DNA of 64,000 bases, from contig OZ024742.1 in the NCBI GenBank assembly GCA_964016885.1, positions 361,956,001 through 362,020,000 on the forward strand, in the 5' to 3' direction. Both the position numbers and the translations under genes were made by a program. The notes below the pieces were generated by a model, which had not been told where the DNA came from, did not search any database, and worked only from the letters and a program-made list of their open reading frames with translations. The stretch's first letter is position 1; every line of letters starts with the position of its first letter. The stretch comes from Eledone cirrhosa. Taxonomy: Eukaryota. Positions 1 to 64,000 of this stretch are shown here, one piece after another.

Positions 1-595
1 TGAATCCTTCCTCATTCCTTGTGCCAACTCCATGGCCTCCATGTACTCTATTGAAGCCGTCGCAGTGTTTACCTACGTGTCCGTTAAAATCTCCTGCAAT
101 GATTAGGAAGTCCTTGTCGTCTGTTAGAGCAGTAGTGTGTATTAGGGACTCGTAAAACCTATCCTTAAGTTCGTCTGGCAGCCCCGATTGGGGTGCGTAA
201 GCTGATATTATTGTGGTAATTGTCTTATTCAGGACTAGTCTGAGTTTAATGATTCTTGCATTTACCCTGTACACTGAGATTACTTTATCTACCCACTTGT
301 CAGCTAATAGTATACCTACACCACCCATCCCATCGTCATTTCCCACCCAGAAAAATTTGTAGCACTGGCTTTTTCCTACAAGGACTCTAGCAGACCCTCC
401 TCTCCATCTAGTCTCTTGCACACAGCATACATCAACTTCCTTTCGCTCTAGCATTTCTACGATTTCTCCTGCTCTTCCTTTCATTGAGCCTACATTGATG
501 GTACCAACTCGGAGTTTTGGGCATTTGTCGACACTCGTAGGGGAGGGTCTCTGGGTTGGCGCTTCACGTGGGTGCTTGGTAGCTCGCAGATTCAT
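1..595 (-). CDS. Partial LINE ORF (N-terminal APE endonuclease part), truncated by the window edge
   Basis: Same sequence as 7495-8089 of the 1039-aa ORF; ATG at 593-595 on the minus strand. Confidence 0.9.
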   Translation of the reverse strand, partial: MNLRATKHPREAPTQRPSPTSVDKCPKLRVGTINVGSMKGRAGEIVEMLERKEVDVCCVQETRWRGGSARVLVGKSQCYKFFWVGNDDGMGGVGILLADKWVDKVISVYRVNARIIKLRLVLNKTITTIISAYAPQSGLPDELKDRFYESLIHTTALTDDKDFLIIAGDFNGHVGKHCDGFNRVHGGHGVGTRNEEGF

Positions 596-786
596 ATTTC
601 ATCTATTGATTCAGAGTTGCTCGTGTATTCCCAGCTCATCCATCCATAACGGTGGGAAAATTGAGGGCTAGAAGGACAGTGGTGGTGGGGTAATGGCAGG
701 GTGTGTTGGGATGCGCCAGAGGAGGAGAGAGTTAGTTAGGCAGGTAGTAGCAGCAGCAGTGGAAATGGCATGCTAGGTTTGATTGG
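1..786 (-). mobile_element. 5' part of an RTE-clade LINE (copy 1, runs off the window edge)
   Basis: Identical by eye to 7495-8280 (offset 7494). Contains the 5' UTR and the start of the APE endonuclease ORF. Confidence 0.95.
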
Positions 787-3700
787 TATATATCTATATT
801 TAGACATCTCCCCCACTGTAACTCTGCTTAATATAATGTATATATCAATATTTAGACATCTCCACACTCTAACTCTGCCAAATATAAGGTATATATCAAT
901 ATTTAGACAACTCCCCCACTAAGGCGGTGAATTGGCAGTATTGGTAGAGGCTAGGATATGCTTTCCAGCATAGTTACGTCCCTTTAGAATCTGAGTTCAA
1001 TTCCCGCCGAGGTTTACTTTGCCTTTTATCCTTACGGGGTCGATAAAATAAAGTACCAGTAATGTACTGGGATAATTGCTGGCCTTGTGCCAAAAGTAGA
1101 AACAATATTTAGACATCTCCCCCACTGTAGCTCTGCCAAATATAATGTATATATCAATATTTAGACAACTCCCCAATTGTAGCACTGCCTAATATTATGT
1201 ATATATCAATATTTAGACATCTCCCCCACTATAGCTCTGTCTAATACAATGTATATATCAAAATTTAGACATCTCCCACTGTAACTCTGCCTAATCTAAT
1301 GTATATATCAATATTTAGACATCTCCCCAATTGTAGCTCTGCCTAATATAATGTATATATCAGTATTTAGACATCTGCCCCACTGTAGCTCTGCCTAATC
1401 TAATATATATATATCTATATTTAGACTTTTCCCCCACTGTAACTCTGTCTAATCTAATGTATATATTAATATTCAGACATCTCCCCACTGTAACTCTGTC
1501 TAATACAATGTATATATCAATATTTAGACATCACCCCCACCGTAGCTCTGTCTAATATAATGTATATATCAATATTAAGACAACTCCCAAATCGTAGCAC
1601 TGCCTAATATAATATATATATCTATATTTAGACATCTCCCCCACTGTAGCTCTGCCTAATCTAACGTATATATATCGATATTTAGACATCTCCCCCACAG
1701 TAGCTCTGCCTAATATAATGTATATATCAATATTTAGACATCTCCCCCACTATAGCTCTGTCTAAGCTAATGTATATATATCTATATTTAGACATCTCCC
1801 CCACTGTAGCTCTGCCTAATCTAATGTATATATCAATATTTAGACATCTCCCCCACTATAGCTCTGCCTAATGTAATGTATATATCTATGTTTAGACATC
1901 TCCCACTGTAACTCTGCCTAATCTAATGTATATATCAATATTTAGACATCTCGCCCAGAGTAGCTCGGTCTAATCTAATGTATATATCAATATTCAGACA
2001 TCTCCCCACTGTAACTCTGCCAACTATGATGTATATATCAATATTTAGACATCTCTCCCACTGTAACTCTGTCTAATACAACGTATATATCAATATTTAG
2101 ACATCTCCCCAACCGTAGCTCTGCCTAATCTAATGTATATATCAATATTTAGACATCATCCCACTGTAACTCCGCCTAATCTAATGTATATATCATTATT
2201 TAGTCATCTTCCCCACTGTAGCTCTGCCTAATCTAATGTATATATCAATATTTAGACATCTCCCCCACTGTAGCTCTGCCTAATCTAATGTATATATCAA
2301 TATTTAGACATCATCCCACTGTAACTCCGCCTAATCTAATGTATATATCATTATTTAGTCATCACCCCCACTGTAGCTCTGCCTAATCTAATGTATATAT
2401 CAATATTCAGACATCTCCCCACTGTAGCTCTGCCTAATCTAATGTATATATCAATATTTAGACATCTCCCCCACTGTAGCTCTGCCTAATCTAATGTATA
2501 TATCAATATTTAGACATCTCCCCAGTGTAGCTCTGACTAATCTAATGTATATATCAATATTTAGACATCTCCCCCACTGTAACTCTGCCTAATCTAATGT
2601 ATATATCTATATTTAGACATCTCCCCCACTATAGCTCTGTCTAATACAATGTATATATCAATATTTAGACTTCTCCCCCACTGTAGCTCTGCCTAATCTA
2701 ATGTATATATCAATATTTAGACATCTCCCCACTGTAGCTCTGACTAATCTAATGTATATATCAATATTTAGACATCTCCCCCACTGTAGCTCTGCCTAAT
2801 CTAATGTATATATCAATATTTAGACATCTCCCCGGTGTAGCTCTGACTAATCTAATGTATATATCAATAGTTAGACATCTCCCCCACTGTAGCTCTGCCT
2901 AATCTAATGTATATATCAATATTTAGACATCTCCCCCACTATAGCTCTGTGTAATCTAATGTATATATATCTATATTTAGACATCTCCCCCACTGTAGCT
3001 CTGCCTAATCTGATGTATATATATCTATATTTAGACATCTCCTCCACAGTAGCTCTGCCTAATATAATGTATATACCAGTATTTAGACATCTCCCCAACT
3101 GTAGCTCTGTCTAATCTAATGTATATATATCTATATTTAGACATCTCCCCACTGTAGATCTGCCTAATATAATGTATATATCAATATTTAGACATCTCCC
3201 CCACTGTAACTCTGTCTAATATAATGTATATATCAATATTTAGACATCTCATCCACTGTAGCTCTGTCTAATCTAATGTATATATCAATATTTAGAAATC
3301 TCCCCCACTGTAGCTCTGCCTAATCTAATGTATATAATCAATATTTAGACATCTCCCCCACTGTAGCTCTGCCTAATATAATGTATATATATCAATATTC
3401 AGACATCTCCCCACTGTAACTCTGCCTAATATAATGTATATATCAATATTTAGACATCTCCCCACTGTACCTCTGTCTAATATAATCTATATATCAATAT
3501 TTAGACATCTCCCCACTCTACCTCTGTCTAATATAATGTATATATCTATATTTAGACATGTCCCACTGCAGCTCTGTCTAATCTAATGTATATATCTATA
3601 TTTAGACATCTCCCCACTGTAGCTCTGCCAAATATAATGTATATATCAATATTTAGACATCTCCCCACTGTAGCTCTGCCAAATATAATGTATATATCTA

Positions 3701-4672
3701 TATTTAGACATCTCCCCACTGTAACTCGGCCTAATCTAATGTATATATCAATATTTAGACATCTACCCCACTGTAGCTCTGCCAAATATAATATATATAT
3801 CTATATTTAGACATCTCCCCAATTGTGGCTCTGCCTAATATAATGTATATATCAATATCTAGACATCTCCCCCACTGTAGCTCTGCTTAATCTAATGTAT
3901 ATATCAATATTTAGACATCTCCCCAATTGTAGCTCTGTCTAATCTAATGTATATATCAATATTTAGACATCTCCCCCACTGTAACTCTGCCTAATCTAAT
4001 GTATATATCAATAATTAGACATCTCCCCACTGAAGCTCTGCCAAATATAATGTATATATCAATATTTAGACATCTCACCCACAGTAGCTCTGCCTAATAT
4101 AATGTATATAGCAATATATAGACATCTCCCCCACAAGTAGCTCTGCCTAATCTAATGTATATATATATATCTAGACATCTCCCCCACTATAGCTCTGTCT
4201 AATCTAATGTATATATCAATATTTAGACCTCTCCCCCACTGTAGCTCTTCCAAACATAATGTATATATCAATATTTAGACATCTCCCCACTGTAACTCTG
4301 CCTAATATAATGTATATATCAATATTTATACATCTCCCCACTGTACCTCTGTCTAATCTAATGTATATATCAATATTTAGATATCTCCCCCACTATAGCT
4401 CTGTCTAATACAATGTATATATCAATATTTAGACATCTCCCCCACCGTAGCTCTGCCTAATGTAATGTATATATCTATATTTAGACATCTCCCCCACAGT
4501 AGGTCTGCCTAATATAATGTTCATATATATTTAGACATCTCCCCACTGTAACTCGGCCTAATATAAGGTATATATCAATATTTAGACATCTCCCCACTGT
4601 AGCTCTGTCTAATCTAATGTATTTATCAATATTTAGATATCACCCCCACCGTAGCTCTGTCTAATATAATGT
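787..4672. repeat. ~52-bp satellite array, block 1 (interrupted by a SINE at 921-1102)
   Basis: Head-to-tail monomers atttagacatct(c)4-5actgtagctctg(c/t)ctaat(c/a)taatgtatatatcaat. The 51-bp variants give the 17-aa repeats seen in the ORF track. Confidence 0.98.
921..1102 (+). mobile_element. tRNA-derived SINE, near full length
   Basis: A-box-like tggcagtattggtag, B-box gagttcaattccc, central domain gccttttatccttacggggtcgataaaataaagtaccag, 3' end gtagaaaca. Flanked by caatatttagaca(a/t)ctcccccact (897-920 and 1103-1126), which is TSD-like. Homologous copies occur elsewhere in the window. Confidence 0.9.
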
Positions 4673-7600
4673 ATCATCATCATCATCATCATCACCGTTT
4701 TACGTCCGTTCTTCCACGCTAGCATGGGTTAGACGGGTTGTCCTGTTGTGGGCAGTGTCTGGTCGGCTGACCATGCCTTGCTCATACAGGAACTGATCTG
4801 GCTTGATTTCTACAGCTGGATGCCCTTCCTAACACCAACCTCATTTACAGTGAGTGCTGGGTGCTTTTTCGTGGCGCCTACACGTCCACTTTACAGTGTG
4901 GGCTGGGTGCTTTTTTGCCGTGGCACCTCCACGACCACCTTGCGGTGGGGGGCATATTGTTTATATGCTTCAGCATGTACCCATGGGAGGTCGGGTACCC
5001 TGTATTACTGCGTGACGCCAGAAGTCACGGTCGTGTGTCATTGACTTTGAGAGGTGTAGTTGGGTAAGGTCGGCTTTTATCACCTCATCCCAAGTCATCT
5101 TGGGTCTCCCCACTCCGCGGTTTCCATCAACTTCTAGTGCTCTGCACCTTTTTATGCAGCTGTCATCCTTCATACGCATCACATGTCCATACCAGCGTAA
5201 CCGCCTCTCCTGCACGCAGCATTTGATTCCTCTTATGCTCAGTCTCTCTCTCAATTCATTTATGCTTTGTCGTTCACGTATATTACTGTTACACATCCAT
5301 CGGAGCATGCAGGCTTCGTTTCTCTCTAATCTACGTAAGTCTTCCACCTTCAGCGCCCAGGTCTCACTACCATGCAACATCGCTGTTCGGATACACGCAT
5401 CATACAGTCTGCCTTTCATTCTGAGGGAGAAGCCTTTTGCAGCTAGCAGTGGTAGTAGTTCCCTAAACTTCTTCCATCCCGTTCTTACCCTAGTTATTGT
5501 ACTTTCTGAGCACCCACCTCCGTTGCTAATTCGGTCACCTAGGTAGCAGAAGCTGTCTACTGTTTCTACAGGGCCCTCCCAGAGATTGGTGGTACTTGTT
5601 TCCTGTGGCTGTTTGCTTGCTGTTTCAGCACAGCTGCTGCATGTGAATCCTACATTCTTAATTAAGCTTCCTGAGATCCCGCTACATCTCTTGTGTACCC
5701 ATTGTTTGCATTTGGGGCAAAGAATGGAGTTCCTACCTACACCTTTCCTACATACTGAGCAAGGCCATTTCCCTGAGGGGATCTGGGTTCTGTTTTCTCG
5801 TCTACTTATAAGGACCTTAGTCTTTGTCATGTTGACTTTGAGGCCCTTTCTCTCTAGTCCCTGCTTCCAGGTTTGGAATTTATTCTCTAGTTCTACCATA
5901 GATTCAGCTATGAGTGCGAGGTCATCAGCATACAGGAGTTCCCATGGGCATCCGGTCTTAAACTCCTCCGTTATTGCCTGCAGGACTATGATGAACAGGA
6001 GAGGGCTAAGAACAGAGCCCTGGTGGACCCCAACCTGTACGCTAAATTCCTCGCTATACTCATTGCCAATCCTAACTTTGCTGACTGCTCCCCTATACAT
6101 GGCTTGTACCGCTTTCACAAGCCATTCATCTACTCCTAGTTTTCTAAGAGCCCACCAGATTACTGCACGTGGAACTCTGTCAAAGGCTTTCTCAAGGTCG
6201 ACAAATGCCAAGTAGAGTGGCTTACTTTTAGCTAGGTACTTTTCCTGTAATTGCCTCACAAGGAAGAGCGCATCAGTGGTGCCTTTCCCTGGTACAAACC
6301 CAAATTGCATCTCGTCTATATTCACCCGGTCCCTAATCAGCTGTGCTATAACTCTTTCTGTTACTTTCATGACCTGGTCCATCAACTTTATACCTCTATA
6401 GTTTCCTCTATCTAGTGCATCACCTTTACCTTTGTAGCAGTTGACAATGATGCTACTGCACCAATCTTTTGGTATGGCCCCCTCTAGTATTACCTGGTTA
6501 ACGATACGTGTGGTTATAGTGTGACCTACAGACCCAGATGCCTTCAGCATCTCGGCAGCTATACCCGATGGCCCGGTTGCCTTCCCTATCTTCATATCTC
6601 TGATTGCCTTACTTACTACGCTGCCGCTGACTTGTACTGCTGGTCCCTCTATAGGGGCTACGTGGGGTAGGGTCTCTTCTTCCCATGCATTCTCCTCATT
6701 TAGTAATCTATCATAATGACTCTTCCATGCATCTTTCTTCTCAGCACTTGTGAGGGCAAGCTCACCTTTATCATTCCGGATACACTTCTCTCCAATGACA
6801 TCACAACTATCTCTGACACACTGCCTCGCAATCTTGAATACCTCCTGTTTCTGGTCCTCACGTTGTAAAACATGCTTGAATTTTCTATCCTCTGCTTCCC
6901 TCCTAGCTAAGTATACTTGTCGCCTAGCTTCCCTCTTGGTCTCTATGTAATGTACCCTGCTCCCCCCGTTCTTCCATTCTTTCCATGCCTGTCTCTTGGC
7001 CTTGACTGCTTCATCTACCTTATTGTTCCACCACCAAGTCACTCTCCTCCTGCTTGAGGTCTTACTCCAGCCACAAACCTCATCCGTCGCCTCTAGTAAG
7101 TTATTTTTTAGGAACTCCCAGTTCTCTTCTACGTTAAATGTCTCTATCTGTTCTTCTTTACTGTCGTAGGCGTTGAGTAAAATATCTTTAAATCTGTTAC
7201 TGGTTGAGGGGACTTTCAGCTTCCAGATCTTTCTTCTCCAGGTTGGCCTCTGTTTCAGGGCTCGTCTAGTTCTGACCGTGAGGTCGCTGACAACTAAGCT
7301 ATGTTGGGATGTACATTCCTCACTAGGGAAGGCTTTTGTGTTTACGACCGTCCATCTGTCACGTCCTCTGATGAGGATAAAATCTAACTGACTAGAGTGC
7401 TCCCCTGATCTATAGGTGATCAGGTGGTTGTCGGGTTTTTTAAAGTTTGTGTTACATATCGACATGTCATTGGCGTCGCAGAATTCTAGAAGTCTGAATC
7501 CTTCCTCATTCCTTGTGCCAACTCCATGGCCTCCATGTACTCTATTGAAGCCGTCGCAGTGTTTACCTACGTGTCCGTTAAAATCTCCTGCAATGATTAG

Positions 7601-8280
7601 GAAGTCCTTGTCGTCTGTTAGAGCAGTAGTGTGTATTAGGGACTCGTAAAACCTATCCTTAAGTTCGTCTGGCAGCCCCGATTGGGGTGCGTAAGCTGAT
7701 ATTATTGTGGTAATTGTCTTATTCAGGACTAGTCTGAGTTTAATGATTCTTGCATTTACCCTGTACACTGAGATTACTTTATCTACCCACTTGTCAGCTA
7801 ATAGTATACCTACACCACCCATCCCATCGTCATTTCCCACCCAGAAAAATTTGTAGCACTGGCTTTTTCCTACAAGGACTCTAGCAGACCCTCCTCTCCA
7901 TCTAGTCTCTTGCACACAGCATACATCAACTTCCTTTCGCTCTAGCATTTCTACGATTTCTCCTGCTCTTCCTTTCATTGAGCCTACATTGATGGTACCA
8001 ACTCGGAGTTTTGGGCATTTGTCGACACTCGTAGGGGAGGGTCTCTGGGTTGGCGCTTCACGTGGGTGCTTGGTAGCTCGCAGATTCATATTTCATCTAT
8101 TGATTCAGAGTTGCTCGTGTATTCCCAGCTCATCCATCCATAACGGTGGGAAAATTGAGGGCTAGAAGGACAGTGGTGGTGGGGTAATGGCAGGGTGTGT
8201 TGGGATGCGCCAGAGGAGGAGAGAGTTAGTTAGGCAGGTAGTAGCAGCAGCAGTGGAAATGGCATGCTAGGTTTGATTGG
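4673..8280 (-). mobile_element. Apparently full-length RTE-clade non-LTR retrotransposon (copy 2)
   Basis: Single long ORF, ~190-bp 5' UTR, ~300-bp 3' UTR with a terminal stem-loop (about 4706-4736), and a (GAT)7 microsatellite tail at 4673-4693. Inserted in the satellite at gtat|atat. Confidence 0.95.
4970..8089 (-). CDS. RTE-type endonuclease/reverse transcriptase (1039 aa) with an internal PHD-type zinc finger
   Basis: APE motifs GTINVGS, VQETRW, AYAPQ, GDFNGH, LDFIL. RT motifs NYRGI, QFGF, FVDLEKAFD, GVHQGSVLSP, YADD (5921-5932), FCYLG and C-terminal RLRWYGHV. C4HC3 motif at 5630-5761. No stops or frameshifts. Confidence 0.97.
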   Translation of the reverse strand: MNLRATKHPREAPTQRPSPTSVDKCPKLRVGTINVGSMKGRAGEIVEMLERKEVDVCCVQETRWRGGSARVLVGKSQCYKFFWVGNDDGMGGVGILLADKWVDKVISVYRVNARIIKLRLVLNKTITTIISAYAPQSGLPDELKDRFYESLIHTTALTDDKDFLIIAGDFNGHVGKHCDGFNRVHGGHGVGTRNEEGFRLLEFCDANDMSICNTNFKKPDNHLITYRSGEHSSQLDFILIRGRDRWTVVNTKAFPSEECTSQHSLVVSDLTVRTRRALKQRPTWRRKIWKLKVPSTSNRFKDILLNAYDSKEEQIETFNVEENWEFLKNNLLEATDEVCGWSKTSSRRRVTWWWNNKVDEAVKAKRQAWKEWKNGGSRVHYIETKREARRQVYLARREAEDRKFKHVLQREDQKQEVFKIARQCVRDSCDVIGEKCIRNDKGELALTSAEKKDAWKSHYDRLLNEENAWEEETLPHVAPIEGPAVQVSGSVVSKAIRDMKIGKATGPSGIAAEMLKASGSVGHTITTRIVNQVILEGAIPKDWCSSIIVNCYKGKGDALDRGNYRGIKLMDQVMKVTERVIAQLIRDRVNIDEMQFGFVPGKGTTDALFLVRQLQEKYLAKSKPLYLAFVDLEKAFDRVPRAVIWWALRKLGVDEWLVKAVQAMYRGAVSKVRIGNEYSEEFSVQVGVHQGSVLSPLLFIIVLQAITEEFKTGCPWELLYADDLALIAESMVELENKFQTWKQGLERKGLKVNMTKTKVLISRRENRTQIPSGKWPCSVCRKGVGRNSILCPKCKQWVHKRCSGISGSLIKNVGFTCSSCAETASKQPQETSTTNLWEGPVETVDSFCYLGDRISNGGGCSESTITRVRTGWKKFRELLPLLAAKGFSLRMKGRLYDACIRTAMLHGSETWALKVEDLRRLERNEACMLRWMCNSNIRERQSINELRERLSIRGIKCCVQERRLRWYGHVMRMKDDSCIKRCRALEVDGNRGVGRPKMTWDEVIKADLTQLHLSKSMTHDRDFWRHAVIQGTRPPMGTC

Positions 8281-11200
8281 TATATATCTATATTTAGACA
8301 TCTCCCCCACTGTAACTCTGCTTAATATAATGTATATATCAATATTTAGACATCTCCACACTCTAACTCTGCCAAATATAAGGTATATATCAATATTTAG
8401 ACAACTCCCCCACTAAGGCGGTGAATTGGCAGTATTGGTAGAGGCTAGGATATGCTTTCCAGCATAGTTACGTCCCTTTAGAATCTGAGTTCAATTCCCG
8501 CCGAGGTTTACTTTGCCTTTTATCCTTACGGGGTCGATAAAATAAAGTACCAGTAATGTACTGGGATAATTGCTGGCCTTGTGCCAAAAGTAGAAACAAT
8601 ATTTAGACATCTCCCCCACTGTAGCTCTGCCAAATATAATGTATATATCAATATTTAGACAACTCCCCAATTGTAGCACTGCCTAATATTATGTATATAT
8701 CAATATTTAGACATCTCCCCCACTATAGCTCTGTCTAATACAATGTATATATCAAAATTTAGACATCTCCCACTGTAACTCTGCCTAATCTAATGTATAT
8801 ATCAATATTTAGACATCTCCCCAATTGTAGCTCTGCCTAATATAATGTATATATCAGTATTTAGACATCTGCCCCACTGTAGCTCTGCCTAATCTAATAT
8901 ATATATATCTATATTTAGACTTTTCCCCCACTGTAACTCTGTCTAATCTAATGTATATATTAATATTCAGACATCTCCCCACTGTAACTCTGTCTAATAC
9001 AATGTATATATCAATATTTAGACATCACCCCCACCGTAGCTCTGTCTAATATAATGTATATATCAATATTAAGACAACTCCCAAATCGTAGCACTGCCTA
9101 ATATAATATATATATCTATATTTAGACATCTCCCCCACTGTAGCTCTGCCTAATCTAACGTATATATATCGATATTTAGACATCTCCCCCACAGTAGCTC
9201 TGCCTAATATAATGTATATATCAATATTTAGACATCTCCCCCACTATAGCTCTGTCTAAGCTAATGTATATATATCTATATTTAGACATCTCCCCCACTG
9301 TAGCTCTGCCTAATCTAATGTATATATCAATATTTAGACATCTCCCCCACTATAGCTCTGCCTAATGTAATGTATATATCTATGTTTAGACATCTCCCAC
9401 TGTAACTCTGCCTAATCTAATGTATATATCAATATTTAGACATCTCGCCCAGAGTAGCTCGGTCTAATCTAATGTATATATCAATATTCAGACATCTCCC
9501 CACTGTAACTCTGCCAACTATGATGTATATATCAATATTTAGACATCTCTCCCACTGTAACTCTGTCTAATACAACGTATATATCAATATTTAGACATCT
9601 CCCCAACCGTAGCTCTGCCTAATCTAATGTATATATCAATATTTAGACATCATCCCACTGTAACTCCGCCTAATCTAATGTATATATCATTATTTAGTCA
9701 TCTTCCCCACTGTAGCTCTGCCTAATCTAATGTATATATCAATATTTAGACATCTCCCCCACTGTAGCTCTGCCTAATCTAATGTATATATCAATATTTA
9801 GACATCATCCCACTGTAACTCCGCCTAATCTAATGTATATATCATTATTTAGTCATCACCCCCACTGTAGCTCTGCCTAATCTAATGTATATATCAATAT
9901 TCAGACATCTCCCCACTGTAGCTCTGCCTAATCTAATGTATATATCAATATTTAGACATCTCCCCCACTGTAGCTCTGCCTAATCTAATGTATATATCAA
10001 TATTTAGACATCTCCCCAGTGTAGCTCTGACTAATCTAATGTATATATCAATATTTAGACATCTCCCCCACTGTAACTCTGCCTAATCTAATGTATATAT
10101 CTATATTTAGACATCTCCCCCACTATAGCTCTGTCTAATACAATGTATATATCAATATTTAGACTTCTCCCCCACTGTAGCTCTGCCTAATCTAATGTAT
10201 ATATCAATATTTAGACATCTCCCCACTGTAGCTCTGACTAATCTAATGTATATATCAATATTTAGACATCTCCCCCACTGTAGCTCTGCCTAATCTAATG
10301 TATATATCAATATTTAGACATCTCCCCGGTGTAGCTCTGACTAATCTAATGTATATATCAATAGTTAGACATCTCCCCCACTGTAGCTCTGCCTAATCTA
10401 ATGTATATATCAATATTTAGACATCTCCCCCACTATAGCTCTGTGTAATCTAATGTATATATATCTATATTTAGACATCTCCCCCACTGTAGCTCTGCCT
10501 AATCTGATGTATATATATCTATATTTAGACATCTCCTCCACAGTAGCTCTGCCTAATATAATGTATATACCAGTATTTAGACATCTCCCCAACTGTAGCT
10601 CTGTCTAATCTAATGTATATATATCTATATTTAGACATCTCCCCACTGTAGATCTGCCTAATATAATGTATATATCAATATTTAGACATCTCCCCCACTG
10701 TAACTCTGTCTAATATAATGTATATATCAATATTTAGACATCTCATCCACTGTAGCTCTGTCTAATCTAATGTATATATCAATATTTAGAAATCTCCCCC
10801 ACTGTAGCTCTGCCTAATCTAATGTATATAATCAATATTTAGACATCTCCCCCACTGTAGCTCTGCCTAATCTAATGTATATATCAATATTTAGACATCT
10901 TATCCACTGTAGCTCTGTCTAATCTAATGTATATATCAATATTTAGAAATCTCCCCCACAGTAGCTCTGTCTAATATAATGTATATATCAATATTTGGAC
11001 ATCTCCCCCACTGTAACTCTGCCTAATATAATGTATATATCAATATTTAGACATCTCCCCCACTGTAACTCTGCCTAATGTAATGTATATATCTATATTT
11101 AGACATCTCCCCCACAGTAGCTCTGCCTAATATAATGTATATATCAATATTCAGACATCTCCCCCACAGTAACTCTGCCTAATGTAATGGATATATCTAT

Positions 11201-14200
11201 ATTTAGACATCTCCCCCACTGTAGTTCCGCCAAATATAATGTATATATCAATATTTAGACATCTCCCCCACAGTAGCTCTGCTCTTATATAATGTATATA
11301 TATATATTTAGACATCTCCCCACTGTAACTCGGCCTAATATAAGGTATATATCAGTATTTAAACATCTCCCCCACCGTATCTCCGTCTATTCTAATGTAT
11401 ATATATCTATATTTAAACATCTCACCCACAGTAACTCTGCCTAATCTAATGTATATATCAATATTTAGACATCTCCCCCACTGTAGCTCATGCCAAATAT
11501 AATGTATATATCAATATTTAGATAACTCCCCAATTGTAGCTCTGCCTAATATAATGTATATATCAATATTTAGACATCTCCCCCACTATAGCTCTGCCAA
11601 ATACAATGTATATATCAATATTTAGACATCTCCCCCACTGTAGCTCTGCCTAATCTAATGTATATATCAATATTTAGACATCTCCCCAACTATAGCTCTG
11701 TCTAATACAATGTATATATCAATATTTAGACATCTCCCCCACTGTAGCTCTGCCTAATCTAATGTATATATCAATATTTAGACATCTCCCCACTGTAGCT
11801 CTGCCTAATCTAATGTATATATCAATATTTAGACAACTCCCCAATTGTAGCACTGCCTAATATAATGTATATATCAATATTTAGACATCTCCCCCACTGT
11901 ATCTCTGCCTGATATAATGTATATATCTATATTTAGACATCTCCCCCACTGTAGCTCTGCCAAATATAATGTATATATCAATATTTAGACAACTCCCCAA
12001 TTGTAGCACTGCCTAATATAATGTATATATCAATATTTAGACATCCCCCCCACTGTATCTCTGCCTGATATAATGTATATATCTATATTTAGACATCTCC
12101 CCCACTGTAGCTCTGCCTAATCTAACGTATATATATCGATATTTAGACATCTCCCCCACAGTAGCTCTGCCTAATATAATGTATATATCTAAATTTAGAC
12201 ATCTCCCCCACTGTAGCTCGGTCTAATATAATGTATATATCTATTTTTAGACATCTCACCCACTGTAACTCTGTCTAATCTAATGTATATATCAATATTT
12301 AGACAACTCCCGAGTGTGGCTCTGCCTAATCTAATGTATAGATCAACATTTAGACATCTCCCCACTGTAGCTCTGCCTAATCTAACGTATATATATCAAT
12401 ATTTAGATATCTCCCCCACAGTAGCTCTGTCTAATATAATGTATATATCAATATTTAGACAACTCCCCAATCGTAGCACTGCCTAATATAATGTATAAAT
12501 CAATATTTGGACATCTCCCCCACTATAGCTCTGTATAATACGATGTATATATCAATATTTAGACTTCTCCTCCACTGTAGCTCTGCCTAATCTAATGTAT
12601 ATATCAATATTTAGACATCTCCCCACTGTAGCTCTGACTAATCTAATGTATATATCAACATTTAGACATCTCCCCACTGTAGCTCTGCCTAATCTAATGT
12701 ATATATATCAATATTTAGACATCTCCCCCACTATAGCTCTGTGTAATCTAATGTATATATATCTATATTTAGACATCTCCCTCACAGTAGCTCTGCCTAA
12801 TATAATGTATATATCAGTATTTAGACATCTCCCCCACTGTAGCTCTGTCTAATCTAACGTATATATATCTATATTTAGACATCTCCCCCACTGTACCTCT
12901 GTCTAATATAATGTATATATCAATATTTAGACATCTCATCCACTGTAGCTCTGTTTAATCTAATGTATATATCAATATTTAGACATCTCCCCCACTGTAG
13001 TTCCGCCAAATATAATGTATATATCAATATTTGGACATCTCCCCCACAGTAGCTCTGCTCTTATATAATGTATATATATAATTAGACATCTCCCCACTGT
13101 AACTCGGCCTAATATAAGGTATATATCAGTATTTAAACATCTCCCCCACCGTATCTCCGTCTATTCTAATGTATATATATCTATATTTAGACATCTCACC
13201 CACAGTAACTCTGCCTAATATAATGTATATATCAATATTTAGACATCTCCCCCACTGTAGCTCTGCCTAATCTAATGTATATATCAATATTTAGACATCT
13301 CCCCCACTGTAGCTCTGTCTAATACAATGTATATATCAATATTTAGACATTGCCCCCACTGTAGCTCTGCCTAATGTAATGTATATATCTATATTTAGAC
13401 ATCTCCCACTGTAACTCTGCCTAATCTAATGTATATATCTATATTTAGACATCTCCCCCACTATAGCTCTGTCTAATACAATGTATATATCAATATTTAG
13501 ACATCTCCCCCACTGTAGCTCTGCCTAATCTAATGTATATATCTATATTTAGACATCTCCCCCACTATAGCTCTGTCTAATACAATGTATATATCAATAT
13601 TTAGACATCTCCCCCACTGTAGCTCTGCCTAATCTAATGTATATATCAATATTTAGACATCTCCCCCACTGTAGCTCTGCCTAATCTAATGTATATATCA
13701 ATATTTAGACATCTCCCCCACTGTAGCTCTGTCTAATATAATGTATATATCAATATTTGGACATCTCCCCCACTATAGCTCTGTCTAATACAATGTATAT
13801 ATCAGTATTTAGACATCTCCCCCACTGTAGCTCTGCCTAATATAATGTATATATCAATATTTAGACATCTCCCCCACTATAGCTCTGTCTAATCAAATGT
13901 ATATATATCTATAATTAGACATCTCCCCCACAGTAGCTCTGCCTAATATAATGTATATATCAGTATTTAGACATCTCCCCCACTATAGCTCTGTCTAATC
14001 TAATGTATATATCAATATTTAGACATCTCTCCCACTGTAACTCTGTATAATCTAATGTATATATCAATATTCAGACTTCTCCCCACTGTAGCTCTGTCTA
14101 ATCTAATGTATATATCAATATTTAGACATCGCCCCCATGGTAGCTCTGCCTAATATAATGTATATATCAATATTTAGACATCTCCCCCACTGTAACTCTG

Positions 14201-17200
14201 CCTAATGTAATGTATATATCTATATTTAGACATCTCCCCACTGCAAATCTGCCAAATATAATGTACATATCAATAGTTAGACATCTCCCCACTGTAACTC
14301 TGCCAAATATAATGTATATATCAATATTTAGACATCCCCCCACAGTAGCTCTGTCTAATATAATGGATATATCAATATTTAGACATCTCCCCCACAGTAG
14401 CTCCACCTAATCTAATGTATATATCAATATTTAGACATCTCCCCCACTATAGCTCTGTCTAATCAAATGTATTTATATCTATATTTAGACTTTTCCCCCA
14501 CTGTAACTCTGCCTAATATAATGTATATATCAATATTTAAACATCTCCCCCACTGTAACTCTGCCTAATGTAATGTATATATCTATATTTAGACATCTCC
14601 TCACTGTAGCTCCGCCAAATATAATGTATACATCAGTATTTAGACATCTCCTCACTGTAACTCTGCCTAATATAATGTATATATCAATATTTAGACATCT
14701 CCACCACTGTAGCTCTGCCTAATATAATGTATATATCAATATTTAGACATCTCCTCCCCCTGTAACTCTGCCTAATGTAATGTATATATATCTATATTTA
14801 GACATCTCCCCACTGTAACTCTGCTTAATATAATGTATATATCAATATTTAGACATCTCCCCCACAGTAGCTCTGTCTAATATATTGTATATATATCTAT
14901 ATTTAGACATCTCCCCCACTGTAGCTCTGCCTAATCTAATGTATATATCAATATTTAGACATCTCCCCCACTATAGCTCTGCCTTATGTAATGTATATAT
15001 CTATGTTTAGACATCTCCCACTGTAACTCTGCCTAATCTAATGTATATATCAATATTTAGACATCACCCCCACAGTAGCTCTGCCTAACGTAATGTATAT
15101 ATCTATATTTAGACATCTCCTCACTGTAGCTCTGCCAAATATAATGTATACATCAGTATTTAGACATCTCCTCACTGTAGCTCTGCCAAATATAATGTAT
15201 ACATCAGTATTTAGACATCTCCTCACTGTAACTCTGCCTAATATAATGTATATATCAGTATTTAGACATTTCCACCACTGTAGCTCTGCCTAATATAATG
15301 TATATATCAATATTTAGACATCTCCTCCCCCTGTAACTCTGCCTAATGTAATGTATATATATATTTAGACATGTCCCCACTGTAACTCGGCCTAATATAA
15401 GGTATATATCAATATTTAGACATCTCCCCACTGTAGCTCTGTCTAATCTAATGTATATATCAATATTTAGACATCTTCCCCGCCGTATCTCTGTCTAATC
15501 TAATGTATATATCAATATTTAGACATCTCCCCTACTGTAGCTCTGCCTAATATAATGTATATATTAATATTTAGACATCTCCCCACTGTAGCTCTGCCAA
15601 ATATAATGTATATATCAATATTTAGACATCTCTCCAATTGTAGCTCTGCCTAATATAATGTATATATCAATATTTAGACATCTCCCCCACTGTAACTCTG
15701 CCTAATCTAATGTATATATCTATATTTAGACATCTCCCCCACTATAGCTCTGTCTAATACAATGTATATATCAATATTTAGACTTCTCCCCCACTGTAGC
15801 TCTGCCTAATCTAATGTATATATCAATATTTAGACATCTCCCCACTGTAGCTCTGACTAATCTAATGTATATATCAACATTTAGACATCTCCCCACTGTA
15901 GCTCTGCCTAATGTAATGTATATATATCAATATTTAGACATCTCCCCCACTGTAGCTCTGCCTAATATAATGTATATATCAATATTAAGACATCTCCCCC
16001 ACTATAGCTCTGTGTAATCTAATGTATATATCAATATTTCGACATCTCCCCCACTATAGCTCTGTCTAATCTAATGTATATATATCTATATTTAGACATC
16101 TCCCCCACTGTAGCTCTGCCTAATATAATGTATATATCAATATTTAGACATCTCCCCCACTGTAGATCTGTCTAATCTAATGTATATATCAATATTTAGA
16201 CATCTTCCCACCCGTATCTCTGTCTAATCTAATGTATATATCAATATTTAGACATCTCCCCTACTGTAGCTCTGCCTAATATAATGTATATATTAATATT
16301 TAGACATCTCCCCACTGTAGCTCTGCCAAATATAATGTATATATCAATATTTAGATAACTCCCCAATTGTAGCTCTGCCTAATATAATGTATATATCAAT
16401 ATTTAGACATCTCCCACACTGTAGCTCTGCCTAATCTAATGTATATATCAATATTTAGACATCTCCCCCACTATAGCTCTGTCTAATACAATGTATATAT
16501 CGATATTTAGACATCTCCCCCACTGTAGCTCTGCCTAATCTAAAGTATATATCAATATTTAGACATCTCCCCCACTATAGCTCTGTCTAATACAATGTAT
16601 ATATCTATTTTTAGACATCTCCCCCACTGTAACTCTGTCTAATCTAATGTATATATCAATATTTAGACAACTCCCCAATTGTAGCACTGCCTAATATAAT
16701 GTATATATCAATATTTAGACATCTCCCCCACTGTATCTCTGCCTGATATAATGTATATATCTATATTTAGACATCTCCCCCACTGTAGCTCTGCCAAATA
16801 TAATGTATATATCAATATTTAGACAACTCCCCAATTGTAGCACTGCCTAATATAATGTATATATCAATATTTAGACATCTCCCCCACTGTATCTCTGCCT
16901 GATATAATGTATATATCTATATTTAGACATCTCCCCCACTGTAGCTCTGCCTAATCTAACATATATATATCGATATTTAGACATCTCCCCCACAGTAGCT
17001 CTGCCTAATATAATGTATATATCAATATTTAGACATCTCCCCCACAGTAGCTCTGTCTAAGCTAATGTATATATATCTATATTTAGACATCACCCCACTG
17101 TAACTCTGCCTAATATAATGTATATATCTAAATTTAGACATCTCCCCCACTGTAGCTCGGTCTAATATAATGTATATATCTATTTTTAGACATCTCACCC

Positions 17201-20200
17201 ACTGTAACTCTGTCTAATCTAATGTATATATCAACATTTAGACATCTCCCCACTGTAGCTCTTCCTAATCTAACGTATATATATCAATATTTAGACATCT
17301 CCCCCACAGTAGCTCTGTCTAATATAATGTATATATCAATATTTAGACAACTCCCCAATTGTAGCACTGCCTAATATAATGTATATATCAATATTTGGAC
17401 ATCTCCCCCACTATAGCTCTGTATAATACAATGTATATATCAATATTTAGACTTCTCCCCCACTGTAGCTCTGCCTAATCTAATGTATATATCAATATTT
17501 AGACATCTCCCCACTGTAGCTCTGACTAATCTAAAGTATATATCAACATTTAGACATCTCCCCACTGTAGCTCTGCCTAATCTAATGTATATATATCAAT
17601 ATTTAGACATCTCCCCCACTGTAGCTCTGCCTAATGTAATGTATATATCAATATTTAGACATCTCCCCCACTATAGCTCTGTGTAATCTAATGTATATAT
17701 ATCTATATTTAGACATCTCCCCCACTGTAGTTCTGCCTAATCTAATGTATATATCAATATTTAGACATCTCCCCCACTATAGCTCTGTCTAATCTAATGT
17801 ATATATATCTATATTTAGACATCTCCCTCACAGTAGCTCTGCCTAATATAATGTATATATCAGTATTTAGACATCTCCCCCACTGTAGCTCTGTCTAATC
17901 TAATGTATATATCAATATTTAGACATCTCCCCCACTGTAGTTCCGCCAAATCTAATGTATATATCAACATTTAGACATCTCCCCACTGTAGCTCTGCCTA
18001 ATCTAATGTATATATATCTATATTTAGACATCTCCCCCACTGTACCTCTGTCTAATATAATGTATATATCAATATTTAGACATCTCATCCACTGTAGCTC
18101 TGTCTAATCTAATGTATATATCAATATTTAGACATCTCCCCCACTGTAGTTCCGCCAAATATAATGTATATATCAATATTTAGACATCTCCCCCACAGTA
18201 GCTCTGCTCTTATATAATGTATATATATAATTAGACATCTCCCAACTGTAACTCGGCCTAATATAAGGTATATATCAGTATTTAAACATCTCCCCCACCG
18301 TATCTCCGTCTATTCTAATGTATATATATCTATATTTAGACATCTCACCCACAGTAACTCTGCCTAATATAATGTATATATCAATATTTAGACATCTCCC
18401 CCACTGTAGCTCTGCCTAATCTAATGTATATATCAATATTTAGACATCCCCCCACAGTAGCTCTGTCTAATATAATGTATATATATCTATATTTAGACAT
18501 CTCCCCCACTGTAGCTCTGCCGAATCTAATGTATATATCAATATTTAGACATCTCCCCCACTATAGCTCTGCCTTATGTAATGTATATATCTATGTTTAG
18601 ACATCTCCCACTGTAACTCTGCCTAATCTAATGTATATATCAATATTTAGACATCACCCCCACAGTAGCTCTGCCTAACGTAATGTATATATCTATATTT
18701 AGACATCTCCTCAGTGTAGCTCTGCCAAATATAATGTATACATCAGTATTTAGACATCTCCTCACTGTAGCTCTGCCAAATATAATGTATACATCAGTAT
18801 TTAGACATCTCCTCACTGTAACTCTGCCTAATATAATGTATATATCAGTATTTAGACATTTCCACCACTGTAGCTCTGCCTAATATAATGTATATATCAA
18901 TATTTAGACATCTCCTCCCCCTGTAACTCTGCCTAATGTAATGTATATATATATTTAGACATGTCCCCACTGTAACTCGGCCTAATATAAGGTATATATC
19001 AATATTTAGACATCTCCCCACTGTAGCTCTGTCTAATCTAATGTATATATCAATATTTAGACATCTTCCCCGCCGTATCTCTGTCTAATCTAATGTATAT
19101 ATCAATATTTAGACATCTCCCCTACTGTAGCGCTGCCTAATATAATGTATATATTAATATTTAGACATCTCCCCACTGTAGCTCTGCCAAATATAATGTA
19201 TATATCAATATTTAGACATCTCCCCAATTGTAGCTCTGCCTAATATAATGTATATATCAATATTTAGACATCTCCCCCACTGTAACTCTGCCTAATCTAA
19301 TGTATATATCTATATTTAGACATCTCCCCCACTATAGCTCTGTCTAATACAATGTATATATCAATATTTAGACTTCTCCCCCACTGTAGCTCTGCCTAAT
19401 CTAATGTATATATCAATATTTAGACATCTCCCCACTGTAGCTCTGACTAATCTAATGTATATATCAACATTTAGACATCTCCCCACTGTAGCTCTGCCTA
19501 ATGTAATGTATATATATCAATATTTAGACATCTCCCCCACTGTAGCTCTGCCTAATATAATGTATATATCAATATTAAGACATCTCCCCCACTATAGCTC
19601 TGTGTAATCTAATGTATATATCAATATTTAGACATCTCCCCCACTATAGCTCTGTGTAATCTAATGTATATATATCTATATTTAGACATTTCCCCTACTG
19701 TAGCTCTGCCTAATATAATGTATATATTAATATTTAGACATCTCCCCACTGTAGCTCTGTCAAATATAATGTATATATCAATATTTAGATAACTCCCCAA
19801 TTGTAGCTCTGCCTAATATAATGTATATATCAATATTTAGACATCTCCCACACTGTAGCTCTGCTTAATCTAATGTATATATCAATATTTAGACATCTCC
19901 CCCACTATAGCTCTGTCTAATACAATGTATATATCGATATTTAGACATCTCCCCCACTGTAGCTCTGCCTAATCTAAAGTATATATCAATATTTAGACAT
20001 CTCCCCTACTATAGCTCTGTCTAATACAATGTATATATCTATTTTTAGACATCTCCCCCACTGTAACTCTGTCTAATCTAATGTATATATCAATATTTAG
20101 ACAACTCCCCAATTGTAGCACTGCCTAATATAATGTATATATCAATATTTAGACATCTCCCCCACTGTATCTCTGCCTGATATAATGTATATATCTATAT

Positions 20201-23200
20201 TTAGACATCTCCCCCACTGTAGCTCTGCCAAATATAATGTATATATCAATATTTAGACAACTCCCCAATTGTAGCACTGCCTAATATAATGTATATATCA
20301 ATATTTAGACATCTCCCCCACTGTATCTCTGCCTGATATAATGTATATATCTATATTTAGACATCTCCCCCACTGTAGCTCTCCCTAATCTAACATATAT
20401 ATATCGATATTAGACATCTCCCCCACAGTAGCTCTGCCTAATATAATGTATATATCAATATTTAGACATCTCCCCCACAGTAGCTCTGTCTAAGCTAATG
20501 TATATATATCTATATTTAGACATCACCCCACTGTAACTCTGCCTAATATAATGTATATATCTAAATTTAGACATCTCCCCCACTATAGCTCGGTCTAATA
20601 TAATGTATATATCTATTTTTAGACATCTCCCCACTGTAGCTCTGCCTAATCTAACGTATATATATCAATATTTAGACATCTCCCCCACAGTAGCTCTGTC
20701 TAATATAATGTATATATCAATATTTAGACAACTCCCCAATTGTAGCACTGCCTAATATAATGTATATATCAATATTTGGACATCTCCCCCACTATAGCTC
20801 TGTATAATACAATGTATATATCAATATTTAGACTTCTCCCCCACTGTAGCTCTGCCTAATCTAATGTATATATCAATATTTAGACATCTCCCCACTGTAG
20901 CTCTGACTAATCTAAAGTATATATCAACATTTAGACATCTCCCCACTGTAGCTCTGACTAATCTAAAGTATATATCAATATTTAGACATCTCCCCCACTG
21001 TAGCTCTGCCTAATGTAATGTATATATCAATATTTAGACATCTCCCCCACTATAGCTCTGTCTAATCTAATGTATATATATCTATATTTAGACATCTCCC
21101 TCACAGTAGCTCTGCCTAATATAATGTATATATCAGTATTTAGACATCTCCCCCACTGTAGCTCTGTCTAATCTAATGTATATATCAATATTTAGACATC
21201 TCCCCCACTGTAGTTCCGCCAAATCTAATGTATATATCAACATTTAGACATCTCCCCACTGTAGCTCTGCCTAATCTAATGTATATATATCTATATTTAG
21301 ACATCTCCCCCACTGTACCTCTGTCTAATATAATGTATATATCAATATTTAGACATCTCATCCACTGTAGCTCTGTCTAATCTAATGTATATATCAATAT
21401 TTAGACATCTCCCCCACTGTAGTTCCGCCAAATATAATGTATATATCAATATTTAGACATCTCCCCCACAGTAGCTCTGCTCTTATATAATGTATATATA
21501 TAATTAGACATCTCCCCACTGTAACTCGGCCTAATATAAGGTATATATCAGTATTTAAACATCTCCCCCACCGTATCTCCGTCTATTCTAATGTATATAT
21601 ATCTATATTTAGACATCTCACCCACAGTAACTCTGCCTAATATAATGTATATATCAATATTTAGACATCTCCCCCACTGTAGCTCTGCCTAATCTAATGT
21701 ATATATCAATATTTAGACATCTCCCCCACTATAGCTCTGTCTAATACAATGTATATATCAATATTTAGACATCTCCCCCACTGTAGCTCTGCCTAATGTA
21801 ATGTATATATCTATATTTAGACATCTCCCACTGTAACTCTGCCTAATCTAATGTATATATCTATATTTAGACATCTCCCCCACTATAGCTCTGTCTAATA
21901 CAATGTATATATCAATATTTAGACATCTCCCCCACTGTAGCTCTGCCTAATCTAATGTATATAGCAATATTTAGACATCTCCCCACTGTAGTTCTGACAA
22001 ATATAATGTATATATCAATATTGAGACATCTCCCCCACAGTAGCTCTGCCTAATATAATGTATATATCTATATTTAGACATCTCCCCCACTGTAGCACGG
22101 TCTAATATAATGTATATATCTATTCTTAGACATCTCCCCACTGTAGCTCTGCCTAATATAATGTATATATATCAATATTTAGACATCTCCCCCACAGTAG
22201 CTCTGTCTTATATAATGTATATATCAATATTTGGACATCTCCCCCACTATAGCTCTGTCTAATACAATGTATATATCAATATTTAGACATCTCCCCCACT
22301 GTAGCTCTGCCTAATATAATGTATATATCAATATTCAGACATCTCTCCCACTGTAACTCTGTCTAATCTAATGTATATATCAATATTCAGACTTCTCCCC
22401 ACTGTAGCTCTGTCTAATCTAATGTATATATCAATATTTAGACATCGCCCCCATGGTAGCTCTGCCTAATATAATGTATATATCAATATTTAGACATCTC
22501 CCCCACTGTAACTCTGCCTAATGTAATGTATATATCTATATTTAGACATCTCCCCACTGCAAATCTGCCAAATATAATGTACATATCAATAGTTAGACAT
22601 CTCCCCACTGTAACTCTGCCAAATATAATGTATATATCAATATTTAGACATCCCCCCCACAGTAGCTCTGTCTAATATAATGTATATATCAATATTTAGA
22701 CATCTCCCCCACAGTAGCTCCACCTAATCTAATGTATATATCAATATTTAGACATCTCCCCCACTATAGCTCTGTCTAATCTAATGTATTTATATCTATA
22801 TTTAGACTTTTCCCCCACTGTAACTCTGCCTAATATAATGTATATATCAATATTTAAACATCTCCCCCACTGTAACTCTGCCTAATGTAATGTATATATC
22901 TATATTTAGACATCTCCTCACTGTAACTCTGCCTAATATAATGTATCTATCAGTATTTAGACATCTCCACCACTGTAGCTCTGCCTAATATAATGTATAT
23001 ATCAATATGTAGACATCTCCACCACTGTAGCTCTCCCTAATATAATGTATATATCAATATTTAGACATCTCCTCCCCCTGTAACTCTGCCTAATGTAATG
23101 TATATATATCTATATTTAGACATCTCCCCACTGTAACTTGGCCTAATATAAGGTATATATCAATATTTAGACATCTCCCCACTGTAACTTGGCCTAATAT

Positions 23201-26200
23201 AAGGTATATATCAATATTTAGACATCTCGCCCACCGTATCTCTGTCTAATCTAATGTATTTATCAATATTTAGACATCACCCCACTGTAGCTCTGTCTAA
23301 TATAATGTATATATCAATATTTAGACATCACCCCACTGTAACTCTGCTTAATATAATGTATATATCAATATTTAGACATCTCCCCCACAGTAGCTCTGTC
23401 TAATATAATGTATATATATCTATATTTAGACATCTCCCCCACTGTAGCTCTGCCTAATCTAATGTATATATCAATATTTAAACATCTCCCCCACTATAGC
23501 TCTGCCTTATGTAATGTATATATCTATGTTTAGACATCTCCCACTGTAACTCTGCCTAATCTAATGTATATATCAATATTTAGACATCTCCCCCACAGTA
23601 GCTCTGCCTAACGTAATGTATATATCTATATTTAGACATCTCCTCACAGTAGCTCTGCCAAATATAATGTATACATCAGTATTTAGACATCTCCTCACAG
23701 TCACTCTGCCTAATATAATGTATATATCAGTATTTAGACATCTCCCCCACTGTAGCTCTGCCTAATATAATGTATATATTAATATTTAGACATCTCCCCA
23801 CTGTAGCTCTGCCAAATATAATGTATATATCAATATTTAGATAACTCCCCAATTGTAGCTCTGCCTAATATAATGTATATATCAATATTTAGACATCTCC
23901 CACACTGTAGCTCTGCCTAATCTAATGTATATATCAATATTTAGACATCTCCCCCACTATAGCTCTGTCTAATACAATGTATATATCGATATTTAGACAT
24001 CTCCCCCACTGTAGCTCTGCCTAATCTAAAGTATATATCAATATTTAGACATCTCCCCCACTATAGCTCTGTCTAATACAATGTATATATCTATTTTTAG
24101 ACATCTCCCCCACTGTAACTCTGTCTAATCTAATGTATATATCAATATTTAGACAACTCCCCAATTGTAGCACTGCCTAATATAATGTATATATCAATAT
24201 TTAGACATCTCCCCCACTGTATCTCTGCCTGATATAATGTATATATCTATATTTAGACATCTCCCCCACTGTAGCTCTGCCAAATATAATGTATATATCA
24301 ATATTTAGACAACTCCCCAATTGTAGCACTGCCTAATATAATGTATATATCAATATTTAGACATCTCCCCCACTGTATCTCTGCCTGATATAATGTATAT
24401 ATCTATATTTAGACATCTCCCCCACTGTAGCTCTCCCTAATCTAACATATATATATCGATATTTAGACATCTCACCCACAGTAGCTCTGCCTAATATAAT
24501 GTATATATCAATATTTAGACATCTCCCCCACTGTAGCTCGGTCTAATATAATGTATATATCTATTTTTAGACATCTCCCCACTGTAGCTCTGCCTAATCT
24601 AACGTATATATATCAATATTTAGACATCTCCCCCACAGTAGCTCTGTCTAATATAATGTATATATCTATATTTAGACAACTCCCCAATTGTAGCACTGCT
24701 TAATATAATGTATATATCAATATTTGGACATCTCCCCCACTATAGCTCTGTATAATACAATGTATATATCAATATTTAGACTTCTCCCCCACTGTAGCTC
24801 TGCCTAATCTAATGTATATATCAATATTTAGACATCTCCCCCACTGTCGCTCTGCCTAATGTAATGTATATATCAATATTTAGACATCTCTTCCACTATA
24901 GCTCTGTGTAATCTAATGTATATATATCTATATTTAGACATCTCCCCCACTGTAGTTCTGCCTAATCTAATGTATATATCAATATTTATACATCTACCCC
25001 ACTATAGATCTGTCTAATCTAATGTATATATATCTATATTTAGACATCTCCCTCACAGTAGCTCTGCCTAATATAATGTATATATCAGTATTTAGACATC
25101 TCCCCCACTGTAGCTCTGTCTAATCTAATGTATATATCAATATTTAGACATCTCCCCCACTGTAGTTCCGCCAAATCTAATGTATATATCAACATTTAGA
25201 CATCTCCCCACTGTAGCTCTGCCTAATCTAATGTATATATATCTATATTTAGACATCTCCCCCACTGTACCTCTGTCTAATATAATGTATATATCTATTC
25301 TTAGACATCTCCCCACTGTAGCTCTGCCTAATATAATGTATATATATCAATATTTAGACATCTCCCCCACAGTAGCTCTGTCTAATATAATGTATATATC
25401 AATATTCAGACATCTCTCCCACTGTAACTCTGTCTAATCTAATGTATATATCAATATTCAGACTTCTCCCCACTGTAGCTCTGTCTAATCTAATGTATAT
25501 ATCAATATTCAGACTTCTCCCCACTGTAACTTGGCCTAATATAAGGTATATATCAATATTTAGACATCTCCCCACTGTAACTTGGCCTAATATAAGGTAT
25601 ATATCAATATTTAGACATCTCGCCCACCGTATCTCTGTCTAATCTAATGTATTTATCAATATTTAGACATCACCCCACTGTAGCTCTGTCTAATATAATG
25701 TATATATCAATATTTAGACATCACCCCACTGTAACTCTGCTTAATATAATGTATATATCAATATTTAGACATCTCCCCCACAGTAGCTCTGTCTAATATA
25801 ATGTATATATATCTATATTTAGACATCTCCCCCACTGTAGCTCTGCCTAATCTAATGTATATATCAATATTTAAACATCTCCCCCACTATAGCTCTGCCT
25901 TATGTAATGTATATATCTATGTTTAGACATCTCCCACTGTAACTCTGCCTAATCTAATGTATATATCAATATTTAGACATCTCCCCCACAGTAGCTCTGC
26001 CTAACGTAATGTATATATCTATATTTAGACATCTCCTCACAGTAGCTCTGCCAAATATAATGTATACATCAGTATTTAGACATCTCCTCACAGTCACTCT
26101 GCCTAATATAATGTATATATCAGTATTTAGACATCTCCCCCACTGTAGCTCTGCCTAATATAATGTATATATTAATATTTAGACATCTCCCCACTGTAGC

Positions 26201-29200
26201 TCTGCCAAATATAATGTATATATCAATATTTAGATAACTCCCCAATTGTAGCTCTGCCTAATATAATGTATATATCAATATTTAGACATCTCCCACACTG
26301 TAGCTCTGCCTAATCTAATGTATATATCAATATTTAGACATCTCCCCCACTATAGCTCTGTCTAATACAATGTATATATCGATATTTAGACATCTCCCCC
26401 ACTGTAGCTCTGCCTAATCTAAAGTATATATCAATATTTAGACATCTCCCCCACTATAGCTCTGTCTAATACAATGTATATATCTATTTTTAGACATCTC
26501 CCCCACTGTAACTCTGTCTAATCTAATGTATATATCAATATTTAGACAACTCCCCAATTGTAGCACTGCCTAATATAATGTATATATCAATATTTAGACA
26601 TCTCCCCCACTGTATCTCTGCCTGATATAATGTATATATCTATATTTAGACATCTCCCCCACTGTAGCTCTGCCAAATATAATGTATATATCAATATTTA
26701 GACAACTCCCCAATTGTAGCACTGCCTAATATAATGTATATATCAATATTTAGACATCTCCCCCACTGTATCTCTGCCTGATATAATGTATATATCTATA
26801 TTTAGACATCTCCCCCACTGTAGCTCTCCCTAATCTAACATATATATATCGATATTTAGACATCTCATCCACAGTAGCTCTGCCTAATATAATGTATATA
26901 TCAATATTTAGACATCTCCCCCACTGTAGCTCGGTCTAATATAATGTATATATCTATTTTTAGACATCTCCCCACTGTAGCTCTGCCTAATCTAACGTAT
27001 ATATATCAATATTTAGACATCTCCCCCACAGTAGCTCTGTCTAATATAATGTATATATCTATATTTAGACAACTCCCCAATTGTAGCACTGCTTAATATA
27101 ATGTATATATCAATATTTGGACATCTCCCCCACTATAGCTCTGTATAATACAATGTATATATCAATATTTAGACTTCTCCCCCACTGTAGCTCTGCCTAA
27201 TCTAATGTATATATCAATATTTAGACATCTCCCCCACTGTCGCTCTGCCTAATGTAATGTATATATCAATATTTAGACATCTCTTCCACTATAGCTCTGT
27301 GTAATCTAATGTATATATATCTATATTTAGACATCTCCCCCACTGTAGTTCTGCCTAATCTAATGTATATATCAATATTTATACATCTACCCCACTATAG
27401 ATCTGTCTAATCTAATGTATATATATCTATATTTAGACATCTCCCTCACAGTAGCTCTGCCTAATATAATGTATATATCAGTATTTAGACATCTCCCCCA
27501 CTGTAGCTCTGTCTAATCTAATGTATATATCAATATTTAGACATCTCCCCCACTGTAGTTCCGCCAAATCTAATGTATATATCAACATTTAGACATCTCC
27601 CCACTGTAGCTCTGCCTAATCTAATGTATATATATCTATATTTAGACATCTCCCCCACTGTACCTCTGTCTAATATAATGTATATATCTATTCTTAGACA
27701 TCTCCCCACTGTAGCTCTGCCTAATATAATGTATATATATCAATATTTAGACATCTCCCCCACAGTAGCTCTGTCTAATATAATGTATATATCAATATTC
27801 AGACATCTCTCCCACTGTAACTCTGTCTAATCTAATGTATATATCAATATTCAGACTTCTCCCCACTGTAGCTCTGTCTAATCTAATGTATATATCAATA
27901 TTTAGACATCGCCCCCATGGTAGCTCTGCCTAATATAATGTATATATCAATATTTAGACATCTCCCCCACTGTAACTCTGCCTAATGTAATGTATATATC
28001 TATATTTAGACATCTCCCCACTGCAAATCTGCCAAATATAATGTACATATCAATAGTTAGACATCTCCCCACTGTAACTCTGCCAAATATAATGTATATA
28101 TCAATATTTAGACATCCCCCCCACAGTAGCTCTGTCTAATATAATGTATATATCAATATTTAGACATCTCCCCCACAGTAGCTCCACCTAATCTAATGTA
28201 TATATCAATATTTAGACATCTCCCCCACTATAGCTCTGTCTAATCTAATGTATTTATATCTATATTTAGACTTTTCCCCCACTGTAACTCTGCCTAATAT
28301 AATGTATATATCAATATTTAAACATCTCCCCCACTGTAACTCTGCCTAATGTAATGTATATATCTATATTTAGACATCTCCTCACTGTAACTCTGCCTAA
28401 TATAATGTATCTATCAGTATTTAGACATCTCCACCACTGTAGCTCTGCCTAATATAATCTATATATCAATATTTAGACATCTCCACCACTGTAGCTCTCC
28501 CTAATATAATGTATATATCAATATTTAGACATCTCCTCCCCCTGTAACTCTGCCTAATGTAATGTATATATATCTATATTTAGACATCTCCCCACTGTAA
28601 CTTGGCCTAATATAAGGTATATATCAATATTTAGACATCTCGCCCACCGTATCTCTGTCTAATCTAATGTATTTATCAATATTTAGACATCACCCCCACC
28701 GTAGCTCTGTCTAATATAATGTATATATCTATATTTAGACATCTCCCCCACTGTAACTCTCCTTAATATAATGTATATATCAATATTTAGACATCTCCCC
28801 CACAGTAGCTCTGTCTAATATAATGTATATATATATCTATATTTAGACATCTCCCCCACTGTAGCTCTGCCTAATCTAATGTATATATCAATATTTAGAC
28901 ATCTCCCCCACTATATCTCTGACTTATGTAATGTATATATCTATGTTTAGACATCTCCCACTGTAACTCTGCCTAATCTAATGTATATATCTATATTTAG
29001 ACATCTCCTCACTGTAGCTCTGCCAAATATAATGTATACATCAGTATTTAGACATCTCCTCACAGTAACTCTGCCTAATATAATGTATATATCAGTATTT
29101 AGACATTTCCACCACTGTAGCTCTGCCTAATATAATGTATATATCAATATTTAGACATCTCCTCCCCCTGTAACTCTGCCTAATGTAATGTATATATATA

Positions 29201-32200
29201 TTTAGACATCTCCCCACTGTAACTCGGTCTAATATAAGGTATATATCAATATTTAGACATCTCCCCACTGTAGCTCTGTCTAATCTAATGTATATATCAA
29301 TATTTAGACATCTTCCCCGCCGTATCTCTGTCTAATCTAATGTATATATCAATATTTAGACATCTCCCCTACTGTAGCTCTGCCTAATATAATGTATATA
29401 TTAATATTTAGACATCTCCCCACTGTAGCTCTGCCAAATATAATGTATATATCAATATTTAGACATCTTCCCACTTGTAGCTCTGCCTAATATAATGTAT
29501 ATATCAATATTTAGACATCTCCCCCACTGTAACTCTGCCTAATCTAATGTATATATCTATATTTAGACATCTCCCCCACTATAGCTCTGTCTGATACAAT
29601 GTATATATCAATATTTAGACTTTTCCCCCACTTTAGCTCTGCCTAATCTAATGTATATATCAATATTTACACATCTCCCCACTGTAGCTCTGACTAATCT
29701 AATGTATATATCAACATTTAGACATCTCCCCACTGTAGCTCTGCCTAATGTAATGTATATATATCAATATTTAGACATCTCCCCCACTGTAGCTCTGCCT
29801 AATATAATGTATATATCAATATTTAGACATCTCCAACACTATAGCTCTGTGTAATCTAATGTATATATCAATATTTAGACATCTCCCCCACTATAGCTCT
29901 GCCTAATATAATGTATATATCAATATTTAGACATCTCCCCCACTGTAGCTCTGTCTAATCTAATGTATATATCAATATTTAGACATCTTCCCCGCCGTAT
30001 CTCTGTCTAATCTAATGTATATATCAATATTTAGACATCTCCCCTACTGTAGCTCTGCCTAATATAATGTATATATTAATATTTAGACATCTCCCCACTG
30101 TAGCTCTGCCAAATATAATGTATATATCAATATTTAGACATCTCCCCCACCGTATCTCTGTCTAATCTAATGTATATATCAATATTTAGACATCTCGCCT
30201 ACTGTAGCTCTGCCTAATATAATGTATATATCAATATTTAGATATCTCCCCCACTGTAGCTCTGTCTAATCTAATGTATAAATCAATATTTAGACATCTC
30301 CCCCACTGTAACTCTGCCTAATGTAATGTATATATCAATATTTAGACATCTCCCCCACTGTAACTCTGCCTAATGTAATGTATATATCAATATTTAGACA
30401 TCTCCCCCACTGTAACTCTGCCTAATATAATGTATATATCAATATTTAGACATCTACCCCACTGTACCTCTGTCTAATCTAATGTATATATCAATATTTA
30501 GACATCTCGCCCACTGTAACTCTGCCTAATGTAATGTATATATCTATATTTAGACCTCTCCCACTGTAGCTCTGCCTAATATAATGTATATATCAATATT
30601 TAGACATCTCCCCCACTGTAGCTCTGCCTAATCTAATGTATATATCAATATTTAGACATCATCCCACTGTAACTCCGCCTAATCTAATGTATATATCATT
30701 ATTTAGTCATCTTCCCCACTGTAGCTCTGCCTAATCTAATGTATATATCAATATTTAGACATCTGCCCCACTGTAGCTCTGCCTAATCTAATGTATATAT
30801 CAATATTTAGACATCATCCCACTGTAACTCCGCCTAATCTAATGTATATATCATTATTTAGTCATCTCCCCCACTGTAGCTCTGCCTAATCTAATGTATA
30901 TATCAATATTCAGACATCTCCCCACTGTAACTCTGCATAATATAATGTATATATCAATATTTAGTCATCTCCCCCACTGTAGCTCTGCCTAATCTAATGT
31001 ATATATCATTATTTAACATCTCCCCCACTATAGCTCTGCCTAATCTAATGTATATATCAATATTTAGACATCTCCTCACTGTAGCTCTGACAAATATAAT
31101 GTATATATCAATATTGAGACATCTCCCCCACTGTAGCTCTGCCTAATCTAATGTATATATCAACATTTAGACATCTCCCCACTCTAGCTCTGCCTAATCT
31201 AATGTATATATCAATATTCAGACATCTCCCCCACAGTAGCTCTGTCTAATATAATGTATATATCAATATTTGGACATCTCCCCCACTATAGCTCTGTGTA
31301 ATACAATGTATATATCAATATTTAGACATCTCCCCCACTGTAGCTCTGCCTAATATAATGTATATATCAATATTTAGACATCTCCCCCACTGTAGCTCTG
31401 TCTAATCTAATGTATATATATCTGTATTTAGATATCTCCCCCACTGTAGTTCTGTCTAATATAATGTATATATCTATTTTTAGACATCTCCCCCACTGTA
31501 ACTCTGTCTAATCTAATGTATATATCAATATTTAGACATATCCCCAGTGTAGCTCTGCCTAATCTAATGTATATATCAACATTTAGACATCTCCCCTCTG
31601 TAGCTCTGCCTAATCTAATGTATATATCAATATTTAGACCTCTCCCACTGTAGCTCTGCCTAATATAATGTATATATCAATATTTAGACATCTCCCCCAC
31701 TGTAGCTCTGCCTAATCTAATGTATATATCAATATTTAGACATCATCCCACTGTAACTCCGCCTAATCTAATGTATATATCATTATTTAGTCATCTTCCC
31801 CACTGTAGCTCTGCCTAATCTAATGTATATATCAATATTTAGACATCTGCCCCACTGTAGCTCTGCCTAATCTAATGTATATATCAATATTTAGACATCA
31901 TCCCACTGTAACTCCGCCTAATCTAATGTATATATCATTATTTAGTCATCTCCCCCACTGTAGCTCTGCCTAATCTAATGTATATATCAATATTCAGACA
32001 TCTCCCCACTGTAACTCTGCATAATATAATGTATATATCAATATTTAGTCATCTCCCCCACTGTAGCTCTGCCTAATATAATGTATATATCATTATTTAA
32101 CATCTCCCCCACTATAGCTCTGCCTAATCTAATGTATATATCAATATTTAGACATCTCCTCACTGTAGCTCTGACAAATATAATGTATATATCAATATTG

Positions 32201-35200
32201 AGACATCTCCCCCACTGTAGCTCTGCCTAATCTAATGTATATATCAACATTTAGACATCTCCCCACTGTAGCTCTGCCTAATCTAATGTATATATCAATA
32301 TTCAGACATCTCCCCCACAGTAGCTCTGTCTAATATAATGTATATATCAATATTTGGACATCTCCCCCACTATAGCTCTGTGTAATACAATGTATATATC
32401 AATATTTAGACATCTCCCCCACTGTAGCTCTGCCTAATATAATGTATATATCAATATTTAGACATCTCCCCCACTGTAGCTCTGTCTAATCTAATGTATA
32501 TATATCTGTATTTAGACATCTCCCCCACTGTAGTTCTGTCTAATATAATGTATATATCTATTTTTAGACATCTCCCCCACTGTAACTCTGTCTAATCTAA
32601 TGTATATATCAATATTTAGACATATCCCCAGTGTAGCTCTGCCTAATCTAATGTATATATCAACATTTAGACATCTCCCCTCTGTAGCTCTGCCTAATCT
32701 AATGTATGTATCAATATTTAGACCTCTCCCACTGTAGCTCTGCCTAATATAATGTATATATCAATATTTAGACATCTCCCCCACTGTAGCTCTGCCTAAT
32801 CTAATGTATATATCAATATTTAGACATCATCCCACTGTAACTCCGCCTAATCTAATGTATATATCATTATTTAGTCATCTTCCCCACTGTAGCTCTGCCT
32901 AATCTAATGTATATATCAATATTTAGACATCTCCCCCACTGTAGCTCTGCCTAATCTAATGTATATATCAATATTTAGACATCATCCCATTGTAACTCCG
33001 CCTAATCTAATGTATATATCATTAGTTAGTCATCTCCCCCACTGTAGCTCTGCCTAATCTAATGTATATATCAATATTCAGACATCTCCCCACTGTAGCT
33101 CTGCCTAATCTAATGTATATATCAATATTTAGACATCTCCCCCACTGTAGCTCTGCCTAATCTAATGTATATATCAATATTCAGACATCTCCCCAGTGTA
33201 GCTCTGACTAATCTAATGTATATATCAATATTTAGACATCTCCCCCACTGTAACTCTGCCTAATCTAATGTATATATCTATATTTAGACATCTCCCCCAC
33301 TATAGCTCTGTCTAATACAATGTATATATCAATATTTAGACTTCTCCCCCACTGTAGCTCTGCCTAATCTAATGTATATATCAATATTTAGACATCTCCC
33401 CACTGTAGCTCTGACTAATCTAATGTATATATCAATATTTAGACATCTCCCCCACTGTAGCTCTGCCTAATCTAATGTATATATCAATATTTAGACATCT
33501 CCCCAGTGTAGCTCTGACTAATCTAATGTATATATCAATATTTAGACATCTCCCCCACTGTAGCTCTGCCTAATCTAATGTATATATCAATATTTAGACA
33601 TCTCCCCCACTATAGCTCTGTGTAATCTAATGTATATATATCTATATTTAGACATCTCCCCCACTGTAGCTCTGCCTAATCTGATGTATATATATCTATA
33701 TTTAGACATCTCCTCCACAGTAACTCTGCCTAATATAATGTATATACCAGTATTTAGACATCTCCCCAACTGTAGCTCTGTCTAATCTAATGTATATATA
33801 TCTATATTTAGACATCTCCCCACTGTAGATCTGCCTAATATAATGTATATATTAATATTTAGACATCTCCCCCACTGTACCTCTGTCTAATATAATGTAT
33901 ATATCAATATTTAGACATCTCATCCACTGTAGCTCTGTCTAATCTAATGTATATATCAATATTTAGAAATCTCCCCCACTGTAGCTCTGCCTAATCTAAT
34001 GTATATATCAATATTTAGACATCTCCCCCACTGTAGCTCTGCCTAATCTAATGTATATATCAATATTTAGACATCTTATCCACTGTTGCTCTGTCTAATC
34101 TAATGTATATATCAATATTTAGAAATCTCCCCCACAGTAGCTCTGTCTAATATAATGTATATATCAATATTTGGACATCTCCCCCACTGTAACTCTGCCT
34201 AATATAATGTATATATCAATATCTAGACATCTCCCCCACTGTAACTCTGCCTAATGTAATGTATATATCTATATTTAAACATCTCCCCCACAGTAGCTCT
34301 GCCTAATATAATGTATATATCAATATTCAGACATCTCCCCCACAGTAACTCTGCCTAATGTAATGGATATATCTATATTTAGACATCTCCCCCACTGCAG
34401 TTCCGCCAAATATAATGTATATATCAATATTTAGACATCTCCCCCACAGTAGCTCTGCTCTTATATAATGTATATATATATATTTAGACATCTCCCCACT
34501 GTAACTCGGCCTAATATAAGGTATATATCAGTATTTAAACATCTCCCCCACCGTATCTCCGTCTATTCTAATGTATATATATCTATATTTAAACATCTCA
34601 CCCACAGTAACTCTGCCTAATCTAATGTATATATCAATATTTAGACATCTCCCCCACTGTAGCTCATGCCAAATATAATGTATATATCAATATTTAGATA
34701 ACTCCCCAATTGTAGCTCAGCCTAATATAATGTATATATCAATATTTAGACATCTCCCCCACTATAGCTCTGCCAAATACAATGTATATATCAATATTTA
34801 GACATCTCCCCCACTGTAGCTCTGCCTAATCTAATGTATATATCAATATTTAGACATCTCCCCAACTATAGCTCTGTCCAATACAATGTATATATCAATA
34901 TTTAGACATCTCCCCCACTGTAGCTCTGCCTAATCTAATGTATATATCAATATTTAGACATCTCCCCACTGTAGCACAGCCTAATATAATGTATATATCA
35001 ATATTTAGACATCTCCCCCACTGTATCTCTGCCTGATATAATGTATATATCTATATTTAGACATCTCCCCCACTGTAGCTCTGCCAAATATAATGTATAT
35101 ATCAATATTTAGACAACTCCCCAATTGTAGCACTGCCTAATATAATGTATATATCAATATTTAGACATCTCCCCCACTGTATCTCTGCCTGATATAATGT

Positions 35201-37598
35201 ATATATCTATATTTAGACATCTCCCCCACTGTAGCTCTGACTAATCTAACGTATATATATCGATATTTAGACATCTCCCCCACAGTAGCTCTGCCTAATA
35301 TAATGTATATATCAATATTTAGACATCTCCCCCACAGTAGCTCTGTCTAAGCTAATGTATATATATCTATATTTAGACATCACCCCACTGTAACTCTGCC
35401 TAATATAATGTATATATCTAAATTTAGACATCTCCCCCACTGTAGCTCGGTCTAATATAATGTATATATCTATTTTTAGACATCTCACCCACTGTAACTC
35501 TGTCTAATCTAATGTATATATCAATATTTAGACAACTCCCGAGTGTGGCTCTGCCTAATCTAATGTATATATCAACATTTAGACATCTCCCCACTGTAGC
35601 TCTGCCTAATCTAACGTATATATATCAATATTTAGATATCTCCCCCACAGTAGCTCTGTCTAATATAATGTATATATCAATATTTAGACAACTCCCCAAT
35701 TGTAGCACTGCCTAATATAATGTATATATCAATATTTGGACATCTCCCCCACTATAGCTCTGTATAATACGATGTATATATCAATATTTAGACTTCTCCC
35801 CCACTGTAGCTCTGCCTAATCTAATGTATATATCAATATTCAGACATCTCCCCACTGTAGCTCTGCCTAATCTAATGTATATATATATATTTATACATCT
35901 CCCCCACTGTAGCTCTGCCAAATATAATGTATATATCATTATTTAACATCTCCCCCACTATAGCTCTGCCTAATCTAATGTATATATCAATATTTAGACA
36001 TCTCCCCACTGTAGCTCTGACAAATATAATGTATATATCAATATTGAGACATCTCCCCCATAGTAGCTCTGCCTAATATAATGTATATATCTATATTTAG
36101 ACATCTCCCCCACTGTAGCTCTGTCTAATATAATGTATATATCTATTTTTAGACATCTCCCCCACTGTAACTCTGTCTAATCTAATGTATATGTCAATAT
36201 TTAGACATCTCCCCAGTGTAGCTCTGCCTAATCTAATGTATATATCAACATTTAGACATCTCCCCACTGTAGCTCTGCCTAATCTAATGTATATATATCA
36301 ATATTTAGACATCTCCCCCACAGTAGCTCTGTCTAATATAATGTATATATCAATATTTGGACATCTCCCCCACTATTGCTCTGTCTAATACAACGTATAT
36401 ATCAATATTTAGACATCTCCCCCACTGTAGCTCTGCCTAATATAATGTATATATCAATATTTAGACATCTCCTCCACTATAGCTCTGTCTAATCTAATGT
36501 ATATATCTATTTTTAGACATATCCCCCACTGTAACTCTGCCTAATCTAACGTATATATCAATATTTAGACATCTCCCCCACTATAGCTCTGTCTAATCTA
36601 ACGTATATATATGTATATATTAGACATCTCCCCCACTGTAGCTCTGCCTAATATAATGTATATATCAATATTTAGACATTTCCCCCACTATAGCTCTGTC
36701 TAATCTAATGTATATATATCTATAATTAGACATCTCCCCCACAGTAGCTCTGCCTAATATAATGTATATATCAGTATTTAGACATCTCCCCCACTGTAAC
36801 TCTGTCTAATCTAATGTATATATCAATATTCAGACTTCTCCCCACTGTAACTCTGCCTAATCTAATGTATATATCAATATTTAGACATCTCCCCCACTGT
36901 AGCTCTGCCTAATATAATGTATATATCAATATTTAGACATCTCCCCCACAGTAGCTCTGTCCAATATAACGTATATATCAATATTTAGACATCTCCCCCA
37001 CAGTAGCTCCACCTAATATAATGTATATATCAATATTTCGACATGTCCCCCACTGTTGCTCTGCCTAATCTAATGTATATATATATATTTAGACATCTTC
37101 CCCACTGTTGCTCTGCCTAATCTAATGTATATATATATATTTAGACATCTCCCCCACTGTTCCTCTGCCTAATCTAATGTATATATCATTATTTAGTCAT
37201 CTCCTCCACTGTAGCTCTGCCTAATCTAATGTATATATCAATATTCAGACATCTCCCCACTGTAACTCTGCCTAATATAATGTATATATCAATATTTAGT
37301 CATCTCCCCCACTGTAGCTCTGCCTAATCTAATGTATATATATATATTTAGACATCTCCCCCACTGTAGCTCTGCAAAATATAATGTATATATCATTATT
37401 TAACATCTCCCCCACTATAGCTCTGTCTAATCTAATGTATATATCAATATTTAGACATCTCCCCCACTGTAACTCTGCCAAATACAATGTATATATCAAT
37501 ATTTAGAAATCTCCCACTGTAGCTCTGCCAAAATATAATGTATATATCAATATTTAGACATCTCCCCCACAGTAGCTCTGTCTAATCTAATGTATATC
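8281..37598. repeat. ~52-bp satellite array, main block (~29 kb) with higher-order duplications
   Basis: Continuous same-orientation monomers; diagnostic variants recur at offsets 1084, 2393, ~3590 and ~23180. Confidence 0.98.
8415..8596 (+). mobile_element. tRNA-derived SINE (duplicate of 921-1102)
   Basis: Identical sequence and flanks at offset 7494. Confidence 0.9.
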
Positions 37599-37653
37599 TG
37601 TTAGAACACGAAAAGTGTGAAACAACAGAATGTTCACTTTTCGTGTTCTAACA
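37599..37653. repeat. Perfect 19-bp inverted repeat at the satellite boundary (possible internally deleted MITE)
   Basis: tgttagaacacgaaaagtg (37599-37617) and cacttttcgtgttctaaca (37635-37653), with a 17-bp spacer. Confidence 0.85.
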
Positions 37654-37747
37654 TATATGACTAGCTTCTTCATAAATTTTTCGGGGATAGCCGTGGTGGT
37701 GGTGATCGTATGTCATTGGCTAATTTTCAACCAATCAGAGTAAGTGT

Positions 37748-37749
<2 letters not shown>

Positions 37750-37822
<73 letters not shown>
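37750..37822. repeat. (AT)n microsatellite
   Basis: Pure AT dinucleotide run of about 73 bp. Confidence 0.98.
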
Positions 37823-37825
<3 letters not shown>

Positions 37826-38100
37826 TATTCCCCCTCTCTCTATATATATCTTACGCTTTCGCTTTACACTCCTCCCCTTCAATAACACATTTCCCCCTCT
37901 CTATATATCTCTTCCACTGTTACTTACGCCTGTTTCTCTCTATCTGTTCCGTCTCTATATATATCTCTCTTACTCTTTCGCTTTGCACTCCTCCCCTTCA
38001 ATACCATCTCTCCCCCTCTCTATATATTTGTTACTCTATCGCTGCACGCTCCTCTCCTTCAATATATCAATTACACACGCTTTACACTCCTTTATCCCCA
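37826..38100. repeat. Degenerate pyrimidine-rich minisatellite (~60-bp units)
   Basis: Recurring cgcttt(a/g)cactcctccccttcaata near 37860, 37979, 38040 and 38078, interleaved with ccccctctctctatatata. Confidence 0.7.
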
Positions 38101-38271
38101 GCGCCCCTATATATACACCCCCTCCCACATCTATATTTTAATGTTCCGTTGCACCGTGAATATATGTGTCTATATATATATACATATATATTGTATATAC
38201 ACATTCATGTATGTGTATACACACTCATGTATGTATATACACTGGTTTTATGTGTGTATTGTAAATTTGTA

Positions 38272-38379
38272 CTGTTAAAACACGAAACTAACATTCGATT
38301 GACACTTTGATTACCTGTACAGGCAATAGTTATTAGAATGCTGTTGAAATGTGTATATATTTTGGGGGGACATCCTGTA
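38272..38379. mobile_element. Tc1/mariner-like terminal fragment (single TIR)
   Basis: Ends in tgtgtatatattttggggggacatcctg|ta; the reverse complement ta|caggatgtcccc is a mariner-style terminus with a TA target. No partner TIR seen. Confidence 0.55.
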
Positions 38380-38432
38380 TATACACACATTATATATAAT
38401 ACAATAAACAGATAAATACACACATATATATA

Positions 38433-38537
38433 TGAGCTTATTTAATTATAAATATTGTGAATTTTTAACTCAGTTCAATTATATATATAAATGGCTTCTA
38501 CAGGACTAGAACTGTTTCATTCGAAAGAAATCATCAT
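38433..38537 (-). mobile_element. Penelope-like 3' remnant with a 5'-truncated hammerhead motif
   Basis: Minus strand reads aTGATGA-tttctttcgaat-GAAA-cag-ttctagtc-ctg-TA-gaagcc and then an AT-rich tail. Core C3 and the 5' strand of helix I are missing. Confidence 0.5.
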
Positions 38538-38732
38538 AATATTGAGAGGGGGGACTAGATAAAATATTTCAAATCAAATGTGTATAAGTTATAAGTTAAA
38601 ATGTATAAATAGAGACGATAGTGGAGGTATATCTGTTTAGTGGAACAGTAGACGATAGAATTAAATACAGACGAGAATCTCCCTTTAATGAAACAGCAGA
38701 CGATAGAATTAAGGCAATTTAAATTTTAAGCA

Positions 38733-38782
38733 TTTGCATTTCATCGTTACGGGGTCGATAAAATAAAGTACCAGTAGTACAC
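38733..38782 (+). mobile_element. SINE central-domain fragment
   Basis: tttgcatttcatcgttacggggtcgataaaataaagtaccagta matches the other SINE copies. Confidence 0.8.
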
Positions 38783-38939
38783 TGTCACTATAAGTAGACG
38801 ACTTTCAAATTGAATTGTTGGTTCCATTTCTTTAGTATTTTCAATTGTAGTTATCTACTTAAAAAGCGTTACACGGTTAGAGACATAATTGGTAAGTTAT
38901 ATCTTCCCTATTAAACCATTGCATTATTTCGCCTACAAT

Positions 38940-39126
38940 GGCGGTGGATTGGCAGTATCGGTAGAGGTTCGGACGCCATGCTTTGACGCATAGAGTTACG
39001 GCCCTTGCCATTCTGAGTTCAAATCCCGCCGAGGTTAACTTTGCCTTTCATCCTTACGGGGTCGATAAAATAAAGTACCAGTAATGTACTGGGTAATTTT
39101 CTGGCCTTGTGCCAATAGTAGAAACA
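38940..39126 (+). mobile_element. tRNA-derived SINE, full length, with a 17-bp TSD
   Basis: A box tggcagtatcggtag and B box gagttcaaatccc. Perfect TSD attatttcgcctacaat at 38923-38939 and 39127-39143. Confidence 0.95.
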
Positions 39127-39354
39127 ATTATTTCGCCTACAATAGAACAAAAATGAAATGTTCTTTAAAGAAACAGGAATATAACTTTATAAAAAAAAAA
39201 GTTGCATCCGCTTCTTTTATCATTGATAATTTTTTCGTTTTAATATTAATTGTTTTTTGTAGTTGTTTATATTAAAAATCTTACTGTAATATTTACTTAA
39301 ACGAAGGCAGACATCTAAACTTATAGATTAATCTTGAGCGAAGGACTAGATAAA

Positions 39355-39407
<53 letters not shown>

Positions 39408-39408
39408 A

Positions 39409-40448
39409 TCTATATATATAAAACTGTGGTTGTCTGTCTGTCTATCGATTTTTGGCACACATCTCCTCTTAGAATATCTCACGGAATTGCACCGAAATTG
39501 CTATACTTGTACATTGAGCCCTAGCGAAGACATCGGAAAAAAAATATTTCAAATTGACCCATCCTATGTGACGAAATCGAATATAATGTATCGATTTTTG
39601 AGCGTAAGTTATCAGTTATTTCCCTTTGTTCTGTTTACATTGAGCGTCTTACGTAAAAAATTACGCTGGCTTTCTCAGTCTTTGTTAATAAATAACCAGT
39701 GCAGTTTTTATCCCCAGCATCCTCTTTTGTTATAACATTCGGGTTATCGTTATGTTTTCTTAACTTCATAAGGCATATTGTTGGTTGAGGGAATATTAAT
39801 CAAAAACACCACATGCAAGTCTGCACAGTAGACACTACAGTTTTTAAGCCAAAAAAGAAACTTAACATTGTAACTTTAACACAGCTACTGAGCGACCCCG
39901 TTTTGCTTCATTTCCATTTAAAAGCATTTTAAAACAATATTTTTACTTGAAAACAAGTCTATTTAAAGACTACGTAAAACAAGCAAATATTTCGTCGTTA
40001 GGCGTGCAGACAGACAGTCGTGCAGACAGATAGTCGTGCAGAGAGGTGATATACGCGTGCAGACAGATAGTCGTGCAGAGAGGTGATATAGGCGTGCAGA
40101 CAGACAGTCGTGCAGAGAGGTGATATAGGCGTGCAGACAGACATAACTGATAATTTGGTTACGCTAATGTTTTTCTCTGCGTTGCAGTGTTTACATTTTC
40201 GATCTTTGTTAATAAATAACCAGTGCAGTTTCTATCCCCAGCATCCTCTTTTGTTATAACATTCGGGTTATCGTTATGTTTTCTTAACTTCATAAGGCAT
40301 ATTGTTGGTTGAGGGAATATTAATCAAAAACACCATATGCAAGTCTGCACAGTAGACACTACAGTTTTTAAGCCAAGAAAGAAACTTAACATTGTAACTT
40401 TAACACAGCTACTGAGCGACCCCGAGCAACGCCGGGCTTTACTGCTAG
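39409..40448 (+). mobile_element. Non-autonomous Helitron
   Basis: 5' a|TCtatatatataaaactg, 3' hairpin cccgagcaacgccggg (40421-40436), then CTAG|t (40445-40448). No TSD. Has an internal 222-bp direct repeat and a cgtgcaga minisatellite (40001-40140). Confidence 0.88.
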
Positions 40449-40459
40449 TATATATATAT

Positions 40460-40770
40460 AAACGAAGAATGATAACATTTCAAGCAAAGAGTTTAATTAG
40501 GTAATGACTTACAAATTTGTTTCAGTATATATTTAATATAATATTAATATATTTTGTAATATTATTAACTAATTATTATAATTAGCGCTTCAGGCTTTGT
40601 CTATATACTGAAACAAATTTGTAAGTCATTACCTAATTAAACTCTTTGCTTGAAATTTTATCACTCTTCGTTTTGAATTTCTCCTAAGTATTCAATACTC
40701 TGTTGAGAAATACATTTTACATAAACAGTCTTTGTACCATTTATACGGTATTAATTACTTATATTTATAT
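40460..40770 (+). mobile_element. 72-bp inverted repeat, probably an inverted/truncated Penelope-like pseudo-LTR
   Basis: Arms 40460-40531 and 40602-40673 (2 mismatches, 70-bp spacer). Each arm contains GAAAC-aaattt-GTA, a palindromic helix III-like half of a hammerhead, with no CTGANGA core. Confidence 0.5.
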
Positions 40771-40860
40771 ATATATATAGCGTATGATTAGAACTGTGTT
40801 TATTATTAATATTTTAATGGATTTAATGAAAAATTTTAGGTGTTCATATATATATTCTAA

Positions 40861-40920
40861 AAATGCGCGAAATCGTGAATCCGCGATAGTTGAACCGCCA
40901 AGTAGCGAGGTATCACTGTA
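40861..40920. mobile_element. pogo/Tigger-like terminal fragment
   Basis: Ends in ccgcgatagttgaaccgccaagtagcgaggtatcactg|ta; the reverse complement ta|cagtgatacctcgct is a Tigger-type terminus. Single end only. Confidence 0.6.
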
Positions 40921-40946
40921 TATATGTTTAAATATATAGTGTAGCT

Positions 40947-41411
40947 GTGATGTATCTCGCGAGTGAATCGAGACCTGTCACTGATTTTGGTGTCCCCACT
41001 GCCGATGTGAATGAGCAACGCTGCACTTGTGAATTGGGTCTTGATGTTGCAGGCAGTTCATATACTTACAATGATGCGGTCCCACAAGCTTGTTCACATT
41101 CCTGTGCTAATAATCTAGATGGGCGTATTAAATTGGATGTGAAAGCAGCTTACCGGATGCGGAATCGGGAGAAGTTGAGACAAAAACAGGCCGATTATAG
41201 AGCTGTGAATTTTGCTAAATTAACACAAAAACAGGCCAAGTATAGATGTTCAAAACGGTATGAGTTGGCAAACAAGCAGGCCAAGTATAGATCTGCAAAT
41301 TCAGCTATTATATCTCAAAAGCAAGCCGAGCGTAGAGCTTCTAAACGTACCGAGTTGGCTAAAGAGCAGACCAAGTACAGATCTGCAAATATCTTATTGC
41401 ACAAACAATAA
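40947..41411 (+). pseudogene. ORF fragment with basic 15-aa tandem repeats, probably transposon-derived (Helitron RepHel N-terminus-like)
   Basis: KLRQKQADYRAVNFA / KLTQKQAKYRCSKRY / ELANKQAKYRSANSA / IISQKQAERRASKRT / ELAKEQTKYRSANIL. The repeat is clearer in the protein than in the DNA. No catalytic domain seen. Confidence 0.4.
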
Positions 41412-41570
41412 TTCTGCACAAATGTTGCTCCATTATTAGATCTAATGTTGCAACGATACAGTTAAATGTTGTCTGTGTATTTTAAAAAAGATTTGCTTAT
41501 AATCTTTTCAAATTTCATTACGCCAATGATTCAAGCTCAAATTGACATTATCTAAAAAATTGTACAAACA

Positions 41571-42911
41571 GCGGTGGATTAGCAGTAGTGAACAGATAAA
41601 TCAGTCAATGTATTAAGATTGACTTGGCATCAATCAGCAAGACCTTCATTAGCTGCTCTCCAGCCATCTATTTAAAGCTGTATACATCTATGGTACGAAT
41701 ACACTTGGAGTTCGCGTCATCAGTCTGGAACCCCTATCTTGCTCAGAACATTGACCTCCTGGAAACTGTTCAGAGACATGCAACCAAGCGCATACCCTCC
41801 ATCAGACACCTACCATACCCTGAATATTTTGCTTCCCTCTGGCAATGGACTTGGTAAACACCCACAAAGTTATTAACCATCCGACCAACAACAACCCCGA
41901 ACACCTTTTTGATCTCCATGTGTCTAACACGTGGACATGCCTACAAAGTCAGAAAACAACACAGCTCCCATGACTTTAGGAAATATTTCTTCATGCTCAG
42001 AGTTGCTGAAGGATGGAACAAACTTCCTGCATCAGTTGTTAGCTGATGACACACTGCATCCTTTAAAACCATCATACATTCCGAAATACACCAAAACTAC
42101 ACCTGATGTCCCCCTTCCATACACATGCACATATGTGTATATCATGACTCATGCACTGTTCTTTTTTCATGACGTTTTTATATTACCCTATGTATTATAT
42201 ATGCACTTTTGATGAGTTGTAGTGCACCTCAGCATTGTACACAATATTTTCATTATTATTATCATTATTATTATTACACTCATTGATCCATTTTGCACTA
42301 ACTCTGCATCAAGCACCCTCACCTAAATATTAACCAATCAAGGATCCAATACAGCTATCTGTTGGATGAGTATTGTATAGTGCCCAAAACGAAACCAATC
42401 AGTTTAGCAGAAAGTTTCCAGACAAGAAACACGCATATTTTGCTATCCTCAAACACGTTTACACATGGCATGAAATATAACTAATCCGAGATGGCTAGGT
42501 TTCATCTTCTAACTGGATATACGAAATCCATTATGTCTTGACAACAACATGAGGTAACATTATGTTATTCACAGACACACTTTGTACACTGTTCCATATC
42601 AGAATGTATTTCCTTCGTCACATTCACAAACAGTATTGAAAATATGTTCTTCGGCAAATAAAAATGTTTTGTTCATAATATTTCAACTAGCGATTGCTCT
42701 ACTCCACGCACGACCACCATAAATTAATGACCAGCTCAACACAAGTATTGGTAGAGCGTCAGACACCATGCTTTGCAGTATTGTTATGGTCCTTTGCATT
42801 CTAAGTTCAAATCCTGCCGAGGTTAACTTCGACTTTCATACTTACTAATTCGATAAAATAAAGTACCAGTAATGGACTGCCGTAATGGATTTGTGCCGAA
42901 AAATAGAAACA
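41571..42911 (+). mobile_element. SINE split by a ~1.16-kb insertion (5' piece 41571-41587, 3' piece 42744-42911)
   Basis: gcggtggattagcagta joins agtattggtagagcgtcagacaccatgc...gttcaaatcc...gaaaca to rebuild the SINE seen at 38940; agta is present at both junctions. Confidence 0.75.
41623..42276 (+). mobile_element. 5'-truncated, degenerate CR1-type LINE 3' end
   Basis: Encodes LYTSMVRIHLEFASSVWNPY...LETVQRHATK (CR1-like RT C-terminus) with frameshifts, followed by a 3' UTR and (ATT)n tail. Homologous to 61882-62559. Confidence 0.88.
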
Positions 42912-43461
42912 CTATTAATGTGCAATAAGAGCAAAATATAACGACATTGCTCAATTATTTTATCTAATGTTGTAATAACACAAGGAAATGTTGTTTGTGT
43001 ATTTTTTTTTATATTTGCTCATAGGCTTTTACAATTTCGCTCAGCCAACAACTATTAAAAAGTGAGTTGCTTAAGATAACAATTTAATCACAAATTGTTG
43101 CTATCTTTTAATACACTCCAACAAGTCATCAAATTATGTACAATAAAAACAAATCTTATTAATTTGCTCAGGGAATATAAAGAAAATGTATATACACTGA
43201 TAATTGCAATGTAAATATTTTGTTTTGTATTGTTTATTTTATGTTTTCTATTATGTATAATATATTGATTTAATATTGATTGTTTTTTGTAGTTGTTTAT
43301 ATTAAAAGTCTGAAAATATTTTTATACATCTTACACTAATATTTATAAGATAATTTATAATAACAATTACATAATCTAATTACATTACAACGATAATTTA
43401 TTATTAATATATATCCTGTTTAACTAGAGTTATTACAAGCGTTGCCTTAAAAAAATATTAA

Positions 43462-44418
43462 ACTAGACATGAAAAATGCGCAAGCTCAAAGGTGCCACAG
43501 AATGTTATAATAAACCTTCAAAAGTGTGGGACTAGAGTTGTTGCTAAAAAATATTGTAATCATTATATATCGTACATTCTGTGGCATCCTTTATAAAAAT
43601 AGCTTAAACCAACGAAGCCTTTATTTTTACGCTATTTCACTTAGTTAATTCTTAGAGTGTAACATATAAAAATAAATACATCTATGTTTAATGTAATAAC
43701 AGCTATAAATAATTACGTAATATTATTATCATATACTCATAGTAACAAAATAATCGTGTTGAAAATTAATATGATGCTTATATGAACGATCAAATCTATA
43801 ATGATAATTTCTTAAATATACTAATAGTAAAATAATTTAGTTATCTATTGTTACATTTTCATAGAACTATAATATTAACAATCGTATTGCATTATCAAAT
43901 TTTTATCACTACAAACTTTCATATTGGAATTACCTTAAGCCACTTATTATTACTTCGCTTTCGTACTTTTACAGCTGTAGATATTGCGCTGTATCTTATA
44001 TCTAATATCAATATCTCATGGTAATTTGCATGCAGTGTAAAATAGGTTTATTAATAACTTTAATATGAAATGTATTATACAGGGCTGCGGAGTCGGCCAA
44101 AAATTGACTGGCTCCAACTCAGGATCCGATACTCCATTATTTCCTAAATTTCAGCTCCGCAGCTCTGTTATTATATTAATTAATTTATTTTATAGTTGTA
44201 AATCATATTTTTATATGTTACACTCTAAGAATTAACTAAGTGAAATAGCGTAAAAATAAAGGCTTCGTTGGTTTAAGCTATTTTTATAAAGGATGCCACA
44301 GATTGTACGATATATAATGATTACAATATTTTTTAGCAACAACTCTAGTCCCACACTTTTGAAGGTTTATTATAACATTCTGTGGCACCTTTGAGCTTGC
44401 GCATTTTTCATGTCTAGT
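43462..44418. mobile_element. Non-autonomous foldback/MITE element with 213-bp terminal inverted repeats
   Basis: TIRs at 43462-43674 and 44206-44418 (one mismatch seen). Termini actagacatg...catgtctagt, AT-rich non-coding interior. TSD unclear (aa on the left, ta on the right of the CTAG ends). Confidence 0.9.
44080..44167. mobile_element. 88-bp hAT-type MITE nested in the foldback element
   Basis: TIRs cagggctgcggag / ctccgcagctctg (12 of 13 match). 8-bp flanks gtattata / ttattata (7 of 8 match). Confidence 0.8.
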
Positions 44419-47400
44419 ATATATATATTTAGACATCTCCCCAACCGTAGCTCTGCCTAATCTAATGTATATATCAATATTCAGACATCTCCCCACTGTA
44501 ACTGTGCCTAGTATAATGTATATATCAATATTTAGTCATCTCCCCCACTGTAGCTCTGCCTAATCTAATGTATATATATATATTTAGACATCTCCCCCAC
44601 TGTAGCTCTGCCAAATAGAATGTATATATCAATATTTAGACATCTCCCCACTGTAGCTCTGACAAATATAATGTATATATCAATATTTAGACATCTCCCC
44701 AGTGTAGTTCTGCCTAATCTAATGTATATATCAACATTTAGACATCTCCCCTCTGTAGCTCTGCCTAATCTAATGTATATATCAATATTTAGACATCTCC
44801 CCCACTATAGCTCTGTCTAATCTAATGTATATATATCTATAATTAGACATCTCCCCCACAGTAGCTCTGCCTAATATAATGTATATATCAGTATTTAGAC
44901 ATCTCCCCCACTGTAACTCTGTCTAATCTAATGTATATATCAATATTCAGAATTCTCCCCACTGTAACTCTGCCTAATATAATGTATATATCAATATTTA
45001 GACATCTCCCCCACTGTAGCTCTGCCTAATATAATGTATATATCAATATTTAGACATCTCCCCCACTGTAGCTCCGCCTAATCTAATGTACAAATCAATA
45101 TTAAAGACATCTCCCCACTGTAGCTCTGACAAATATAATGTATATATATATATTTAGACATCTCCCCCATAGTAGCTCTGCCTAATGTAATGTATATATG
45201 TATATTTAGACATCTCTCCACCGTAGCTCTGCCAAATATAATGTATATATATATATTTAGACATCTCCCCCACTGTAACTCTGTCTAATATAATGTATAT
45301 ATCAATATTTAGTCATCACCCCCACCGTAGCTCTGCCTAATCTAATGTATATATCAATATTTAGACATCTCCCCATTGTAACTCTGCCTGATCTATTGTA
45401 TATATCAATATTTAGACATCTCGCCTACTGTAGCTCTGCCTAATATAATGTATATATCAATATTTAGACATCTCCCCCACTGTAGCTCTGTCTAATCTAA
45501 TGTATATATCAATATTTAGACATCTCCCCCACTGTAACTCTGCCTAATGTAATGTATATATCTATATTTAGACATTTCACCACAGTAGCTCTGCCTAATA
45601 TAATGTATATATCAATATTTAGACATTTCACCACAGTAGCTCTGCCTAATATAATGTATATATCAATATTTAGACATTTCACCACAGTAGCTCTGCCTAA
45701 TCTAATGTATATATCATTATTTAGTCATCTTCCCCACTGTAGCTCTGCCTAATCTAATGTATATATAAATATTTAGACATCTCCCCACTGTAACTTTGTC
45801 TAATCTAATGTATATATCAATATTTAGACATCTCCCCCACTGTAGCTCTGCCTAATATAATGTATATATCAATATTTAGACATTTCACCACAGTAGCTCT
45901 GCCTAATATAATGTATATATCAATATTTAGACATTTCACCACAGTAGCTCTGCCTAATCTAATGTATATATCATTATTTAGTCATCTACCCCAATGTAAC
46001 TCTGCCTAATCTAATGTATATATCATTATTTAGTCATCTCCCCCACTGTAGCTCTGCCTAATATAATGTATATATCAACATTTAGACATTTCCCCACTGT
46101 AACTCTGCCTTATATAATGTATATATCTATATTTAGACATCTCCCACTGTAGCTCTGCCTAATATAATGTATATATCTATATTTAGACATCTCCCCCACT
46201 GTAGCTCTGTCTAATATAATGTATATATCTATTTTTAGACATCTCCCCCACTGTAACTCTGTCTAATCTAATGTATATATCAATATTTAGACATCTCCCC
46301 AGTGTAGCTCTGCCTAATCTAATGTATATATCAACATTTAGACATCTCCCCACTGTAGCTCTGTCTAATCTAATGTATATATATCAATATTTAGACATCT
46401 CCCCCACAGTAGCTCTGTCTAATATAATGTATATACCAATATTTGGACATCTCCCCCAATGTAGCTCTGCCTAATATAATGTATATATCAATATTTAGAC
46501 ATCTCCCCAGTGTAGCTCTGCCTAATCTAATGTATATATCAACATTTAGACATCTCCCCACTGTAGCTCTGTCTAATCTAATGTATATATCAACATTTAG
46601 ACATCTCCCCACAGTAGCTCTGTCTAATATAATGTATATATCAATATTTGGACATCTTCCCCACTATAGCTTTGTCTAATCTAATGTATATATATCTATA
46701 TATAGACATCTCCCCCACTATAGCTCTGTCTAATCTAATGTATATATATCTATAATTAGACATCTCCCCCACAGTAGCTCTGCCTAATTTTAATGTATAT
46801 ATCAGTATTTAGACATCTCCCCCACTGTAACTCTGTCTAATCTAATGTATATATCAATATTCAGACTTCTCCCCACTGTAACTCTGCCTAATCTAATGTA
46901 TACATCAATATTTAGACATCTCCCCACTGTAGCTCTGCCTAATCTAATGTATATATCAATATTTAAACATCTCCCCCACAGTAGCTCTGTCTAATCTAAT
47001 GTATATATCTAAATCTAATGTATATATCTATATTTAGACATCTCCCCACTGCAAATCTGCCAAAAATAACGTATATATCAATATTTAGACATGTCCCCCA
47101 CAGTAGCTCTGCCTAATATAATGTATATATCAATATTTAGACATCTCCTCCACCGTAGCTCTGCCTAATATAATGTATATATCAATATTTAGACATGTCC
47201 CCCACTGTAACTCTGCCAAATATAATGTATATATCAATATTTAGACATCTCCCCCACTGTAGCTCTGCCTAATATAATGTATATATCTATATTTTGACAT
47301 CTCCTCCACCGTAGCTCTGCCGAATATAATGTATATATCAATATTTAGACATGTCCCCCACTGTAGCTCTGCCTAATCTAACGTATATATATATATTTAG

Positions 47401-47750
47401 ACATCTTCCCTACTGTAATTCTGTCTAATCTAATGTATATATATATATATAGACATCTTCCCCACAGTAGCTCTGCCTAATATAATGTATATACCAGTAT
47501 TTAGACATCTCCCCCACTGTAGCTCTGTCTAATCTAATGTATATATATCAATATTTAGACATCTCCCCCACTGTACCTCTGTCTAATATAATGTATATAT
47601 CAATATTTAGATATCTCATCCACTGTAGCTCTGTCTAATCTAATGTATATATATCAATATTTAGACATCTCCCCCACAGTAGCTCTGTCTAATATAATGT
47701 ATATATATAATATATATAATGTATATATTATATATATATAATGTATATAT

Positions 47751-48456
47751 TCTCTCAACGAATCACACTTGATCATATTTCTCTATCCTGTTTTCTCCCC
47801 CCATAATTATTATATTTTTATTATTTTTTATTATTGTTTGAAAAAAATCGTTTTTTTTTACATTGTGTTTTCCCCTCCAAATATTCGCTTATATTTCCTT
47901 ATATATTCTTTATATATTTTTTATCTTTATTATTATTTCCACTTTTATCCTCCTTTATATTTTACCTCATTCTTACCTTTATACCTTATTATAGTGTAAT
48001 CTTCCCCATGCCTTATTATACACTATTAATTATAGATTATTATTATTACTCTTTTTCCATTTCTAATTACCTCATGTACCTTCTCCTCCGCTATATGTAT
48101 ATATGTATTCTACGCCGTTTGTGTTTGTGTAGCCTCTGCGCACCCTCTGCACCATACTATCCACGCCACCCCATCTATGGTTCAGCTAACCACCCGACCC
48201 CCGGGAATGAATATGACCGCAGCTAGTAAACAAGGACCAACACCCCACCCTCCCGCACCAAAATTAGACTTATCGTCCCCTACTTTTGCTCTTTACTCTC
48301 TTTACTCTTTGTTCTTGGGTGTTTGGTTGGTAGAGTCCATAACACCAATCAAACCCCTTTTATAGCTCTGATGATTCCTACGGTTACACGTAAGGAAGAA
48401 ACATTGTTAGCCAATAAAAATCTTTTGATGTTGTAGACGCTCTTGTGTTCTTTTTC
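47751..48456 (+). mobile_element. 706-bp hammerhead-bearing Penelope-like/retrozyme-like element, copy 1
   Basis: T-rich non-coding body, hammerhead near the 3' end followed by AATAAA and a T-rich terminus. Flanked by atataatgtatatat (47736-47750 and 48457-48471). Confidence 0.75.
48358..48419 (+). ncRNA. Type I hammerhead ribozyme, copy 1
   Basis: Helix I ttttat-a-gct / agc-ca-ataaaa; core CTGATGA (48368-48374); helix II ttcc-tacg / cgta-a-ggaa with loop gttaca; GAAA (48398-48401); minimal helix III c-att-g; predicted cleavage triplet GUU, cut after 48408. Confidence 0.8.
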
Positions 48457-51400
48457 ATATAATGTATATATCAATATTTGGATATCTCCCCCACTATAGC
48501 TCTGTCTAATACAATGTATATATCAATATTTAGACATCTCCCCCACTGTAGCTCTGCCTAATATAATGTATATATCAATATTTAGACATCTCCCCCACTA
48601 TAGGTCTGTCTAATCTAATGTATATATATCTATATTTAGACATCTCCCCCACTGTAGCTCTGCCTAATATAATGTATATATCAATATTTAGACATCTCCC
48701 CCACTATAGCTCTGTCTAATCTAATGTATATATATCTATAATTAGACATCTCCCCCACAGTAGCTCTGCCTAATTTTAATGTATATATCAGTATTTAGAC
48801 ATCTCCCCCACTGTAACTCTGTCTAATCTAATGTATATATCAATATTCAGACTTCTCCCCACTGTAACTCTGCCTAATCTAATGTATATATCAATATTTA
48901 GACATCTCCCCACTGTAGCTCTGCCTAATCTAATGTATATATCAATATTTAAACATCTCCCCCACAGTAGCTCTGTCTAATCTAATGTATATATCTAAAT
49001 CTAATGTATATATCTATATTTAGACATCTCCCCACTGCAAATCTGCCAAAAATAACGTATATATCAATATTTAGACATCTCCCCCACTGTAACTCCACCT
49101 AATCTAATGTACATATCAATATTTAGACATCTCCTCCACCGTAGCTCTGCCTAATATAATGTATATATCAATATTTAGACATGTCCCCCACAGTAGCTCT
49201 GCCTAATATAATGTATATATCAATATTTAGACATGTCCCCCACCGTAGCTCTGCCTAATCTAATGTATATATATATATTTAGACATCTTCCCCACTGTAA
49301 TTCTGTCTAATCTAATGTATATATATATATATAGACATCTTCCCCACAGTAGCTCTGCCTAATATAATGTATATACCAGTATTTAGACATCTCCCCCACT
49401 GTAGCTCTGTCTAATCTAATGTATATATATCAATATTTAGACATCTCCCCCACTGTACCTCTGTCTAATATAATGTATATATCAATATTTAGATATCTCA
49501 TCCACTGTAGCTCTGTCTAATCTAATGTATATATCTATATTTAGACATCTCCCCACTGCAAATCTGCCAAATATAATGTATATATCAATATTTAGACATC
49601 TCCTCCACTGTAGCTCTGCCTAATGTAATGGATATATCTATATTTAGACATCTCCCCCACTGTAGCTCTGCCTAATCTAATGTATATATCAATATTTAGA
49701 CATCTCCCCAGTGTAGCTCTGCCTAATCTAATGTATATATCAATATTTAGACATCATCCCACTGTAACTCCGCCTAATGTAATGTATATATCTATATTTA
49801 GACATCTCCCACTGTAGCTCTGCCTAATATAATGTATATATCAATATTTAGACATTTCACCACAGTAGCTCTGCCTAATATAATGTATATATTAATATTT
49901 AGACATCTCCCCCACTGTAGCTCTGCCTAATCTAATGTATATATCAATATTTAGACATCATCCCACTGTGACTCTGCCTATTCTAATGTATATATCATTA
50001 TTTAGTCATCTTCCCCACTGTAGCTCTGCCTAATCTAATGTATATATCAATATTCAGACATCTCCCCCATTGTAACTCTGCCTAATATAATGTATATATC
50101 AATATTTAGTCATCTCCCCCACTGTAGCTCTGCCTAATCTAATGTATATATATATATTTAGACATCTCCCCCACTGTAGCTCTGCCAAATATAATGTATA
50201 TATCATTATTTAACATCTCCCCCACTATAGCTCTGTCTAATCTAATGTATATATCAATATTTAGACATCTTCCCCACTGTAACTCTGCCAAATACAATGT
50301 ATATATCAATATTTAGAAATCTCCCACTGTAGCTCTGCCAAAATATAATGTATATATCAATATTTAGACATCTCTCCCACTGTAACTCTGTCTAATCTAA
50401 TGTATATATATATATTTAGACATCTCCCCCACAGTTGCTCTGCCTAATATAATGTATATATCAACATTTAGACATCTCCCCACTGCAGCTCTGCCAAATA
50501 TAATGTATATATCAACATTTAGACATCCCCCCACTGTAACTCTGTCTAATATAATATATATATCTATATTTAGACATCTCCCACTGTAGCTCTGCCTAAT
50601 ATAATGTATATATCTATATTTAGACATCTCCCCCACTGTAGCTCTGTCCAATATAATGTATATATCTATTTTTAGACATCTCCCCCACTGCAACTCTGTC
50701 TAATCTAATGTATATATCAATATTTAGACATCTCCCCCACTGTAGCTCCGCCTAATCTAATGTATATATCAATATTTAGACATCTCCCCCACAGTAGCTC
50801 TGTCTAATATAATGTATATATCTATATTTAGACATCTCCCCCACTGTAGCTCCGCCTAATCTAATGTATATATCAATATTTGGACATCTCCCCCACTATA
50901 GCTCTGTCTAATCTAATGTATATATATCTATATTTAGACATCTCCCCCACTGTAGCTCCGCCTAATCTAATGTATATATCAATATTTGGACATCTCCCCA
51001 CTATAGCTCTGTCTAATCTAATGTATATATCAATATTTAGACATCATCCCACTGTAACTCCGCCTAATCTAATGTATATATATATATTTAGACATCTCCC
51101 CCACTGTAGCTCTGCCTAATATAATGTATATATCAATATTTAGACATGTCCCCCACTGTAGCTCTGCCTAATCTAATGTATATATCAATATTTAGACATC
51201 TCCCCCACTGTAGCTCTGCCTAATCTAACGTATATATATATATTTAGACATCTTCCCCACTGTAATTCTGTCTAATCTAATGTATATATATATATTTAGA
51301 CATCTTCCCCACTGTAATTCTGCCTAATGTAATGTATATATCAATATTTAGACATCTCCCCCACTGTAACTCTGCCTAATGTAATGTATATATCAATATT

Positions 51401-51646
51401 TAGACATCTCCCCCACTGTAACTCTGCCTAATGTAATGTATATATCAATATTTAGACATCATCCCACTGTAACTCCGCCTAATCTAATGTATATATCATT
51501 ATTTAGTCATCTTCCCCACTGTAGCTCTGCCTAATCTAATGTATATATATCAATATTTAGACATCTCCCCCACAGTAGCTCTGTCTAATATAATGTATAT
51601 ATATAATATATATAATGTATATATTATATATATATAATGTATATAT

Positions 51647-52352
51647 TCTCTCAACGAATCACACTTGATCATATTTCTCTATCCTGTTTTCTCCCTCCAT
51701 AATTATTATATTTTTATTATTTTTTATTATTGTTTGAAAAAAATCGTTTTTTTTTACATTGTGTTTTCCCCTCCAAATATTCGCTTATATTTCCTTATAT
51801 ATTCTCTATATATTTTTTATCTTTATTATTATTTCCACTTTTATCCTCCTTTATATTTTACCTCATTCTTACCTTTATACCTTATTATAGTGTAATCTTC
51901 CCCATGCCTTATTATACACTATTAATTATAGATTATTATTATTACTCTTTTTCCATTTCTAATTACCTCATGTACCTTCTCCTCCGCTATATGTATATAT
52001 GTATTCTACGCCGTTTGTGTTTGTGTAGCCTCTGCGCACCCTCTGCACCATACTATCCACGCCACCCCATCTATGGTTCAGCTAACCACCCGACCCCCGG
52101 GAATGAATATGACCGCAGCTAGTAAACAAGGACCAACACCCCACCCTCCCGCACCAAAATTAGACTTATTGTCCCCTACTTTTGCTCTTTACTCTCTTTA
52201 CTCTTTGTTCTTGGGTGTTTGGTTGGTAGAGTCCATAACACCAATCAAACCCCTTTTATAGCTCTGATGATTCCTACGGTTACACGTAAGGAAGAAACAT
52301 TGTTAGCCAATAAAAATCTTTTGATGTTGTAGACGCTCTTGTGTTCTTTTTC
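51647..52352 (+). mobile_element. 706-bp Penelope-like/retrozyme-like element, copy 2
   Basis: Near-identical to copy 1 at offset 3896, with the same junction sequences. Confidence 0.75.
52254..52315 (+). ncRNA. Type I hammerhead ribozyme, copy 2
   Basis: Identical to 48358-48419; CTGATGA at 52264-52270. Confidence 0.8.
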
Positions 52353-53977
52353 ATATAATGTATATATCAATATTTGGATATCTCCCCCCCTATAGCTCTG
52401 TCTAATACAATGTATATATCAATATTTAGACATCTCCCCCACTGTAGCTCTGCCTAATCTAATGTATATATCAATATTTAGACATCTCCCCCACTATAGG
52501 TCTGTCTAATCTAATGTATATATATCTATATTTAGACATCTCCCCCACTGTAGCTCTGCCTAATATAATGTATATATCAATATTTAGACATCTCCCCCAC
52601 TATAGCTCTGTCTAATCTAATGTATATATATCTATAATTAGACATCTGCCCCACAGTAGCTCTGCCTAATATAATGTATATATCAGTATTTAGACATCTC
52701 CCCCACTGTAACTCTGTCTAATCTAATGTATATATCAATATTTAGACATCTCCCCCACAGTAGCTCTGCCTAATATAATGTATATATCAATATTTAGACA
52801 TCTCCCCCACTGTAGCTCTGCCTAATATAATGTATATATCAATATTTAGACATCTCCCCCCACTGTAACTCTGCCTAATGTAATGTATATATCTATATTT
52901 AGACATCTCCCCACTGCAATCTGCCAAAAATAACGTATATATCAATATTTAGACATCTCCCCCACTGTAACTCTGTCTAATATAATGTATATATCAATAT
53001 TTAGACATCTCGCCTACTGTAGCTCTGCCTAATCTAATGTATATATCAATATTTAGACATCTCCCCCACTGTAGCTCTGTCTAATCTAATGTATATATCA
53101 ATATTTAGACATCTCCCCCACTGTAACTCTGCCTAATGTAATGTATATATCAATATTTAGACATCTCCCCCACTGTAACTCTGCCTAATGTAATGTATAT
53201 ATCAATATTTAGACATCTCCCCCACTGTAACTCTGCCTAATGTAATGTATATATCAATATTTAGACATCTCCCCCACTGTAACTCTGCCTAATATAATGT
53301 ATATATCAATATTTAGACATCTGCCCCACTGTACCTCTGTCTAATCTAATGTATATATCAATATTTAGACATCTCCCCCACTGTAACTCTGCCTAATGTA
53401 ATGTATATATCTATATTTAGACCTCTCCCACTGTAGCTCTGCCTAATATAATGTATATATCAATATTTAGACATCTCCCCCACTGTAGCTCTGCCTAATC
53501 TAATGTATATATCAATATTTAGACATCATCCCACTGTAACTCCGCCTAATCTAATGTATATATCATTACTTAGTCATCTTCCCCACTGTAGCTCTGCCTA
53601 ATCTAATGTATATATATCAATATTTAGACATCTCCCCCACAGTAGCTCTGTCTAATATAATGTATATATATAATATATATAATGTATATATTATATATAT
53701 ATAATGTATATATTCTCTCAACGAATCACACTTGATCATATTTCTCTATCCTGTTTTCTCCCCCCATAATTATTATATTTTTATTATTTTTTATTATTGT
53801 TTGAAAAAAATCGTTTTTTTTTACATTGTGTTTTCCCCTCCAAATATTCGCTTATATTTCCTTATATATTCTCTATATATTTTTTATCTTTATTATTATT
53901 TCCACTTTTATCCTCCTTTATATTTTACCTCATTCTTACCTTTATACCTTATTATAGTGTAATCTTCCCCATGCCTT

Positions 53978-54134
53978 GGTCGGACGCCATGCTTTCTAGC
54001 ATAGTTACGTCCCTTTACGATCTGAGTTCAAATCCCGCCGAAGTTGACTTTGCCTTTCATCCTTACGGGGTCGATAAAATAAAGTACCAGTGAGGCACTG
54101 GGTAGTTGCTGGCCTTGTGCCTAAAGTAGAAACA
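53978..54134 (+). mobile_element. 5'-truncated SINE inserted in copy 3
   Basis: 157 bp, B box gagttcaaatccc, central domain and 3' gtagaaaca. Replaces attatacact, which is present in copies 1 and 2. Confidence 0.92.
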
Positions 54135-54467
54135 ATTAATTATAGATTATTATTATTACTCTTTTTCCATTTCTAATTACCTCATGTACCTTCTCCTCCG
54201 CTATATGTATATATGTATTCTACGCCGTTTGTGTTTGTGTAGCCTCTGCGCACCCTCTGCACCATACTATCCACGCCACCCCATCTATGGTTCAGCTAAC
54301 CACCCGACCCCCGGGAATGAATATGACCGCAGCTAGTAAACAAGGACCAACACCCCACCCTCCCGCACCAAAATTAGACTTATCGTCCCCTACTTTTGCT
54401 CTTTACTCTCTTTACTCTTTGTTCTTGGGTGTTTGGTTGGTAGAGTCCATAACACCAATCAAACCCC

Positions 54468-54529
54468 TTTTATAGCTCTGATGATTCCTACGGTTACACG
54501 TAAGGAAGAAACATTGTTAGCCAATAAAA
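54468..54529 (+). ncRNA. Type I hammerhead ribozyme, copy 3
   Basis: Identical to 48358-48419; CTGATGA at 54478-54484. Confidence 0.8.
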
Positions 54530-57500
54530 ATCTTTTGATGTTGTAGACGCTCTTGTGTTCTTTTTCATATAATGTATATATCAATATTTGGATATCTCCC
54601 CCACTATAGCTCTGTCTAATACAATGTATATATCAATATTTAGACATCTCCCCCACTGTAGCTCTGCCTAATATAATGTATTTATCAATATTTAGACATC
54701 TCCCCCACTATAGGTCTGTCTAATCTAATGTATATATATCTATATTTAGACATCTCCCCCACTGTAGCTCTGCCTAATATAATGTATATATCAATATTTA
54801 GACATCTCCCCCACTATAGCTCTGTCTAATCTAATGTATATATATCTATAATTAGACATCTGCCCCACAGTAGCTCTGCCTAATATAATGTATATATCAG
54901 TATTTAGACATCTCCCCCACTGTAACTCTGTCTAATCTAATGTATATATCAATATTTAGACATCTCCCCCACAGTAGCTCTGCCTAATATAATGTATATA
55001 TCAATATTTAGACATCTCCCCCACTGTAGCTCTGCCTAATATAATGTATATATCAATATTTAGACATCTCCCCCACTGTAACTCTGCCTAATGTAATGTA
55101 TATATCTCAATTCAGACATCTCCCCACTGTAACTCTGCCTAATATAATGTATATATCTATATTTAGACATGTCCCCCACTATAGCTCTGCCTAATCTAAT
55201 GTATATATATATATTTAGACATCTCCCCCACTGTAGCTCTGCCTAATGTAATGTATATATCTATATTTAGACATCTCCCCACCGTAGCTCTGCCAAATAT
55301 AATGTATATATATATATTTAGACATCTCCCCACCGTAGCTCTGCCTAATCTAATGTATATATCAATATTTAGACATCGCCCCACTGTAACTCTTCCTGAT
55401 TTATTGTATATATCAATATTTAGACATCTCGCCTACTGTAGCTGTACCTAATATAATGTATATATCAATATTTAGACATCTCCCCCACTGTAACTCTGCC
55501 TAATGTAATGTATATATCTATATTTAGACATCTCCCACTGTAGCTCTGCCTAATATAATGTATATATCAATATTTAGACATTTCACCACAGTAGCTCTGC
55601 CTAATATAATGTATATATTAATATTTAGACATCTCCCCCACTGTAGCTCTGCCTAATCTAAGGTATATATCAATATTTAGACATCATCCCACTGTGACTC
55701 TGCCTATTCTAATGTATATATCATTATTTAGTCATCTTCCCCACTGTAGCTCTGCCTAATCTAATGTATATATCAATATTTAGACATCTCCCCCACAGTA
55801 GCTCTGTCTAATATAATGTATATATCAATATTTAGACATCTCCCCCACTGTAGCTCCGCCTAATCTAATGTATATATCAATATTTAGACATCTCCCCCAC
55901 AGTAGCTCTGTCTAATATAATGTATATATCTATATTTAGACATCTCCCCCACTGTAGCTCCGCCTAATCTAATGTATATATCAATATTTAGACATCATCC
56001 CACTGTGACTCTGCCTATTCTAATGTATATATCATTATTTAGTCATCTTCCCCACTGTAGCTCTGCCTAATCTAATGTATATATCAATATTCAGACATCT
56101 CCCCCACTGTAACTCTGCCTAATATAATGTATATATCAATATTTAGTCATCTCCCCCACTGTAGCTCTGCCTAATCTAATGTATATATATATATTTAGAC
56201 ATCTCCCCCACTGTAGCTCTGCCAAATATAATGTATATATCATTATTTAACATCTCCCCCACTATAGCTCTGTCTAATCTAATGTATATATCAATATTTA
56301 GACATCTCCCCCACTGTAACTCTGCCAAATACAATGTATATATCAATATTTAGAAATCTCCCACTGTAGCTCTGCCAAAATATAATGTATATATCAATAT
56401 TTAGACATATCTCCCACTGTAACTCTGTCTAATCTAATGTATATATATATATTTAGACATCTCCCCCACAGTTGCTCTGCCTAATATAATGTATATATCA
56501 ACATTTAGACATCTCCCCACTGCAGCTCTGCCAAATATAATGTATATATCAACATTTAGACATCCCCCCACTGTAACTCTGTCTAATATAATATATATAT
56601 CTATATTTAGACATCTCCCACTGTAGCTCTGCCTAATATAATGTATATATCTATATTTAGACATCTCCCCCACTGTAGCTCTGTCCAATATAATGTATAT
56701 ATCTATTTTTAGACATCTCCCCCACTGCAACTCTGTCTAATCTAATGTATATATCAATATTTAGACATCTCCCCCACAGTAGCTCTGTCTAATATAATGT
56801 ATATATCAATATTTAGACATCTCCCCCACTGTAGCTCCGCCTAATCTAATGTATATATCAATATTTAGACATCTCCCCCACAGTAGCTCTGTCTAATATA
56901 ATGTATATATCTATATTTAGACATCTCCCCCACTGTAGCTCCGCCTAATCTAATGTATATATCAATATTTGGACATCTCCCCCACTATAGCTCTGTCTAA
57001 TCTAATGTATATATATCTATATTTAGACATCTCCCCCACTGTAACTCCGCCTAATCTAATGTATATATCAATATTTAGACATCTCCCCCACAGTAGCTCT
57101 GTCTAATATAATGTATATATCAATATTTAGACATCTCCCCCACTGTAGCTCTGCCTAATATAATGTATATATCAATATTTAGACATGTCCCCCACTGTAG
57201 CTCTGCCTAATCTAATGTATATATCAATATTTAGACATCTCCCCCACTGTAGCTCTGCCTAATCTAATGTATATATATATATTTAGACATCTTCCCCACT
57301 GTAATTCTGTCTAATCTAATGTATATATATATATTTAGACATCTTCCCCACTGTAATTCTGCCTAATGTAATGTATATATCAATATTTAGACATCTCGCC
57401 TACTGTAGCTCTGCCTAATCTAATGTATATATCAATATTTAGACATCTCCCCCACTGTAGCTCTGTCTAATCTAATGTATATATCAATATTTAGACATCT

Positions 57501-60500
57501 CCCCCACTGTAACTCTGCCTAATGTAATGTATATATCAATATTTAGACATCTCTCCCACTGTAACTCTGCCTAATGTAATGTATATATCAATATTTAGAC
57601 ATCTCCCCCACTGTAACTCTGCCTAATGTAATGTATATATCAATATTTAGACATCTCCCCCACTGTAACTCTGCCTAATATAATGTATATATCAATATTT
57701 AGACATCTGCCCCACTGTACCTCTGTCTAATCTAATGTATATATCAATATTTAGACATCTCCCCCACTGTAACTCCGCCTAATCTAATGTATATATCATT
57801 ATTTAGTCATCTTCCCCACTGTAGCTCTGCCTAATCTAATGTATATATCAATATTCAGACATCTCCCCCACTGTAACTCTGCCTAATATAATGTATATAT
57901 CAATATTTAGTCATCTCCCCCACTGTAGCTCTGCCAAATATAATGTATATATCATTATTTAACATCTCCCCCACTATAGCTCTGTCTAATCTAATGTATA
58001 TATCAATATTTAGACATCTCCCCCACTGTAACTCTGCCAAATACAATGTATATATCAATATTTAGAAATCTCCCACTGTAGCTCTGCCAAAATATAATGT
58101 ATATATCAATATTTAGACATATCTCCCACTGTAACTCTGCCTAATATAATGTATATATCTATATTTAGACATGTCCCCCACTATAGCTCTGCCTAATCTA
58201 ATGTATATATATATATTTAGACATCTCCCCCACTGTAGCTCTGCCTAATGTAATGTATATATCTATATTTAGACATCTCCCCACCGTAGCTCTGCCAAAT
58301 ATAATGTATATATATATATTTAGACATCTCCCCACCGTAGCTCTGCCTAATCTAATGTATATATCAATATTTAGACATCGCCCCACTGTAACTCTTCCTG
58401 ATTTATTGTATATATCAATATTTAGACATCTCGCCTACTGTAGCTGTACCTAATATAATGTATATATCAATATTTAGACATCTCCCCCACTGTAACTCTG
58501 CCTAATGTAATGTATATATCTATATTTAGACATCTCCCACTGTAGCTCTGCCTAATATAATGTATATATCAATATTTAGACATTTCACCACAGTAGCTCT
58601 GCCTAATATAATGTATATATTAATATTTAGACATCTCCCCCACTGTAGCTCTGCCTAATCTAAGGTATATATCAATATTTAGACATCATCCCACTGTGAC
58701 TCTGCCTATTCTAATGTATATATCATTATTTAGTCATCTTCCCCACTGTAGCTCTGCCTAATCTAATGTATATATCAATATTCAGACATCTCCCCCACTG
58801 TAACTCTGCCTAATATAATGTATATATCAATATTTAGTCATCTCCCCCACTGTAGCTCTGCCTAATCTAATGTATATATATATATTTAGACATCTCCCCC
58901 ACTGTAGCTCTGCCAAATATAATGTATATATCATTATTTAACATCTCCCCCACTATAGCTCTGTCTAATCTAATGTATATATCAATATTTAGACATCTCC
59001 CCCACTGTAACTCTGCCAAATACAATGTATATATCAATATTTAGAAATCTCCCACTGTAGCTCTGCCAAAATATAATGTATATATCAATATTTAGACATC
59101 TCTCCCACTGTAACTCTGTCTAATCTAATGTATATATATATATTTAGACATCTCCCCCACAGTTGCTCTGCCTAATATAATGTATATATCAACATTTAGA
59201 CATCTCCCCACTGCAGCTCTGCCAAATATAATGTATATATCAACATTTAGACATCCCCCCACTGTAACTCTGTCTAATATAATATATATATCTATATTTA
59301 GACATCTCCCACTGTAGCTCTGCCTAATATAATGTATATATCTATATTTAGACATCTCCCCCACTGTAGCTCTGTCCAATATAATGTATATATCTATTTT
59401 TAGACATCTCCCCCACTACAACTCTGTCTAATCTAATGTATATATCAATATTTAGACATCTCCCCCACAGTAGCTCTGTCTAATATAATGTATATATCAA
59501 TATTTAGACATCTCCCCCACTGTAGCTCCGCCTAATCTAATGTATATATCAATATTTAGACATCTCCCCCACAGTAGCTCTGTCTAATATAATGTATATA
59601 TCTATATTTAGACATCTCCCCCACTGTAGCTCCGCCTAATCTAATGTATATATCAATATTTAGACATCATCCCACTGTGACTCTGCCTATTCTAATGTAT
59701 ATATCATTATTTAGTCATCTTCCCCACTGTAGCTCTGCCTAATCTAATGTATATATCAATATTCAGACATCTCCCCCACTGTAACTCTGCCTAATATAAT
59801 GTATATATCAATATTTAGTCATCTCCCCCACTGTAGCTCTGCCTAATCTAATGTATATATATATATTTAGACATCTCCCCCACTGTAGCTCTGCCAAATA
59901 TAATGTATATATCATTATTTAACATCTCCCCCACTATAGCTCTGTCTAATCTAATGTATATATCAATATTTAGACATCTCCCCCACTGTAACTCTGCCAA
60001 ATACAATGTATATATCAATATTTAGAAATCTCCCACTGTAGCTCTGCCAAAATATAATGTATATATCAATATTTAGACATATCTCCCACTGTAACTCTGT
60101 CTAATCTAATGTATATATATATATTTAGACATCTCCCCCACAGTTGCTCTGCCTAATATAATGTATATATCAACATTTAGACATCTCCCCACTGCAGCTC
60201 TGCCAAATATAATGTATATATCAACATTTAGACATCCCCCCACTGTAACTCTGTCTAATATAATATATATATCTATATTTAGACATCTCCCACTGTAGCT
60301 CTGCCTAATATAATGTATATATCTATATTTAGACATCTCCCCCACTGTAGCTCTGTCCAATATAATGTATATATCTATTTTTAGACATCTCCCCCACTGC
60401 AACTCTGTCTAATCTAATGTATATATCAATATTTAGACATCTCCCCCACAGTAGCTCTGTCTAATATAATGTATATATCAATATTTAGACATCTCCCCCA

Positions 60501-61881
60501 CTGTAGCTCCGCCTAATCTAATGTATATATCAATATTTAGACATCTCCCCCACAGTAGCTCTGTCTAATATAATGTATATATCTATATTTAGACATCTCC
60601 CCCACTGTAGCTCCGCCTAATCTAATGTATATATCAATATTTGGACATCTCCCCCACTATAGCTCTGTCTAATCTAATGTATATATATCTATATTTAGAC
60701 ATCTCCCCCACTGTAACTCCGCCTAATCTAATGTATATATCAATATTTAGACATCTCCCCCACAGTAGCTCTGTCTAATATAATGTATATATCAATATTT
60801 AGACATCTCCCCCACTGTAGCTCTGCCTAATATAATGTATATATCAATATTTAGACATGTCCCCCACTGTAGCTCTGCCTAATCTAATGTATATATCAAT
60901 ATTTAGACATCTCCCCCACTGTAGCTCTGCCTAATCTAATGTATATATATATATTTAGACATCTTCCCCACTGTAATTCTGTCTAATCTAATGTATATAT
61001 ATATATTTAGACATCTTCCCCACTGTAATTCTGCCTAATGTAATGTATATATCAATATTTAGACATCTCGCCTACTGTAGCTCTGCCTAATCTAATGTAT
61101 ATATCAATATTTAGACATCTCCCCCACTGTAGCTCTGTCTAATCTAATGTATATATCAATATTTAGACATCTCCCCCACTGTAACTCTGCCTAATGTAAT
61201 GTATATATCAATATTTAGACATCTCTCCCACTGTAACTCTGCCTAATGTAATGTATATATCAATATTTAGACATCTCCCCCACTGTAACTCTGCCTAATG
61301 TAATGTATATATCAATATTTAGACATCTCCCCCACTGTAACTCTGCCTAATATAATGTATATATCAATATTTAGACATCTGCCCCACTGTACCTCTGTCT
61401 AATCTAATGTATATATCAATATTTAGACATCTCCCCCACTGTAACTCCGCCTAATCTAATGTATATATCATTATTTAGTCATCTTCCCCACTGTAGCTCT
61501 GCCTAATCTAATGTATATATCAATATTTAGACATCTCCACACTGTAACTCTGTCTAATCTAATGTATATATATATATTTAGACATCTCCCCCACAGTAGC
61601 TCTGCCTAATGCAATGTACATATCAATATTTAGACATCTCCCCACTGCAGCTCTGCCAAATAAAATGTATATATCAATATTTAGACATCTCCCCACTGCA
61701 GCTCTGCCAAATATAATGTATATATCAATATTTAGACATCTCCCCAACCGTAGCTCTGTCTAATCTAACGTATATATATATCTATATTTAGACATCTCCC
61801 CACTGCAGCTCTGCCTAATCTAATGTATATATCAATATTTAGACATCACCCCCACTGTAACTCTGCCTAATCTAATGTATA

Positions 61882-62559
61882 GCACGTCTCTAAAATTGTC
61901 AAGAGGGCTGAGGGTGTCTTAGCATCACTCAGCAAGAGCGTTATCAGCTGCTCTCCAGCTATGTTTTTAAGCCTGTATATGGCTATGGTGCGGACACACT
62001 TAGCATTTGCATCACCAGTTTGGAACCCCTATCTTGCTCAGAAGATTGACCGCCTGGAAACTGTTCAGAGACGTGCAACCAAGCTAATACCCTCCATCAG
62101 GCATCTACCATACTCTGAGTGCCTTGCTTCCCTGGGTAGGGATACATTGAAGCTACAACGCCTGGCAACTGACTTGTTAAACACCCACAAAATTGTTAAC
62201 CATCTTGCCAACAACGACCCTGAGTACCTTTTTGATTTCCATGTGTCTAACACACGTGGGCATGCCCACAAAGTAAGAAAACAGTACAATTCCCATGACT
62301 CACGCTCAGAGTTGCTGAAGCATGGAACAAACTACCGGCATCAGTTGTTAGCTGTCGAGACATGCATCCTTTAAGGCCTCCATGCTTCCCGAGATTCGCC
62401 AACACTACACCTAATGTTCCTCCTCCATACACATACACACATGTATATCATGACTCATACACTATTCACTTCCCTGACATTTGTGTATTATTCTATGTAC
62501 TACACATGCACCTCTGACGTGTTGTCGCGCACCTGAGCACTTTACACAATAATTTCATT
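61882..62559 (+). mobile_element. 5'-truncated CR1-type LINE 3' end inserted in the satellite
   Basis: ORF 61961-62374 reads LYMAMVRTHLAFASPVWNPY...LETVQRRATKLIP...TRGHAHKV (CR1-like RT C-terminus); the 3' UTR ends in aataatttcatta. Confidence 0.9.
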
Positions 62560-62761
62560 ATATTTAGACCTCTCCCCCACAGTAGCTCTGCCTAATCTAA
62601 TGTATATATCAATATTTAGACATCTTCCCCACTGTAACTCTGCCAAATATAATGTATATCTATATTTAGACCCCCCCCCCCCCACTGTAGCTCTGCCTAA
62701 TATAATGTATATATCTATATTTAGACATCTCCCCCACTGTGAACTGCTCTATCTAATCTAA
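62560..62761. repeat. Last ~4 degenerate satellite monomers; end of the array
   Basis: Monomers with an expanded C run and indels, followed by non-satellite sequence. Confidence 0.9.
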
Positions 62762-62914
62762 TTAGAGTGTTATTAGAAATAGTTCTGTGTTGGGGTTGTA
62801 AAAATCAAATCATGTGAATGCCGCATGCAAGGATGGCATGTTTTATCTACATAAAAAAATTGTAGTATTTTAAAGATATATCTCTTCGTTTCATATTTAC
62901 AAGGTTTGTAAGTC

Positions 62915-63015
62915 AGCTAATTAGCATTGGATCGTGGTTTGGAATAAATGCCTCGTTATTTATCTCGGCTGAATGTGCTCTGAGTTCAACTCCTATCAAG
63001 GTCAACTTTGCCTTA
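62915..63015 (+). mobile_element. Old degenerate SINE fragment
   Basis: tctgagttcaactcctatcaaggtcaactttgcc resembles tctgagttcaaatcccgccgaggttaactttgcc of the younger copies. Confidence 0.6.
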
Positions 63016-63939
63016 TTTGTGGGTCAATTCTTCCTCTTATATCCTGCTATTACTCTCTGTCTCTCTCTCTCTTCTATCTGTGCAAGAAATTGGCGAGTCA
63101 TAGGCTCAGCTAGGTTTTAACATATACAATGTATCACGCGTATCATGGTGACGCAGCTACAACTTCATCTGACGAGAAGGGCCCTTTTCTTTTTTTCATT
63201 TTTGTTGTTGTTTGTGTGTTTCATTATATCTTATTTTACACTTCCACTCAGTGTAATAGTAGATAAAACATTTTTTACCATCCTTGATATATCAGAACCC
63301 CTAGTCACATGATTTGACCCTTAAGTCGTTAAATAGATAAGTACATAAAATTGCACAAAGGTGAGATGCGAACCTAAATCACAGTTTTACTAGGCAACAA
63401 CGTATTTGTTGATCTATATTTAGACTCTCACAGGTTTAAAATACCATGACATACTGTGTCTCAGGACGGCTCCATTACGACTCCACCAGGAGTTAAGTTC
63501 CGTTATGTTTTCCTTATAAGTTTTGGTTTCATCAGTAATTCAAGTGCTCTGAAATATTTCCCCTGCAGCTGTAATAAACCTCTCAATATACAGCCATATA
63601 GATATGGTTTCACATAAAAAAATAAACAAAATCAAAAAGAAAAACAAAAGCAAGCATAAAAAGCAACAAATATACAAATAAAACATTATAAGGAAAAGAA
63701 AGGAGCTGATTGTCAGGTGGGACCAAGAAAATAATATTTGTATTGGGTTTTCTGTTGCTGATACTTTCTGTCGGTCGTAACACCTGGCTAAAGTCATCAC
63801 TTAGAAATAAAGAGGGTCCACTAGTTAGATTGGATGAGGGGACAATATTCCATTCTGATACTATATGCCTGTCCCAATTCCTTGAAAAAGGAGCAACGTA
63901 AAATAAGATATTCTGCTTAAGCATATAATATACCCCACA

Positions 63940-64000
63940 ATCAAGTAATCGAACTCACAAATTTATGATCACGAGTCCAACACTCTAACCACGAGGATAC
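63940..64000 (-). mobile_element. Degenerate tRNA-like SINE head (different family), at the window edge
   Basis: Minus strand gtggttagagtgttggactcgtgatcataaatttgtgagttcgatt has A-box- and B-box-like motifs at tRNA spacing. Confidence 0.5.

What the first reader, a model, noticed from the sequence alone, without database searches (positions are those of the whole stretch)
47751..54566. Three intact hammerhead ribozymes co-amplified inside a satellite array
Seen: three copies of a 706-bp non-coding insert each contain an identical, complete type I hammerhead fold, on the same strand, spaced 3896 and 2214 bp apart by satellite DNA. The fold has helix I, CUGAUGA, an 8-bp helix II, GAAA and a GUU site. 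Known: Penelope-like elements and metazoan retrozymes carry type I hammerheads, and some transcribed satellites (newt satellite 2, schistosome SM-alpha) self-cleave. Inferred: a read-through plus-strand transcript would be cut into defined 3.9-kb and 2.2-kb RNAs made mostly of satellite, which could be heterochromatin RNAs or templates for retro-mobilisation of the satellite. Here the ribozyme was captured into the array rather than being part of the monomer.
Basis: partly seen in the sequence, partly recalled or inferred. Interest (0 to 1): 0.8.

Follow-up and report, generated by a model that had tools for sequence, protein, structure and literature searches.

The report
Penelope retrotransposon tail triplicated in satellite
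The three hammerhead motifs are the ordinary 3' tail of an abundant Penelope-like retrotransposon that inserted once into a satellite array and was then most likely copied twice by the array's routine duplications, with no sign so far that they do anything for the satellite.

Summary
The three hammerhead motifs are real, identical and at the stated positions. The insert is not a free ribozyme cassette. It is the last 706 bp (pseudo-LTR) of a young, dispersed, ~5.1-kb Penelope-like element with an 846-aa RT + GIY-YIG frame that carries the Hydra-clade motifs. The genome has 1,045 exact matches to this family's hammerhead core. The three window copies come from one insertion: same truncation point, same 15-bp flanking repeat, three shared private variants, and a junction found only here. 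The array duplicates kilobase blocks routinely, including a whole LINE. Copy 3 is 853 bp, not 706, because a SINE landed in it. Helix III is not predicted to form in a monomer. No Rfam family matches. The satellite occurs at this one locus only, so it shows no retro-mobilisation. Transcription and cleavage could not be tested. Verdict: passive duplication of a known kind of element.

The parts
47751..48456 (+). Copy 1: 5'-truncated 3' end (pseudo-LTR) of a Hydra-type Penelope-like element, 706 bp
   Evidence: Aligns over its full length to the 3' end of full-length elements, and to the upstream pLTR of some; up to 99.2% identical to dispersed copies
51647..52352 (+). Copy 2, 706 bp, 3 substitutions from copy 1
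53714..54566 (+). Copy 3, 853 bp, 1 substitution from copy 1 plus a SINE insertion
53978..54131 (+). 5'-truncated SINE with a B-box-like GAGTTCAAATCC, replacing 7 bp of copy 3; no clear target-site duplication
   Evidence: 76-91% identical to other copies in the window at 921-1102, 8415-8596, 38940-39124 and 42744-42916. The SINE label rests on a recalled B-box motif; ARAGORN finds no tRNA
48358..48419 (+). Type I hammerhead motif, copy 1: helix I 48358-67/48409-19, CUGAUGA 48368-74, helix II 48375-97, GAAA 48398-401, palindromic helix III ACAUUGU 48401-07, predicted cut 48408/48409, AATAAA 48413-18
52254..52315 (+). Type I hammerhead motif, copy 2, predicted cut 52304/52305
54468..54529 (+). 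Type I hammerhead motif, copy 3, predicted cut 54518/54519
47736..47750 (+). 15-bp direct repeat left of copy 1, matching 48457-48471; likely target-site duplication in the TA-rich part of the monomer, preceded by about 35 bp of scrambled TA-rich filler; the same at all three copies
   Evidence: the repeat is monomer sequence, so the TSD reading is inferred
44417..61881 (+). Part of the 51-52-bp satellite array that holds the three copies; the whole array spans about C3:361.914-362.018 Mb

Best explanation
The three inserts are the 3' pseudo-LTR of an abundant Hydra-type Penelope-like retrotransposon, inserted once into the satellite and then likely triplicated passively by unequal exchange between satellite monomers. 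Steps: (1, shown) the family is young, dispersed and still has copies with a whole RT + GIY-YIG frame, and its hammerhead lies 48 nt before the element's 3' end. (2, inferred) One copy was reverse-transcribed into the TA-rich stretch of a monomer and truncated after 706 bp. (3, shown) All three copies descend from that event; (inferred) misaligned recombination or gene conversion copied 1.1-1.4-kb blocks, as it did other blocks in the array. (4, inferred) A SINE then inserted in copy 3. The hammerhead would serve the parent element's RNA, probably as a dimer or with the element's protein. Here it is probably a passenger, intact only because the copies are too young to have decayed.
For: Dispersed family: 1,631 first-look candidates, 40 scored; the 40 best matches are 99-100% identical and lie on 11 contigs. 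Exact family-type hammerhead cores number 1,045. Full-length copies measure 5,040-5,113 bp from hammerhead to hammerhead in 4 of the 5 loci examined. An 846-aa frame carries RWL (RWR in two other copies), DKT, YRDD, CxCX5C, Y..YIG, CxxC and CxH, the Hydra diagnostics in PMC8557442 (section 11 read). All 31 terminal ends outside the window are followed by TA-rich DNA, most by pure (TA)n (one locus counted twice). One origin: identical junctions; variants at 47968, 48117 and 48375 are shared by the three copies and absent from 32 of 32 other full-span alignments, i.e. 30 distinct copies; the 3' junction occurs 3 times in 3.0 Gb, all here. Passive duplication: near-exact blocks of 7508, 2387, 2100, 1303 and 1107 bp without any hammerhead lie in the same array, the longest with a LINE. 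Shared flanks stop 116-507 bp into the satellite, not at the cut site. The satellite is single-locus.
Against: No RNA data, so silence or lack of cleavage is not shown. The duplications are not clean head-to-tail units: the shared flanks explain only part of each spacer, so the exact recombination history is not resolved. The U variant at 48375 adds a pair to helix II and could alter activity; it also occurs once elsewhere (C4). Hydra membership rests on motifs, with no tree against reference families. Pfam GIY-YIG scored below its cut-off on two fragments (E 0.007-0.009) and not at all on the whole protein.
Confidence: 0.88

Rival explanations
1. Same origin, but the locus is active: a promoter in the solo pseudo-LTR drives read-through into the satellite, and pairs of hammerheads dimerise and cut out 3.9-kb and 2.2-kb RNAs. 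The pLTR-satellite-pLTR layout mimics a full element, so the family's RT/EN could use these RNAs as templates.
For: All core nucleotides are intact. Helix III is palindromic and can form an intermolecular duplex of -4.1 kcal/mol. In full elements the two hammerheads are also about 5.1 kb apart. The subfamily differences in the motif fall at tolerant positions (N7, loop II, H17), which suggests the parent ribozyme is under selection. PMC11167929 says PLE transcription likely starts in the pLTR (passage).
Against: No satellite outside this locus (268 of 268; two weak 71-73% hits elsewhere were not followed up). The junction is not dispersed. The monomer is predicted to misfold. A schistosome PLE hammerhead showed no monomer cleavage and low dimer cleavage (PMC4209133). 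The Anolis PLE hammerhead did not cleave without protein, was not needed for insertion in vitro, and no RNA-seq reads ended at its site; that protein binds ORF sequence (PMC11167929), and the insert here contains no ORF sequence.
Confidence: 0.07
2. The extra copies were made through RNA: a read-through transcript holding satellite and pLTR was reverse-transcribed back into the array by the PLE protein, not duplicated by DNA recombination.
For: Every monomer offers a TA-rich target, and the Anolis PLE nicks AT-rich DNA, including its own pLTR (PMC11167929).
Against: Homology extends into satellite on both sides of each copy and does not start or stop at the cut site or the element end. Blocks without a hammerhead are duplicated in the same way.
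Confidence: 0.03
3. The triplication is an assembly error in a hard-to-assemble array.
For: The array holds one 7,508-bp block duplicated with no mismatch. No contig of four public runs spans the stretch.
Against: The copies differ by 1-3 substitutions, one carries a SINE, and their spacers differ.
Confidence: 0.02

Closest known systems
Hydra clade of Penelope-like elements (Craig et al. 2021, PMC8557442)
   Same: C-terminal GIY-YIG after the RT; RWK-like, DKT, CxCX5C, CxxC and CxH motifs; no CCHH; (TA)n targets; hammerhead near the 3' end. The paper's supplementary table shows Hydra hammerheads with an extra base on each side of helix II and a short palindromic helix III, as here.
   Different: About 5.1 kb with a ~2.4-kb 3' untranslated part and an 846-aa frame with two low-complexity insertions, against 'generally <3 kb'. 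The hammerhead sequence matches none of those listed, including Hydra-1_oBim, so this is a separate family.
Metazoan PLE minimal hammerheads (Cervera and De la Pena 2014, PMC4209133)
   Same: Type I, long helix II (7-8 bp), unpaired base after A9, palindromic helix III, mostly found as single motifs from truncated PLEs.
   Different: No G10.1-C11.1 pair (A.A in the family, U-A in the window copies).
Non-LTR retrozymes and hammerhead satellites (newt satellite 2, schistosome and Dolichopoda repeats; PMC7229834; bioRxiv 10.64898/2026.07.22.740005)
   Same: Several same-strand type I hammerheads in a tandem context; a PLE pLTR origin is proposed for retrozymes.
   Different: There the hammerhead is in every 150-450-bp monomer and the unit is dispersed and expressed. 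Here it sits in 3 inserts within a ~104-kb array of 52-bp monomers, the spacers are unequal, and the unit is not dispersed.

Membership tests
Hydra-clade PLE (parent element) | Single frame with RT followed by C-terminal GIY-YIG endonuclease | tested here: met
   846 aa, YRDD at 353, Y..YIG at 726-741; Pfam GIY-YIG below cut-off on fragments; relatives annotated GIY-YIG
Hydra-clade PLE (parent element) | RWK motif and DKT in place of DKG | tested here: met
   RWR in L066 and L071, RWL in L063; DKT at 122
Hydra-clade PLE (parent element) | CxCX5C linker; CxxC and CxH around the conserved E and N; no CCHH, no CX2-5CxxC | tested here: met
   CNCRRSSNC at 705, CDLC at 803, CQH at 831; no CX2-5CxxC; a single Cys inside the GIY-YIG core
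Hydra-clade PLE (parent element) | pLTRs, partial tandem and inverted copies, hammerhead in the pLTR, (TA)n targets | tested here: met
Hydra-clade PLE (parent element) | Generally shorter than 3 kb (a tendency, not a diagnostic) | tested here: not met
   5,040-5,113 bp
Hydra-clade PLE (parent element) | Phylogenetic placement with reference Hydra RTs | not tested
Type I hammerhead ribozyme | Core CUGANGA...GAAA...UH with helices I and II | tested here: met
Type I hammerhead ribozyme | G10.1-C11.1 closing pair | tested here: not met
   U-A here, A.A in 49 of 53 held copies; listed Hydra hammerheads vary here too
Type I hammerhead ribozyme | Helix III stable as a monomer | tested here: not met
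   Pair probability 0.0; palindromic, so a dimer form is possible
Type I hammerhead ribozyme | Match to an Rfam hammerhead model | tested here: not met
Type I hammerhead ribozyme | Self-cleavage at the GUH site | not testable with these tools
   needs an in vitro assay
Non-LTR retrozyme / hammerhead satellite | Hammerhead in each consecutive 150-450-bp tandem monomer | tested here: not met
   52-bp monomer; 3 motifs in 64 kb, spacers 3896 and 2214
Non-LTR retrozyme / hammerhead satellite | Unit dispersed over the genome | tested here: not met
Non-LTR retrozyme / hammerhead satellite | Expressed as unit-length linear and circular RNA | not testable with these tools
   no RNA holder listed

The most novel reading that the evidence does not exclude
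The locus is a retrozyme in the making. Array turnover has built pLTR-satellite-pLTR cassettes; a pLTR promoter and dimerising hammerheads release 3.9-kb and 2.2-kb satellite RNAs, possibly circular, that the still-intact Hydra RT/endonuclease could mobilise. It would be a snapshot of how hammerhead-bearing satellites arise from Penelope elements, caught before any dispersal.
Probability: 0.07. Interest if true: 0.6.

Novelty: new member of a known kind. Interest (0 to 1): 0.15.

Why it matters
As it stands it matters little: one of more than a thousand tails of a Penelope-like family, multiplied by satellite turnover. Two modest uses remain. The parent family is an apparently unlisted, unusually long and young Hydra-type element with whole reading frames, a fair candidate for PLE biochemistry. 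And the three private variants make RNA from this locus distinguishable from the rest of the family, so the question of whether a solo pLTR transcribes and cuts flanking satellite can be tested cheaply.

Tried and rejected
Rfam: no hammerhead family matched; the three weak hits (malK-II, Fluoride, TMV_UPD-PK3) are far below gathering score. Expression: no RNA holder was listed; the four runs laid are contigs of unknown kind from one study and say nothing on transcription or RNA ends. First hammerhead descriptor: faulty, it missed the real sites, so its shuffle count is discarded; repaired. Naiad clade: considered first and rejected because Naiads have an N-terminal endonuclease. A reverse-strand RT fragment upstream in L032 belongs to a different family and was not used. 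PDB search with the 846-aa protein: 0 hits at E<=1. Pfam on the whole protein gave only D5_N over 36 residues, which I treat as spurious. The monomer-level parse of the spacers was rough (some monomers merged) and is not used for counts. Three independent insertions: rejected by identical junctions and shared private variants. Earlier findings of this scan: none by place or by sequence. Five paper searches, seen as listings, showed no title describing this family or a PLE pLTR amplified inside an unrelated satellite; that is not proof of absence from print. Supplements of the bioRxiv retrozyme paper were not seen and could list related cases.
Full report
Observation. The window is mostly a 51-52-bp satellite, all on one strand. 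Three inserts at 47751-48456, 51647-52352 and 53714-54566 interrupt it. They differ by 1-3 substitutions; the third is 853 bp because a 154-bp SINE fragment replaces 7 bp. Each ends in the same type I hammerhead motif, with predicted cuts 3896 and 2214 nt apart. A descriptor finds these 3 sites and no others in the window, and 2 hits in 20,000 resamples of the insert. Rfam does not recognise the motif. Helix II is well predicted (7 of 8 pairs at probability 0.75 or more). Helix I core pairs are at about 0.45 and helix III at 0.0; the active monomer fold lies 5.5 kcal/mol above the MFE. Helix III is a palindrome (ACAUUGU) that can pair between two copies (-4.1 kcal/mol).

What the insert is. 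A search of the own genome with its last 307 bp gave 1,631 candidates; 40 were scored, and the 40 best matches are 99-100% identical, on 11 contigs. Of the 30 loci fetched, only the 3 window copies have the satellite around them. Dispersed copies extend upstream to different lengths and often sit in inverted or partial-tandem pairs. Following them upstream led to full-length elements. These have an upstream pLTR, an 846-aa frame, a long 3' untranslated part and the same 3' end, 5,040-5,113 bp from hammerhead to hammerhead in 4 of 5 loci examined; in the fifth the upstream motif missed my pattern. The protein has RWR/RWL, DKT, YRDD, CxCX5C, Y..YIG, CxxC and CxH, and lacks CX2-5CxxC and CCHH. 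These are the diagnostics of the Hydra clade in PMC8557442 (passages, section 11 and part 2 of the supplement read). A homolog search found 830 proteins at E<=1e-20 among 8,000 scored, the listed ones 30-44% identical and mostly unnamed; seven of them share CxCX5C, CxxC and CxH in an alignment. All 31 terminal ends outside the window are followed by TA-rich DNA. Exact matches to the family-type hammerhead core number 1,045. Among 53 held copies (2 partial hits dropped, L027 left out as overlapping L014) the core is nearly invariant, and a subfamily of 7 differs at N7, loop II and H17, all tolerant positions. That is a hint, no more, that the parent ribozyme is under selection.

One insertion, later copied. 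The three copies share the truncation point, a 15-bp flanking direct repeat and the scrambled TA filler on the left. They share variants at 47968, 48117 and 48375 that are absent from 32 of 32 other full-span alignments (30 distinct copies). The 48375 variant occurs 4 times in the genome, 3 of them here. The 3' junction occurs 3 times, all here. Near-identity between copies runs 116-287 bp into the satellite on the left and 294-507 bp on the right, then stops; it does not start or stop at the cut site. The same array holds many other near-exact duplicated blocks with no hammerhead, 1.1-2.4 kb long, and a 7,508-bp block with a LINE (RVT_1 plus endonuclease) duplicated without a mismatch. Duplication of whatever lies in this array is routine. 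The shared flanks do not account for the whole spacers, so further turnover followed and the exact order of events is not resolved.

Retro-mobilisation of the satellite predicts dispersed satellite. All 109 exact matches of one monomer pattern and all 268 matches of another (1 mismatch allowed) lie on one strand in C3:361.914-362.018 Mb. A DNA search gave 99 of 101 matches in this array and two weak 71-73% hits elsewhere, not followed up; it scored 8 of 10 candidates. Defined RNAs need transcription and cleavage. No RNA run was listed, so neither is tested. Published behaviour of PLE hammerheads is weak: none as monomer and low as dimer for a schistosome motif (PMC4209133, parts 1-2 of 4 read). 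For the Anolis element there was no cleavage without protein, no need for cleavage in insertion, and no RNA-seq ends at the site (PMC11167929, passages). Retrozymes and hammerhead satellites carry the motif in every 150-450-bp monomer (PMC7229834, passages; bioRxiv 10.64898/2026.07.22.740005, part 1 of 5); this locus fails that test. In favour of activity: the core is intact, the U variant adds a pair to helix II, and full elements also hold their two hammerheads about 5 kb apart.

Host. The genome is 3.0 Gb. The SINE motif recalls octopus repeats; that is from memory and untested. PMC8557442 lists a Hydra family from Octopus bimaculoides whose hammerhead differs from this one. The O. vulgaris repeat paper PMC13282606 has no occurrence of 'Hydra' or 'hammerhead' (passages).

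Verdict. A real motif with an ordinary explanation: a solo pseudo-LTR of a new family in a known PLE clade, passively triplicated (0.88). An active, incipient retrozyme-like cassette is not excluded (0.07). Interest 0.15.

Noticed in passing
window 4675-8596, its copy ending at 1102, and L073: A LINE with an open 1040-aa frame (4973-8092, minus strand; RVT_1, endonuclease, PHD-like hit) and a SINE lie in a 7,494-bp tandem duplication with no mismatch over 7,508 bp: very recent, or an assembly artefact.
   Followed up: partly
G000:C3:361.914-362.018 Mb: The 51-52-bp satellite is a single-locus array of about 104 kb, strongly C-skewed on the plus strand; whether it lies inside a gene was not checked.
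   Followed up: partly
window 43451-44430: A 225-bp inverted repeat pair (98% identical) encloses about 530 bp of AT-rich DNA at the edge of the array; looks like a MITE.
   Followed up: no
L065 (element-orientation 674-2365) and L032:2000-3830 minus: Other Hydra-type PLE families sit right beside copies of this one, one with a 564-aa open stretch and a 698-bp perfect inversion.
   Followed up: no
L066:7235-7325 minus; L070: A second hammerhead-like motif family with a long helix I and an AT-only palindromic helix III; its fold is no better than shuffles (z -0.22).
   Followed up: partly
L063 and L064 (C2:362.47 and 362.23 Mb): Two full-length elements share 99% identity over 9.9 kb including flanks: a segmental duplication; L063 keeps the whole 846-aa frame, L064 has a broken one.
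   Followed up: no
L011 and L070: Two other copies carry insertions of about 180 bp in the same part of the pLTR as the SINE in copy 3 (window equivalents about 48022-48053), each with a 14-15-bp overlap; possibly a SINE target hot spot.
   Followed up: no
window 41620-42256 and 61915-62561: Two 77%-identical fragments that look like LINE 3' ends, one at the right edge of the array; label from recalled motifs.
   Followed up: no
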